DNA of 64,000 nt from positions 8,391,539 through 8,455,538 of the forward strand of contig OZ316896.1 of the NCBI GenBank assembly GCA_973895155.1. The letters run 5' to 3'. Both the position numbers and the translations under genes were made by a program. This DNA is from Marsupella aquatica (lineage: Eukaryota; Plantae; Marchantiophyta). Under the pieces are notes generated by a model. It made no database searches and was not told where the DNA came from. It saw nothing but the letters and a program-made list of their open reading frames with translations. Shown here piece after piece: positions 1 through 64,000 of this stretch (position 1 is its first letter; every line of letters begins with the position of its first letter).

Positions 1-2666
1 TTTTTCTCTGGGTGTGCTTCTTCTCATTGGCCCCCATTAATTGGTCTTTTTCCTTGCCTCCTCCTTTCAGGCAGATGTTTTCTTTTGTCCGGGTTTCCGG
101 TGGAATAAAGTTTTGGGGAATCTCCCCAAAAAAAAACCAAAAAAAAAACAAAAAGAGACGAGAGTACAAGTATGTCTGGTTTAGCTTTGAAACCAAAGCT
201 TTAAAATACTGGGGTTCCTATTGATTTAACCAGGGGACATCAGTAGGGGTGGGACGCCAAACTCGGTCCTGTCTCCCAAAGTAGGGTCATCTGGAATATA
301 ATAGGACCACATTCAAGAATCTCAAAGAAAGTACAATATTGCATTTGGGATGGTGAAAAATCAACTTGAGGGAGGGTGAAGGACGTGACACCAAGGAGGA
401 GGTAGGGAGGAAGATTCATATAGTCCTCTTGGGACCAAAGCACTAGTTGGTCATGGACCTTGTACCATTTTGCATCTTACAGTCACACACATGATGCTGA
501 TAATTTAAATTAACCATAATTGTCCAAGATTGTATGCAATGTAAGTTTACCAAATTATTGCCGTGGAGACTGTTACTTCTATGCCATATCAACAATCATG
601 CGTTTCCCTCCATCTTACTATAAAAGCTAGGACAAAGTCTACTCTTAAGGGCCTAAAGTCTAGAGTGAAGCCTCTAGACTCTCACCCCAGTACAGACAAA
701 GATGAACGAAATAACATGGAAATATTATTGTGCAAGATTTTTCTTCTTCATTTTTGCTTGCGTTCCCTTTTACATTCAAGGAAGAGGTAATCGGGCTAAT
801 CCAAGTACAAAACAAAACCTGAGTAGCTACTACCATAGCTAGTTACCTAGAAATGAAAGAAGATGACTGACGGAGTGATGACACTTGAGGGGCCCACATA
901 CATAGATTACTTGGGCAGGATTTCATTGAATTTTTCATAATTGACTTAGCTGTCCTTGGATGCAAGAAAACTGGCCTGGAGGTAGGCTGAAGTGGCAGGG
1001 GTGACTTGTGACCAGTTGGGTCGATGTTCAAACCCTGACCAGACACTCATACTCCAGTTTCAACTCTGGTATGACAATGGATTCTGTTTCTGCATGCAAC
1101 ATGGACTTTACTCAAATGGGTTCAATATGTCTTATGCACCATAAGCACTTGTAATGGTTATAGAAATTAGAGATCCTGGGTTTTACCAATCTGCAAACGA
1201 TTTGCATGACTTGTTGAAGGGCAAGTTCCCCTTCTAGAGAATAAAATAGTGGTCCAACTTGCATGACAAATTTTGAAGCTGACATATCGTGAATGCAACT
1301 TTCAGTATTGTCTTATTGAAACTTCATCTGTTATGTTATTTTATGTCAATGTGTCTTACCAAGGTGCATCCCTTGTATAGATTAGATTTTGAATTTATTG
1401 TGGCACCCCTCTATGTTTTTTAACCTTTGCTAAATTTTAGATCATCCACCCTTTAACAAAGCTCATGGTTTTGTGTCCTAAATTTATGGTTTTAGAGGCT
1501 TGTCACTATGCAAATAGGAGCAACGAAGGATCACAACAGCATCGTAAGATAATTTTTCCAGGAATTTAACTGTTTCCACCTTTCTCAGTATGTTTATGAG
1601 AACGTTTAGCATTTCGCAAGTGAGTAGAAGTGGCCAAAGTCCCTCGGCGATTGGAATAATGCTGCCAATCTCACCAAAATGTGAAGAGTTTCAACATGTC
1701 CAGCAAGAAAATCCAGTTGCGCCATCCTGAGACCATTCGATGGAATTGATCTAGCTAGCAATTTACAGTCAGCTGTTTTGAAAAGTGACTCTTGATACAT
1801 GCCAAAATTGGTAATACAAATTTTCTACTGCTTGTGGGCGGGGCATGGTCCAACAGGGTGAGAAACAATTCCTGGTTGCCTAAAAACCTGATCATATATA
1901 TAGAACAAGAACGAAGGAATGGGATACGGCCTCACTTAAGACCCTTCACCAGTCAATACCGAACTTGGCACCCGAAGAGCAAGCAATTTCTCAGGCTCGA
2001 ATAAGGACCCGAATGGGACTAAGAATATTGCCGATCACTGGATTCAGAACATAGCCAGAAAAATACTTGGCGACTAACAGGTGTTGGGACAGAAATGCTT
2101 GGAAGCTAATTAAAATGAATCACTCGGTGAACTTTCGCCAACTGCCAAGAACAGGAAATTGCACAGAACATCTGAAACCACAACGACATAAAAAGCATCT
2201 TGAGGGAAGAAGAAACGCCCTGCCTCCAATTGTTTCGCGAGGTTTGTGACCCTTCGCATTACCAGTGAAATGCGGTCTCCAATATGACGTCCGATACCTC
2301 TTTATTTAATACCCCAAACTCGACTGATTCCTCCTCCAAAAGGCAAACCTACAATGATTTGATGACCAGAGCCACCAGGGGCTCATCACTCAATTTCATT
2401 TTGGCACTGCATTGGTTAGAGTGGTCACCTGATCTTTATTTTCAGGACATTTGCCTGCCTGGTCGCACCACGTCTACTATATACATAGTCTCAAAAAGGA
2501 CACTCGACATTACTCGATTCTCTCAATCCTCATGCTCTCGTTCCCAAATAATGGAGCATTAACACCATCAGGGATGAAGGGCCCACTTCGTAGAAGTACC
2601 TAGGACATCTCAAGTACTTCATTAATCATTGAATCTGACCCGTCAAACTAACCGAGAAAGCTTGCT

Positions 2667-5124
2667 CTAAACGCTTTTTTCGTATCTAGAAGAGACATCT
2701 TTCCAGTTGACTACTTTCCATATATTCTTCAAGTAGTCGGGGCGCACATTCTTGTACTGCACGCATGTCAAACAGAGGGATCATACTGTCAGGACATCAT
2801 ATCAGCCTCCTTTGTCAAAATAGTACTGTCTTACATGCATCAATTGTGCAGTGAAAACCTGCTTTGCAAACTCCTTTTTAGTAACACCTATTTGCAGATA
2901 GTGAAAGATGGATACCAGCAAATGCTAACCTGAAGATAGTATGCATGTTCCCATACATCAATCCCCAGCAAAGGGATAAGGCCCTTGGTGACCAGCGGAT
3001 TCTGATAATCAAGACAGTTCCAGACCCGAAATTAAGCTATGGAAATGGGCCTCAGGGTACAAAATGAACAAAATCAAAAACTTAAAATAACTCAGACTAT
3101 CAACAGATGCTGCCCTTACCTGATTTGCAGTGGTGTCCACTATCAACTTCTTCAAATCCTTGTTGAGCCCTAGCCACTGAAAAGGTAGACCAAGGTTTCA
3201 GAAACTCAACCCAACTGGAAGAATAAAGAAGGGCTAACAGTTACAAAAATGCTATCTCGAAACAGACTAAAAGCCTTCCCTGAAAGCTATTTAGAAGGAC
3301 TTTGATATTTCAACGATATGGAATTCTTGCATTCAATGTGCTATCTTTTCCTCTCCAGGTCAACAAAAATAAGGCACCTAAAACTTTCAGATTGTGATCA
3401 GTCTCTTTGACATACCACCCAGCCAGAACCCTGAACTCCGGCACCACCAGTACTCATCATGGCTTTCAAAGCATCGAGACCCCCAAACTCTGCATCAATA
3501 GCTGCAGCAAGGGCTCCTTCTGGAGGTTCGCCACCACCCTCCTGGATGTTTATACATAATGTCAAAGGTAGGGACAAACAGTTCTTACCATAAGGAGCAC
3601 TCTAAGATCTAACACTGGTCAGGAAGTGTTCTGACTAGTGGACATCAATCCCTCGCGACTTGATAACAACAGGTCGTGTTACACTGAAGGAGCAAGGTTA
3701 CACCATAATAACACAATCGAAGATTCATGACCAAGGAGAAGACGGTATGCAATAACCTGAGCTTCAGCACTAACTACAAGCACGTGGTATGAGTAGGTCT
3801 TAGCACAAGTTAGTCAAAAAAAGTAAAGATGCTGACCGAAGTAGGAGCTAGATTCTTCCAGAAGATGCTGTGATTGACATGGCCTGCACATGGACCATTA
3901 CAAAATTGGATAAATTTATAAACTAGAACCAGGCACTGCACTAAGCATGCTGCAAAACTGGTCAAACAGAAAGGTTCCAGGTTCAGCGGGTGCTCATGCC
4001 CCTGACGAGAGACGAAAATTGAATAGAACCAAGAAAATTACTATTTTACCCATGGCATTTCAGGTCCAAAAGCTAATTCTGTCAACATGCAACGGGAAAA
4101 TCTAGCCCAAGCCAACACAAGGAAAATAACAATTTTGAAAATCAGACGTTCTCAAGTCTAGAATCCACAACCATTCTTGGCCCCTATACTCACAGGGATA
4201 AAAATTAAGGATGGCCTGATTCAATAGTTTGCATTTGATTTTGGGTTGGCGAAAAGAATCGAACATATACTGTTCGTGGAGTGGGAGAGAGGCGCCACGA
4301 GATTTTCTAAGAGTCCAAATTAAACTGTACGGGTTGTCGTGATCAAGTTTCGATGCCCAAGTTTATCATTCACTGCAACATGCTAAAAATTTTCAACAGT
4401 CTGAACCTTCAACTAAGGAGGAGCTGTAGACTAGTCGTGAAGACACATGTTCTAAGTCTGCTCAAAACTTGAGTGGTAACACCAGATGGCATACTCTACC
4501 ACACAAAGCTCCAGTTGCAAGCCATACGTGATTCCGGCGAATGAAAGCGTCCGATTGCCATCTCGGTTGAGCGAAAGTGGTGACCAACTGCAAGTCTAGC
4601 AGTGCCACAGGGCATGCTGATAAGATCTGATCCACAACTGTAAACCCAACAAATGGCAGTTGCGCCTCACCTAGTCATTCGCTTGCTCCTTCAGTGTTTC
4701 GACCGGTATAAACCTGGCACAAAATGCAATATAGGTCTTGGGAGAGGGACGGGGAGAGAGAGGAGGAGAGAGAAAGAGAGGAAAGGAGAGACTAAGGGAT
4801 GTTACCTCCGCCGTTGAATTTGAGGGCGGCCTGGAGCTGGACGATAGAAGAGGGATTGTGGGAGGATTTAGCGTCCTCGAGCTTCTCGAGCGCCTGGTTG
4901 AAGCCGGTGATGTAGGCTTGATGATGCTTGCCGTGGTGCAGCTTCATGATCTCGCCACTGATAACGGGTTCCAGTGCCCCATAGTCGTAGGGCAGCTCCG
5001 GCAGTTTGAACCCTTCTGCTGCCACGGTTGTGTTGCTCCTCCTTGTATGCTGCTGCAAACCCAACACTCCCCTGGCCTTTCGCACGATCTCTCCTCCTAC
5101 CCTTCGCTGCATCGCTGCTGCCAT
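2667..5124 (-). CDS. MSD1: Mitochondrial manganese superoxide dismutase, 6 exons, 236 aa
   Basis: Exons (minus) 5124-4806, 3883-3837, 3541-3416, 3176-3120, 3001-2930, 2756-2667, all GT-AG and in frame (711 nt). Motifs [63 protein letters not shown]; Arg-rich N-terminal presequence. Confidence 0.97.
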
Positions 5125-5997
5125 CTCTGTCCACTTCTCTCGTCTTTCCCCTGTCAAAATTCCACCTCTCCCGAAACACTATCAACAGTATCTTCTTGAT
5201 CCAGAAAGAGATGTGATGGTAAGTGGAGACGAGTATCCTGTATCTCCCGCTCCTCTACTCTCCTCTTTTTCAATCTCTGTCCATGTACACTCGGAGTTCT
5301 CAATCTGGTTCTCGTTTCTTGGTCGATGTGCAATCAAAAGTGTACTGTGGTGTATGCCCCGAAGAGAGCAGAGTTGTTGGTTGCCAGGTGTGACGAGATG
5401 AGGCGAGGTGGGTGGACAGAGGACAAGGAAGCCACTTGAGTTGAAGAACTTCACACAAATGTTCTTAGGAGGCTGACTCTGTGGTTTTCGGACTTGTAGA
5501 CAAATTCTTCGTGGTGATGTAGTTTTCTCTGAGTATTAGTGCTAAGTAGGGCTTTAGTTCCTTTGCCTTAGTGGGAGACTCTGAAGCTTCTTGGTCGTCC
5601 TGGGTTTCCCTTGTTGGTTTCTCTTTAATTTTGTGTATTTGATTTTTGATGGGTCTCCTCTCTTTGAGATCCTCTCTCCTGGTTTGGAGCATTTTGTTCG
5701 TACATCCATTTTGGTGGCCTGGTAAACCTCAACAACCACCCCCCCCCCCCCCCCCTAGCCCCCAAAATTTCCTGGGGTCACAATTGCCATCATCCAAACT
5801 ATGCAAATGGCATGCTAAATTCACCCCGCAAGTTTTATTATGTGTACCCCAACGGAGACTTACAACATTACCACTCTTCCTTGTCAAAATATATATTTGC
5901 CATTCGTTTTAATTGAGATTTACTTTGCCAAATTTTTTCAGTCTCATTAAATAGATCAAATATAGTTTAACTTGAAACATCCATGTCTACTACCCTA

Positions 5998-6156
5998 ACA
6001 GCAGCTCTCTTACTTTGCTCCCACCCCAACCTCACTCTGCCCCCTCCTTATTGGCACTCTTACTTTGCTCCCATCCCAACCTCACTCTGCTCCCTCCTTA
6101 TTGGCTCTCTTACTTTGCTCCAACCCCAACCTCAATCTGCCCCCTCCTTATTGGCT
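5998..6156. repeat. ~52-bp tandem repeat, ~3 copies
   Basis: Unit CTCTTACTTTGCTCCCAYCCCAACCTCACTCTGCYCCCTCCTTATTGGC seen three times. Confidence 0.85.
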
Positions 6157-8105
6157 GCCCCATTTCCCTGTCCTGCTTGGTGGAGGGTGGACAAGGTGCT
6201 GAGGTTAGCTTTAAGACCGTGACTATAGTCCAATGGTAAAAATTAACAGGTTGTTCAGCTTTGGATCATTCCAAGCTAGACAGAGTTACTTTGCTTAACA
6301 ACCTGTGAATATATGTGTACAAAGTAATTAAACTGAAAAGTGTGGCAATGTAGTAAATGTCATCACCTGAACCTGAACTCAACCTGCACTTCTAAAATCT
6401 TTAGGATGACCAACAAGATTAGACAACCAAGTTTAAAATATAATATCTAAACATTCGGAAGTTGCATTTTCAAATCTTTTTGACAACAAACAAGATGAGA
6501 CTATCTAGTTTAAAATATAATCTCTTAACGTTGCAGGACAAGCTCCGTGAAACTTCTGCAGTAATGAAGGAACGATTTAGACTCCTTAGTAAGGTCAACT
6601 TCTGCAGTAATGAAGCAACGATTGAGACTCCTTAGTAAGGTCCGGCTCGAGCTTTGAAGGCTGAGCTTTCTCCAAATGAAGCTGAAGATGCCATCCAATA
6701 CTACATGATCGTTCTGGTATAACCTTGATGGGTGACATGCTGCCTCAGGGTTGTCCTTTCGTTTATGTGCCAGGTTCCAAACAGAGTTCATCCGTTCCCC
6801 CAATGAAGAATTGACTCGCAGTATCTATTCCACATGCTTAAGATATTTTTCTAGAATACCCAAAAGCACTCTGACATTTCGAAATTGAAAAGCGCAAATT
6901 CACGAGAACAGGAAGGCTTCCGGGGGCCAATGACAGACAAAGGGCTAGGTACACAAGGGTAACCGCTAAGAATAATTTCAAACCTTGTAACAAACCAAAA
7001 TTGTGGATGCTTCCAGAAACTGGTGGAAGGACGATTATATTCTTTTAAGAAGAAAAAAAGGACGACTCAACGAACCTTCCAAGAGTTCGTCTGACTTAAA
7101 GTGGAAAAACGATCACAGGAGAGCTATGAGCCGAGTCAACACGAACTTTCCAAAAACCATGCTGACCTTCAATACTTTCAGTAATACTGGCATTGCATAA
7201 TTGGGATGAAGAGAAGGAAAGACTGACGACAGCAAAGAATGGAAATAACCACAACTGTCTGAGCAACAAACTCGGCCATGCAAGCGCCAATCAAAAGAAA
7301 ATTCTACAATTTCGCAGAGGTCAAAAGGACAAGGTAGAGGTCCCACGAAACACAAGCAGTAGACCGGTTGAGAAACACAGAGCGACAGACAGCTGAAGAT
7401 AAATTTTGGATGATATGGGGGTGGACTAACCGAGTCTCGATGATAAGGGTGCAGTATAAAATGGCCAAGACAGAGAGATCAAAGGCCTTCAACGACAGTG
7501 ACACACATTCATGAAATTAGTGAAAGAGGATTCACAGTATTCTCAGTTACTTCTACAGCACATTGCTTAAAATACAATGGAGCTGAATAATTGGATTTCA
7601 TGTACAAAGCTACAATTATTAAACAATGCTTCTAATAATGCATAAAGAATGTACTAACCATTTACCAACCGTCGACTGAAAACTGAACCCCACTTCGCTG
7701 AAACTAAATGCCCAAATCACACCAAACCGAAACCTCTACTTTGTCTTGGGAAGGATTGTACACCAACAATGGGACTCAAGGAATGACTGGACTACCCCCA
7801 GCCACCTTGTCCGTTCAAAATCGGTTATGGCTAATTTGATTGGCAAATATGCTTAAATTAACCGGAGCTACAAGGAACCCCCACCCTCGAGTTTCCTGGA
7901 TTAAGTGACCCGAGTGTTGCAAAGAAGCTCTATGGCTTAGAACTATTCCTTGCAATGCTAGTGATTACGTAAAGGTAAACTTTTTACACCCAACAATCTA
8001 TGTCGCTGTTTCCAGGATATTGAGCTCAGATGATGAGGGATTTGGGCCCTGTAAGGCAAAAGGCCAATACACAGAATGGAAGGTCGAGAGCTACTGCATG
8101 GAACA

Positions 8106-11100
8106 TCACAGTAAATCTAGCAAATTAGGCTGATCTTTTGCACCTGTTTTAGACCGAGGGGAGCCAATACCTCTAATGGGATTTCTCCCTTGTCCTTTAC
8201 CAAGCCCAGAGGGTGGTGGGGGTGCGAGTTTTCTGGGAGCTGGGTCTGGCTTCGACTGTCCTGAAATGAAGAAATCACCAAAATCAGATGCGGCAGGTTG
8301 TTGAGGTTTGATTTGCATTGCAGGATTCGACCACTCTGTCAGGTCCGATGGAGCATTGTTGGGGCGCATGTCCTTCATTGGAGGGCCCCCACTACCACTT
8401 GACCAGCTTGTCATCCGCACATCTCCTTTCTGGGTGGTGCTGCTAGAAACGCGCTGATTTGAGGCTGGCGAACTAAACGCAGTGGACGGTCGAGGAGGCC
8501 AGTCAGCAAATGGATCAAAATCATCCGAAGATGAAACGGGTGGAGTGCTGTTTCCGTCTGGATTCAGTGTCATGGAGGATTGCTCTCCTGCAACCTTTTG
8601 GCCACTGCCAAAGGAGGTGTTTTGTGCTGGAGGCCATTCAAGCGAGGGCTCTGGACTTGCTTTCTGTGTAGTAATCTCAGGCACAACAACATTTGGGACC
8701 ATCGAAGTGGACAAAGACACAGGGGGAAAGGCTGCAGCAGAAGAAGCTGAGACCTTCGCGACCAAATTCAATTTTGTCTGAGAGGATTCCACAGCACTCG
8801 AAGCTTTTTTAGCCTTGGTGATGGCATCCCAATCCTCGGCATCCCACGCAGCGCTGCCTTTATGCCCCCCATTAACTGCTGCTTTAGGTACCCCAGTGGT
8901 GCTTGATCCCAGGGCCATAGTTGACACATCAAGAGTGACTGGTTCAACCTCAACCACCGTCAAACCTCGCTTCTCCTCTATTTTCCTGTATAATATAAAT
9001 CAAACAAATTTGGAACTTTTTAGAAGATGAGACCAATTTCCCGTTCTGTTCGATTGAAAAACAAATACTACATCAAGACGTAGCACTGAAGCGGCGAAAT
9101 CCAGTCCCTGAGATAGCAAAACGTAGTGCTGTGTTTCTGGCTCATTGTACGGAAGGGTGTCTTTCCTCAATGATTGTAAGAAAGGGTAATTCTTAAGTTC
9201 AAGAAACTTCAAAAAGAGGAAGGATAGAAAAGAACAATTTCATGTTTCCTGCCTTTGAAAAATGCGAGATGTCAAACTCCGATTTCAGCGTAGAGGAACA
9301 ACTCGAGTTTATTTCACAATCTCCGCCAAATCCCACTAAGCAAAACATAGGTGTCGTCATTATCTGGAGTGCAAAGGATTCTTATGAATAAGGGAAATGC
9401 AGGTTTCCTAGGGACAACGTTGCGACGAGAATCAAGTGAAATACCTTAAAATTTCCTTAATAAAGTGCATATATTTTGCAAATTGGTGAAGGTTGAGTTG
9501 CTGCGCAATTAACAAGGGACCCAGTAGAGGCAGAAGATGCTCTGCAGAGAACTCGATCCCAAACTGATCAACCAAAAGGAACCATATTAGCATTACATTC
9601 TTCATCTTGCGACTTGACTAATTTTGAGACCCAACATCATGTGGTACAAACATTTACCTGTAAGCGTTGACAGGTAAGGGAAAGGAAAAGATATATGAGA
9701 CAGATCCAACCCTGCGAACTAAATGCAGAAATCCCGTTTCTCGACACAGCAGAAATGGACAGTTCCTTCCATAGCTACGCAAGCCTTTGCGTAACGCTCT
9801 GGACACAAATCCTACATATGCGTCTACCAGGAAATATCAAACGAGTACACACATTCTAAGCGAGGTGGTTCGAACGTAGCCCAACTCAAATCCTATCGTA
9901 GAGAAAATCTAGTGTAATTTTCCTCTGGAGCCAATCAAGATTTGAGAAAAAACATAACTACCTGCTTGTAAATGGCACTTGCAACTCCAAGTGTACACAT
10001 TAAAGTGGGTGCGGAGTGGTCAACAGCAGTGCACCGTTGTAATGTCCCTAATACTTCTATAACAGCTGGCTTGTCAAGTCGTTGAACCAGCTCCCCAAGA
10101 CAAAGTAAAGCATTTACTCGAACCTGCAATATTACCATAAATGTCATCAGAGAAAGGCATCAACTGGAAATAGTTGTACGGCAACTTAGCAGTCAGTCAC
10201 ACCCGGACACAGGAAATGAGCATAAACCTTAACCTGTGTCTGTATCATGCTGTCAATAATTTCTTGGCTCATCAATTGGGGATGGTTACAATAAAGCAAA
10301 ACACAGATCAGAAAATTCACTCTATATCACTAGTCTGAAGATTGTCCACCACATTAAGCAAATATCAGGGAAATAATTTTCCATGGCATGCATCTTCCAA
10401 CAGTCTTTAAGCCGCTTACAGCTGCCACCGATGTCTTAAGAGCAAGTCCATGCACCCGTGGTAGGATAGCCTGCTTGAGCATCTGCAATGAAAAGCAAGA
10501 CAGCGCTTGTTTATATCTGAATGGTTCCCGGGTTTGCTGATTAGTTGAAAGTTCGTTTTCATGTATTATACTCCCATAGGTATCAAAAACAAAACTTGTC
10601 AAACAATTTTGCCCAGAACAAAAGACTAGGAAGCATCCTTAACTGGCATAGAAAGAAATTGAGACCACCTTTTGCAATCATTGAATATATGATTTTTTCT
10701 ACTGCGTACAAATTTCAGTACCCATGAAAAACCGATTGCGATCGACAAACGCCATTCATAAGCCAAGTACGTGTAACTACTTTGCATCCTTATCATCCTT
10801 AAGAAATGAAAAATAACGTCAGGCTGCTACAGTACAATATGTTTTCTTCCAAACATATCACCCTCAAAATCAGAACAAAATCCCGTGATACTAGATGGAG
10901 TCAATTATCTGAGAAAATCTAGATGCAATAAGTTAAGAGGGGTTACATTAAAATCTAACTGCTTTGTGACAGAAAGAGTTCTCCGTAAGACTTCCTCCTG
11001 CATTCTCGCATCTGGATCATCGTATGCACGTACAAGCATTGGCATCACACCATTTGCCAAAACTTCTCCGGGAACCTGCAAGATTGTTCTAAGGTCAATA

Positions 11101-14100
11101 TAGCGGGGAAACAGTTGGATATAAAGACGAAGGGCTATCATCTGGTCAAAATGTATTAGGCATGTCCATCAATATAAAAAAGATAGATTAATTACCATTT
11201 TCAACTGAATGTTCAAAACTTCTTTGAAGAGAGCATTACTCTTGTTAGAAGAAAATCCATGCGAGGACTTGCACATAGCTCCAAGTGGTGAAAACAGGTT
11301 GGAGAAATCTTAGAAATACAATACGGTAAGATAGACCAGCAATGTGGCAAATAAGCAGATCACAGATGGCACTTGCCTTGTTGATCAACAGTCCAGCATG
11401 TTTGACAAGCAGCAAAAGGGTGTCTCCATGGGCTGAACTAAAAACAGGCAGAAGAGAGGGCAAAGTTGACAGCACGAAGTCGCTCTTATCCTGCACATGC
11501 ACAACACAAATTCCCTTCACTGAGAGAAACCGTGACCCGGGTTCGCAAGGCACCATCGAATGATTTGCTCATAGAGAACAAAGAGATCTTCACGCGTACT
11601 TAGACTGTGCTTGACCGTGTCAAGGAGAGGCTCTATTCAAGAAGTTCAATCGAGTTATTTTCGTCACACAATTGTGTACCTAGAACTACTAACGTTCCCT
11701 TGACTACAAAAGTCCATTACTTCAATTCCCGTACGAAAACCTCCAATAATTAAAAAAGTGCCATGTTGACATAAACACAACTAAAGAATTACATTCGGTT
11801 GATGACACTTGGGGAAGATCACTGCTTATCTCGAGAGAAGCCAACGTTCTGTGTGGTAATGTTACATATCAAAATGGTCACCCACAGTCTCACTGGTTCC
11901 AATAAGAGCTCGGACAAAGCTGCATCTAGAGAAGCTTCCCGCATATCAAATATCCCCCAACAATTTATCGAAGTGAAAAATACCTGAGCTTCAGCGATAG
12001 TCAAAACCATTGGTAGCACCATGGGTTGCATCACTTCATTCCGTAGCTCAGCACAGAGAGGAGCCAGGACCTTCACACAACAGAGAATAGCCCCAACTTT
12101 TGTCACACAAAAATAAGCTAAAAACAAAAGATTACAAACTAGGCCATAGAAAAGCTTCGTGAGGGCGTCAGTCGCCAGCAGCTGCTGTAGTCTTTCAAAT
12201 TCTTTCAGTCCCTCGACCTGCTACTCTGCCTGGCGTATTTCTTGTCCAAACTTCACCTTAATATACAAACTTCTGCACAAATCTTGACATCTTCTTGCTT
12301 TTGAAACTATAAAAAAAGTCAAAACCTTTTGGCCTACAAAGGAGGGCCGTGAAAAAACTTCAATACCAACACTCAGTAATCAGACAGCAACACGAACTCA
12401 ATGACAGAATGACAAAAACAACAAAACAAATGACCCGACCGCCTCAGCAGAGAATAGTACCTTATATCTAAGAACACGAGCATCAAACCCAGTCCACATT
12501 TCAGCGAGTGCTTTCAGAAAATCTGATTTCTGCATATTGTCTCTTTCCTGGCAACGGAAAAAAATCCACAAATCAGTTGATGCGTGAATCCAAATGAAAA
12601 AGCCCCAAGTCTTCCAATGAGAGCTCCTAGTGCAGAGATTAAACAACGTTCCTTTAAAAAAGGACCGCATGACACAAGAGCGGGAACAGAGGGGACAGGA
12701 CTTCTCAGAACACGAAACTCATGACACTGGGGACAACTAATGCCTGGAGTAACTCATCCAAAGACAAGTCTTAGTGATTTCGTTATCCTAGAAGTTGAAC
12801 ATTATGTCAACCTAAGCGAGCAAATATAAGCTTCGATGACACAATGAATGATTCCCTGACCAAGGGCTCAAATATGGACACAGGTCAAAGAGTGCAGAAA
12901 GTCTCCACTCCCATAAAGTTGAAAGAACTCACTGGTTAAACTCTTTACATCCGGCGTATCTAAGCAATGCTGTCCTTTCGTTTTACGGGAGACCGTAAAA
13001 ATGAGGAATGAAAAGTCTCCTTGGTGAGAGCTTACGAGCAATTAGAGACACCCAAATCAGAAATGCTAGACAGGAAGGCCAAAGTAGAAAAGTTTCTAAC
13101 CAGCATGTGATCAAGAAAGCGAAGTGCGCGTAACCGGGTGTCGTTTCGGAAATACGGAGAGCCTGTAACAAATATCAAAGGGCAAAATGTTAATCCGTGA
13201 CAGAAATACAGATTATTAGGTACTTCCTTGGAACACAAAGCTCTTATCCATAAGACCAATGAAATACATAGGAAACTGGTATTGCTTGACAAGATTTTGT
13301 CCCGCTAAGGTCTTCTAACGCAAAATCAAATAACAACCTTCTGGCTAAAACCACGACGCTTCCCTTCCCTCTCATATGCCTGACACAAGACAGTTTGGTC
13401 GGGCCAGCTTTGAGCAGCAGTAAGAACTCAGAAAGGAGTATACCTGTGAAATCTAAGGCACTGGGCCTGGCAAGCTCATCAGGATTGAGCATCCGACGCA
13501 AGTCTTGAACAAGTTCAGGTGGTATTTTGGTGAAGCTCTCATTAGAAAGGTATGTAACATTGCTTGTGTACTGCATCACCAATTCAACTAAGACACATGA
13601 GACTACCTGTAGTAAGAAACAAAAGCGACGTATATTCGGACTGCACTTCAACTGATACATGGAGAAGAGCACAAAGGAGATGAATGAACCTACTGTTCTG
13701 AGGTTATTGTTACATTGAAGAAGAGATCGTTGTGTAAGGAGATGATAAGCAACACAGGCAAGACTGAAAATATCAGTAGACGTTCGAGGCGAGGACCCTT
13801 GACCACGGGTAATCTCTGGTGCCACATATTCCAGCAATGGCTGGAGTGGCATCGCATTCTCCTCGACGTCATAGTCCTAATATCAAAGAACAAATATATT
13901 AAGTCACTGCAACCATTTGACCCGCACTAGCAATAAGAGTCGATAGAAATTAGAGCTGAGATGCATCAAAAAACAATGCGAGTTCTAATTTCAGTACTAA
14001 AGGCACTGGTTGAGTGCCACGTCTAACTGCTGCTTCTCACATTGCTGTGGGAGCTGAGAAGAAGGCTCTGGACATTTTCTCTACTTGAAGACAAATTGGC

Positions 14101-16119
14101 CTTCGTCATTTCTGCTTCCACTCCATTCTCTACCACAAGATTTTTTCGCTTTTATGTACTTGTATCACAATGTCTATTAGGAATTGTAAGTATTCCAGGA
14201 ATTACGTTATCGTTTCAAGCATTTGAGTGAGCAGAATATAAAGAATGTATCTAGTTTCAGTCATTTGGAGAACAAAACGGGCATAGTCAGTCATTTAATT
14301 AACTTCCTAAAACTCAAAAGCAGCAGTGAAAGAAAATGCTCTTTACAGGATAATGAAAAGCTTGTCCACTGCTGCCATCACTAAGGCTCTGCTCCACGCT
14401 CACAGCAAAACCGAATCCCGCCAACTTCCAGGCGCCACTGGCTGTTATATAGACTGCCTGCATGAAACAGCTAACACTGAGAACCCTGAAGTTCACGTAA
14501 GGACTGTAACTATGGTGACAGCGATGACGGGGCAACGATTGTCTTACCCTTACCTTTTTTCAAATTGAACTGATAGGCTAACATGGACCACTTACAACTT
14601 TATTAGGCAGTTGGGAAGAGCACTTAATATTAGAAAGGTCAGAAGTATACATGCTGAACAAATGTGGCATTTGAACATGCTTGAATCTGGGCAACTCATT
14701 ATTCTAAACAGCACCCTACAATTGAGGGCAAAATACCATCAACAATTGGTTTTAAGGAACAAATATCCGCCAAGAAAAACGCTTTGAATAATTCCTTTGT
14801 CAAGTACTGCAGTCTCCCTAATCCAAATTTTGACGCGAGTTGCAAGGGATACCACCTTCTCACTACAAAGGGCAGTCGTGCTCTAGTAGGAGGCAAGGTG
14901 TGCACACAGATGAAGTCAAGGGCTAGCATTACATCCTAATGAGGTTCAATACCTCTGGTGATATGCCTCGATGGATAAGATGCGCATTATTGTGTAGAAA
15001 CCCAAGTGTCTCTGCAAGCTGCAGCAGTCCGTGCTTAATTTCCAGCTGACTCAACTCCTGCAAAGTATTGTCGGCAGTGTCAACTTCCGCATTTATCCTC
15101 TTCAAAAATATTCGATCTTCTCGTTGACAATTTTACCAAACCCTAAAGCAATTAGTCTGACCATAGCTCATGGGGAAAGGCTACGCCCTCAAGATTGACG
15201 TGTCAATACTGAAGTAGGCCAAACAGTATTTGCTGTACAAACTCCAAGGACTTAGAACGAATGTTTCTATGACAAAATTGAGAATGGCTTAGACATTAGC
15301 AATTTCAAATTCCATCTACGTTCCGAAGACTTTTCTGATTTGTAAATGATTTAAAGGCATTCCATCTACATTGCGAAGACTTTCCGGATTTGAAAATCAT
15401 TTGGTTAGTGGCAGAGCCACTCACACAATACCTAAACTTTCAAATTTACAACATCGTTACCCTAAGTTCGACCCAGAGGGAAGTCTGAAATCTTTACAAC
15501 AGAGCACAAGAAGTAACTTGACGAAAATTATGGAAACCGGCATGATACTCAAAGTATTTCTTTCGCATTATTGCCAGCTGGATAAAGCGAAATCAAAGGT
15601 GTAGGTAATGTACTGTGCACACACCAGATTCCTCAACTCTTTGGGAGTATCTCCAACGTTGTCTAGCCTGCCCAACACATTGGCGACGGATGCGAAAATT
15701 GGTTCAGTCACCATCGCCATTGCACCCTTGCTTTCATCGAGCCCTTGAATCACCCTCACCACCCCTGGATGTCTCAGCCTCATGAGCTGGGCTGCATCAG
15801 CTCTCACGACGTCCAGGAATGCATCCTCTGCAGCCTTGGAAATGCCCGCTCTTAATCTTAGATCTACCAGCGACTTCTTGTCGAGCACCCAGACGCAAAC
15901 CTCTGGGTTGTGAACCTGCATGGCCTTGTTCCGCGGTCTTCCTGAATACAACTTCCAGATCAGCCCCGGGCCCCCAGATCCCACTTGGTCCAAGAGCTCA
16001 TAATCCTGTAATGGCTTGGGACCTGTCACTTCTTGAACTGTGCTCTGCACTGTCTTCTCTATTGCGGCCCCGGCCTTCGCCAGGGCCTGCCTGAACATAC
16101 TCATATCCACATACGACAT
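8106..16119 (-). CDS. SCYL2: SCY1-like protein 2 (pseudokinase + HEAT repeats + disordered C-terminus), 14 exons, 907 aa
   Basis: Exons (minus) 16119-15625, 15057-14953, 14457-14347, 13876-13694, 13570-13444, 13162-13101, 12547-12461, 12070-11984, 11490-11377, 11075-10947, 10482-10420, 10123-9962, 9563-9445, 8985-8106 join in frame (2724 nt). N-terminus [71 protein letters not shown] and C-terminal NLLDLL match plant SCYL2. Confidence 0.95.
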
Positions 16120-16848
16120 CCTGTCTGCCTGCCTGAGCTGGAATTAATCGGCCAATACGATCAATTAGCCGATTGAGCTCCCAATTCCTGCCTAGCTAAG
16201 AGACCAAAAGCCCATCTACACGAAGGCTCCCTTCTCTACCGCCTCGCGTGCGCACCACTCTTCTTCAATCCATCGTACCACACCATTCATAGATTTTTGA
16301 GCAAGTCGACTGGACGGATCTCACCGACCGACGGAAGAAACTCTCAAATCCATCCGTCTACCCTACAAAGACACAGAGGCATTCATCCAGACAGTCAGCG
16401 CGGTCTTGCACAGATTCGCAAGCCACGAATTCATTCACAACAAAGAGTTGAAACGAGGGGGAGGAGGATGTTATCAGAAAAGCAAACCAACCAACCTCTC
16501 AGTCCACTCTTCTTCCTCCGCGGTTGTGGAGAATTGAAATCCGGGGGCAGCAGTGAAAATGACGGCATTCTTCAGAAAGAGGAAGCAGTCCGCAAGAAGG
16601 AGAATCGTCCGCGGGAGGAGAAGGAGAGAGCGGAGACGTCGCGAGGAGGTTCATGGTGTCGTCGACGGTGGTCTTACGAGGTGGAATCGCAATTGACAGA
16701 CTTCGAAGGAAAGCTACTCTGATGATTGTACTCACTGTACACCTTCTCAGTCTTCACACAGTTCTGGGAATCAGAAATCTTACTATATTAAATGGCGATG
16801 CGAAACTACTTTGAAGGCCTACAGTCTAGATTGAAGCCTGAGCCTGTA

Positions 16849-16928
16849 GACAATCATTGTTAGGGGGCGATAATTGAATTAGGGGTGGAGACAATCATTG
16901 TTAGGGGGCGATAATTGAATTAGGGGTG
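16849..16928. repeat. ~40-bp direct duplication
   Basis: GACAATCATTGTTAGGGGGCGATAATTGAATTAGGGGTGG present twice in tandem upstream of SCYL2. Confidence 0.85.
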
Positions 16929-17814
16929 GGGGTGAAAAACGGGGATGAGATGGAGTAGTGCCGTAGTGGTGAGAGTAGTGCGCAGCATTTGAAACTAGAG
17001 TCCCTTGTGAAGAGAGACTCGGTGGAGTAGCTACGCATTTGAAAATAGAGTCTCTTCACGTTATCAAACTAATTCCTATTTTGTTTAGTAATTTAGGTTC
17101 ATTCGTTCCATACAGTGAATACACTCATTCTCGCTTTGAAAATTTTGTGGTGAATACACTCATTCTCGCTTTGAAAATTAATCCGTGGACCCCCATGTTC
17201 ATCCAAAGAATATTTGTGTGATTAAGTGAAATTAATTTTCATCAAGGCGATAACCAACGGTTTTGAGTCTCCCAATGGTGTTGGTGTTTGCTCATACAAA
17301 AACAAATGCTCAAAAGATAGAGATTAATCAAACGGAAGGTTGAATGTGGAGGAATTGAGTTTTCTTATAGGTTTTGCTTACACATTGGAGAAATAATCTT
17401 TCAACCATTCTTGATTGATTGATTGTTTGTGAGTTACATTGAGCATTACCACCACAAGACAAACTAGAGCACAACACTCAGCTGTTGGCAAAAGAGCGTT
17501 TGTCAATTTGGTGGGAAGAATGTTCACACAAAACGAACGAGCCGTCACTTCAAACAAAGGATTTGTAGTTATTTTTATTTAAGAAAGCTATGCTGTGAGG
17601 GGAAGACCAACACTTGTTTCTTTGACATAGAGGCTGCATTTGGCGTCAACCTGTGTTCAGAGTGAGCTTTAGTTGAAGACTATCTAAGAGATGCGAACAA
17701 TTCAAGCCGGGAAGCAAGCATTGTGGACAAGCGATGGTGACGTAATCAAAGAAATCAATTTGTAGCGGCTAAGTTTGTGACGGTGACGAGATTGTGATAT
17801 CTCTTAATCGAGAA

Positions 17815-18310
17815 AGGGTTTCCAATGAGCCTCAAATTGACAAATTTTGTCAAGTTCCATATGAGTTTTTGAATATCTTTGTCTTTCCAATGAGTGTTAG
17901 TATAAGAAATTTTGATTATGAGTTCATGAATTATTTTAGCTTTCTAACATTAAGTCTGACATTTACAAATTTTATGTCAGATTTTGTCACGGTGCTCAAG
18001 AGATCAGGAGGTTTTCAATCTTTTTAGCTTTCTAATGTGTGACATTGAGATTATTTGTCAAGAAATAGAGAGATCATGAGTATCTAAATTTCTCTAGCTT
18101 TCCAATGAACCTAACATTGATAGATTTTGTCAAGTACTGAAGAGATGATGAGTTTTTAATTTACTCTAGCTTTCCAATGAGTGACATTGAGAGATTTTAT
18201 CAAGACATTACTAAAGAGATGACGAGTTTCTAAATCTTGATCTTGAATTTTCCAATGAATCAAACATTGGAAAATTTTATCAAGTACTAAGGAGATTTAT
18301 TATTTAGTTT
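17815..18310. repeat. Degenerate ~60-70-bp tandem repeat
   Basis: Recurring TAGCTTTCCAATGA...ACATTGA...ATTTTRTCAAG...GAGATSATGAGTTT motif, about 7 copies. Confidence 0.7.
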
Positions 18311-19390
18311 TACAATGTGAAACCAAATGGGTTTTAATTATGTACATTTCTATCGATTAATTTTTTCAAACTTGTAAACAATTAAAAAATACAAACATTT
18401 TGATATAAAACACTGATATATCTTTGACAAACATCAAAATGGTAACTTTGTTTTACTAAATGACATCTCTTCCTTTGTATTTTGGTTTTTTACGTTTAGT
18501 ATTTACGGCATGGCGCCCCAAAAATTACATTGCTTTTGCCACAAACAGGAATGTGCATGTTTGTTATTGTTAGAAGTAGGATCATTCCTGTTTGTGGCTA
18601 GTTGTGATGATGTGGCGCAACCTCATGGTAGAGAATTTGCAAGAGACCCCTAATGGGGGTCCGTAACTAACACTTTTGGTAATGACTATACTAGCGTGAT
18701 TACACGTTCCTTGAACATAAATAGATATGAAGAAAAATAATCTTGCATAATAAAATTTCTATGCTATTTCACTAGTCTTTGTCCAATCTTTGTTTTCTGT
18801 CCACCCTCATTTCAATTTTGTCTACTCTCATTTAAAGTTTGTTCACTTTTGTCTTGTATTAAGGGTTACGGTCTACTCTCATTTAAAGTTTGTTCATTTT
18901 TGTCTTGTATTAAGGGTTACGGTCTAGAGTCTCACTCTAGACCGTAGACCCTTAAGAGTAGACTTCGTTCGCATGTTATAGTAAGATTGCTTTTTCAATA
19001 AGTGTTGGGTTTTTGATAAAGTTTTTAACTACTTCTTGGCTAGATTGTTTTTGCGTTTTGGATATGAAGTTTGGTTCAAAAGCTTTAGCCAAAGGTGCTA
19101 TTGAAATCTTGGGTCCTTATGGAATTTCGTACACAATTAAGAAAAAAGAGTCAGTGGAGTAGGGCCTACATGTGAAGATAGATGGCTTGGGGAGGTCGCA
19201 GGTGAAGAGAGTAGATGGCTTAGGGAGGTCATCTGTGAAGAGATCAACAATTGTCATTGAGGCTTGAGAGCTATGGTGAAATGGCCAGCTCTTCTGCAAT
19301 TACTTGAAGAAGCTTTGGTCAGTTGTTGTTATTGAGGGTCAACACTTTTTTATCTTCGCCTCTATTCATGTTCAACGATAGTCGGGCTAG

Positions 19391-20640
19391 TGCACTCTGG
19401 AAAATGGACAAACCACGGATTAGCTCTACTCTATTGTGTAAGCTCAGACGAAATCTATCTCCCAAATGTTTAGTCAAATACTGTTTCTAAGTTTGCCTAG
19501 GATCTATGAAAACATACATTCCCTTCCCTTCCATAAATAAATTGGACTCTGGAAAGTAGTCAAGCCACCCCTTCCCCAATTCTAAAGCACTCTGGAAAAT
19601 GGTCAAATCATTGATTAGCTCTCAGCTAAACTCATACAGAACCTCCCTGCCTTCCGCTACTCCCAAATCTTAGTGAGATAGGATTTATAATTTTGCTTCG
19701 GATCTAAGTATGACAACATGCATTTCACTAGAAAAGGGAAGGGAAGGGAAGGGAAGGGAAGAGCACATGCACTCTGGGAAATGGTCAAACCACATCATTG
19801 ATTAGCTCTCAGCTACCGTGTAAGCTGAGATGGAATCCCTCACCCAAAACTTTTAAGAAGACCTAGGATCTATGAAAACATGCGTTTAAATTAGGAGGAA
19901 GGGAAGGGAGACCAAGGGTAAATGTAGTCTTTAAAATGGCCAAACCACTAATCAGCTCTCAGCTACATTATAAGCTGAGATGGAATCTCCCGCCCAAAGT
20001 GATTACTGAGAGAGGCTATTAAGTTTGTCTAGGATCTGAAAACACACATTTCCCATCTCCCTTCCCTAAATAAAATGCACTCTGGAAATGGTCAGAAATG
20101 GTCAGACCACTGAGTAGCGTTCAGCTAAACTCAGGTGGAATCTCCCTCCCAAACTTTACTGAGATAGGATATGATCTAGCGTTCCTAAGGATGTATGAAA
20201 ACATGCATTCAGAAGGGAATGGAAGGGAAGAAAAGGGAACTACTAGAAGAAAAGGGAGGGGGATGGGAATGCACTCTGCAAATGATCAAAACCACAGATT
20301 ACTCTCAACTAGGGTACAGGCTCAGATGGAATCTCTCTCCCAAACATTTTACTGAGATAGCATTTTTAAGTTTGCCTACATCTATGAAAACATGCATTTT
20401 AATTAAGACATATAATTTAGATTAGAAAACGCAACTAAGGGAAGGGAACAGCAGCATGCATTTTAATTAGGAGGACATAAATTTAGAGTAAAAATCACAC
20501 TAAGGTAAGGGAAGGGATGGGCGAGGAAAGGGAAATGCACTGTCTCTGAAAATTGTCAAACAGCAGATTAGCTTTGAGCTATAAGCTGAAGTGGAATCTC
20601 ACAGCAAACTTTATGAGATAAGATTTATAAGCTAGCATAG
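19391..20640. repeat. Degenerate tandem repeat, ~150-260-bp units, ~7 copies, with (GGGAA)n tracts
   Basis: Recurring TGCACTCTGGAAAATGGTCAAACCAC...ATTAGCTCTCAGCTA...GGAATCT...CCTAGGATCTATGAAAACATGCATTT at ~19391, 19587, 19768, 19923, 20076, 20270, 20536. Confidence 0.8.
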
Positions 20641-20660
20641 AATATATCAAATGACTGGGG

Positions 20661-21003
20661 TGTTGAGCATAGACGACACTCGTAACGGTAAGCACATGAC
20701 ACATCCACTGCACAAGTAGTCGACACAAGAAATACGTGGTTCACCTCCTCGAGGCTACGTCCACAGGAACACACAAGAGAGCTTTATTGAACTCTAAGCC
20801 CGTTGGCCATACCAAGTCTCCACAGTGTAAGCTCTTCTCATCTCTCAAGTGGCTCCATAATAATGAGCCTAAGTTCCACTTATCCAAGCAAACATCACTT
20901 GGCATATAGTGTGCATCCTAGTTAACCTAACCACGTCTTTGACTATGGTTAGCCTAACTACGGTTACATGTCGTAACCCTAGACCTTGAGTAAATACCTA
21001 ACA
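20661..21003 (-). mobile_element. Solo LTR, copy 1 of a ~340-bp family
   Basis: TGTTG...TAACA termini; flanks TGGGG/TGGGA (near 5-bp TSD); homologous to 21509-21852, 31279-31623 and, inverted, 22253-22554. Strand is relative only. Confidence 0.85.
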
Positions 21004-21508
21004 TGGGAATCTTAGTTAAGATGACATATATTCAGTGTAAAAAATATTTGACTTTCTTACAAACCACATTTTTTAGTTATTTTTTTTAAAGATCCCATCT
21101 TACCTTATGACTTGATTAGCAAATGCCATAAGCCCTTTGCCTTGGGTTTCCAAGAAAATGTGTTGCACCAAAAAAAATTTGAGGCACACCAAAAATTATT
21201 TTCTGGCTGCCATTTTTTAAGAAATAGTGATGTAGTAGAACTGGCCCTATATGGAAACAAGCGGTGACCACAACATCAGTCAGAACTCCAAACCTTTGCT
21301 TTGTCCACTCAATTCATAGATGTAGTCTAACTCTACACCACATTTACTTACAACTTCCAGGAACAGAACATATGCTTTCGGAATGGGGATGAAGTCCAAG
21401 TTATTTCTTTCTAAATCATCTTGGAAGGTTGGTCAAGCTTAGCAAAATGTCCCCCTCAAGTGCGGCCACCCTTTGCATTTCTTCTCTCAACTGGGATTTC
21501 CTCACTTT

Positions 21509-21852
21509 TGGTGAGCATAGACTACATTCACAACGGTAAGCTCATGACACATCCAACGTACAAGTAGTCAACACAAGAGATATGTGGTTCACCTCCTCGA
21601 GGCTACGTCCACAAGGACACACAAGAGAGCTTTACTAAACTCTAAGCCCATCGGTAATACCAAGTCTCCACACTGTAAGCTCTCATCATCTCTCAAGTGG
21701 CTCCATAACAATTAGCCTTAGTTGCACTTATCCTAGCAAGCACCGCTTAGGATATAGTGTGCAACTTAATTAACCTAACCACATCTCCGACTACGATTAG
21801 CCTAACTATGGTTACATGTCATAACCCTAGATGTAAGAGTAAACACCCAACA
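21509..21852 (-). mobile_element. Solo LTR, copy 2
   Basis: TGGTGAGCATAGAC...CCCAACA; flanks ACTTT/ACTCT; collinear with copy 1. Confidence 0.85.
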
Positions 21853-22252
21853 ACTCTGGGATTCACTTTCCTTAATACTGGAGCGTCAGTGGCCCCTCCC
21901 CTTAGTTTGTGTTAACTCACAGTCCGGAGCCCCAGCTACGGGGGAGCCATAATGGCTAGCCCTCCTCCTTTAAACTCACTAGCCATGTATAAGGGGGAAA
22001 AGGTCCAAGACTTCTCTCTTTTCACATTGATTCTACTCATTCCTCTCCTCTCGGGCTCGCTCTCGGGTGCCACTTTGCTCCACAATTTCAGGAAAAGTGT
22101 ACTATTCATGGTGAAACCTGGTGGATCCATATTTTGTAATGGCTAACTGTGGTGGTTTAAGCATGTAATTAATCTTTGTGCCCTACTGCAACTTTGTAGT
22201 TCCTTTGGATGGCCACCCCAACCTCAAGCCTTTGGTCGCCTCCCCACAACCG

Positions 22253-22554
22253 TGTTAGGCATCTAGGGTTTGCAAGTCGTGGCTCACTTACTATGGTCGC
22301 AAACTAGGTTAGGTGGACTAGGTTGCACACTATATCCCATACGGTGGTTGCTTGGATAGGAGGAACGCAGACTCATTGTTACGGAGCCAGTTGAGAGATG
22401 GGAGACTTGGTATGGCCAACAGGCCTAGAGTGCAGTAAAGCTCTTGTGTGTTCCCTTCAACTGAGGTGAACCACGTATCTCTCTGACTATGTCAACTACT
22501 TGTGCGTTGGATGGCTCATGGAATTGTTGTTGTGAATGTTGTGTTTTCTCAACA
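22253..22554 (+). mobile_element. Solo LTR, copy 3 (inverted, more diverged, internal deletions)
   Basis: TGTTAG...CTCAACA; reverse complement shares GGTTCACCTC, GAACACACAAGAG and GCCATACCAAGTCTCC blocks with the other copies; flanks AACCG/AGTCG. Confidence 0.75.
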
Positions 22555-23490
22555 AGTCGGGTGTCCCTTCTATTGAACACCCAAATCAAATCCATGACTT
22601 TTGATGAAATCAGGTCCCCCACTTAAGCACTCACCTGCTCCATAAAGCACCCCCAAAATCCCTCTTTTAGCCCGGGCTCTCAACATGGCCGTAATGTTGA
22701 GGCTTTATGCTTTGGAAATATTTATCATAAAACTCCCTCTCAAAACTCCTCAAAAAAGGTTCTTCTCCTCAAAACCAAAAAAACTAGAAACCACTTGGGA
22801 GAGTTCATTGAACCACAAGGAATGATAAGAATGATAATAAATTAAAATGAAAAGGAACCTACATGTGTATATACACCCTTAGGGGTCTCACTATATAGAG
22901 GCCTCCCTATCACCTGTGATATTTTTAGGCCTCAAACCCCCTAAAATGTAAGATTTAAATAAATTTTTAAAAACCCTGTAAAGTTAAAATATTCTTAGAA
23001 TGTTCCAAAATTTTGATTAGAAAGACCCTCATGTTCTTATTAGTCTTGAAATTGGATTTAAAAGACTCTATTGTTATTCTGAGAAAATTTGTAAGTCTTC
23101 CCTTAGAACCAATAAAATGACCCTATCTTTCATTGAACGTGATGTGTCATTTTTGTGGAAGTGAAACCCTCGAGTATACACCTAGAATTTTGGCTTATCT
23201 AGTACATTCACATAACCAGGAGATAAGTTAAGGTCCGTTTCCATGGACATTGACTGTGTCACACATTCTCATAGTGGAAAATAACATAGTGGCTGCAAAG
23301 GGGAAGCTTTTGAAGGGGTTTGCAAAAGCTGTGTAGTTTGATCATGTGGACAGCACTTGCTAAATTCCTCTAGTTGTTGCCTCCATGGTATTCGAGGTAT
23401 ACATGCATTGTGCCATGTGGACCCACAGACTGACCTCCTTAAATAGGGACCCTCTTTCCCCATGACAGTTACAGCTGTTTTCATTTGAAA

Positions 23491-24935
23491 TGGCAAAGTT
23501 TGGAAAAAAGGTTATTCAAGCTTAGTAGGATGCCCCCCATGAGTGTTTCAGTTATTTTTTATATAAAACCCCAAAGTTTGCAAAAAGGGTTGTTCAAGCT
23601 TAGTAAACTGCCCCCCATGATTGTTTCAGTTGTTTTAATTTGACACAGCAAAGTTTGCAAAAAAGGTTTGGAAGCTTAGTAAAATGTCCCCCCATGAGTG
23701 TTTCAGTTGTTTGACACAGCAAAGTTTGCAAAAAAGGTTGTGCAGGCTTTGTAAAATGCCCCTCGCCCCCATGAGTGTTTAAGTTGTTTTAATTTGACAC
23801 TCCAAAAGTTTGGAAAAAAAAACTTGTTCAAAAAAGTAATATGTCCCAACCCCCCCCCCCCCCCTGCCCACCCCCACATGAGTATTTCAGTTGTTTTGAT
23901 CTGCCATTGAAAAGTTTGCATAAAAGGTAAAATGTCCCCGCCATGAGTGCTTTAGGTGTTTTGATTTGACACGGCAGAGTTTGCCAAAGAGGTTGTTCAA
24001 GCTAAGTAACATGTTCCCCGGGCCCCATGAGTGTTTCAGTTGTTTTAACTTGAAAAGGCAAAGTTTGCAAAAAAGGTTGTGCAAGTTTTGTAAAGTGTCA
24101 CCCCCCCCAGTGTTCAAGGTGTTTTAACTTGACCCCCAAATTTTGCAAAAAGAGTTGTTCAAGCTTAGAAAAAAGCCCCCACCCACCATGAGTGTTTCAG
24201 TTGTTTTGATTTTCCATGGCAAAGTTTGCAAATAAGGTTGTTCAAGCTTAGTAAAATGTCCCATCATAGTGTATCAGTTGTTTTAATTTGATATGGCAAA
24301 GTTTGCAAAAAGGTTGTTCAGGCTTTTTAAAATGCCCCCACCCCCCATGAGTGTTTCAGTTGTTCTTGTTTGACACTGCAAAGTTTGAAAAGAAGTTTGT
24401 GCAAGCTTAGTAAAATGTCCTCCCTTGAGCGTTTGAGGTGTTCTAAATTGACACGGCAAAGTTTGCAAAAAAGGTTGTCCAAGCTTAGTAAAATGGCCCC
24501 TCTTGAGTGTTTCAGTTTTTTAATTTGACAAGGCAAGTTTACGGAAGGGTTGTTTCAACCTTAGTAGAATGTCCTCCCATGAGTGTTTCAGGTGTATTGA
24601 TTTGACATGGCAAAGTTTGAAAAGAAGTTTGTGCAAGCTTAGTAAAATGTCCTCCCATGAGTGTTTGAGGTGTTCTAAATTGACACGGCAAAGTTTGCAA
24701 AAAAGGTTGTCCAAGCTTAGTAAAATGGCCCCTCTTGAGTGTTTCAGTTTTTTAATTTGACAAGGCAAGTTTACGGAAAGGTTGTTTCAACCTTAGTAGA
24801 ATGTCCTCCCATGAGTGTTTCAGGTGTATTGATTTGACATGGCAAAGTTTGCAAAAAAGGTTGTTCAAGCTTAGGAAAAATGTCTCCCCCCCCCCTCCCC
24901 CCCCTCCATGAGTGTTTCAGTTGTTTTAATATGAT
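23491..24935. repeat. ~78-bp minisatellite, ~18 copies, with a 232-bp (3-unit) higher-order duplication
   Basis: Consensus GGCAAAGTTTGCAAAAAAGGTTGTTCAAGCTTAGTAAAATGTCCCCCCATGAGTGTTTCAGTTGTTTTAATTTGACAC; ~24381-24612 nearly identical to ~24613-24844. Confidence 0.95.
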
Positions 24936-25132
24936 ATGGGTGTAAAGTGCTCAGTCCCAATGTCGGAGTCCGGCCAAGGGGTTTAAGTTCAGTTGACACA
25001 AGTGCTCACACACCAAAATAACTTGGATATTCCAGTTTAAAGCACATTGAATAGTTGAAATTCTATGGGATGATGTGGATTACTCACATGATCTTCAGAT
25101 TTACCCAGGTCTCTGATTGGACCTGCTATCAG

Positions 25133-25366
25133 ACCATTTTGTTCTAAATCCATGCCATCCGAGTCATAATATACATATTCATAGATTCTATCTGAGCTTA
25201 TAAATCTTGGCCATTTTGTTCTACATCCATGCCATCAGAGTCATAATTATATACATATTCATAGATTCTACATGAGCCTTTAAACCTTGACCATTTTGTT
25301 CTAAATCCATGCCATCCAAGTCATACTATAGATATTCATAGATTCTATATGAGCTTATAAATCTTG
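25133..25366. repeat. ~78-bp tandem repeat, 3 copies (unrelated to the preceding array)
   Basis: CCATTTTGTTCTAAATCCATGCCATC..AGTCATA..ATACATATTCATAGATTCTA..TGAGC.T.TAAA.CTTG three times. Confidence 0.9.
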
Positions 25367-28083
25367 CATTTTAACTACATTTTGTCACTAAAGTTATTTC
25401 AATTTACAATAGTGCCGCTGTTTTTGTGAAACCAAAGCCCGGATGGACTTGAAGATTGTCTCCCATCATCCCCATTGACTGTGACACATAAACTAAGCAT
25501 TTACACCTAATGATGAGAAAATCTAGGTAATCAATGTTCTAATTGTTTACCTAGGTTTCAAGTACCTTAGGAGACTATGTACACTTGAAAGTGAACTGAA
25601 AATATGTATTGAATGAAACAAAGGTTTACATCTAGTATTGTATTTGAAATTTTTGAGACCTCCGCGACGGCAAAGTAGTGGAAGCACTTATTGTAAGAAG
25701 AGTAACGCTCTTTTGAAAAATATCAATTCTTGGAGCTCTACAGTGGGAAATTTAATTGAAGTGCTCTTTGTGAAAGAGCAATGCTCTATGAAAAATAAGA
25801 TTTCTCAACAATACTCTCTTAGATTAAAATCTGAGATAACTCTGTTGCAGCAAAATAAGTCAAACCTCTTCTTAACACAAGAGCGACACTCTATGGAAAA
25901 TACAATTCTGTCTCAAGAGCAATGCTCTATGAAAATTAAGATTCGCACCCAGTTTTCCTAGTGGAAATTGTTATATTGGTTCATGGGGATTGTGTTGCTT
26001 GTTTCCCCCTTTTGTGGGATTTTTGCGATCTATATATTATAAACATAAAAATATTCGTGAGGAAAAAATTGAATTTATTTTGCTTTTGCTCATTGAACCA
26101 AACTACTTGAGGCGCTAGAGTAAATTCTGAATTGCTTAGTCTATATAATTTTATTACCACAAAGGCCAGATTAGGCATACAAATTTCTAAACATACCTTA
26201 CACATTTTATATTTTTTTATTGAACTCTAAAAAAATGGTTAAAGTGACTAGCTTGAGGGAAAAGGATATTAAGAGAATACAATGAGGCTTGCAATCAAGG
26301 CTGATCTGGTTGGTACATGGTATCTTTGAACAAAAAATGGACAAAGGTGGTACTTTGACAAGGTACTTTTGGACAGATGAACAAAAGTGATGATGTGACA
26401 TGATATTGTTGGACACAAGTGTAACAAATAATATCCAAGCATGTAAGTGTGTTTGAGTCAAGTTAATCCAAGTTTGATTTGTCCATAGGCCTTCATAGCC
26501 AACATATCAATCCATCCTGATTTTAAGTTTGTTTTTTTAATATTTACAAATATAACACAATCTTTGTATTTGGACAACTTTGTTAGATTGGTGAACTTGT
26601 TGTCCATATACAAAACCTTGGCATACTTGTAAATAGCAAACAAATAGCCCTAGTACTAACATTTGGAACATGCAAAAGTAGCTAAAAGTTGATAAATCTT
26701 ATCCAAGCAAAACGTTTGGCATGGGTATCGCTTGAACATTGTTCCGTGCAAACCCCTGATAGGATGTCATTTTGGGCCACCCGTGGGCGACTTGACATAC
26801 GATATTTATAACATGTATATAGATACGTATAGTATGGTGTCGTGATCGGAGATATTTATTCTCCAATACGGTAACCCGAGGTGAGTCAGTTGACAAATCG
26901 TTGACGACTCACGACTCAAAGAGGCTTTTGGCGGGTCTCAGGTTTTTGAAACTTTACGCCGTAAAATTATACTTTTTTGAGGAAAGGAGCATTTATACGC
27001 TCTCTCAAGCGTGAAGCGTGAACGAGAACGAGGTCCGCAATTCCTCGTGAATCCTCGTTGGTGAGTCTTCGTGACTTTGTCGTTGTGGAAAAGAGCATTA
27101 CTTTACGCGCTCTCCCTTTCTTTCTGATAAACAAGCAGGAGGTCCGCAATTCCTCCTGAATCCTTTTTGATGAATCTTTGTGACGTTGTCGTTGCGGAGG
27201 ATTGATAGGAGGAGGAGGGTTCCTGGTTTGTCGGGCGCTTTGGACGCCGAGTCGTAGTGCGATGTTGTGTGGAGCTTTGGAAGGACTAGCGCATTCGGGG
27301 CATCGGTAGTGAAGGTCCTCCGCTCGTGGATGCGAGTCTCTGCAAGGTAATCCAATCTCTTGCAGATATAAATAATACATTTGTAACAGGTGCGAGAGGC
27401 CTGTCAGTCAGCACTTCACTGTGGGAATCGATCGAGCTGCCGTCAACTCACTCTTCGGGAGTGTTTTTCTGTTTGGGAAAGCTCAAGCCGGTAGTGTAAC
27501 AAACTCGGTGTGTGCGCAAGCTGTGTCTTCAGCCAGTGGAGTCGATCGGAAGGAGTCAGCTGATTGCGCAAACGCTTGAGAAGACTTGTCCGCCCACTAA
27601 TCATTCATCGGATAGGAGTTGAGTGAATTCGATTTCTCTCCGCACCTGAACACCCTGCAGGTACGGGGACGGATTGCAGGTGTTCAGCGAACTCGAATTC
27701 ATCAATTGTGTGCGGTGTTGCAGGACAGGACGACCCTGTCCAAAAGGGTGCGATCAGGGAGACATTACGTTGTTCAGGAGGGGGCGGGGGCGATAAGGGT
27801 GATTCGGAACCTCTGGAGATCGTTTTAAAGTGGCTTGATCTGGAGCTCCGTGTTTGGTATTGCATAATTAAGCGGCAACTGTTCGGTCAAAGCAGTGAAT
27901 AGATCTTTGCTTTTTAAACACACAGCTTTGTTGAGTGTTTCTGGTATTTGAACCAAGAAAGGGAAGGAGATTGCGAGATTTGTTTTGAAGTGGGGCACAG
28001 CCAGGGTAAGGCAGGGGAGGGCAGGGTTCTCTAGTTCCCTTGCACGAATCTTTGATACCACCAATGATCGTAGGTTGCCGACT

Positions 28084-28716
28084 ATGGGGTTTCCTGGAGC
28101 GTACGGGATTGTGTTTCCACTGGCGGTATTCAAAATAGCGGTGACCTTGATGTGGATGAAGCAGGTTTGCGTATCGATCACGAACTTTGCGTTGGGCCGG
28201 GGGTGGGACAATCCGTCTGTTAGAATATTTCCAAACATTCCACTCTATTGGGCTGAATCTCAGGCTCAGGAAGCCACTTATGGTATCATATGTGCTCTAA
28301 ACGACGGGATGCTGGCTGCTGAGATCAGGGCGTCTATTCCAGTGGTCCGATTCAGAGACATATCTAACAAGAAGCTCCCGAGTAGTGACGAGGAGGAGGA
28401 GCCTCAGTGTTCGGTCTGCCTCTGTGATTTCACCGCAGAAGATAACGTTCGGCAACCCCCTCGCTGCTCTCATGTTTTCCACAAAGATTGCTTGGATCGG
28501 TGGACGGCGCATCATCAAACGTCTTGCCCTCTCTGTCGGTCTAGCCTCACCCCTGAGTGGCTAGAACAGGAAGATGCGCAGACGACGACACGACGCTCGT
28601 CGATTCGCAGCAGCAACAGCAGGGTCCGGACGACTGGCTTCCCGCATTTCGCAGACCAAGTGGTACAACTAGCGCTGCGAAGGGACGCAGCGGGCTGGGC
28701 CGTGGATACTACTTGA
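28084..28716 (+). CDS. RING-H2 (C3H2C3) E3 ubiquitin ligase, RHA/XERICO-like, intronless CDS, 210 aa
   Basis: ATG at 28084 (MGFPGAYG); hydrophobic N-terminus; CSVCLCDF-x11-CSHVFHKDCLDRW-x7-CPLCR RING-H2 motif; GC-rich leader upstream from ~26.9 kb. Confidence 0.9.
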   Translation: MGFPGAYGIVFPLAVFKIAVTLMWMKQVCVSITNFALGRGWDNPSVRIFPNIPLYWAESQAQEATYGIICALNDGMLAAEIRASIPVVRFRDISNKKLPSSDEEEEPQCSVCLCDFTAEDNVRQPPRCSHVFHKDCLDRWTAHHQTSCPLCRSSLTPEWLEQEDAQTTTRRSSIRSSNSRVRTTGFPHFADQVVQLALRRDAAGWAVDTT

Positions 28717-31278
28717 ATGTCTGGAAGGGAGAGCGCAGTGGTGGGCATTGACTGATCGATTGGTTGAACGCAGATCCATGCAACCTGTTGTTATCGGAAA
28801 TGGGATGACATTTGTACAGAATGTTTTAGTTCCATGAGAGGAACACGATCTATCATTGTTGTGAGGTGTCCCAAGTCTTGGAGCGGCCATCAATGGGTAA
28901 CTAGTGAGCGCCATTGACCACTACTTGTCGCCGCGACGTATGATGGCCTTCAAATCCACAACACATCTGCTATGGACGCATGGAGATTACGCACAAAGGC
29001 TTGTGAATATTAGAGCCCCCAAGGAATAGATGGCACCGGGGAGGCACGTGACATCTCCGAAGTAATCTAGCTGTACAGATAATCACTGTTGCTAGCGAGA
29101 AATTTTCCATTATTCATGTTCATTGTAGATGTCTAGTATCCTTTTCTCGCCACCGTCGGATTGCCTCTGTGTTCTCTCCTTGCTCCTCACTGGGTTAGCG
29201 GGACAAGATCTGTGTAGGGCTAATAGGTGTTGACGAGGCTACCGGTGGTGTGTCCTATGTGTAATTGACTAAAATATTCGACACATATGACTAATATAGG
29301 TGGTGATTTCCGCGTTGTTCTCAATTAAGGTAGTTCATTTTAGAACAAGCTGTTCCACATCCGTGCAATGTGGCCCACCCACACGCATAAATAGTTCAGC
29401 GGCGCTAGATATCGATTCGGGAGGTGGTGCTGAAAGAATGATTCCTTTCACTTCCTTCTGAAAAAGGGTCATAAGGAGAGGACAGCGTGGTCCTTCTCTC
29501 GCTGAGTTTGACCTGGTTGCTGCACAGAATAAGTATTGCAGTTCAATGTAACACAGTATTTGAATACTTTGCAAGTCATACTCAACTTGAAAATTGACTT
29601 AATTAGCCGTCAGTGATAAGTAGTCGAACCGAAATGTGGATCTTAATGATTCAGTTAGTGAACTTAATGTTCGTACCCTTGTGCTTTTCCTTTGCCTCTC
29701 AGAAGAGTTTAGCGAGCATTTTAGTGGGTGGTGTTTTGGAACCTATGATTTGAATTGGGTCGTTCTTGCTTACGTCAATCTGCATTGCTTCTCAAATTCT
29801 GTTGCTTCTTGTGAAGTTGTAGGGATGACCTGCTCGCCTGGTGTGGACACTTTCGTACGAAAATGCCTACTGTCTTCTGAAAGATGGCAAGTGTAAAGTA
29901 GTCTTCGTTTGGGTCCAGTTTGGATAGGTTTGAAAACGTCTGGAAGAGTTGAGCTCTCTTGTTCTGGATCTGCTTGTCATCTGGCACACAGGAGACCCTT
30001 CGACCAAATTGGATCAGATTGGTTGGGATAGTCGACTCAGCCGACACTTATGCCTGTCTGTCATTACCGCACACTTCCACACTTACTCAAAAGGGTAATA
30101 CGTAGATCGATAATCATGACCAGTCTGAAGGAAATTCATCGCCCCTTCGTCTGTCATCTCTCTCATCCCTGGAAGTGCTGTACGAACAATAGCCATTTTA
30201 AAAGAATCCCTCTCTTCCGGTAAGTACACTGTAGGATCGTCAACCTTGAATCCTAGAGCGGAAGACTTCTGCTGATACTGCCGAATCCGACGACCAAACG
30301 AGTACAGAGCCGCCAAGGACACTGACGAGAGAATGTGTGGTCCACTGGAGTGACCCAGCATTCATCCGAAAGACGAACAATAATGACAAAAGCAATCGTC
30401 GGGGTAACAGAATGATAATTTTGTGCACATCGTTCCATCCGAAAGAAGATACTTCGCAGCAAAGTGCTCCAGAAACTCGCCACCGGTCCACCGCCTTGAC
30501 CGACATCTGGAGCAGGCAAAGGCGTTACGGCCTTTGCGTGTTTCACATTGTCTGAGACTCTGAGAGTCTCCATGCTGTAGATTGTGGTCCCAGATTTTGA
30601 CATTCCTTTGCGGTGAATCACGTGTTAATAACTACCAGTAAACGGTGTGCAAGTTTGCATCGGAGACGGAACGCGTTCACACTGCAAAATAAAAACACGT
30701 TTTTGAGCTGTAAGGTTTACAGTGGTCCAACGCAAGTGGCCACCGGACTGGGAGTTGGGATAGCCAGGTGTGAGGCTCAAGTCCCCCTTTCTCACTGGTG
30801 GGTGTGGGGAGGGTTTGTGTAAATACCCATTTGGCAATTATTCTATAGCCAAGTAACAAAGGCTTGAAAATTTATCAACTTGGGAAGCTTGTCTGAGTAC
30901 CACGTGGCCGGATTGTAATGTTATAAGTCGATCCTAAGTGAAAATTGGTATCTCATGGTTTGACCTGTTGAAGACTAATGACCTGTTGAAGTCTAGGACA
31001 CCTTGGGCAACATTGCACCTGGACCCAGGAGTGGCACCAAGATGGGGTGGAGTGTACCATGCCTGGATTTATGTTAAGCTGAGGGTCATGTAGTTGGCTG
31101 CTCCTAGCTAGGCTCAGAAACCTAAGTGCACGTCTAAGGACTTCTATCACGGGCCGCCCCTAGCTAGGCTCAGAAACCTAAGTGCATGTCTAAGGAAATG
31201 GCTAAAACAGAAGGGACCAACTTGGGCCTAGGGGTGGCAGATTTCTGGAAGTATATATGAAGGGAGTGTCCAAATTTG

Positions 31279-31623
31279 TGTTGAGCATAGACAACAATCG
31301 CAACGGCAAGCCCATGAACCATCCAACGCACAAGAGTCGACACAGAGAGATACGTGGTTCACCTCCACATGAGGCTACGCCCACGGGAACACACAAGAGC
31401 TTTACTGCACTCTAGGCCGACCGGCCATACCAAGCATCCACAGCGCAAACTCTCCCTATCTCTCAACTAGCTCCGTAACAGTGAGCATAAGTTCCCACTC
31501 TCCAAGCAAACACCGCTTGGATATAGAGTGTGCACACCATGACTAACCTAACCAAGTCTGTGACTAAGGTTAGCCTTAACTACGGTACAGTCGTAACTCT
31601 AGACCTAAGAGTAAATCCTAACA
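31279..31623 (-). mobile_element. Solo LTR, copy 4, perfect 5-bp TSD
   Basis: TGTTGAGCATAGAC...CCTAACA flanked by ATTTG (31274-31278) and ATTTG (31624-31628); inserted between two copies of a ~50-bp unit GGGGTGGCA.ATTT.T.GAAGTATATATGA.GGGAGTGTCC. Confidence 0.92.
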
Positions 31624-33104
31624 ATTTGGCCCGGGGGTGGCAAATTTTTAGAAGTATATATGAGGGGAGTGTCCTCACCTTGGCACAAGAGCTGAAAAAG
31701 ACATTGAGATCCACCACTAGTCACCAAATGGGCTAGTGAACATATGACAAGTAGGAAAACAATTGTTGGCACTTAAGTGGTAGCGAAAGGGTGGTTTCCG
31801 GTTGGCTTGCAAGCTCAAGTCATCCAAACAAACATCCAAAGTAGAGTGAGCTGAGAGATGCTGGTTCCACTTGGCGCCAAGACCCATCATTGACAGTTGA
31901 GCATTCTCAACCCCAAAGCGTGAGTCACTAATTGGGTGATCTTGTCACTGCTAGTGGATAGGTTACAAAGCTTGCCATGAAGGTTACAAGGGCATGCACT
32001 AGGTGGGCCAGTGTGAATCAGGCAGTGTGTGTGGGGGTTGGGTTAAGCCATGTGCCTTGCAAATCACCCGTGGATGAAACATTTCCCTTAATGAGAAAAA
32101 ACAATTGCAATTTACAAAGTTGTCATCATTTTTTGTCTAAATGTATTCTTTGGCACTCTTTTTACTTAGTTTAAGTAACACTTGGATGAATTAGTTCATG
32201 AAGCCGTGATGGATTTGTGGTGACTACTTTTGAAAAATAATGAACATTGCATAGAAAAATTATTCAACTGCTAACAATGGCTGTGGCAAAGGTTTGCTCT
32301 AACATATTCATTGAAAAACTGTCCTTACACGTGCACAAAGTTCATGATTTGGACTCAATCATTATTCTCAGTGATCACTCAGTTTTGGGTTGACTTGTAG
32401 TGGCGCCACTACATTGCAAATGAAAGGTGTTTATTATTGTTTGCTCCTCACATTTTAGTTGTAATCCATTCAAGCTGTCCTAAATTCACTCTTTGCGGAT
32501 ACAAGTCAATCCTGCAAATTATTTATGTCAATTGTTTTTTCCTCCACGATTCACACCCACTTCCGCCCCCCCCCCCCCCCCTTTCTCTTTCATCTGATTG
32601 GTTTGATAAAGGTCCTTGAGATTTGAGAAATCCATTTTCCTTCAAATTTGCATAGTGAGTAGGTTCCCAAACTAGGCAGCACAATAAAAAATCTTAGCCC
32701 AAATGGACTTGAGACAAGAAATTTATGGCTGAAAACTCATTTGATGCAACTTAGGATAGTATGTGTGCTAGTAGCACAGAAACAACACCATGAAAACTCC
32801 AAAGGAACACTTAAGGACACGCTTCAAGGTGCACACCATCATGGTTGATCCTCAACATTTGATCTCATATCTTAATTGCAGAAATTTGATGGCATATTCA
32901 AATGGTTATATTCTTGGCACGTTATTTGTTATTAGGGTAGTTTTTTAAGGTTCTCAGGTCAAATGATTTTTTTTGCCCTCAAGTCAAACACACGCATTTG
33001 TGTTTGTGTATCACCCCAAACATAGATGTACCTGCTTGTGATGGAAAACGCTAACATGGCTGGACATGGGAATTTGCAGGACACCCTCTGACTAGCACTG
33101 ACTT

Positions 33105-33400
33105 TCCTTAGGGCCTTCGTGGTGTGCTTGTTTTTAGGCTTTTGTGTTTCCCTTGGCTTGGCAACTGTCTTGGGGGTTCGCTTGGGTCCTGGTCTCTGTT
33201 TGGTGTTGTTGGGTTGTTGCCCTGTCCTCTCTGTTGCGGCTTGTTGAGGCCGGCGCTCTCGACTTGGGGGGGCTTTTGGGTGCCCTGGTTCTCGGGCTTG
33301 TTTTCCTCCTTCCGCTGGTTTTTGCCGCGGGTGTTGTTGAATAAAAATCGTGCCCTGTCGTTCCCTCCCCCCAAAAAAACAAAAAAACAAACCAAAAAAG
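33105..33400 (+). mobile_element. Probable truncated 3' end of a non-LTR retroposon
   Basis: G/T-rich tract, AATAAA at ~33340, then C-run and interrupted A-rich tail at 33373-33399; the same layout occurs at window positions 1-155. No TSD found. Confidence 0.4.
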
Positions 33401-36101
33401 GGGTCTGAGATTTACTAAGTTTCATGTGTTTTTGGTCTGAATATATTCCCTCATTTCAGTTTTACTTTGCCACATTTTTTTAACCAAACTAAGGTCTTGA
33501 TATATGGAGCCTCCCCAACACCTGATTTGTAATCTTGAACACCCTAAAACTTAAGAAAAAAGTAATGTTTACTCCACTCTTATTTAAATATTCCAAAACT
33601 TGTTAAATTTTCTGTCTTTTATTATAATGGTCAAAATTGGATTTGAAAGACCCTAATATTCTTCCACACTTTTTTCTTAAGTATTTATTTTAAACCAATG
33701 AAATGACCTTATGCTTTGTTGTACGTGATGTATTGTGGGTCTCTTTATGTCTCAAATTAAAGGTGACCAGGAGTGGGCCTGGGTGGGATGGGATAACAGC
33801 AAGAGACTTCCCTCCAAGGGTGGAGATAGGTAGCAGGGTGGACCACTAAGGTTGATATATAGAGGATCATACTTTTCCTGTGAATGGATTTTCCTTTTTA
33901 TAAAAGTTAACCGTGAAAGCCCCACGGAGAGGGGGAAGCAGCCTCAAAACAGGCACAAAAGAGAGAGCCCAGTACGATAGTCACAAGGCAGCAGAGCAAA
34001 AAACCAGCTCCTCCAAGGCTGGACCCCACAATCAGGCCCCAACAAACCCTACACCCCAAACCAGCCCATTCCAGGTGGGCAACAGCCAATATCTTCACAG
34101 AGGCAATCAAACAAAACAACCACTCTGTGACAGTGACACAGCATGACTACCCTCTCACGCCAGCCAGAAGCAGCATTGCACATCAATCGACTCTTTGGCC
34201 CGGAGCAGTTGAGTCTGCTTATGCCGAGCAGAGGACCGCCTTCCCACGGCCAACAGGTGGTCAGCCACCTCTGAGAACACCAAGCCCAAAATCAAATATC
34301 CTTTTGCCACCCGGTTTGAATGTGTTCATTGCGGCCAAGCCATATATGCACAAAACCTGGTACAAAACAAACAGCTTGGTAAAACTTAAGCCATCCTTTC
34401 CTGTGGCATTGTCTAGCATGTTAGGAATTGACTCAAGTTCCCAACTATAGTTAATTTGGCCTTACTAGGGTTAGTTAATCCTTGACTACATTCGGATAAG
34501 ATCTGCTTAGTTAAGCTCACACACTCAGCCCCCTGAGGGTATATGTTGGAGGGAGAGCACTCTCTTCCTCAGGAGGACTTTCCAAGACATGGGGGTTTGG
34601 GAGTTTTTTTCACCAAAGCAAACTGGAGTGCCATTGCACACACTAAATAATTAAAGTGTCCTAGGGCTAAAAGCAAATTTTGAATCCTTTTATTGCCCCC
34701 AAGATCTTGTAAAGCCAAGTGTAGCCAATGGTGTTAGATTAATTTACTAAAAATAGATTGAGGACCCACTCCCCCTAATGTCACGTAGTCTTTGGCTAAA
34801 GTCTTTCTAGATGTGAGACGAGAAGATCTTATGAAGGAGTTGTGGGTCCCTTTTTAATGCAAATGACTTAAAATAGAAATGGACCAAGAGGCCAGAAGAA
34901 GAGATGTCCAACAAAGTTAAATCTAGGACAAAAGAGTGCTCCACATAAGCAAAAATTGGGCCCAACTACATTCCATGTAGGATTGGTAACAGGTTAGGTT
35001 GAAAGTGCGCCCAACTTTTTGTATAGTGATTAGCAGCAGTTTCTCCCAAATGGATGGCTCTGATAAGATCTTGGAGTCCAAACAAAAGTGAAAACTGCCC
35101 CCAAGGTCTTGCACAACCACCCTCGTTCTTCACATGTACTCTTATATGCTATGGATCCTTGAGGAATTTTTCCACTCATGGTGTCTTGTCAGTGTAGCAT
35201 GTGATCGAGTGTCTCTCTCTCATGTTCCGCATTTGTTGTCTAGTATGAGCCGACGGTTTCTTACATAGCAAAGCCAACAGCCCACCCCCTTTGGAAACCG
35301 AAGCTCCAACAAGGAAGACCCACACAGCAGCCAACACTTCTAGGCATGCACACAACACAAAAACAGGTGTTGGATTGTTTCAAGCATACCCATCACGAAG
35401 CTAGCAGGTGCCATCACTAGCCTGAATCCTAAGTGCTCTCTCACCAGTGAACAGTCCCCCGTGATGAAACACCACACAAAGGTTTTGGCCTAGCCTACAG
35501 GTGCAACCCCCGCAACGCCACGTACCCATCCTCTGCTCCATTCACTCTCAAAATGACTAACGGCCCAAGTTCTATTTAAACGCTTGTTCATTGCAAGCTT
35601 TGGTCTCAGAAATTCATAATTCTCAGAAACGCTTGTTCACGCACTTAGGAATTCTCAAGTCCTTAGGAGTTCATACTGTTTGATTACTAAAAGGCGCAAG
35701 ACTATCATGATGAGATCAGTTGAATCTAATCTGGCCTACTGAATGGTGGGAAAGTATGGCAGAGTACTAATGAAACTAAAAGGAGTGGCACTGTAGTGAG
35801 TCAGTCCAAGGCAGTGAGTCAGTCCAAGGCTGCTTCTTTTTTTGGCAATTTTGTCATGGGAGGATTCATGGTATGGTCTCCCACCTACCTGCTAGAGTCT
35901 CCCTGGTTCCCCTGGCCTACCTCATCCAATGCTTCCTTCCCTCGTTCCTTTCAATGCACAACTCACATCCGGATTCACTCGCCCTGAATCCAATTGCAAC
36001 TCAGTGCCCCTTTTTCTCTTGTGCAATTACAATACAATGTGCAAACCAGTTAGGTTGCAGTTTCTTGAGTAAAAGTGGTGGGGAGAACGTGGACAGTTGC
36101 A

Positions 36102-36410
36102 AACCCTAAACCCATGGCTGTATATTAAAACCCAATGGCTTTTTGAAATGACTGACCCTGTTCTGGAGGGCCTGAGGTTGGTGATGGGCGTTGGGCTGGG
36201 CTATGAGGGCCTAGGGTTTTGCCAACGAGGCTCCACTAGATAACCATAAACCAATATAATGTTGCATTTGGTTAACCTAGTCAAATTAAATTAACCCATA
36301 GACAAGATGGGCGATGCGTTGCTAATCAAAATTGGCGGACATGGAAGTGCTTATTGTACACCCACAGACATGGACTTGGGGTTGGGCTCAAATGAGGCTT
36401 GGCCCCATTT
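36102..36410 (+). promoter_or_regulatory. Candidate promoter of the NDUFAF3 gene with telo-box-like and site II-like motifs
   Basis: AAACCCTAA at ~36102, TAGGGTTT at ~36212, TGGGCT motifs at ~36192 and ~36383; this combination is common in plant respiratory and translation gene promoters (inference). Confidence 0.35.
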
Positions 36411-36988
36411 GAGGGCTGATAAAGTAATAAAGAGGCATTTCTATTTGCTCCCTTCATTTCCTGGTGTGCTCATCGTTGCAAAGAAGGTGACATCCATTTG
36501 GAACCAGCTGCCTAGCACGAAGAGGTGATTGCGTTCAGAAGATGGAGTAAACTACGGGCCTGTGGGTTAGCTATCACCAGGGCGCCGAATTCCTTTCGCT
36601 CGTGGCCACGAAGTAAGGTGCTCAAAGCTTCATTGGAGATCCAGTATGTATTACACGTGGGCGGCGTTTGGCATCGTAAGGTAAGAATGGCGTTGAAAGC
36701 TCTCTCATGGGGTGTACATTCTCTCGGACTGAAGCAGTTTTTCTTTTTCTTTTTCTTTTTCTTTTTCTCTCACTTGCGTCTTCATGGAGCAGTTTTAGTC
36801 TAGATTCCTCGGCTCTATTCTCGCTGCAGACCGTGCTGGACAGCACGTCTTTCCTGTGTCTGTTGTGACTTGTCCTCCGTTGCACATTTAATCCTTCCCC
36901 TGTCTGCTGTGATTCCTGCATTGCGCATTCGCTTCCCTATTCTGATTAGGGATTTTTTAATGCTGTAAAAAACTAAAATTGCGTTCTG

Positions 36989-37029
36989 TTCAATTCAATT
37001 CAATTCAATTCAATTCAATTCAATTCAAT
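36989..37029. repeat. (AATTC)n microsatellite in probable 5'-UTR intron (36681-38078)
   Basis: About 7-8 perfect AATTC units; candidate intron bounded by AG|GTAAGA at 36681 and TTGCAG| at 38078. Confidence 0.85.
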
Positions 37030-38170
37030 CGCATGAGAAAATCACTTTCCCAAATGGGACGTAAGAGATGCTAGGACTATCGTTTAGAGACCTAAATGAT
37101 GGAAGACAACCTCCTTTCGAGTTTCAGCTACCACTCTTTCTGAGTAGAGATAAGTTTTCGTGGTTATTCTCCCACCTTCCTGAGCTTGTGCACTAATAGT
37201 TGAAGTCGAAGAGATGATTTTTCACTGGGGAATATAGCACTGAAAAGGTGATGGTTTTAGTGAGGCGGTGCATGAGACGCGACTCACTCCAGTTGATATT
37301 TCATCTCATTGTTGTCTTTCTGAATTTTGACATCCTCAGATTATAAGGTTACAGAGACTTGTATATGTATTATTTACCCCCCAAATCTTCTCCTGCTGTT
37401 GGATTGTACTCTCTATCTCATGAGTGGTTTTGGGCAAATGGACTTCAGACCAATTGGCCGAGTCCATTATGATAATGAGGATTGTCTATGTAAATTAGTC
37501 ATACACATCGCTCGGCCTTGCCCTGAAAGTTCTTAATTTCTTAATCTGCTTCTTTGTTTGTTTCGATAATTTACGATAGTTTCATAGCCAGTAGAGATCC
37601 TCTTGGAAAGTGAATTTCGTCCAAGCTCGATAGTCTCTTGCCTTGTCCCTACTCTCTGCAATCTTATGGGAGGGAAGACCGCGCCAATCTCAATTAGAGG
37701 GGCCTAGTTTCTCATCAAGAGCTTGCTTTTGGCTCCTGTCGCTGCTGTCCCTGACTTTTGTGGACTACTTATGAGATTGTTTGGTTCCGAAAGTGTGTTG
37801 TTCTGGAGAGGCTAGACCTCTCATCAGTAGTACGTCTCACTGGATACGTCTTACTCGTTTCGCAGCCTTATGACAAGAGTTTGTATAGGCAACTTGATCT
37901 CCATGGTTGCAAAAGAAAGTAGCAACTTCTTATACACTGCACATACCTGCTGGCCCTGGTAATGCAAAATCTGTTTGATAATTTTGTGTAGTTCTTTTAC
38001 GTTTTCGCATGTATGATATGTCAGATATTTTGTCTGAATCTTTGGTCTCACGAACATTTCACATGCTTTTGATTGCAGGACATAATCCTTTTAAAACCTA
38101 TTGAAAGAAGGACTTCGAAGTTTCCTTAGGCTGAAGCTGGGGGTATGCTGTGGATCCGTAGCGTGTAGAA

Positions 38171-38680
38171 ATGGGAACGCGAGCATTTGGCTTGGCGAGG
38201 TCTGGAGGACCTCTTGCCCGGAAGGCATTTTGCAGTCCCTGGACTGCTGCCTCTTTTCTGGTGCGAAGATCCTACAGTATATACGAGGATTTCAATGTGT
38301 TCTCCGGGGCTGGCACAGGACGAGTGATCATTGACGAGTATGACGAGACAGGATTCAAAGCAAATGGTGTCAGGCATGAAGGTTCAATGATCTGCCTCGG
38401 CAAACTGGTCTTCTCATGGACTCCCCGTTCGTTTGCGGAGATCACACCCGAGAGTTTGTCACTCTTTCAGCTAATGCGGCCTGCTCCTGAAATCTTGGTG
38501 GTCGGATGTGGCAACAGGATAGGCAGAGTAAGCCCAGAAGTCAGAAACTTTTTAAAGTCCAATGGCATCAAAGTCGAAGCAGTGGACACGAGAAATGCTG
38601 CCTCAACTTTCAATATCTTGAACGAAGAGGGTCGGCAAGTAGCAGTAGCTATGTTGCCGTACGGATCGAGTAACCCTTGA
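38171..38680 (+). CDS. NDUFAF3: NADH dehydrogenase assembly factor 3 (Mth938/DUF498 domain), 169 aa
   Basis: Mitochondrial-type presequence, IDEYDETGFKANGV, PEILVVGCG, GIKVEAVDTRNAASTFNILNEEGRQVAVAMLP motifs. Confidence 0.93.
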   Translation: MGTRAFGLARSGGPLARKAFCSPWTAASFLVRRSYSIYEDFNVFSGAGTGRVIIDEYDETGFKANGVRHEGSMICLGKLVFSWTPRSFAEITPESLSLFQLMRPAPEILVVGCGNRIGRVSPEVRNFLKSNGIKVEAVDTRNAASTFNILNEEGRQVAVAMLPYGSSNP

Positions 38681-39617
38681 GGGCGGGTTGTCATTCCTCT
38701 GTACATAAATGGGTTGCTTAAGGATGAGATTTAAGCCATGCAGGGTTTTCATTCTTCGTGCTTCCCTCTTCAATCTTCATTACTGTGACCGTCCAGAGGT
38801 ACTGAAAACTGAGTACTTAATGTAAACCGGAGACGAGTAAACCTCTGGACTCAGTTTTCAGGCGACAGTTTTCAGAGGTACATCTTCATTACCGTGACCG
38901 TCCAGATAACCAGTAACGAGCGGTTCATTTTTGTAACAAACTAGAGTTCGCGTTGCGGTGTTTGTCCACTGACAAACTGTTCCTCACTGAAGAAAGGTCA
39001 CGATGGGTACAACTCTCCTGGATAACAGTGTCCAACCGTAAGTTCCATCAAATGTTAGTGTAGTAGTGTTGGAAATCATTCACTCATGGATTCTTGGCCA
39101 CAGTAATAAACTCTATGGAGTCATTCAGTTGATTCATCAAATTGGATGGATAGACTTCTTTAGGGATCAAACGTGAAGCTTTTGACTAATATTCGGTTGT
39201 TCACAAGAGTTGGTGAGGTTTGATTCTTCTAATGAAATCGGGCTGTCATGATGGCCAGTAAGCTCCTGGTTCAGTAGAGATGCGCCCGATAATACTCCGT
39301 CCTACTTTGGATCTGATGAGCTCCAATGTGATTCTCAATTGAAACTCAAAGTTTACTACCTAAGTGCAGTAGTCCTGTGCACATGGAATTCAAATGGGAT
39401 TCTAAATTGTTGGAAGGTTTTCTGGCTGCTTGCTCTTGGACTTCGAGTTCTCTCAATAGTATGCTATAACTTGTCGTTTCATCACTTCATCACTGCCAAT
39501 TATCACACGCAAATATTTGAGTACATACGAGCTTCACTCTTCACGGCAATTTGTGGCACTCACACTAATTGTGGGGAAGCAAATTTTCTGCTACATTCAT
39601 GAATTAGTTGTACCGTA

Positions 39618-39693
39618 CAAACAACATCAATGCATTTTAAACAAACAACATCAATGCATTTTAAACAAACAACATCAATGCATTTTAAACAAA
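39618..39693. repeat. 24-bp tandem repeat, 3 copies
   Basis: AAACAACATCAATGCATTTTAAAC x3. Confidence 0.9.
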
Positions 39694-40783
39694 TTAATGG
39701 AACGATGCAGGGTGCCTTAGGTTCCCCATGAAAATCCTTTGCGTGGATGAGTGTAGATAAACCCTAATTTTCCTAAGGTAACTTAAAACTGTCCCCCGTT
39801 CAACTCCTTGGGACCCTAGAGTCATGATCTAGAGGCTTCACTCTAGAAGCCTATGCTCCAATTCAGCTTTTGTTTACAATATTAATAAGATATTGACTAG
39901 ATATTCACTAGAAACCTAGGTTCCCCAACTCTAGTTTTTGTTTGTGATTTATTAGTAAGATATTGACAGACTTACTTGGCTTACATTAAATGGCCATAGG
40001 GTACATCTGGCAATTGTCACCATGTGCCATGATTTTTCAATTCATAGTAGATGTTGTCAAATACAACCTCCCTTCTCTTAAGTATACGAATGTCTCTTAG
40101 AGTACTTCTTGTTGCCCTTTTGTGACAATGATGTATCTTGACACAATGAGTTGGCTTCCACTGCATTAGCCAGGGTACATCTGTGACTGCCACCATGTAT
40201 CATGGTAAAATCAATCCATGGTAGTCAGCGTGAAACTTGGAAAAGATGAAGGAATCGGACAATTATATGACAAAAAGATGTCGGTGAACAAGATGTTTTG
40301 AAAGAGGGAAAAGGGTCCTCCACATACATCCTACCCTATACCTCCTAGTGGGGTGGGCCAGGACCATAACATATACATTATCGTGACTATTATAAATATA
40401 GTGGTAATAGGTTTCCAGGTTGATGTTGAGAGATAGATTATCTTAACTTCCAGTGTTGTTGATGTTGGACAAGCTAACAATGATAGATGATAGAACACAT
40501 TATTGACTTTAATAATGACTTAAATTATAATAACTTAATGTAAAGCAGGATGTGTAAGATCTTAGATGTAAATTCAATTCTTACTTAAACATTTAATGTC
40601 CACTTCAGCTGTGTCCCCCTACTTCATAATCATCGAAATAGATATCAGTCAAAGGACAACATATACCGAAATGGTAGCTCGAACATATCCTTCCTCGATC
40701 TCCGTCTCACATTCTATCTGTTTCTTGTGTTTCCACTTCTCGTGGAATTGAAATACATTCATTCTCTCTCTCTCCCTTCAGGG

Positions 40784-43700
40784 ATGGCTGCCGTGGCCAT
40801 TGTCTCAAGATGTCCATCACCAGCCAGCGCCCTGGCATCGACATTTCTCTCCTGTGTGGACACATCGAAGGACTTTCGCCCATTAACGATGGCCTCGCCG
40901 AATAGACATGGCGGTTCCTGCTTCGGTGTGCGGGTGGACAAATTTACTGATCAGAAGAATGCTACTCCTGCTCGCCGGGGTGTGGTAAAGCCGCTGATTG
41001 TTGCAGCTCTTCATACCAGTGGGGGAAGGTCAGGATTACTCTCTCTCTCTCTCTCTCTGTCACACACACGCACACCGTGATTAGAAATTCTCTCGCAAAA
41101 TTCCGAATAAGGGACAAGTGAATGGACTGACGTAAAACACGGATTGAGCTCTGTGTGAAATAAATTGAGATCGATGCATGAGTTCTGAGAAAACTTTCAT
41201 CCGACTGTTCAAAGTTCTCTTAGAGCTGGATCAGCAAGTGCAACTCCTCTCGCATTCATACACAACATTAGTCAGCATTCTTCTTCCAAGTTGGAATTCG
41301 CTCTCTAATATTGATACAGAAGACCTTTCTCAAGCTTTGATCACCCGCAACGTGAGCGACACGTACAGTTGGCTATAGCTTTTCTGCACTTGTGCCCGTT
41401 TCACTGTACTTTCAATGAAAAAAAGGTTTCGGCCTCCTTTTGAAATGGTTTTCGTGATTTCTGAGATATCTTATGGCTGAGCTTTATTTACAAGGGTTTC
41501 GAACCTGTGCTGAATGCATATCCTTGGTCATCGTATGAGTCTCCTTCAACAATTTAGTTCATGTTGGACCAGACATGGGACGCCTGCTTTTGTGTCTGTC
41601 TCAAAGATGTCATTTATTGGCGTTTTGCGTATAATTATGCTGTGAAGAACAAATCTTAATCGCCTTCAGTCGAAGATCATCTAGTGCTGAAGGTCATTAA
41701 GTGCTGCGTGTATTGATTATCTGTGACAGTCTTTTCTCTTTGTTTTAAGAGGTATTTTCTCACTTCATTTGTTTTAAGAGGGTCTAAGAAACTTTGTTAG
41801 CCTCATTAGCAATGCGATTCTTATGCGGTCTTTTCAGAAAGAGGGAAGAGCATGATGGGACGCTTGCTTAGTGCTAATGCAGTGTGGATAGAAATGATGC
41901 GGCTCCAACTGGACCTCTTGTCTCGCCCAACCCTCAGGTATGTGAAGAAACTCTTATCATTCTTAGAAAACGGACAAGAAATGAAGCATGGTTACACTGA
42001 ATAATACCTGTGCTTCTGTGACAGATCACCTAAAATAGGGTTCCATGTTTAATTCAATTGCACAATTCATTCGATTCGAGTTTTGTACAGTATGAATGTC
42101 TTTGGTCAATTCGTCTCTGATTTTCTCAATTTGCCTTTCCTTGGAGTGTCGCTGACAATCTGGAACCACTACCATGGCAATTCATGTGAAAGTGCACTTC
42201 AGTATATCTCTTGAGGAGCCGTTCCTGGCCGTTTCTTAAACATGACATTAAGGATTATCAAATCGGACTGACTGAGGATTTAATTATTTAGCAGTCTACG
42301 AGATATGAGGCAAAACATAACATGTGTGGCAGTAGGCCGGGCACAGAGAACAAGTCGTTTTACAAGTCCAATGTGATTGCCGTGAATCAGGGTCCTCGGA
42401 ATTTTTTTAAACAACCATGTTCTAGGATTATTTTTGAGAACTATGGCAATTAATAGTCTGTTTTATCTGTAGATTTCGCTCGAAGAAGCTGTGAGGTTGC
42501 AGATGGAAGCTCTTGCATGCAATGATGAACCCCGGCCCGACCATGGTTTGGAGGTATTATGGTCGGATCTATATCTATGTTAATAGATCAATGTTTGAGT
42601 TCGACATCACTACATCACTGGAGAACGCAGGATAAATTCCGGAATGAAGAGGACATAGACCCTTGTGGAAAATACTGCTCACAGTCAATTAGGAATGGAA
42701 CCTTGGCCCTTGACGAGAGATTCACGGAGCCAGAAAAAGTTTACTAAGAGACACAATGGGAAAGTCTGATTACAACTTACGGCCGACTAGGATCCAGCTG
42801 AATTAGACTGAATTTTTCAGGGAGTTTCTGTGTGTCCGAATTCAAGGACTCCATCTGTCAGACATGCAAATTGGAGAAACAATTGAGAGACTATTTCTTT
42901 TAGTTGAGATTGTAACAAAATTCCCATTGAAGGACTTGCAGGGGAATTAGAATGGGATGTGGCAACCGCGCAATAGAATTTAACCCCTGCCTCGAACAAG
43001 GAATGCTATCTCCTCTCCTCGATATCCCTATGATAGCATCAGGTACTAGAAGTCCATCCCTGTGCCCAACAATTTTGCACCTTGTGAGGGCAAGTCAAGG
43101 ATTTAGGGAGAAAGATCAGTGTAGAGAAAAGCCACTGAGAATGAAGTAATGGGATCATAGCCCAAATGCTGCATTAAGAAATAAGCGAAGAGTGAAGAGT
43201 GTTATCAACGTACAGCGCATGTCACACAATCCATTGCCATGTAAGGGAAACTCCGTAACGAATATTTTTCTGAGACCAATTCTTTTGCCAAATTGTAGGT
43301 GATGTACTACTTTGCAAATACGGACGGAGCTGACAATGGTGGTTCACTTCCTCGATACTTCGGCTTCCCATCCGATCTGTACCACTTCGGGCACTTTGCT
43401 CTGAAATTCAAGACTTGGTGAGAATTTTATCTGCTCCTGTCGATTGAAACAGTGTGCTTTCTTCAAGGTTTTCTGCATGATGTAGAACATTCGTGGAGAT
43501 CAATATATCCACAGATGTCTGGCCTGTCTAGCATGTCCGTTTCTCCCTTTATCAGCGCTTTCCATCTTTGAAAGAACCATGCAAATAAGATATACATCGC
43601 AGGTGCCCAGAACTTATCAATCACTCAGGGTACGATGTTGTTAAACTAGAGGAAGTCAACAAGGCAAGGAAGGGTCCTTCCGCTCAAGCGACTGTGCAGA

Positions 43701-43813
43701 TAAGAAGAGGTCATGACGACTGCAGTACTTGGGTATTTACCATGTCCAAGCATGCTAGAGGAAAACAGCTGCCTTGTTGGCTAACGACCAGCTTAACGAG
43801 AGATTCCTCTTAA
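40784..43813 (+). CDS. Conserved uncharacterised, probably plastid-targeted protein, 5 exons, ~236 aa
   Basis: Exons 40784-41028, 41883-41937, 42473-42553, 43299-43417, 43603-43813 join in frame (711 nt). Ser/Ala/Arg-rich transit-like N-terminus; PNPQISLEEAVRLQMEALACNDEPRPDHGLEVMYYFA...YFGFPSDLYHFGHF...WVFTMSK...CWLTTSL resembles a green-lineage family. The exon 2 acceptor is less certain. Confidence 0.8.
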
Positions 43814-44552
43814 GGATTGTTCCGAAACTATGGTCCAGCAGGATTTCCAAGTTTGTGGTTTCTCTCCAAAATGATAATCAACCGGTTGGGAGCAGTATAA
43901 TTACCGTTTACACAGGTTTCTTCTTAGACGAATGTGTCTGATTTGTTCATAATATTGAAGGCAAAGACTACAAAAGAGCCTGATTCAAGTTTTAGTGAAA
44001 TCATTTGGCTGTCAAGCAAATCAATTAGACAAAGTTTGCCAATATCTAAAGTCAACATCAATCCACGTGCAACATTTAGTAGTTCATAGATGACAGAACA
44101 GTAGGCAAGTCCTCAGCCTTTCGTAAACACAAGAGATGGATTTTGTTGATTTTTGTGACCTCCTTGACACACTTAGAAATACCCTGGCCACTCAGCGCAA
44201 TGACTTTCCTGCCAACCTCGTGCTCCCTCTGATTTGCAACCACCTCCCGCCTTAATTAAGCAATCACTCTTCATGTGTAAAACGCTGGTGGATTCAGGTC
44301 ATCAACTTGTCCCTATCCCAAACTTTAAATTATTGGGGTATATAAGTAGTATTATGGCTACCTAATGAATTGCTGATGTCGTTTATCCAAAATCCATAAG
44401 AGGGTCAGTTAGTGACATTAAGATAACCTTTAGGAGAAATTCAATTAGTACCTCAAACATGTCTAAAGGCCTCCTCCTTTGCTAGTCCCAATTCTCTAAA
44501 GGCCTCCTTTGGTCCAATGGCCCCAGAAAAGCCAGCTTAAAATAGGGCAGCT

Positions 44553-44911
44553 TGTCATGCCAAGGGACAGTGCCTCTTGTGCACATCGGCATGTCCTTCG
44601 CATGTCCGCTAGGTATGTAGTTAGGGCTAGTATACTACTTGAGTTAGTGTCATGTTCTTATAGCGAGTCTGGGTCGTTCTTGAAACAAAGGTGTTTGTTA
44701 GTGTGATGCCTAGACCCGGTCCTATTTAGGGCATGTTTTTCTTTGTCATTTTTTAGTTCTTCTTGAATCGTTGTTGACAGAGCTCAGACAGTGCTCGTCG
44801 GTTCCGTACACGGGATTCACACAGTGATTCGTTAGATGCTCCCGGCCGATCTTGGCATCCCGTCGGTTTTCAATTCGATTTCAGTACACTTGTTTCTCTT
44901 ACGCCTTTTAT
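44553..44911 (+). repeat. Terminal repeat A1 (359 bp)
   Basis: Matches 53759-54117 with 13 mismatches by manual count, all transitions, no indels. Confidence 0.97.
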
Positions 44912-44923
44912 TCAAGAAGAACT
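44910..44923 (+). promoter_or_regulatory. Self-priming primer-binding site (Tf1-like)
   Basis: ATTCAAGAAGAACT is the exact reverse complement of AGTTCTTCTTGAAT at 44755-44768 inside A1; no tRNA-type TGG PBS is present; TATTTA lies ~30 bp upstream of 44755. Confidence 0.75.
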
Positions 44924-46153
44924 CGTCGAGATAGCAGTGAGGGGAAGAAGATTACTTGTGGCGGTTTCGACAATTTCTGGTGAAATCATTGCAATTTCTT
45001 CTACGAATATCGGAGCGACGAGTTGAACGTTATGGATTTATGTTGTTATGTGTATACTTAAGTGTATACACATATCAATGCTCCCGGGGGGGTCCGGAGT
45101 TCCTTTTCTGGTTGCACCCGCGACTCCTTTGCTCCTTACTGTTGCTGCCGATTGCTGCCGACCTGTTGTTGCCGACTGCTCGACTGCTTTTGGGGTCATT
45201 TTTGCATTCCCGGCCACAGCTGCAGGCGAGTTTGCCTCGGCCACCTCGCGACTGCATAGGACCGAGCCCCTATTACATCCTTACGTTCTCGGCCATGTGC
45301 CTCCCCTCGGCACTTCTCCCCTTCCCGGCCATTTTCGTTTCATCTCGTTTTCCGATGCAGTTGCAGCTCCCTGCCGTTGCAATTAAAACAGGGGAGAGGG
45401 AGTGAGAGTCGAGGGCACGAGGCCCTATGGAGAATAAAGGAGGGTGAGGGGAGGTGAAGCGAGAGTTGGGCACGAAGCCCCTATACAGCATTAAAGGAGG
45501 ATAGCACAAGCAAAAGCAAAGAGGAGGAGGAGCGACAGCGAGTGAAAGGGCACCAAGCCCTAGGTAGCATTAAGTGGGGAGAAGCCCTGCCACAAGCATG
45601 CGAGGGAGAAGGCACACGGCCCCATTCAGCATTAACAAGGGGGAGGGGAGTTAAGTCGACTCCCTTCTCGGGAGTGCTCCTGCCAGGGCACGAGCCCAAA
45701 TTATTACATTGCAGGAGAGGAGGGGGAGTTCGTAGTCCCTCCATGGGGGCCCGATGCTTTTCTTTTTGCCATCTCTTTCCTTTCGCACTTGCCACGCTGT
45801 GTCTTGCCTTTTCCTCCTTACGCCTTTTGTGCTCCGCAGCCTATATGTACATAGGGCATCGTGCCCTCCCGTTTCTTTCCCTCGCCGGCCATAGAGACTC
45901 CTCAACTTTTCCATAGCCGTCCGACTAGCGCTGCATAGGGCCGTGTGCCACGAGTGTGGTCCGGCTGCAATTTCCGGGGCCACAATGGGCCCCAAATGTG
46001 TATACACTTAAGAGGGGCCTGGTTCACATATTCGACTACCGCTGCATAAGGCCCATATTTCCCCAATTTCTTTGCTGCCGCCACATGTCATCTACATAAG
46101 GTTAAGGGCCCGGCATACACATCAGACCGTCGATCCGGCAAGCACAACACAGC

Positions 46154-48189
46154 ATGTCAGCAGAGGAGCCCAGAGGTAGCAGCATATCGCCACCGACACC
46201 CAGGTACCATTTACGGAGTGATCCACGACCATTGGTGCCAATTTCATTGGAGTCTCGGCAATTTCGACGACGCCAGCAAACAGCAGTAGCACCCACACCA
46301 CGCAATCCTTCTGCTACATTTGGCGGTCGCTTTCCCACTACCCCGAAGCCTGCTATCGCTTCTCTACCCTTTACCCCTTCTGCATCCGTGGTTGTTCCTG
46401 CTTCACCGACATACAGCATGGACGCCAGCCACTCATCTGGCCGCATTGAACGCTTCAGCGGGCGGCCAGGCACTGTTTCTTTACGTGAGTTCAAATCCAC
46501 TTTCTACACTGTTGTTTACGAATTGGAGTTGAAGTACGGCAGCAATTTCACAAATGCTTTTGCATTTAAGCAGCTAGCCAGGTATGTGCACCATGAGGCT
46601 TTGGATGTGTATGAGCAGCACTCTCAACGGCTGCTTGCTGTCACACAATTGCCTAACCCTGCCTATGCCAGTGCAATTGCGGCTGCCTCACAATTGGCAT
46701 TACAGAATGCCATTGCAGCCCATGTTGCTGCTCTTGCCACTTCCCCTCCTACTCCAGTTCCTACCACTGCGCCAGTTACTCCCACTATCTTGGCACAGGC
46801 TACATCAAGCATTTCTCCCACCATTGATTCCCCTGCCTTTGCTGATCCAGTGGCTGAATTTTTCCAGGTTCTCGAATTGGAATTCCCCATCAAGAGTGCT
46901 GACAAAATCATGCAGTTGGCCACCTTTGTGAGGCAGCGCAATGAAACCTTGAAGATGATGTATCGCCGGCTTCTCAAGCTGAAGGAGGACACCCAGAGCA
47001 TCACTGACCTGGAAGCTGCTCATCGTTATCTTCGCGCATTGGAGGGCACACCAGCTCTCCATTCGCAAGTGTTGCAGCAAGTATTCTCAGAGTTTGGAGA
47101 CAGCTACACCCTGCTCAATGTCTATGACACTGCTGAGAAATTTGAGTTGGCCCATGCACATTATGAGGCCAGTATTGCACGTCCACCGCGATCCAGGTAC
47201 CAGACTGCTGCCCCTATACTGGCCACCCCTTCCCGTGTGCCACAGTATGGTTCCAAGACCAAGCCAGTCCATGCTGTTTTCATGCTGCCATCTTGCAACT
47301 ACTGTGGTAACCCAATCACAAGGCTAATGAATGTGATATTGTTGTTGAGGACCTTTCTTGTGATTTTTGCGGGAAAGTGGGTCACTTGGAGGCAGTTTGT
47401 TTTGCCAAATTCCCAGAGAGGAAGCAGCTACGACAACAGGCCACTCATCCTGCTCCTGTTTCCACTCCCCCACCAGCTAGGAGGGCTCCTACTACATCAA
47501 CTGCTCCTCCTTCCAGTGGCAAAGCATCTAGTACCAACAAACCGCCCAAGCAGCAACAGAAGCAACCAGCTCAGAAGGAGGCTCACAACGCACAGGCAAC
47601 TCAACTCCAGTCTCTGACTCATGAGGTTGAGTCCCTACGTGCCCAACTTGCCAACATCAAAGGCAAGTCAACTGCCTCTGCTGGTCCTTCTCAACCGGCT
47701 GGTCACGTGCAACCCATCGCTGGCCCAGGCACCACTGACAGTTCAACACCTCTACCCCGCTCTTTCTATGGCTTGCCATTTGATGCTCATATGGGTGAGT
47801 GTGTGCTGTCCTCTGCTCCACAGCCTGGTCTTACAGCAGAATTTTCAGATTCATTCTGCCCTTCCTATTTTGCTTACCAGCACGCCAGTGCTGCCTCCCG
47901 TATTGCTCCCACACGCCGCATTGTACAGGCTGATGGTCTTGCTGCCGGTCCTATGACTAGAGCCAGGGGAGCTCGGGCTGTCATGCCCCAATCTTTTCAG
48001 CCACTCACACTTGCTGAAGAGCGCACCTTGTTGGCGAGGGGGGAGGGAGCTGCAGCTACATCCATTCCACCACCAGGTGCTGCTGACATTTCACAGGGAG
48101 TTGTTTCTCCTGAGCTGCTTGAGCATTTCACCTCTGGTATGGCACAAAGGATTCTTACAACTCCACTTTTCAGTTGCCATGATTTATAG
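46154..48189 (+). pseudogene. Retrotransposon Gag with two CCHC zinc knuckles plus linker (frameshifted)
   Basis: Capsid-like region RIERFSGRPG...QRNETLKMMYRRL. A 1-bp deletion near 47314 breaks CNYCGNP(N)HKANEC, followed by CDFCGKVGHLEAVC. The in-frame TAG at 48187-48189 continues into the 48250 ORF. Confidence 0.85.
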
Positions 48190-48549
48190 CTGGATGCTAG
48201 AGCTGTCCTTAGGGCGCTAGAGGGTTCACTGCATTCTTTATCAGCCCCTGTGACACTGGTTTTGGAGGTCCAATCTCATGTACATATTGGACCTTCTTCT
48301 TCTCCATTACATGCTTCCATTGGTTTGGCTATCCCAGTACCAATTTCCAGTGGTAGCGATGACAGTATTGCTGCAGATTGTGTGACCAGAGTTACACTAG
48401 ATTCTGGTCATGTTGCTCCATCTTTCCTGACTATGTTGTTGAGTGGAAAGACCGTGGATACTAACTCCCTTCACAAGGTACCTCATCATCTGCCAAAAGT
48501 GGTGCCTAGCGACAGGACTTCAGTTTCCACCACTATTGCCATTGTTGAC

Positions 48550-48900
48550 AACAGGAATTCAGCGGTCAAGTTGGAGGGTCACACTCCTCAGGTGGTCATG
48601 CTAGACACAGGCGCTCAACCAGTGATATTGGGCATTCAGTTTGCCAAGAAGATGGGACTGTTGACTGATCATTTACAGCAATCCAGATGGCATATTCGGA
48701 CTGCTAGTGGCACTATGGAGGATGTGCTGGGTGAGAGTTCTACTTTACTCACTCTCACTTTTAATGGAGGTACAGATCAGGAACTGCATTTCCCAGTCAG
48801 ATGTTTGGTTACCAATGTCACTACGTATGATGTGCTCATTGGCCAGGAGGTTTTGTTCCCACCAGGTTTTACCATTGACAACTGGCATGAGCATGCATAC
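48550..48900 (+). CDS. Retroviral-type aspartic protease domain of the polyprotein
   Basis: VMLDTGAQPVILG (DTG at 48604-48612), IRTASG flap, YDVLIGQEVL motif. Confidence 0.9.
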
Positions 48901-49266
48901 TACAGAGTTGATTGGCATACTGATGGCTCACACTTGGGCTACATTCCACTTGATTTGCATGGTGCCCATACACCTATGGCTCACCACTGTGTGTTGAAAG
49001 CAGTGCACACAGCTACCTATGTCAACCACCCATTGCAGGATTGGATTGAGGAGGATGACGATGAGGTGGCTGCTGCACATGCTGTTGCACGTATAGCAGC
49101 ACTTTCCAGCAACGTGAATCATCAACCAGAGGTGGTACAACAGCTCCAAGCAGCCCATGGGCCTTTGGTGGCTGCATTGCGCAAGTTTGAAGACCTTGGG
49201 CAGCACAATGGACAGCCAATAGCCCCAATCTTGAGCGCACCAGTTACATGGACTCCTGCTCCGGAT

Positions 49267-50200
49267 GGCCTTACATTGCTTGAGCTTTTTGGTGGCATTT
49301 CTACAGGCCTGGAAGCTCTCCTACAGTCCGACATGGTGGTGAAGCAGTACATCTACATGGACATTGATCCAGGTGCAAGGCAAGTGGTTGAATCCTGTCT
49401 GCTGGAATTTTCAGAACGATTTCCCCAACAGTTTCCACACAATGCATGGAAGTCTGCATTTTCTTTCTTCCCTCCAGATATCCAGCTTGTCCAGCACCGA
49501 CACTTAACCCTTCTTGGTTCCCTCAATTTGATCATAGCTGGTTGGGAATGCCAAGGGTTTTCAGCTGCTGGTCATGGTGCTGGATTGCATGACTCTCGTT
49601 CTAGCCTTTTCACAACATTGGTTCAGATTCTCATCTGGGCTCAATCCCTTTATCCTGCTGTTGGTTATATCATTGAGAATACTCCATCTCAGTTTGACCA
49701 GCGTCCACAGGTCAAAGAGGATTTTAGTGTGGTCCAGCACTACTTGGGACCACCCCTTCTCATTGATGCAGTGCACTGTGGTTCTTATGCACATTGTCTT
49801 CGTAACTTTTGGACTAACCTTGCACCACCTTCCTTGCTGGAGCTAGCTTTTCACCACACATCCAGGGATACTAACCTCACAGTGGACCAGATTTTGGATC
49901 CTGACAGTTCTTGCCAACCAGTTACCCGGCAAGAGCCAGCACCTTGGTATCCAGCCAATACCATTGGACAGCCCCGTGCTGCTTGGCCTACATTTGTATC
50001 CTTTCCAGGTGCACATGCCTTTCAGGGTGATGGTCCTGGCCTGGTTTATCGATATTCTACCGGTACATGGGATGAACCTAGTCCTGAGGAGAGAGAACAG
50101 GCTATGGGCTTCCAATCCGGTACTACAGGTCACACCCAGATCACCAGGCTGGCCAGGAATGCTTTACTTGGCAGGGTAATGGATCTTAATGCTCTCACTT
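49267..50200 (+). CDS. C5-cytosine DNA methyltransferase domain embedded in the polyprotein
   Basis: Motif I LLELFGGISTG, II YMDID, IV IIAGWECQGFSAAG, V RSSLF, VI IIENTP, VIII AHCLRNFWTNL, IX PEEREQAMGF, X RNALLGRVMD, in canonical order and in frame with the protease. Confidence 0.9.
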
Positions 50201-50606
50201 GGCTTCTGGTCACTTGCATCCTTTTTCAGATGTACATTCATCCAGCATCTGGAGTTCCAGCTCTACCACTCCATGGTGCTTCTACATGGCATCCCGACCA
50301 GGTGCACTTACCTCTATTCAACACTCACCGCTTCAGTCCAAGTGTTGGGGGGGGAGGAGGTCCCTTGTAACGTGGCTGACAATATTTCTGAGTTTCATGG
50401 TGTGGACCAACTCAGATCAGCAGGTACAACAGGCCTTGGAGAGACCTCGTCACCTTATCAGCAGCATGCTAGCAGCTTGGACAGTGGAGGTTGGCACTTC
50501 TGGCTCTTCAAGCACGAGTACATCAGGTCCTATTCCTAGTGTTGCCAACTACACATTCATCATGGGCAACCACTTGAGTAAAAGATAGAAGGACCAGCTG
50601 CTAAAT

Positions 50607-53540
50607 TTGCTCCTCAAGCATGAGAACGTGTTTGCTTTCTCTATGAAGGACTTGGGTAAGTGCAAGACTATGCAGTTCTCCATTGAGTTGGCTGATGAAA
50701 CACCTATCTTCAGGCGGAGACACCGTTTGAGTAAGCATGAGTGGCAGCTGGTGGATGAGAGGTGCCAAGAGCTCTATGAAGCTGGTCTTATTCAGCCATC
50801 TACATCAGATTTTGCAGCAGCTACAGTGATGCCAACAAAGAAGGATTCCAGTGGATTGTGGACAGAGAAACGCATGTGTGGGGACTACAGGCCACTGAAC
50901 CTGGTCACACCCCAGGACAGGTACCCCATGCCACGGCCAGAGGAGCTATTTGATAGCATTGGAGACTCAGACATCTTCACTCTTGTGGATCTAAGGCAAG
51001 GCTTCAACCAGATTTTGCTGCTTGCAAAGGATCGCAAGAAAACAGCTTTCCATGGTAGTAACCAACTATGGGAGTGGTTGGTGATGCCATTTGGCTTGCA
51101 GAATGCGCCCATATTCTTTCAAAGAGTCATGGACCAGGTTCTTCAAGGTGCTGAGTTTCTGAAATGCTACATTGATGATGTGTTGGTCCACAGCAAAGGA
51201 TTTGACCAGCATCTACTTGACCTTGAGGAGCTATTCATGAGGCTTAAGAAGGTGAACCTAAAGATACACCCCAAGAAGTGTGAATTTGCTGTCAGATCAA
51301 TAGTATACCTTGGGCACCGCATTCTTCCAAATGGAACCATGGCTCACTGGGCCAAGGTAGTATCCATCTTGGAAATGCCCACTCCTACTGATGTTCACAC
51401 TTTGAGGAGTTTTATTGGGTTGTGCAATTACTACCGGATCTACATCAAAGATTTCAACACCATTGCACACCCATTGTATGCTTTGTTGAAAAAGAATGTG
51501 ACTTGGACATGGAGTACAGATGCTGAGGTAGCATTTGCCACTTTGAAGAAGAAGCTCTCAGAATACCCAGTGCTGAGAAGACCTGATTTTAGCAAGGTCT
51601 TTGTGCTCCACACAGATTGGAGTGCCCTTGGGATTGGTGCCATTCTAGGCCAACATGATGAGGAAGGTAAGGAGTACGTCATTGCCTATGCATCCAGGAG
51701 CAACAATCAGGCCGAGAGTCATTATTCTTCTTATGAGGGTGAATGCCTTGCTGTTGTGTGGGCTGTCATACATTACAGGCCCTACCTCTATGGGACCAGG
51801 TTTACTCTCTACACCGACCACCAGCCCTTGAAGTGGTTGATGACTAACGACAAGCTTACTGGCAAGCTTGCTCGTTGGGCACTCATCCTCCAGGAGTATG
51901 ACTTTGAGGTAATTCATAGGCCTGGTTTGACACATCAGAATGCTGACACTATGTCCCGCAGCCCTTTGATTACCTCTGATGATTCCTCAGATGCACGGCA
52001 AGATTTTGACCAGGTTTCCATCCTACCTACATTTCATGCATCTACCTATCTTGCTTTGCTGCCATGCTATGTTGTTGACCAACCTATGGTGGACATATGG
52101 GAGGACAACGACACTCTGAGATTTCTGCAGCATGGGGAGTACCCCACCCATGTTACTACTGCCCAGAGAGACCGAATTCAGCAAAGGTCCAAGTGCTACT
52201 TGTGGAAGGGAGATCATCTTGTGCGCTGCCTGCCAGACAGGGAAGTGGTGGTTCCACCCATTCATGAGAGGGTTGGCCTTATCCGTAAGGTACATTCTGA
52301 GCTTGGTCATTTTGGTGTTAAGAGGACTTATAGCCTCTTGGTCCCCCATTATCATTGGAGAGGCATGCATGGCCAGGTTCGAGATGTTATTGCCCAGTGT
52401 GAGCAGTGTGATAGGGTAAGGACTTCTTTCACATCTCGGCAACCCACACTTCATCCACTCCCTATTCAGGGCATGTTTTATCGTTGGTCATGTGATTTGG
52501 CTGGAGAATTACCCCTCACATTTTGGGGTAATCTCTACATCATGATCATGATAGAGCATTTCTCCAAGTGGATAGAACTTGTGGCATTGCCGGATAAGAC
52601 CTCCCGTAGCACCAGCCAGGCATTCCTGCAACAAGTTCTCAGCCGCTTTGGAGCTTGTGCAGAATGTCTCACTGACCAGGGCTCAGAGTTTAGAGGAGAG
52701 TTCTAGGAGCTGCTTGATCAGGCCCTCATTGATCATCGTCGGACATCACGAGATCACCCACAGGCAGATGGCTTGGTAGAGCGCATGGTTCAGACATGCA
52801 AGAAGGGCCTCCGGAAGATCTGCCTCACCAAAAACAAGGAGGATTGGGACCTGGCCTTACCCTACATTGCCATGGGGTACAAGATGTCCAGACATGCATC
52901 ACTGTCTAACTTTTCTCCCTACTTCTTGTTGTTTAGTCGTCACCCAGTTCCACCTTCTGCTATTGCTGCTCACATGCTTCAGGTGGTAGACTTGGATTCA
53001 GCTGTGATTTGGTCTGATGTGATCTCTGAGAGGGCTGCCCTATTCAGGAGGGTTATGCCCATGGCCATGGAGAATTTGGCCATTGCACAGCACAGGGACA
53101 CACTGCGTTATGCACACACACGAGGGGGCACTTTTCAGCCCAAGGTCAGGAAGTTTGATGTGGGAGATTTTGTGTACTTGCAGCGGCAAGCTAACGACAC
53201 CCTGGACACCTCTACTAGTCGTACTATTCTCAGGGTTAAAGTTATTCGACCGTCTGGAGTGCTAGAGTTACAAGGGGCAGATGGGCGCACAATTGCTAAC
53301 AATGCCAAGAATTGCGCCCCTTGTCATCTGCCTAACCTGGATCCCACCATTGTGACTTCTACTTGGATTCCACCTGTGGACTACCCTTGCAAAGTGTGTT
53401 TGCGAATTGATGATGCTTACCAGATGCTGCTGTGTGACAATTGCAATGGAGGGTACCATCTTTTCTGCCTTCGGCCTGAACTTACCCAGGTGCCAGAAGG
53501 GTTATGGTTTTGCCCTTCCTATGCTCCACGTGCTACCTGA
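50607..53540 (+). pseudogene. Pol: reverse transcriptase, RNase H, DDE integrase and C-terminal PHD finger (in-frame TAG at 52704-52706)
   Basis: RT: RMCGDYRPLN, DLRQGFNQI, MPFGLQNAP, YIDD (51168-51179). RH: HTDWS, EGECLAVVWA, TDHQPL, NADTMSR. IN: HSELGH...CEQC, WSCDLAG, TDQGSEF, DGLVERM. PHD: CKVC...CDNC...HLFC...CPSY (53388-53522). Confidence 0.95.
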
Positions 53541-53573
53541 ATTTTCTTCAGCCCTCCTTTTGGCTGTGGTCTG

Positions 53574-53580
53574 GGGGGGG
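53574..53580 (+). promoter_or_regulatory. Candidate polypurine tract
   Basis: G7 run immediately 5' of repeat B1 and ~35 bp after the pol stop codon. Confidence 0.6.
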
Positions 53581-54294
53581 ATACAAAGGTTTACACCTCC
53601 ACTACGTACATACCACTTCATTTGCTTTTTCTTGGCACTTGTGAATGTGATTGGATTTTTTCTATGCATGTTGGTTGCTAGCAGCTTGCACATATGCATT
53701 GCCGGTGACTTGTATGTTTTCGATACACTATGGCTACGATACTATATGTCACGACAGCTGTCATGCTGAGGGACAGTGCCTCTTGTGCACATCGGCATGT
53801 CCCTCGCATGCCCGCTAGGTATGTAGTTAGGGCTAGTATACTACTTGAGTTAGTGTCATGTTCTTATAGCGAGTCTGGGCCGTTCTTGAAGCAAAGGTGT
53901 TTGTTAGTGTGATGCCTGGACCCGGTCCTACTTAGGGCATGTTTTTCTTTGCCATTTTTCAGTTCTTCTTGAATCGCTGTTGACAGAGCTCAGACAGTGC
54001 TCGTCGGTTCCGTACACGGGATTCACACAGTGATTCGTTAGATGCTCCCGGCCGATCTTGGCATCCCGCCGGTTTTCAATTCGATTTTAGTACACTTGTT
54101 TCTCTTACGCCTTTTATCATACAGAGGTTTACACCGCCACTACGTACATACCACTTCATTTGTTTTTTCTTGGCACTTGTGAATGTGATTGGACTTTTTC
54201 TATGCATGTTGGTTGCTAGCAGGTTGCACATATGCATTGCCGATGACTTGTATGTTTTCGATACACTATGGCTACGATACTATATGTCACGACA
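53581..54294 (+). repeat. 3' terminal repeat block B1-gc-A2-c-B2
   Basis: B1 53581-53756 and B2 54119-54294 (176 bp, 6 mismatches by manual count); A2 53759-54117; the B1/A2 junction is the palindrome GACA-GC-TGTC. Confidence 0.97.
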
Positions 54295-56744
54295 AGCTGA
54301 CATTCATCCATACCTTTGAGAATTTATATGTGGATTGACATGATGGCGAGGGTGAAGCCCCTATGTGTTAGGATAGATAACATTTGAATATTGAGGTGAT
54401 TTCCTTTAGATCAGGTAGAAGTTGTAAGTAAATATCATTCTTCACAAATTGTTTTCTCCAAAGAATTGTTTGTCGCTATGTATTTAGTTTTACATCTTTA
54501 TTTGTAGTATCAAAATGGACACCATGACATCTCTAAGACTTGTGCCACATAGCACACGAGTACATTGACAGAAACCCTAACATTCTTACTAGCCTGCCCC
54601 CCAGACTAACCCGATATTACTAACGAGCCCCCCAAATTAAATTATTATCAACCCGTCCCACATTTCGTATTCATGTGAATATTAACTCATATATGGGTTC
54701 CTATTGCAATGTGGCAAGTCACTATTGGCTAGCCGCCACCCCCACGGCCCCCCTTCATCTTCCCAGTTACATTTTCTTGAGTAAAAATGAGGGCCAAAAA
54801 TGTTGGGTTTTTGTGAGGGGAGTGTGGAGCAAAAAACAATGTATTTTTTGCCCCTCCTGGACCTGCAACTGTGCTAAGGGGAAGGGGGGCCCAAGGGGGT
54901 GGCCACAGGTTAGGCTAGCCAATAGTGACTTGCCACATGGCAACTGGGAATCCCTATACAAGAATACTGACCCCCATATTGACCTGAATACAAAACGGGG
55001 GACACATTGATAATTAATTCTGTTTGGGAGACAGAATAGTAATATTGGGTAGTTTGGGGACATGTGACAAAAAGCTGTTTTATTTCTATCATAAAGCAAT
55101 GGCTCTGACAATGCATCTCTATTTTGGCATACTTAAGATTTTACCATCAATCAATGTTTATGCAACCTAGACAAAAGTGAAATTCCACCAAAATTTATAA
55201 AACAGGGAAAAACAAAGTACAATGAAAGAGAAAAAGAGGGCAAAGAGTACAAACACCCAACAAGAAAAAATAAATCTAGAGTGTAAAAAACAGCTTAGTG
55301 TTGAAAAGCATACACCCAAAAAAAAATTGATTCCAGGAGTTAGACTTCATCTGAAATTGCAGTTACAAAGTTCCCTCTTTACCCTACTAGCCTGACTGCC
55401 CATGCTTTTCTCAGGCCACAGTTGCCCTTCCCACGTCTTCCCTAGCCTATATTTTGCCACCCGAGAGTCACAGGCTCCACTGTAGACCTCAGGCCCCCAA
55501 GAGTGTAGGTGTCTATTGCTAATTATTAGTTCCATTTTATCCCCAAGTCATAACAAGTCATAATGTTAAGTTAGACTTCCAAAACAAAGGTCTCTGTACC
55601 AACACCGGCCCCCACATTGCCGTGCCTAACATTTACTGCACAAGTAACAAAATGAATTTGACTCAAGTAGGTGTAGAAACGAGGAAACCATTACCTGGTC
55701 GTAATAGTGAATTCCAAGCAAAAAAAGACACGCGGCAGGGTTGGTGATCTCCATTATTAAAGTGGGTTCTTTTGGGCCTTGAAACTTGAAAGGGTGCAAT
55801 GTATTAAAATAAACTTTTCCATGGGGTACAGCGCAGGGCAAGGCCTACATGAGGAACACCAACCACAACGTCGGTCTTCCTTTGAATTAATATCATCACA
55901 CACCATAAATTATTGTCGGTAGTCTTCCGGCTCGCTCTTTCCCAGAATTGGATTTTTGGGGGTAGTTTTGTGGGGATGCTATTAACGTTAGGCACCACAA
56001 TGATAATAAAGTTTCCTTTGAGACAAAAAGAATCAAATGAAGCCAAGATCCACCATCATGTTAGACACAGTGCTCCTCTGGACCACATGCTGGTGTTCCA
56101 TGGGAGTTTGGGGCTTATTACTTCATGTTTATAAGTCCTAAAATAATTTTAGTTTTGCATCTGTAAGGCAACTGGTGAAGGAGGAGAAACAAAAAAACAC
56201 AAATCCTAATATCTGAGATTAACGCAATGAGAATTAGTCAAACAGAACTTACCCCTCCGCCAACTGTGATGACAAACTCATCCAAAATGGTCAAAAATAT
56301 CACTCTCACTTATAGATTCCTCTAGCAGGTCCCCATAACTATAAAATGTTTGAATTTATTAATATCAAGTTACTAAAATTAAACTGAAATTTTGCCAAAT
56401 GTGGTCCATGGGGTTTGGTAGACCCTCTCGTGATCCATGTTGGCTTCCAATTCCAAAAAGGACAGAAAAGAAGTTGCACGGCAAAGGTATACAACCAATT
56501 AAAGTTATGCCATTACACGTTAAAAAAAACAGCAAACGAAAGGACCAGATCTCCAGAATGACACCCGGCACATGGACCCGGAAATATACGTCCAGGCCCA
56601 AAGTCATAGAACAAGATACGTAAATCCTGTCAGGAGAAGAGGTTACCGGTGTGTAACCATTTTTACAAGGGCCTGCTATAGTCATAATCTGGTGTCCTGA
56701 AAAGTTGAGCCGGTAACCTCTTTCCGGGCAGGAGTTACGTACGC

Positions 56745-56887
56745 TAATGCAGGGCAGGGCTGGGGTTATAGGCTGTAACCTGCTCCCGGAATATTCAAAG
56801 AAGCTTCCCGGCTGTCGCCGGTCAGTTTCTTTTCATATTCCGGACGCAGGGTTACAGCCTAGTAACCCTGCGCCCAGACCTGCATTA
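56745..56887. repeat. Fold-back inverted repeat (~50-bp arms, ~40-bp loop), MITE-like
   Basis: 56745-56794 TAATGCAGG...GGGTTATAGGCTGTAACCTGCTCCCGGAATAT pairs with 56835-56887 ATATTCCGGACGCAGGGTTACAGCCTAGTAACCC...CCTGCATTA; a related arm occurs at ~62262-62310. Confidence 0.75.
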
Positions 56888-56934
56888 CCCTATACATCAA
56901 GCTGCCACAACCGATTGGTCAGCATGCAGAGGCT

Positions 56935-57202
56935 CCATGGTTCCATGTAACCGCAGTAAGCCATTCCAGGATCTACAGTCACAAGTACTCCCTGGGGACA
57001 CAGATGTGAATGGGTGACTCATTAGAGATAAGGCCATCCTCAGTTTTGGTCACTACTTGACCAGCATGCCTAGGTTCCATGGATCCTTTTAACCGCAGTA
57101 AGCCGTTCCAGGATCTACGGTCAGAAGTACTCCCCGGAGACACAGATCCCCAGATGGACCGTCGATGTGAAACCAATGTGTGACTCATTAGAGATAAGGC
57201 CA
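56935..57202. repeat. Imperfect ~140-170-bp tandem duplication
   Basis: TAACCGCAGTAAGCCRTTCCAGGATCTACRGTCASAAGTACTCCC...ACACAGAT...TGACTCATTAGAGATAAGGCCA twice. Confidence 0.8.
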
Positions 57203-58526
57203 CCCACAGTTTCGCGTCATCCAGCGGTTCACAAGGCCTCCTGCTCATCCAGAGTGTTAGGAGGTAACCAATCCGAAGCGCCTCCTGCGATCTGGCCCAT
57301 GGCCTGTATCCAATCGGCAAAGCCCACGTCACGGCGTGGTGTCCGGTAACGTGGGTTGGATGGTGGGTGGGTCGCATGAGTGCGGGGATGTGAGGGGGGA
57401 GGGAGAGAGGCAATCGAAGGGCAGCGCTGCTTCGCGACCTTTCCAGATCTTGAAAGGAACCCTACGTGTGTGCTCCGCGCCTGGTCCCACTTTTATTCGT
57501 CTTCCCTTTCTACGAACGAACTAGCGAGATATCCAACAGGAGAGAGGTATTGCTCTTCGTGCTGCAACGAACACAACAACACACGACTGTAGTGCTCTTG
57601 TCTGGCGACCTACCTAATCTCTGCTGTCTGCCGCCATTAAGCTCGCGTCGTGCTCGCTCTGTCGATCACATTGAACTTCTTCCTCCCGCTTTTGAGCCAG
57701 TCAGTCAGCCAAGGCGTCTCTCTCTCACTCTCTCTCTCCCGGTGCTTTCCTTTTTTGGGTGACACAGTCGTGCTGCGGGTGCAAGGTTGTTTCCCTTGCG
57801 TCGTCGGTCAGTCAGACAATATTATTGAATCCCTTCCTCTTGCATTTCAGCGTTTCAGCCAAGGCTTCGCTCACGCTCCCGGTGCCGCGTCATCATAGTC
57901 GTGCGAGATTGTTTTCCTGGCTGCCGGTTAGTCGGACACGTTTCTCTTGGCTTTTCGGTCTCTGTGGGACACGTTAATTGGAGCGACTCCTTGACACCAT
58001 CGATTGATTGATCGAAGGACGCGGAAGATCGGTGTGGAGCGTGGTTTCCTTCTCGACGCCGAGTTTGTGTTCGACTAGTATAAGAAAGTGCTGGTTACGT
58101 CTGGAGGAGTTATTTTGTAATCTAAGAAGTTTGAGTTCGCGCTTACACCGTGCCTCTTATTTCCTTCGCGGAGTATCGTACCCTTTCGATCCTTGAACTA
58201 CTGCGCCGGCGCTTGCGTTTCGTCGTCCACAAGACAAGATAAGATAACCCTCTGGTTGGCGGTGTCCAGACCGAAGGCTTCGATCATTTCCCTGACATTC
58301 ACAAGCTTCCTCGGCCCGTGATACGGTGTTCTTGTAAAGTGTTAGGAAGCCCGGTTTTGGTTATTGTTTCTCGGCGGCCTACCTTCTGTTCGACCCTTCT
58401 AGAAGCGCTCTCTTCTGTTCTGATCTATTTCGAGCGACTCGATCGAGGCGTCCGCAGGCGGTAACGTACCGGTCGTTATATCTATTTTGGTCGAAGAATA
58501 GAACCTGTTTTTGCGATAATCTGAAG

Positions 58527-59366
58527 ATGGTTGCCACGGATAAAGAAGTTGGTCTAAATATGGGCATGTCAGGTCGTGGAAAGTATCTGCCAATGAAGGC
58601 CAAGAATAAGTGGAGGCGTAGGAAGTTCTCAAGAAGGAATGAGCCTATGTGGAATCAGGGTCCTCTGCTGATGCATAATGGTGCATATGAACCCCCGAGA
58701 CTTACAGAGTTGCAGCAGCAAAACCGCCTGAAGACCAGAAGATTCTACCCAAGGAAATTGCGCGCACCTCGCGCTCCCCGTAACACCTCGTCCTTTATCA
58801 TGCGTGCCAAGAGGCCGGGAGGCTTGGCTTCACTTGTCTCTCCTGCTACCCCTGCAATCCTCCCGACTCCCGTCCTTTCTCCCGCTCCTCGATACAGAGA
58901 GGGTCTCGTAGACGAGGTTAACAAAGAGTGGGGTGTAGACGGTTATGGTTCTATGAACGGTTTGATCCGGTTGCGGTCTGTTGAAGAAGGCGAAAGAGAT
59001 GAGTTTGGCGGTACCGGTGAGAGTGAAAGTGAACTTGAGCAAGACACCCACGCTGAGTCTGTACAGCAGCTTGAGCAGCGGATAGATCATGGCTTAAGCC
59101 GTTTCGAGATTGTCTATCCGTCTCCGTCCGCTGCTAATGACAATAAACAGTCCACGGAGGTCCGCATGGAGGAGCTTGAGAATCATATTGCTCAGCTAGA
59201 AGATGAGAATCTGTCTCTGAAAGAAAATGTTTACTTGTTGCAGCAGGAATTATCAGAGGCACGGAGGCGACTACTTGTGCAAGACGCGGGAGATTATGGA
59301 TCTGATGAGAACGCCGGGGTCTGTCAAGAAAGAAGTGGTGGAGATGTATCTTGTGCACAAAGCTAG
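58527..59366 (+). CDS. PRL1-interacting factor A-like protein, intronless CDS, 279 aa
   Basis: Plant family motifs APRNTSSFIMRAKRPGGLASLVSP, TPAILPTPVLSP, KEWGVDGYGSMNGLIRLR, LSRFEIVYP and a C-terminal coiled coil; CT-rich leader from ~57.6 kb. Confidence 0.85.
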   Translation: MVATDKEVGLNMGMSGRGKYLPMKAKNKWRRRKFSRRNEPMWNQGPLLMHNGAYEPPRLTELQQQNRLKTRRFYPRKLRAPRAPRNTSSFIMRAKRPGGLASLVSPATPAILPTPVLSPAPRYREGLVDEVNKEWGVDGYGSMNGLIRLRSVEEGERDEFGGTGESESELEQDTHAESVQQLEQRIDHGLSRFEIVYPSPSAANDNKQSTEVRMEELENHIAQLEDENLSLKENVYLLQQELSEARRRLLVQDAGDYGSDENAGVCQERSGGDVSCAQS

Positions 59367-61279
59367 ATCATTTCTTTCTTTGCTTGCTGTGCCATTTATG
59401 TCTGTTTGTGTGTGAAGGTCAGCTGAAGCAACGATGGTGGTGCGGTGCCTGCGCAACGCGCGCGCTTCGCTCGAGTCAGATATGTTTGTTCACGTTCGCT
59501 GAACATCCATTTCCGACGTGAGTCTCACTGCCTTCTATGTACCCGGCTTTTGTGAGAGTACTACTGCCTTGTGATAACTTGTAGAAGAAAGCTTAATTCG
59601 TCTCTCTTTTCTCTCAAGGTCATGAGTGGAGCCTCCTTGGCATATGTATTCACAGGGCAAGACGGTCTACGCAGCTTGGAGGCTGTGTAGTGTTTTCTGG
59701 CGATGGGCTCTCATGCGGTAAGGACTTTACCCTTTCGTAGGTGTAAGGATGCTTGACATGACCGCCGTCCGTAAGATGTAATATGTCCTCGTAAGAGAGG
59801 TTGTTCATCCGTGAACGAATGTCGCTTTAAGTGGCTTCCACATTCTCTAATTTAAGTTTCACTTGTACATTGGAGTAGGATGTAGGATAGTCATGCAACC
59901 CTTTCTGCTGGGACATAATCTGGTGTCACAGCTAGGGTCGATACTCATCAGGTCAGGATAGTTCAATTTTGCAGTCTAGGCACACAGTCGGCTCCATTGC
60001 TTCCCGCGGACCAGGTATTTAGGGTTGTAGATGTCAAACCACTACCGTGGTATTACGAATATACTGTACACAAAATGAGAAATTTGCTTTTGCACTCGCC
60101 GTGTATAAAATTTTGTGATCACATGTTTATCAATGAGATGTTATGTTATTTAGCTCATTTGCTCCACTCTCTGAAGTATATGTCTCTGTATCAGAGCGCA
60201 ATGCGCTGCGATATGCACACAAAGGGCAAGGTGGGTAGCCTTATTGGCGCAGATACGTTTGCTGAAGTGTCGATTGCTTTCGTTGGGATCTTGGGCTCCA
60301 CTGTCTTTCCACTACGATTTCGTGTTTGTTTTGTATGGTGTCCCCGAAGTTAATCGGTTTCCGTAGATTATGTTTATGTTTGCTGTCCAGGTTGCACTCC
60401 TGGTCGCAGGGACTGAAGTGCATCTTGCCGGGTTCGGCAGCTGTGTATCAGTTTCATCTCTGAATCAAATGGTGCGTTTGGTTTGTGTGCCTGAGCATGT
60501 CACGCAGAGAACGTATTGGTTGGGTGGTTATTTGTCTACAATCGTAATAATACTTCGACCGGATTTCAGGACGAATGTTCTGGTGTTGCCTTCGGATTAG
60601 ATGTGTTGTCAAAAATGGATTAGCTGGTTTCGTTATAACATTGCCTCGTTAAGGTTGGGTTTTGTTCATTGTGGATTAAGTGCGCACATTTGCGCAAGGA
60701 CGTGACCATTCTTTGATGGGCCGAAGCCAAGGGTGTGGGCCTGGTCGTTGTTTTTGACCGAGTGGAGTTGCGACCATCGTGGGAGGCCGAGATCAAGAGA
60801 CTCCTCAGATCGGCAGATACATGGTCCTAACCATTGTCTAGATTGGTTTTTGTCGTTTCCAGTTCCTCCTCGTAGCCGTTCCGAAGTTTGCAGGATTGTT
60901 TTCGTGCATTGCACGTAGGATTGTTTCATACTTTCATGTGTCGTCAGTGTGGATTCCTTCATGTGTCGTCACTTGTCCTGCCATCGTCATCTTTCTGTGA
61001 GTGAACGACACCGTTTCAGGAGTATCTGTCCTCATTTCGCTGCGCGGCCCAGGTAAAAATTTCCCAAGTTGCATTCGACTGTGGTAACGAACAACAAAAG
61101 TACTGACCCGAAATAAAGACTTCTTTCCGGTACTGATAAGCTATGACTGGAGCGAACTACATGACCAATATTTACAGTGTGTCTTGTGGTTTCCTGTCAG
61201 CGGCAGAGTTGCCTCAGCAATCTGGAATGACGCAAAAGAAACGTGGAGCAGTCTGTGTCCTAAGACACAGATAGAATAG

Positions 61280-61368
61280 CCTATTCTACCAACGATAATT
61301 AACTCCCTATTCTACCAACGATAATTAACTCCCTATTCTACCAACGATAATTAATTCCCCATTCTACC
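61280..61368. repeat. 26-bp tandem repeat, ~3.5 copies
   Basis: CCTATTCTACCAACGATAATTAACTC repeated. Confidence 0.9.
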
Positions 61369-64000
61369 ACCGTTAAATCTACCTGTAAGATGGGGGAATT
61401 CATTATCCCAGCCTTTAATTGCGAAGCCTGGAGACGCTCGTCTCTTGTCAAATATTGTAGTATAACGCAAATGGTGGTCGGCTTTTGTAACTCAGGGAAT
61501 AATGATGGTTTCCCAATTAAATCTGCCTGGAAAGTAAACTTGAAAGCGCGTTATTACGCTTGTCAAATCAAGGAGTAAAACGCATATGTTGTTCTAAACC
61601 CTAACCCAAAAAAACACGCCGGAAAAGAAGTAAACTTGAGAGCCCCTTTTTAAGCTTGGCAAATCACGTCTTAACAGGCAGATTGTGGTTGGGCATTTGT
61701 TACTCAAGAAATAATGCTGGTTGTCCGAATAAACCATCCGGAAAAGTGACTTTAGAGCCGCTTTTTTCGGTACAAGAAGATATTGTGTGTGAATAGAGCT
61801 ATCTGAGTAGATAGACGTGTGGAGAAGGGAGCGACGAAATATAACTGAATAGGGTTGTGTCTGAATTGAGCAATCTGAGTAGACGAGTGGAGAAGGGAGA
61901 GAGACAAACGATGAGTGAAACCTCCTGGGAAACCAGACTCTTGACCCCATATTGATGGCGCAGAAGTGGATTGTGTGCTTTGTAATTCTTGTCAGGAAAA
62001 GAAAGGTTATAGGTGTGTAATTTTTTCTACTAGGTGCCACCACTTCTATAACCCTATGCCCAGAAAATTTTGTCTTATAGTCTTTTTTTCTGGGCAGGTA
62101 TTACGTTTGATAATGACTGTTTGGACTGAGGTTGCTATCTGAAACTTGTTCCCAAAAACTTGTTCTCAAAAAGCTCAGAAAGATTTCCTAGCTTATCGTC
62201 ATCAATATTTCTTCACTTTTTGCTCGGAGTCGCCGATCAACATTTCTTCACTTTCTGTTCACAGGGTTACAGACTAGTAACCCGAGACCAATCTGTCATT
62301 ACCCTATACAAGAGTCTAGTCATGAGTGGAGAAGGGTGACAGAAAATATAACAAGAGAGACCCGCCTGGAAATAGTCATGCATAATGCGTCATAATGGCC
62401 CACCATAATGGCCCACCAAGGATCCATTGGTAAACTTTCTGGAGAGGGTCAGTTGTTGCCTGCCATAAACAGGCCTGCAATGATCTGACGCATACATAGA
62501 ATGGGAATTCAGGTGTTGAAACACAATTTGTTGTACAGCCAAGTTTCAATTGTTCCCGACACAGACAGGCTCAAATTGTGTCTCAGATGTGAAAATGGGA
62601 ATGGTGCCTGAGACACAATTTATTGTACTGACCTTGCACATCCCAGAACTTTTACATTGTATCAATATCCCTCTCTTGCAGATCCCAGAAAATTATGACT
62701 CGTAAATGCAACTTTATGAGATGTAATTAGAGTGGCAGATTTAATTTGCCCAAATGCTTGTTTAGTCAACTGTTGCCCTTAACATGTGCACTAGATGAGT
62801 TGAGAGACGAATGAAGAAGGGTAAGAAGATAATGAGAAAGGCTTCTAATAATGAAAAAAAATTCTTCAGATGGAAAGAATTTTTATTGGGAATTCAACAA
62901 CCAAACAGCAACAACGCAGAGGCCCCAACAGTAAGATGACGTAGCATTATATCACCTCATGTACATCTACAGTCTTCAGGGTAGCGTCTCAATAAGTGAT
63001 ATTGTGTAAGAAACCAGTCAAGTACAAGGAACCCATAAAATCTAATATAAGCTGCTGTTAAACTAACTTTTCAATAAGGGGGATTCTACATGAAATTTTA
63101 GTTTTCTGCCTAGTAGGGGTTATATTTTTTGCCTGGTAAGGTTTTCATTCTTTTATTATTGTTCGGAACTCTTGGGCTCTTTGGTTTTCTTGGAGTTTGG
63201 CCCTTGTCTTTGCCCTATTATTGGGTCTATGGCCTTTGGGATCCACTCACCTGGTTGGCGGTTTTTGTTCTTTGGCAATGATTGATATTCAAGTATACTT
63301 ATGGTTGCCATCAATATCTGATACACACCATCTGTTATACTAAGAGATATTGTTGTTTTTAGGCTGAGTTCCCAGCAGCACAGATAGCTCTGGATAAGCC
63401 TGAATGTATGTGGAACCCAAGAAAATCAATTCCATTTGCTAAACTTCCTATTCTTGAGGGAGAGGTGGGAGAGCACATTGCTCCTCTCTCTCAGGTTTGG
63501 TAGTGCCATGGACTTTATGTAAAAGTCACCCTAATTACACTACACAATACCAAAACTAGCTCCAGTACTAACAAGAAAGTGTCAAGACCCTTTCCCTAAT
63601 GTTGGACATTAATGAAATTCCAATACCTTTCAGTATCCCATAGATGAGAACCTCACCAAAAATCCCCCCAACTTTGATAGCTTATTGCTCTTTGTTATAG
63701 AGAAGGGGAACAGAGCCAAGCAAGCGTAGTGTGCACCTGGGTGTGTTTGACCAAGGTGTGCGACTGCAGGTGGTGGTGCTGCACAGTAGGGTCTGCCCAC
63801 ATCTGGGTAGTGAGCCCATGTGTGCATGCACAAGCTGTGCAGAGCTCTGGCCATGTTCGGCCACAGTAGCTGACCTGGCCTGTTCCTGTTGTTAGTGTGT
63901 CTGTTGATGTGTTTTTGGCACTTAGATGGCAGGAATTGCCACAACAACTCACTGGCCTCCATAGCCAGTACGTTCGCACACTATATTTGTGTGTACAAGC

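Follow-up and report, generated by a model that had tools for sequence, protein, structure and literature searches.

A Gypsy-type retrotransposon with split direct repeats and a putative integrase attachment site inside its LTR in the liverwort Marsupella aquatica

The stretch of DNA analysed here (64 kb, hereafter the window) contains a decayed copy of a Gypsy-type retrotransposon of the green-plant lineage, and no second copy was found within these 64 kb. From the sequence and alignments, its parts follow in the order AGCT, A1, gag-PR-DNMT-RT-RH-IN-PHD, polypurine tract (PPT), B1-GC-A2-C-B2, AGCT, which upholds the A1-internal-B1-gc-A2-c-B2 layout, the TG...CA ends and the AGCT duplication described in a first-pass annotation. 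The target-site duplication occupies 44549..44552 on the left and 54295..54298 on the right. A1 (44553..44911, 359 bp; repeats and coding features all lie on the plus strand) opens with the left attachment end TGTCATG and represents the downstream part of an LTR (the end of U3, R and U5), where R and U5 are tentatively placed from a TATA-like box and a self-primer (see below). B1 (53581..53756, 176 bp) is the upstream part of U3 and carries the right attachment end CACGACA at its end. It is followed by a GC spacer (53757-53758) and A2 (53759..54117), and B1-GC-A2 (537 bp) is the sole complete LTR. One extra C (54118), the putative junction of both raw cDNA ends, separates A2 from B2 (54119..54294), which again has CACGACA at its end. 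A1 and A2 are 96.4% identical, and B1 and B2 96.6%. That AB might be the LTR was ruled out, as A1 is not followed by B at any of the 5' ends.

Both outer junctions of the element are crossed without differences by contigs from the runs X3 and X4 (43800-44581 and 54268-54825), one of which is possibly the source sample; among the run contigs listed, none spans B1-A2-B2. The extra C at 54118 was not seen in contigs of other copies of the window's family from four runs, and A-B joints of blunt, -2 and +1 type occur within this family. AGCT is also the centre of an internal palindrome, but this match looks coincidental because the duplications of sister copies are unrelated sequences; target specificity for AGCT is likewise ruled out by the varied duplications.

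The coding region starts with a gag region (46106..48189) with zinc-knuckle-like motifs in two overlapping, broken frames. No Pfam gag domain matched the window ORFs, and gag is assigned only from similarity, by inspection, to the N-terminus of protein P0124. Protease (about 48565-48855; PF13975, PF13650) and a C5 cytosine methyltransferase (about 49240-50290; PF00145) lie within 48190..50370, followed by RT, RNase H, the integrase H2C2 finger and the first part of the rve core at 50589..52706 (PF00078, PF17917, PF17921, PF00665). The remaining integrase and a C-terminal PHD finger (PF00628) are found at 52707..53540, and no chromodomain matched at the integrase C-terminus in the Pfam search. 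Several lesions interrupt the reading frame: a frameshift close to position 47310, stop codons at 48187, 50368 and 52704, and a change of frame 5' of 50589. The Ty3/Gypsy order gag-PR-RT-RH-IN is thus present, with the methyltransferase between PR and RT. As in Ty3/Gypsy elements, there are an H2C2 finger and a DDE integrase core, as well as TG...CA ends and a duplication in the range of 4-6 bp. The first-pass annotation, which made no mention of the methyltransferase or of a self-priming signal, had reported an HHCC-DDE integrase without a tyrosine recombinase, and the Pfam searches agree: no recombinase matched in 19 window ORFs (5 main and 14 side, both strands) or in the long ORFs of the related loci L105, L108 and L109, which rules out a hidden one there.

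The element departs from Ty3/Gypsy in two respects. Its integrase has D(34)E spacing as judged by alignment, one residue (an alignment gap) less than in Ty3 and PFV integrase and in the D(35)E of Ty3/Gypsy. Of the proteins matching the spacing pattern, the only ones counted, 31 related ones share D(34)E with the window, one has D(33)E, and 65 others, with nearly exclusively animal names, have D(35)E; a further 19 of 19 proteins had D(34)E. Moreover, instead of two complete end LTRs with attachment sites beside PPT and PBS, there is one complete LTR, which is internal, and the attachment site lies 176 bp from the PPT.

The PPT (53570..53580) consists of TCT followed by eight G (53573-53580) directly 5' of B1, a position common to sister copies and distant relatives. 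A TATA-like box, TATTTA (44723..44728), is located about 30 nt 5' of the presumed transcript start; most sister copies have TATAAAA at equal spacing. The presumed transcript 5' end (44755..44768) would serve as self-primer: its 14 nt are the exact reverse complement of a PBS spanning the end of A1 (44910..44923), and this pair differs from that of the sister family by two compensatory changes. Exact complements of 13-15 nt occur in three families with different sequences, and in 0 of 200 shuffles for each. For comparison, the primer of Tf1 is 11 nt. A Tf1-type self-priming signal is therefore predicted, the transcript start itself being deduced, and a tRNA-type PBS was rejected since there is no TGG start and the self-complement fits instead. 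With the PPT adjoining B and the PBS adjoining A, the reverse-transcribed LTR would be B-gc-A (537 bp), as the first-pass annotation had proposed. The palindrome GACA-GC-TGTC (53753..53762), which occurs once in the window, equals two fused attachment ends and is the candidate integrase cut site. Its halves match the TG/CA ends of the element, in agreement with the earlier suggestion of an attachment site inside the LTR.

To judge the layout beyond a single copy, we used a sister family and distant relatives, on which the family-wide test rests. Sister copies came from 80 of 339 matching stretches (metagenome loci). They are short-read assemblies, probably from few related hosts, and were counted as one family. 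Left out were 24 of the 80 loci, short or truncated, in which both repeats were missing, duplicate assemblies of one insertion, two distinct 3' ends interrupted within B (L079/L082 and L081/L085) and a contig-edge end (L048), and L055 was merged with L054. All 25 distinct 5' ends open with TGT(C/T)ATG and have no B upstream; neither an ordinary B-A...B-A copy, the case that would have spoken against the first-pass reading, nor an A-B-A-internal-B form was present among them. The 25 distinct 3' ends comprise 15 with B-gc-A-B, 9 with B only and 1 rearranged. The layout is family-wide, with its own duplications, as the first-pass reading required. Duplications of 4 bp were exact in 10 of 14 complete copies (GGTC, CCAC, CCAA, ATTG, GTGT, ATAA, CATC, ATGG, ACAA and CATA): in 6 of 9 A..B-A-B copies, with one mismatch in 2 more, and in 4 of 5 A..B copies. 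They were absent in L032 and L103. The internal spacer was GC or its C-to-T decay form in 16 of 16 sister copies, in which the palindrome is present in decayed forms. It is evident that the layout is a trait of the lineage and not a one-off.

The sister A-B joints are variable, with 8 blunt, 4 at -2, 1 at -3, 1 carrying an altered base and 1 showing a large loss (L043, which lacks about 145 bp of B while both ends and the duplication are intact). In L054/L055 an inversion breakpoint falls exactly at the A end. Together with the variation within the window's family, this is how joined cDNA ends would be expected to behave, as had been suggested. All four copies of one clade have joints of -2/-3 type, which otherwise occurred once. 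B1 and B2 were more similar within elements (identity 0.915) than between elements (0.864; 0 of 10000 permutations), and the divergences of the A pair and the B pair were correlated (r=0.95, n=8). No separate B2 lineage was seen, and subfamily indels were common to B2 and its own B1. B2 thus derives from the B1 of the same element.

The palindrome was also found in all four distant relatives whose sequence extends far enough (L105-L108; 46-54% integrase identity), compared with 0 of the other 27 loci and a chance expectation of 0.17. It is placed 56-176 bp 3' of the PPT among relatives with integrase identity as low as 46%. L106 has B-gc-A-B with identical B copies. The split layout was, however, shown in one distant family only (L105/L106), because L107 carries the palindrome without a further B in the following 1.5 kb, and in L105 and L108 A continues into a leader and gag, which points to a collapsed or circular assembly. 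Among named relatives, the closest belong to the liverwort Calypogeia (integrase identity 87%) and to Sphagnum. The Klebsormidium DNMT-RT-IN protein P0079, which we assume to be KnitGypsy-Dnmt3 of de Mendoza 2018, is 44.5% identical to the window over 921 aa and also has D(34)E. In a quick RT tree the DNMT/PHD rows were separated from the animal rows (support 99), and the backbone between the window and P0079 was not resolved. Of the scans of viral contigs, several gave no match, another gave 23 loci with weak methyltransferase matches only, and another a single weak locus; a first scan of prokaryote genomes gave none.

We consider it likely that the cDNA is cut by the integrase at the palindrome of its upstream LTR, that the two new TG/CA ends are then inserted, and that the raw cDNA ends become joined together, a route that we infer from inserted copies only. 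Transcription would start in A1, and the RNA would prime itself on the PBS as in Tf1. Ordinary strand transfers would then give a linear B-gc-A-internal-B-gc-A whose ends contain no attachment site, as suggested by the positions of PBS and PPT and by the pairing of B1 with B2 and A1 with A2. A 2-nt staggered cut at CA^GC-TG would generate two CA-3' ends resembling processed LTR ends; the inserted copies have TG...CA ends, lack the GC and show varied 4-bp duplications. End-joining would link the A end with the start of B, either prior to insertion (as a circle) or afterwards. The extra unit is always 3', and the cut seems confined to the upstream LTR because A-B-A-internal-B is missing from the 25 distinct 5' ends. 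By conjecture, this polarity likely arises as the upstream LTR is the first to become double-stranded, ahead by about 9 kb of synthesis, and captures the integrase. Copies with the order A-internal-B may have arisen by way of one-LTR circles, by a double cut, or when B1 recombined with B2 later on. That joint type partly tracks subfamily counts against random end-joining; the bias could come from inheritance of the joint or from subfamily-specific primer removal.

The first-pass annotation had placed the cut in one LTR of a 2-LTR circle, formed by ligation of the cDNA ends and then inserted; in the plain form of this model either of the two palindromes may be cut. Such a circle accounts for the order of the parts as well as for the TG/CA ends, the 4-bp duplications and the variability of the A-B joint, and HIV-1 and foamy virus integrases do cut palindromic LTR-LTR junctions (excerpts of PMC1905944 and PMC1180852); A-internal-B copies could moreover be collapsed A-B-A-internal-B. 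However, it predicts A-B-A-internal-B to be as frequent as A-internal-B-A-B, while complete copies number 0 and 9, respectively (binomial p=0.004), and the extra unit is found at 0 of 25 5' ends against 15 of 25 3' ends (Fisher p=3e-6). The free choice of LTR, which could be saved only if all A-B-A copies collapsed while most B-A-B copies remained, is thus unlikely. A circle that forms first and is always cut upstream belongs to our preferred explanation, not to this one.

It is also rather improbable that the element propagates in the manner of PAT and Ngaro, with a transcript reading through B2, inheritance of the joint and B2, an internal B-A junction that templates a circle, and insertion of a new B-A junction. 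This scheme accounts directly for the polarity, the repeat order equals that of PAT and Ngaro (excerpts of PMC4157794), and joint type in part follows subfamily. On the other hand, B2 forms no separate lineage and carries the subfamily indels of its own B1, PPT and self-priming PBS flank B-gc-A like an ordinary LTR, joints vary inside one subfamily and inside the window's family, and 4-bp duplications are present where no tyrosine recombinase was found. That an ordinary LTR element was rearranged once or misassembled would suit a single copy in the window whose 3' repeats are spanned by no listed contig, but the layout recurs with independent duplications in the sister family and again in L106, a DIRS-type layout has been published for KnitGypsy-Dnmt3 (excerpts of PMC5890265), and no ordinary copy turned up at the sister 5' ends; we regard this explanation as practically dismissed.

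For the wider group we lean, on balance, towards restriction-like internal cleavage of the upstream LTR being the sole integration route of a widespread green-lineage Gypsy clade, marked by D(34)E-PHD and with the methyltransferase as a secondary feature, in which the attachment sites would have moved into a U3 palindrome and the natural cDNA ends are joined together. If true, this lineage would represent a distinct integration mode within the LTR retroelements, a natural example in which the cutting of fused LTR ends is obligatory. The attachment sites through which LTR retrotransposons and retroviruses integrate are assumed to lie at the termini of linear cDNA. It has long been asked whether fused LTR ends truly serve as an integration substrate, an idea supported mainly by integrase cleavage experiments. 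A lineage seemingly without any other attachment site brings this question within reach of an experiment with one enzyme and a 30-bp oligonucleotide. The layout also offers a path from an ordinary LTR to split direct repeats. Tools that depend on paired LTRs would miss or mis-bound such elements, which may explain the near absence of comment on a multi-copy lineage of bryophytes and algae; the REXdb survey relied on LTR-FINDER.

As to known systems, the first-pass annotation knew of no such mechanism in plant Gypsy elements. No described mechanism was found in the openly searchable literature, but the layout itself is not new: among the matches listed, only the 2018 legend came close. The Fig. 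4c legend of de Mendoza 2018 (PMC5890265) likens the repeats of KnitGypsy-Dnmt3 from Klebsormidium nitens to DIRS, with A-coding-B-A-B in Fig. 1e, and the window shares with it this repeat order, compared with the legend, and the Gypsy domains with a C5 methyltransferase inside Pol. In the excerpts of its text, that element is reported from K. nitens only, in contrast to the closest window relatives in Calypogeia and Sphagnum, and termini, duplications, palindrome, priming mode, polarity and mechanism do not appear. New here are the self-priming signal, the copying of B2 from B1, the variable A-B joints and the D(34)E integrase; the layout has been known since 2018. Troyka, proposed earlier for comparison, is likewise an atypical LTR retrotransposon with a DDE integrase, but has paired LTRs, CG...CG ends, 3-bp duplications and animal hosts (excerpts of PMC12440569); the window lacks such ends and duplications, and identity with Troyka was rejected. 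With PAT, TOC, Kangaroo and Ngaro the element shares the A1-internal-B1-A2-B2 split direct repeats (excerpts of PMC4157794) and differs from them in its DDE integrase, protease, PPT, PBS, TG...CA ends, 4-bp duplications and lack of a tyrosine recombinase. Like Tf1/sushi and the plant Tcn1 chromoviruses (excerpts of PMC6317226), it has predicted self-priming, with a PBS complementary to the presumed transcript 5' end; unlike them, it has a PHD finger, no chromodomain match and split repeats. Finally, the integrases of foamy virus and HIV-1 cut a palindrome of two fused attachment ends (excerpts of PMC1180852 and PMC1905944), as is proposed for the window. There the palindrome arises only by ligation of cDNA ends, as a side route, whereas in the window it is encoded in U3, has a 2-nt spacer and is apparently the only attachment site.

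The element at window positions 44553–54294, flanked on both sides by the word AGCT, has the order A1-internal-B1-GC-A2-C-B2. A1 (44553–44911) is 96.4% identical to A2 (53759–54117), and B1 (53581–53756) is 96.6% identical to B2 (54119–54294); B1 and A2 are separated by the GC spacer, and A2 and B2 by a single C. Sequence and alignments thus confirmed the layout, the TG...CA ends and the AGCT duplication reported in the first-pass annotation. The termini, TGTCATG and CACGACA, match each other in inverted orientation over 7 bp apart from a single mismatch, and the same two termini, fused via GC, make up a palindrome inside the element (GACA-GC-TGTC) that occurs only once within the window. As judged by Pfam, the coding region, which is interrupted by stops and frame changes, comprises protease, C5 cytosine methyltransferase, RT, RNase H, H2C2/rve integrase and a PHD finger. 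A DDE integrase without a tyrosine recombinase had also been claimed, and none of the 19 window ORFs matched such a recombinase, which rules out a tyrosine-recombinase element as the identity. The methyltransferase (49240–50290) carries the catalytic motif ECQ rather than PCQ; in the alignment ECQ is common to the window element, a bryophyte sister family and several relatives, and PCQ is kept in others.

The closest named proteins are those of the liverwort Calypogeia fissa, with 87% identity in the integrase, followed by Sphagnum, Marchantia, Klebsormidium, Closterium and Haematococcus; the host itself is probably a liverwort. In a quick RT tree with a weak backbone, DNMT/PHD-bearing rows stood apart from animal Gypsy rows. 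The D-to-E gap of the integrase, counted from the second D, is 34 residues in the window element and 31 related proteins, as well as in 19/19 further relatives scored, and 35 residues in 65 other proteins, nearly all animal-named. The window integrase aligned to those of Ty3 and PFV with a one-residue gap, and the D(35)E spacing of typical Gypsy elements is lacking.

Contigs from four sequencing runs show that the family is multi-copy; in one run, X4, element contigs reached depths of 1200–1700 against 22–24 for the flanks, a depth that is not equivalent to copy number. Run contigs crossed both outer junctions with no differences, none among the four runs spanned the 3' repeats, and other copies had A|B joints without the extra C. 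Just right of the insertion, a small inverted-repeat element (54770–54912), possibly a MITE, showed joints across it and raised depth. The window also holds a degenerate tandem array of ~77-bp units (23422–24933), a 300-bp repeat dispersed as three direct copies and one inverted (20661–22554 and 31279–31578), a spliced kinase-like host gene on the minus strand (8106–16143), which we take to be SCY1-like, and host genes for a RING-H2 protein (27952–28716), a DUF498 protein (38162–38680) and an ORF without Pfam match (58338–59366).

The sister family was sampled by a metagenome scan, and all its counts refer to the best 80 of 339 matching stretches. Its methyltransferase is 56–72% identical to that of the window and closest to Sphagnum-named proteins, and an A or B repeat was present in 56 loci. 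After merging of shared insertions, 24 of 25 distinct 5' ends started with TGTCATG and one with TGTTATG; B lay upstream of A in none of them. At the 3' side, 3 ends that were broken or cut off were omitted; of the 25 distinct complete ones, 15 were B-gc-A-B, 9 were B alone and one was rearranged. Exact 4-bp duplications flanked 6/9 complete A..B-A-B copies (one mismatch in 2, absent in 1) and 4/5 complete A..B copies, and were mutually different in sequence. The layout with its own duplications, which the annotation proposed to look for, is thus found in other copies. The internal spacer was GC, AC, GT or AT in 16/16; as judged from sequence, the variants are C-to-T decay of GC. One copy (locus L028, position 5967) is inserted within another of the same family.

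In every family examined, B directly adjoins the polypurine tract (PPT). Moreover, 14 nt across the A1 end are the exact reverse complement of a motif within A, ~30 nt past a TATA-like box. The sister family and L105, a distant relative, also have such a self-complement, of other sequence (13–15 nt; matched by 0/200 shuffles each). Two compensatory changes separate the window pair from that of the sister family, and another was seen in the sister copy L048. The best 14-nt pairing was 13–14 in 17/25 sister 5' ends (1 of the 17 elsewhere) and 11–12 in the remainder. Such a self-priming signal has been described for Tf1/sushi and Tcn1 (PMC6317226), and the self-complement is a predicted signal of this type. 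Since the PPT adjoins B and this signal lies at the A end, reverse transcription should yield B-gc-A at both cDNA ends, with termini lacking TG/CA, in agreement with the LTR proposed earlier.

B2 was more similar to its own B1 (0.915) than to the B of other elements (0.864; 0/10000 permutations), and the B2 set was no more uniform than the B1 set (0.867 vs 0.859). As A-pair and B-pair divergence also correlate (r=0.95, n=8), each pair was probably identical when inserted. The A|B joint varied, as anticipated: of 15 sister-family joints, 8 were blunt, 4 were −2, one was −3, one was altered and one (L043) lacked ~145 bp of B with both ends and the duplication kept. The −2/−3 joints comprised 4/4 copies of one clade and occurred once elsewhere, which argues against purely random joining. 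An inversion breakpoint lay exactly at the A end in L054/L055; in this copy (L054, 8872–16564) the end of A and the start of B, the latter slightly shortened, are both connected to internal positions and not to one another.

A genome-contig scan gave six distant relatives (L105–L110) at 45–54% integrase identity. GACAGCTGTC was found 56–108 bp after a G-run in 4/4 relatives reaching far enough, the chance expectation in 173 kb being 0.17. In L106 the order B-gc-A-B is seen, its B copies being identical; L105 and L108 assembled as single-LTR cycles and are hence uninformative on layout, as is L107, where no second B was seen. The internal palindrome is present in L108. In L109, which has 74% DNA identity to L108, a methyltransferase is not seen in the stretch from protease to RT, and the palindrome is thus probably independent of that domain. 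The Gypsy elements of L105–L110 are of eukaryote type, and the pol frame is uninterrupted in some; the contigs that carry them are filed as bacterial/archaeal MAGs, probably through contamination.

With regard to integration, we infer that a staggered cut, CA^GC-TG, would produce a pair of CA-3' ends carrying 2-nt overhangs, which is the form that integrases insert. If this pair were inserted and the raw cDNA ends joined to each other, the product would be A-internal-B-gc-A-B; joining could precede or follow insertion, and the inserted copies would look alike either way. Fused LTR ends of this kind are cut by HIV-1 and foamy virus integrases (PMC1905944, PMC1180852). The first-pass annotation had proposed a 2-LTR circle cut inside one LTR, which does give the observed order. 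However, a freely cut circle would also be opened at the downstream site, and the resulting A-B-A-internal-B form was absent in the sister-family sample (0 vs 9 complete copies, p=0.004), the extra unit occurring at 0/25 5' ends vs 15/25 3' ends (p=3e-6). This absence indicates that the cut is limited to the upstream LTR. In standard LTR reverse transcription the upstream LTR becomes double-stranded first, and we conjecture that this could let integrase load there. One-LTR circles, a double cut and recombination at a later stage would each be compatible with the A-internal-B copies.

Among known systems, the order of the repeats recurs in PAT and Ngaro, which however use a tyrosine recombinase (PMC4157794), and Troyka, which had been suggested for comparison, was dropped because its ends, the length of its duplication and its hosts are different (PMC12440569). 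A literature search, Repbase being outside its scope, gave no published account of the termini or mechanism, nor of the internal palindrome, self-priming, polarity or D(34)E mark. KnitGypsy-Dnmt3 of de Mendoza et al. 2018 (PMC5890265) combines Gypsy domains with, according to the legend, repeats as in DIRS; the search returned the name in no other paper, and a 2026 preprint mentions streptophyte Gypsy-DNMT3, its consulted parts being silent on repeats. The layout is thus already known from one figure legend, and our element most likely belongs with KnitGypsy-Dnmt3. It lacks the paired LTRs of typical Gypsy elements. Overall, the earlier interpretation is partly supported, and the element probably functions like a Gypsy retrotransposon whose attachment sites have been moved.

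Follow-up and report, generated by a model that had tools for sequence, protein, structure and literature searches.

A stretch of Marsupella aquatica DNA of 64,000 nucleotides (hereinafter the window) carries a retrotransposon in which the bases at and just beyond the end of the first repeat are complementary to a segment inside that repeat. This raises the question of whether the element primes reverse transcription with the 5′ end of its own RNA, as an earlier note on the locus had proposed, and, if so, where its long terminal repeat (LTR) ends and on which DNA ends its integrase acts. Our analysis suggests that the match is the self-priming signal of a Gypsy-DNMT3/PHD element whose LTR has the composition B+A and whose integrase would cut at a palindrome inside that LTR, not at the ends of the cDNA; from the sequence comparisons detailed below we place the probability of this reading at roughly two in three.

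Organization and affinities of the element

The element is a Ty3/Gypsy retrotransposon of about 9.7 kb (window 44553-54294) that is flanked by AGCT duplications and bears direct, split repeats in the order A1…B1-A2-B2. In full, it is composed of A1 (359 nt), a leader, a probable gag, protease, C5 DNA methyltransferase (DNMT), reverse transcriptase (RT), RNase H, DDE integrase, a PHD finger, a run of eight Gs, B1 (176 nt), GC, A2, a single C and B2 (Table 1). The two A repeats are identical at 346 of 359 nt, all 13 differences being transitions, and the two B repeats at 170 of 176 nt (six differences); the coding frames of this copy are disrupted by stops and frame changes. We infer gag from its position: the region shows no Pfam match above the cut-off, and its frames contain Cys/His knuckle-like motifs. 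The order protease-RT-RNase H-integrase with a DDE integrase is that of Ty3/Gypsy elements; the two identical full terminal LTRs of that group are not found here, where a primer-binding site (PBS) and a polypurine tract (PPT) are present and the repeats are permuted as A…B-A-B.

Table 1. Features of the retrotransposon, in window coordinates
Feature	Position	Strand	Remark
Left target-site duplication (TSD), AGCT	44549..44552	+
Repeat A1	44553..44911	+	starts TGTCATG, the right half of the internal att site
Element at the TATA position	44723..44728	+	TATTTA in A1
Predicted RNA 5′ end and self-primer	44755..44768	+	first 12 nt, pairing to 14; putative start site
Predicted alternative stem around the PBS	44883..44956	+	44883-44904 with 44934-44956; prediction only
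PBS	44910..44923	+	12 nt at 44912-44923 plus the final 2 nt of A1
Probable gag region	46106..48189	+	overlapping frames 46106-47617 and 47311-48189
Aspartic protease and C5 DNMT domains	48190..50370	+
RT, RNase H, integrase zinc finger, first part of DDE core	50589..52706	+	in-frame stop at end
Remaining integrase and C-terminal PHD finger	52707..53540	+	no chromodomain match
PPT, G8	53573..53580	+	adjoins B1
Repeat B1	53581..53756	+	starts ATACA, ends CACGACA
Internal att palindrome GACA-GC-TGTC	53753..53762	.	intact; at B1|A2; same in three families
Repeat A2	53759..54117	+
Extra C at the A2|B2 joint	54118..54118	+	missing in many family copies
Repeat B2	54119..54294	+	ends CACGACA, the left half of att
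Right TSD, AGCT	54295..54298	+

The DNMT domain in pol is recognized by PF00145 at 22.8 bits against a cut-off of 22, and the block is conserved in relatives. Its catalytic region (window 49540-49565) is conserved throughout the clade and reads GWECQG, the corresponding motif being GWPCQG in a related contig, L081, and in Marchantia proteins. Neither a tyrosine recombinase nor a chromodomain was matched in the 19 element frames scanned; L081 likewise gives no chromodomain match and has a PHD finger instead. Liverworts and both streptophyte and chlorophyte algae supply the protein relatives with names (among them those of Calypogeia, Marchantia, Riccia, Klebsormidium and Closterium), the nearest named one being that of Calypogeia fissa (82%). 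An RT-RNase H tree of 29 rows includes K. nitens proteins and places three PF24626-bearing proteins on a long, separate branch, its deep forks being weak. In the integrase core of the window (52680-52790) and of L081, one residue fewer separates the second catalytic D from the E than in Ty3 and the foamy-virus integrase, seen as one gap in each alignment; this might be related to an unusual substrate.

Taken by its domains and layout, the element is best filed with the Gypsy-DNMT3 kind, that of KnitGypsy-Dnmt3 (de Mendoza et al. 2018), with which it shares the Gypsy domains, the DNMT in pol and DIRS-type repeats in the order A-coding-B-A-B. The combination of DIRS-type repeats and Gypsy domains was noted for KnitGypsy-Dnmt3 in the legend to Fig. 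4c of PMC5890265 (partial text), and the split-repeat layout is thus already known; the group is also named in the accessible part of bioRxiv 2026.05.21.726589. The accessible main text of PMC5890265 never mentions priming, primer binding, circular, target site or PHD. Neither self-priming nor internal-att integration was found for the Gypsy-DNMT3 group in the openly readable text of the literature searched, so that the novelty of the priming and integration mechanism is provisional.

Elsewhere in the window we noted a MITE-like inverted-repeat element of 460 bp just 3′ of the retrotransposon (54599-55059), arrays of 77-80 bp units (23422-24885 and 25132-25366), a 300-nt dispersed repeat in three copies (20661-20960, 21509-21808 and 31279-31578), and two stretches that probably belong to host genes: a frame with a RING-H2 finger (27952-28716, + strand) and a protein-kinase fragment (13244-13876, − strand).

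Complementarity between the predicted RNA 5′ end and the PBS

The 14-nt complementarity on which the earlier note was built proved exact: ATTCAAGAAGAACT (44910-44923) is the perfect reverse complement of 44755-44768 and extends no further on either side, its first two bases being the last ones common to A1 and A2 and the remainder lying beyond A. The TATA-like TATTTA that was placed about 30 bp upstream holds in position, starting 32 nt before 44755, and not in sequence: it is a private change of the A1 copy, because A2 and the same-family contigs from public runs have TACTTA, with C at 44725 in nearly all of their depth. The relatives read TATAAAA or TATAG at this position. The TCAGTT reported in A2 lies at 53959-53964 and is the reading of the family; 44754 is a C in most of the same-family contig depth. 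When the 41-nt zone and the LTR were dinucleotide-shuffled 5000 times, no match of 13 bp arose, the maximum being 12; yet 6 of the 1551 zones in the repeat-rich window, the window's own zone among them, have a match of at least 14 bp, which makes the match alone suggestive and not decisive. Hence, the case for a signal is carried by its position and by covariation in relatives.

Relatives were taken from a metagenome scan, as the best 80 of 638 confirmed stretches, most of which represent a single family (family 2) with about 75% protein identity to the window element. The A repeats of the two align faintly, with a score of 127 versus 112 for shuffles. In family 2, the 5′ segment AGTTTTTCTAGAATT is preceded by TATAAAA at a distance of about 30 nt, and its complement spans the end of A; 10 of the 12 primer positions are the same as in the window, and both differences are compensated in the PBS. 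Family 3 (52% protein identity) comprises two contigs, L081 and L082, from a bacterial genome bin, and its A repeats align with those of the other families no better than shuffles do (score 107; shuffle maxima 117 and 120). Here a 13-mer, ATCTTTGTCAAGT, lies 29 nt after TATAG and has a perfect complement after A, 176 nt downstream, the pair being the sole inverted repeat of at least 13 bp in the 700 nt scanned; this PBS comes from one contig, L081, which was assembled as a circle. Thus, the 5′ segment pairs with the PBS of its own family at 12 of 12 positions in all three families, as against just 3-5 of 12 when family 3 is paired with the sites of the others. The bin in question is titled as a cyanobacterium, and its two contigs (L081, G001:C201, with a single B-A repeat in a circular assembly, and L082, G001:C148) contain a complete Gypsy-DNMT-PHD element with an intact pol frame of 1047 aa; they are probably eukaryotic contamination, and no other contigs of the family were found in this metagenome-assembled genome.

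Among the relatives from the best 80 of 638 stretches, 25 rows of family 2 were retained out of 28 in an extraction seeded with the motif of one locus (L077): 5 of them are paired at 12 of 12 positions, 16 at 11 or more when G-U pairs are included, and 21 at 10 or more. These copies are old, with an A1-A2 divergence of about 11%, and in four of them (L006, L021, L034 and L037) the PBS base facing primer position 11 carries the same change, with no matching change in the primer. Inside family 2, conservation at the primer shows no visible excess over the flanking positions, so that only the comparison between families counts. No further family emerged from a search for the motifs in 23 loci that matched A/B poorly or not at all, and two scans of viral contigs found no relatives.

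Since three families with different 5′ segments each match their own PBS, and a TATA-like box precedes the segment by about 30 nt in families 2 and 3, self-priming is likely. The check across relatives that had been set in advance thus found covarying complementarity in two further families, and its retention there with a changed sequence supports the idea of an RNA that primes itself; on these comparisons we regard priming from the RNA 5′ end as very likely. In fission-yeast Tf1, in agreement with the earlier note, the first 11 nt of the RNA anneal to the PBS; this PBS lies right after the LTR, and the primer is cut by RNase H (PMC7175516, partial text). The primer of the window element looks to be about 12 nt long against 11 in Tf1, minor joints being one base longer. 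Folding is equivocal: the primer helix is missing from the best fold of the 206-nt RNA, whose z-score of 0.43 gives no signal, and its probability depends on the 3′ cut-off chosen, being at least 0.7 at 6 of 12 cut-offs and below 0.01 at 2. Of seven relatives folded, mostly picked among the well-paired copies, five give a helix probability of at least 0.55. With regard to the three-duplex pretzel of Tf1/sushi RNAs, the stem enclosing the PBS in the window is predicted to compete with or cross the primer helix; it is inconsistent in the seven relatives, and the folding program is blind to crossing helices. Further along the leader there is a near-palindrome at window 45050-45071, with an echo about 950 nt downstream at 45997-46012.

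The 5′ end-PBS complementarity, with the window's 5′ end placed by prediction, is a feature held in common with the Tf1/sushi (Tcn1) elements; self-priming is listed by Neumann et al. only for Tcn1 and TAR (PMC6317226, partial text). For Tcn1, the chromodomain and the 5-bp TSD are each given as present in 100% (same source), and in fission yeast the PBS is preceded by an LTR ending in CA (bioRxiv 2022.12.06.519325, accessible part), whereas the window element has a PHD finger and a DNMT, a 4-bp TSD, an A end without CA, a primer of about 12 nt and permuted repeats. It works like Tf1 in priming and falls outside Tf1/sushi (Tcn1) on the chromodomain and the TSD length. Nor does any of the three traits of Chlamyvir fit, namely a tRNA-type PBS, a chromodomain and a 5-bp TSD (PMC6317226, partial text).

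The proposed internal att site and the A2|B2 joint

In all three families a G-run PPT adjoins B; since A is followed by the PBS and B is preceded by the PPT, standard reverse transcription would make an LTR of the composition B+A, which we consider likely. The predicted ends of such an LTR are ATACA…TTTAT in the window and ATACA…CAAT in family 2, neither being TG…CA. The integrated ends are instead the start of A (TGTCA) and the end of B (CGACA), giving TG…CA outer ends, and these meet internally at B1|A2 as CACGACA-NN-TGTCA. A regular expression for this B|A junction matched 22 locus rows among relatives from the best 80 of 638 stretches, with a spacer of 2 nt in all 22; it is GC in 14, and the remaining spacers are mostly one transition away from GC. 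The 52% family has the same GACAGCTGTC. Target-site duplications of 4 bp are exact in 11 of 20 elements from the same best 80 and have at most one mismatch in 17 of 20, a tally in which one copy (L030) that is exact by eye counts as a miss; exact 4-bp matches occur in 0 of 380 cross pairs, and exact 5-bp ones in 0 of the 20 elements. The pre-insertion target of the window copy, GGCAGCTGAC (44546-44552 and 54295-54298), agrees with the att palindrome at 8 of 10 positions, probably by chance because the TSDs of other copies vary. Recombinase-type insertion into an att-like target was considered and rejected, the ends carrying a 4-bp duplication.

The A2|B2 joint is the fusion of the two predicted cDNA ends. 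In the window's family it mostly reads TTTAT|ATACA, which puts the reverse-transcribed 3′ end at 44911 and bears out the LTR 3′ boundary that had been proposed at the end of A. Among 16 distinct relatives from the best 80 of 638, with rows of the same insertion merged, the joint is precise in 6 and altered in 10, the alterations being one-base gains (C, T or A), the loss of 1-3 nt and, in two cases, a large deletion reaching the joint. Of 17 att junctions none has an indel, and of 27 A1|PBS boundaries one does, the length of an A-run also varying in several PBS copies, and the excess at A2|B2 over the other junctions is significant (Fisher P about 1e-4). For the family of the window, four public runs gave 7, 6, 2 and 1 contigs lacking the extra C, with precise, +A and one-base-longer joints also present; the precise joint makes up most of the contig depth in three of the four runs and about half in the fourth, depth here not being taken as copy number. 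The RT of Tf1 is reported to add untemplated bases at cDNA ends (PMC11042837, partial text). The simplest reading of these joints would be that A2|B2 is remade in each cycle, with the integrase cutting the internal palindrome. In family 3, the PBS starts with CACTTGA, which is also the first 7 nt of B (L081:7414-7420 and 6948-6954); this microhomology, which is absent in the window family and in family 2, could guide the A|B joint.

Among the relatives from the best 80 of 638 stretches, nine elements have the form A…B-A-B and none the form A-B-A…B, and a B end precedes none of the 26 visible A1 starts. A bias toward the upstream att must be assumed, because a circle with two att sites cut at random should give A-B-A-internal-B equally often; the upstream LTR may become double-stranded first, which would account for the bias and fits integration before end-joining equally well. 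Eleven further loci of the best 80 are of the form A…B, most of them with matching TSDs, and could stem from circles with one LTR, a cut at each of the two sites, recombination between B repeats or collapse in the assembly. Read from the alignment, a one-base indel is in the same state in B1 and B2 of 14 of 14 elements; B2 has its own B1 as the nearest by raw distance in only 6 of 14, with noisy B distances, and A1 and A2 of the same element are nearest in 7 of 8. In two elements (L004:13001-13161 and L022:13980-14122), B1 is without the last 15-nt tandem unit that is present in B2 of the same element. Another locus, L026, ends at the short form of B that is without this unit.

A proposed cycle, its rivals and its significance

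We propose the following cycle. Pol II would start at 44755; the first ~12 nt of the RNA would anneal to the PBS, be freed (by RNase H, if as in Tf1) and prime the minus strand from 44911. Ordinary strand transfers and priming from the PPT would then yield a linear B-A-internal-B-A with the ends ATACA… and …TTTAT. These ends would be joined, most likely as a 2-LTR circle and often with small untemplated gains or losses. Finally, the integrase would cut GACA^GC^TGTC in the upstream LTR, and insertion of the two CA ends, staggered by 4 bp, would leave A-internal-B-A-B; the common A-internal-B copies would arise from one-LTR circles, from cutting at both sites or from B×B recombination at a later stage. 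Cutting of an internal palindrome has a chemical precedent, since HIV-1 integrase can cut the palindrome at the 2-LTR circle junction (PMC1905944, partial text), circles that are themselves formed by end-joining (PMC4372172, partial text). Such circle-junction cleavage by the HIV-1 and foamy virus integrases (PMC1905944, PMC4372172 and PMC1180852, partial texts) is, as in our proposal, the work of a retroviral-type integrase on abutted att halves; there, however, it serves as a back-up and the end-join itself forms the palindrome, whereas here the palindrome is templated in the LTR, the end-join lies at another place and this would be the normal route.

Several other histories could be told of the same repeats. 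The true LTR might be A+B (TG…CA, 536 bp), the window copy being a one-off rearranged or nested ordinary element, and A2-B2 does resemble a normal LTR. This is close to untenable: the layout recurs in 8 family 2 loci with both ends, and the B-A-B end in family 3, which largely refutes it; the PPT stands before B and not A, and the A1 that abuts the PBS is never followed by B. A host RNA, be it a tRNA or a fragment, might instead be the primer, with the self-complement incidental or only regulatory. A PBS for a tRNA 3′ end would start with TGG, and the check set in advance for a tRNA-matching PBS finds no TGG after A in 44906-44945; Rfam detects no tRNA family near the priming site, giving just two weak miRNA matches far below the cut-off, and ARAGORN reports 0 tRNA genes. 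Although most plant Gypsy clades use a tRNA (PMC6317226, partial text), these results, together with three PBS sequences in three families that each fit their own 5′ segment, render a host primer extremely improbable.

Very improbable, too, is a PAT/Ngaro-like replication, wherein RT would jump from one split repeat to another on a transcript running from A1 to B2, leaving the 14-bp match as no more than a structural hairpin. It would account for the A1…B1-A2-B2 order, which is that of Ngaro, PAT-like elements and VIPER (PMC6681497 and PMC5890265, partial texts), and it can draw on the att palindrome at B|A and on the 8/10 likeness of the window copy's target to it. However, those elements encode a tyrosine recombinase, of which no match was found in the 19 frames scanned, whereas the window element has a DDE integrase (rve), PPT, PBS and TSD; the 4-bp TSDs with TG…CA ends and the other targets, which are unlike att, do not fit it, nor do a PPT placed exactly at the start of B and a complement exactly at the end of A in three families. 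A templated A2|B2 joint, moreover, should not be an indel hot spot. A closer relative of our reading retains the self-priming and dispenses with the circle: the linear cDNA would be cut by the integrase at the att of its upstream LTR, both halves would be inserted, and host repair would later join A2 and the B fragment. It predicts the same A2|B2 indels, may explain the one-sided use of att if the upstream LTR is double-stranded first, and would give the 11 A-internal-B loci directly by cuts at both sites. Against this, it requires a double-strand break at every insertion; the precise joints (6 of 16 relatives, and the public-run contigs) fit blunt ligation either way, and genomic copies are silent on the order of events. 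We consider this route unlikely.

The end-joined circle invites a wider interpretation, for which we see the scales as evenly balanced: an old Gypsy clade of the green lineage would normally integrate as such a circle, primed without tRNA, with cDNA ends lacking att and a frozen circle-junction palindrome in the LTR as the only integrase substrate, having converged on the split-repeat layout of DIRS/PAT and, by means of a retroviral-type integrase, on circle integration of the IS3 type. In IS3/IS911, a DDE enzyme cuts abutted ends with a short spacer in a circle; these are bacterial DNA transposons without reverse transcription. Retroviral-type integrases normally act on linear cDNA ends, circles being dead ends or a back-up. 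If our reading is true, a family with an internal att and cDNA end-joining in each cycle makes circle-based integration directly testable, and it explains DIRS-like repeats in a Gypsy element. Self-priming would then be a property not just of Tf1/sushi and the TAR Copia lineage but also of a clade lacking the chromodomain, in which it may have arisen separately. LTR-finding programs would overlook such elements or misplace their ends, though the elements are seemingly abundant in their hosts. The B+A LTR and the integrated ends derived from an internal site are a consequence that goes beyond the earlier note, and would be the larger result.

Follow-up and report, generated by a model that had tools for sequence, protein, structure and literature searches.

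A decayed Ty3/gypsy retrotransposon of the KnitGypsy-Dnmt3 kind, with a DNMT3-like methyltransferase domain, in a land plant

The window (the whole 64,000 nt stretch of DNA that was analysed) contained a Gypsy element of 9.7 kb (44553–54294) with the domain order gag-PR-DNMT-RT-RH-INT-PHD, a decayed member of an already described group of elements, in a host lineage new for that group. Its membership of the KnitGypsy-Dnmt3 family is highly probable. The full reading that we favour, by a modest degree, is that this is a dead KnitGypsy-Dnmt3-type Ty3/gypsy copy whose DNMT likely methylates the element's own cDNA at CG sites before insertion, with insertion predicted to occur via an internal junction. 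DNMT-carrying Gypsy elements have been described from one alga, with the activity and purpose of the enzyme left open in the available part of that account (de Mendoza et al., 2018; PMC5890265). The literature searched, which took in few subscription papers, held no report of a land-plant element of this kind or of an internal-junction mechanism. The lineage range now reaches land plants and Closterium, and a second domain order reaches the chlorophyte Tetradesmus. In a host with apparently many near-identical copies, the question of why a transposon carries its own silencing enzyme becomes testable in plants.

The repeats of the element were laid out as A-ORFs-B-A-B, with the ends TGTCATG and CACGACA (TG..CA). 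The left target site duplication (TSD), AGCT (44549–44552, unstranded; right copy 54295–54298), was of the 4 bp length also seen in relatives. Repeat A1 (44553–44911, +) began with TGTCATG at the left element end and contained the predicted RNA 5′ end and self-primer AGTTCTTCTTGA (44755–44766, +; second site at 53961 in A2), where transcription would start; a self-priming primer-binding site was predicted from complementarity immediately 3′ of A1 (44912–44923, +). The coding part comprised a gag-like region (46418–48189, +) with zinc-knuckle-like Cys/His motifs and 65 and 59 % identity to the homologue P0003, in which no Pfam match lay above the cutoff; an aspartyl protease (LDTGA; 48535–48864, +; PF13975, E 5e-6; PF13650, E 5e-5); a DNMT3-like C5-cytosine methyltransferase with motifs I–X in order (49261–50241, +), recognized by profile, fold and motifs; a DNMT–RT linker (50340–50588, +); RT (YIDD), RNase H and the integrase zinc finger and core (50589–52706, +; PF00078, 5e-28; PF17917, 9e-39; PF17921, 8e-14; PF00665, 2e-10); and the remainder of the integrase with a C-terminal PHD finger (52707–53540, +; finger at 53373–53531, PF00628, 5.5e-11). 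A polypurine tract (PPT) of G8 (53573–53580, +; G-run in 38 of 39 rows) abutted the 5′ side of repeat B1 (53581–53756, +), which ended in CACGACA. B1, a 2 nt spacer and repeat A2 (53759–54117, +) together formed the near-palindrome CACGACA-GC-TGTCATG (53750–53765, unstranded), a predicted internal integrase attachment site. Repeat B2 (54119–54294, +), also ending in CACGACA, formed the right element end, with one extra base (54118) at the A2/B2 joint. A1 and A2 differed at 13 of 359 nt, all transitions, and B1 and B2 at 6 of 176 nt, so that the two pairs must have begun to diverge at roughly the same date.

The coding part was interrupted by three frameshifts (near 47310, 50350 and 50490) and three premature stops (48187–48189, 50586–50588 and 52704–52706); the copy is therefore dead and itself unable to function. 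Two of the frameshifts and one stop broke the linker and separated DNMT from RT, which lie in one ORF in the relatives P0001, P0019 and P0067. The split repeats, the TSD, the PHD finger and the self-priming site are additions to the preliminary description of this DNA. No second retroelement usable as a DNMT-less control was found within the window.

The C5-methyltransferase motifs had been described as lying in order between protease and RT and in frame with the protease, and this was confirmed: ORF 48190–50370 (+) encodes the aspartyl protease and the methyltransferase in one frame, upstream of RT. Numbered by what we take to be the C5-methyltransferase convention, the motifs, all on the + strand, were I (LELFGGISTG, 49279–49308), II (YMDIDP, 49354), IV (IAGWECQGFS, 49534–49563, with the catalytic Cys in GWECQ at 49540–49554), V (49582), VI (YIIENT, 49666), VIII (AHCLRNFW, 49789), IX (EREQAMGF, 50089) and X (LLGRVMD, 50164–50184). 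PF00145, the family to which the domain had been expected to belong, was matched narrowly (22.8 bits against a cutoff of 22, E 7e-5). All six PDB sequences matched by the single sequence were DNMT3A (E 2e-4 to 1e-3), and a profile of 61 homologues matched DNMT3A (4e-26), then DNMT3B/C, DRM (6e-15) and M.HhaI (3e-10). An AlphaFold (AF2) model of the domain had a pLDDT of 96.7 and a pTM of 0.93, and the Foldseek matches listed for it were all DNMT3 (DNMT3A/B/C; TM 0.64–0.73 over the query), with DNMT3A/B best. The nearest Atlas cluster was a PF00145 cluster, mostly Streptophyta (0.97). As modelled, the domain is a DNMT3-like C5-methyltransferase fold. Identity as a plant DRM was rejected, since the motifs run from I to X with no circular permutation and the DRM score was far below that of DNMT3. 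The catalytic domain of mammalian DNMT3A/B, the best fold and profile match, has the same unrearranged motif order, but is only ~20 % identical; the window domain lacks PWWP and ADD and sits within a polyprotein.

Catalytic and SAM residues were near-invariant in the 61 sequences (C97, E139, N140, R179, R181 and G94), and the family keeps the fold and the catalytic residues (Cys of motif IV, Glu of VI, RxR of VIII and FxG of I), with the window copy lacking the first Arg of motif VIII. This position, near-invariant as Arg in the protein alignment and corresponding to the arginine of DNMT3A that touches the flipped base, is Cys in the window copy only (codon 49795–49797). Every contig covering 49795 in all four sequencing runs had C, making the T of the window (TGT) private; the earlier suggestion that HCLR decayed from HRLR by a CGT to TGT change is thus supported. 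The retention of the catalytic Cys in GWECQ likewise stood, and this motif is no defect of the window copy. Among 180 homologues with a DNMT match, drawn from 191 proteins of which some are redundant, the residue before the Cys gave E-C in 91, P-C in 48 and another form in 3 (38 unparsed), so GWECQ is a family norm and its origin by decay of the window copy was rejected. E-C and P-C forms were intermingled across the DNMT tree. The invariance of GWECQ in the 80 metagenome loci considered next is uninformative, because the loci were found with that pattern.

Scanning of metagenomes yielded 424 confirmed relatives, spread over roughly half of the collection, of which the best 80 (56–74 % identity) were kept. 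Because DNMT patterns and score governed the choice, DNMT conservation is overestimated in this set and GWECQ is fixed in it. In the best 80 of the 424 the domain order was the same wherever contigs reached. The flanks of loci L002–L080 contain genes that by their motifs appear to be of land-plant type, so that the host of these loci would be another land plant; a pectate lyase encoded in a flank had no close match among named proteins. No relative was found in viral contigs. One locus (L005) had either a 4 kb duplication within the element or a second copy nested in it (82 %), and another (L030) held two elements arranged tail to tail.

Median dN/dS against the window was 0.146 for DNMT (79 unsaturated of the best 80 of 424 loci), 0.143 for gag, 0.119 for PR, 0.086 for RT, 0.089 for RH and 0.068 for INT, and bootstrap pN/pS of DNMT was 0.25–0.27 in three pairs (95 % limits 0.20–0.34). 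Among close relatives the ratios climbed to 0.3–0.8 in all domains, as expected of decaying copies, and 77 of 81 DNMT copies, the window included, contained stops. On these ratios (DNMT dN/dS ~0.12–0.15) the domain is under purifying selection, in a sample biased to good DNMT scores, and the non-neutral evolution on which the preliminary description had staked its claim was borne out.

A wider protein search gave 239 clusters (50 % identity) at E ≤ 1e-30, with two domain orders, PR-DNMT-RT and RT-RH-DNMT-INT-PHD. Named members with the former order were Klebsormidium nitens GAQ93235.1 and several Closterium proteins. The PR-DNMT part of the window was colinear with GAQ93235.1, which lacks RT (28 % over 574 aa, E 1e-58). 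In a DNMT tree of 165 sequences (rows of at least 230 residues, including eight of the 80 loci; midpoint root, no host DNMT3 outgroup), all 25 sequences labelled PR-DNMT-RT and 15 unlabelled ones formed one clade (SH 0.991), which took in Klebsormidium and Closterium and contained no RT-RH-DNMT-INT sequence. An RT tree of 60 sequences, also with no outgroup, placed its 10 PR-DNMT-RT sequences in a clade at 0.998, and land-plant sequences formed a subclade in both trees. The DNMT tree gives no fixed branching among Klebsormidium, Closterium and land plants, and horizontal transfer is possible; in RT-RH the window element was 83 % identical to that of the other plant host.

The RT-RH-DNMT-INT-PHD order characterized a larger sister group, with 96 of the 165 tree rows so labelled and none of them inside the PR-DNMT-RT clade. 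Its members were P0005, P0006 (Tetradesmus deserticola by source name), P0009, P0042 and P0049–P0189, and by this name the group would extend DNMT3-Gypsy elements into chlorophytes (Tetradesmus deserticola). The C-terminal tails of 14 of 46 long sister-group proteins (e.g. P0042, residues 1800–2041) carry motifs that resemble those of adenine methyltransferases. No adenine-methyltransferase match was obtained with Pfam on these tails; most of their Atlas neighbours (0.93–0.94) had no name, and in two clusters MTS was annotated on 26 % and N6_Mtase on 14 %. Sister-group elements with DNMT3 and a putative second methyltransferase are a lead.

The preliminary description had linked the domain to the elements of de Mendoza et al. 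(2018), and the relationship proved closer than stated, with a shared repeat layout and a shared clade. KnitGypsy-Dnmt3 of Klebsormidium nitens likewise has a Dnmt3-like domain within a Gypsy Pol, A-ORFs-B-A-B repeats and purifying selection (PMC5890265). The features of that family that were found in the window element are an unrearranged, Dnmt3-related DNMT in Pol, PR, RT, RH and a DDE integrase after RH, the A-ORFs-B-A-B layout, a place in the DNMT clade of K. nitens (SH 0.991, midpoint root) and purifying selection (in the biased sample). GAQ93235.1 appears to be the KnitGypsy-Dnmt3 element of that account. The window element differs in its land-plant host, in having GWECQ rather than GFPCQ and in its apparently far higher copy number, and the available part of the K. 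nitens account makes no mention of a TSD, a 2 nt junction, a PPT or self-priming (PMC5890265).

Other retroelements share some of these features. In SymbioDIRS-Dnmt3 the Dnmt3 domain, which methylates CG in yeast, is likewise part of Pol and the repeats are arranged as in the window element, and SymbioLINE-Dnmt is a further retroelement-borne C5-methyltransferase; both differ in having tyrosine recombinase or LINE machinery and no DDE integrase, dinoflagellate hosts and an independent capture of the enzyme (PMC5890265, in part). Membership of DIRS/PAT/Ngaro was rejected on account of the rve integrase and 4 bp TSD, despite the split direct repeats. EpiLTR / DAM-LTR elements are Gypsy-like, with a DNA methyltransferase and a chromatin reader, but their own DNMT is DNMT4-related and accompanied by DAM and a chromodomain; the same source, in its available part, treats streptophyte Gypsy-DNMT3 as distinct and previously described, and names no land-plant host for it (bioRxiv 10.64898/2026.05.21.726589). 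Tf1/Sushi and the bryophyte Tcn1 chromoviruses are Ty3/gypsy elements in which predicted self-priming replaces the tRNA primer site, Tf1-type self-priming having been predicted for bryophyte Tcn1 elements by Neumann et al. (PMC6317226, in part). The window element differs from them in its PHD finger, split repeats and DNMT, and in lacking a chromodomain: its integrase gave no Chromo match at E 0.05, only PHD. Chromovirus identity was rejected for lack of the chromodomain, though the self-priming complementarity is present as a sequence signal.

The host is a land plant, as the preliminary description had supposed, and extends the range of such elements accordingly. A neighbouring NDUFAF3 gene was 89 % identical to that of Calypogeia fissa, 72 % to Marchantia, 64 % to Sphagnum and Ceratodon and at most 61 % to named seed-plant proteins, at similar coverage, which makes a leafy liverwort the likely host. 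In sequencing run X1, flank contigs were identical to the window at a depth of 32–51, and 10,308 contigs fell on a 12 kb stretch, with one 101 nt DNMT contig at a depth of 5362. This suggests about a hundred near-identical copies in the host, as a rough reading of depth and not a copy number, and points to a high-copy family. Coverage of the DNMT bins was about equal to that of the RT bins in runs X1, X2 and X6, so that most copies carry the domain, whose presence in other copies had been at issue in the preliminary description. One X1 contig joined the linker at 50315 directly to B1 at 53581, suggesting internally deleted derivatives. With so many near-identical copies apparently present, unintegrated cDNA, RNA ends and methylation should be directly observable in this host.

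The repeats and their junctions were compared after removal of duplicate insertions (L011, L020, L029, L030, L039, L066, L067, L069, L071, L077 and two of L048/L051/L052). In 13 independent A-B-A-B insertions with both ends, a 4 bp TSD was exact in nine, had one mismatch in three and was absent in one, against a chance of 0.004 per insertion of a match; the elements were therefore inserted by a DDE integrase. The spacer of the CA-nn-TG junction was 2 nt in all 19 independent insertions. Nine of these 19 insertions had a blunt A2/B2 joint and ten an altered one, and the joint also varied among copies in the runs holding the window's family. In one insertion (L019:14767–14800) B2 was cut to its last ~30 bases with the TSD intact, which resembles a deletion at an end-joined junction. 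The self-primer at 44755 in the window was a perfect 14 nt complement to 44910–44923 (0 of 300 shuffles). Of 12 elements compared, six had an exact complement of at least 13 nt (0 of 300 shuffles for each), the best match lay at the homologous place in all 12 with 0–4 mismatches, and two compensatory changes separated the window from its relatives.

Ten independent copies had A-ORFs-B only (L003, L038, L041, L045, L050, L051, L059, L068, L074 and L075); of the five with both ends, three had an exact TSD and one a TSD with one mismatch. Such copies could equally reflect insertion of a one-LTR circle, B1 × B2 recombination or assembly collapse. The mirror layout A-B-A-ORFs-B was found in none of the 30 independent loci with a left flank. 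The A-ORFs-B-A-B order breaks the LTR-ORFs-LTR pattern sought by standard LTR finders, which may explain why such elements have been missed.

A replication scheme can be proposed from this anatomy. The RNA probably begins at the A1 site that pairs with the primer-binding site and primes itself in the style of Tf1. With the PPT before B1 and the primer site after A1, the LTR of reverse transcription would be B-gc-A, and the linear cDNA B-gc-A...B-gc-A. Integrase would then cut after CA on both strands of CACGACA-gc-TGTCATG in the 5′ LTR and insert both half-sites; end-joining of the original cDNA ends, before or after insertion, would yield A-ORFs-B-gc-A-B, and a one-LTR circle would yield A-ORFs-B. 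The A2/B2 joint would thus represent the joined original cDNA ends. We rate this insertion step as somewhat favoured. It suggests use by a DDE integrase of an internal palindromic junction, which in retroviruses is considered a side path; foamy-virus integrase cleaves a palindromic LTR–LTR junction (PMC1180852, in part). A symmetric two-LTR circle predicts the mirror layout about half the time, and its absence from 30 loci weakens the symmetric model and means that the insertion step needs a bias to the 5′ LTR, the source of which, at a guess, could be that the 5′ LTR becomes double-stranded first.

The DNMT lies in Pol beside RT, which would place it in the particle where cDNA is made. Packaged with RT, it would methylate the cDNA, so that new copies would come pre-marked like host transposon DNA, a step to which we give even chances. 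Methylation of cDNA was proposed as the role of the DNMT by de Mendoza et al., who found that related Dnmt3 domains of Symbiodinium retroelements carried out de novo CG methylation in yeast and that the K. nitens domain showed no activity there, a result the authors regarded as inconclusive (PMC5890265, in part). CpG observed/expected was 0.21–0.25 in pol and 0.54–0.69 in the window flanks. As a mark of self-methylation this depletion was rejected, because the flanks of seven relatives were equally depleted (0.16–0.31, with 0.23–0.34 in DNMT). More tentatively, and with considerably less confidence than in the scheme itself, the window element may stand for an ancient group of Gypsy elements of green plants, self-primed and still high-copy in bryophytes, in which the attachment site has shifted into the LTR, one- and two-LTR circle forms are the true integration substrates and cDNA is pre-methylated by the element's own DNMT3; it would then be a land-plant transposon that deposits its own 5mC.

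Two other roles for the enzyme appear improbable to a similar degree. The DNMT might have as its chief target the host chromatin in which the element inserts or that surrounds it, acting together with the PHD-bearing integrase complex, so that the flanks or the new copy are methylated after insertion; the PHD finger would serve as a chromatin tether, and the larger sister architecture does place DNMT between RNase H and integrase, but in the lineage of the window its place is between protease and RT and thus distant from integrase. Alternatively, selection might maintain the domain for something other than catalysis (binding of DNA or SAM, cDNA shielding or blocking of host enzymes), the E-C variants being poor or dead enzymes. 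The missing Pro in front of the catalytic Cys and the inactivity of the K. nitens domain in yeast (PMC5890265) speak for this, but the 61 sequences hardly vary at the catalytic and SAM residues, and the tree does not separate E-C from P-C forms; moreover, GAQ93235.1 itself has GFPCQ, so that the negative result in yeast need not stem from E-C. Pre-insertion methylation of cDNA is our preferred role.

The same role for DNMT could be combined with replication through DIRS/PAT/Ngaro-like repeats, in which RNA would run from A1 into B2, the B1–A2 junction would template circle closure and integrase would open the circle. DIRS-like elements have an identical A-ORFs-B-A-B layout (PMC5890265), and this route yields one permutation only, as fits the absence of mirror forms in 30 loci. 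We nevertheless consider it doubtful, a shade more so than the two roles above: the PPT that abuts B1 and the primer site that abuts A1 are what reverse transcription of B-gc-A as an ordinary LTR would require, the A2/B2 joint differs between insertions (altered in 10 of 19), and the integrase is an rve enzyme that leaves TSDs. The idea that the window copy or its family picked up a piece of a host DNMT3 once, with no selection on it, for which the decay of the copy and the marginal Pfam score might be cited, is largely refuted by the same domain position from Klebsormidium and Closterium to land plants, by dN/dS far below 1 and by the congruence of RT and DNMT clades.

Around the element, host genes, among them NDUFAF3 (PF04430), lay at 4792–5178 (−), 8106–16143 (−), 27952–28716 (+), 38171–38680 (+) and 58338–59366 (+); by their motifs, others are presumably Mn-SOD-like, a SCY1-like kinase and RING-H2, and one is a coiled-coil ORF with no Pfam match above the cutoff. 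Just to the right of the element was a MITE-like repeat (54704–54943) with 31 nt inverted arms (97 %) 178 nt apart and raised contig depth. Degenerate tandem arrays occupied 23422–24934, 25132–25366, 61254–61376 and 19387–20398, with units of ~77 nt, 78 nt, 26 nt and 150–200 nt, and a dispersed 300 nt family occurred at 20661, 21509 and 31279, with inverted copies near 22290–22550.
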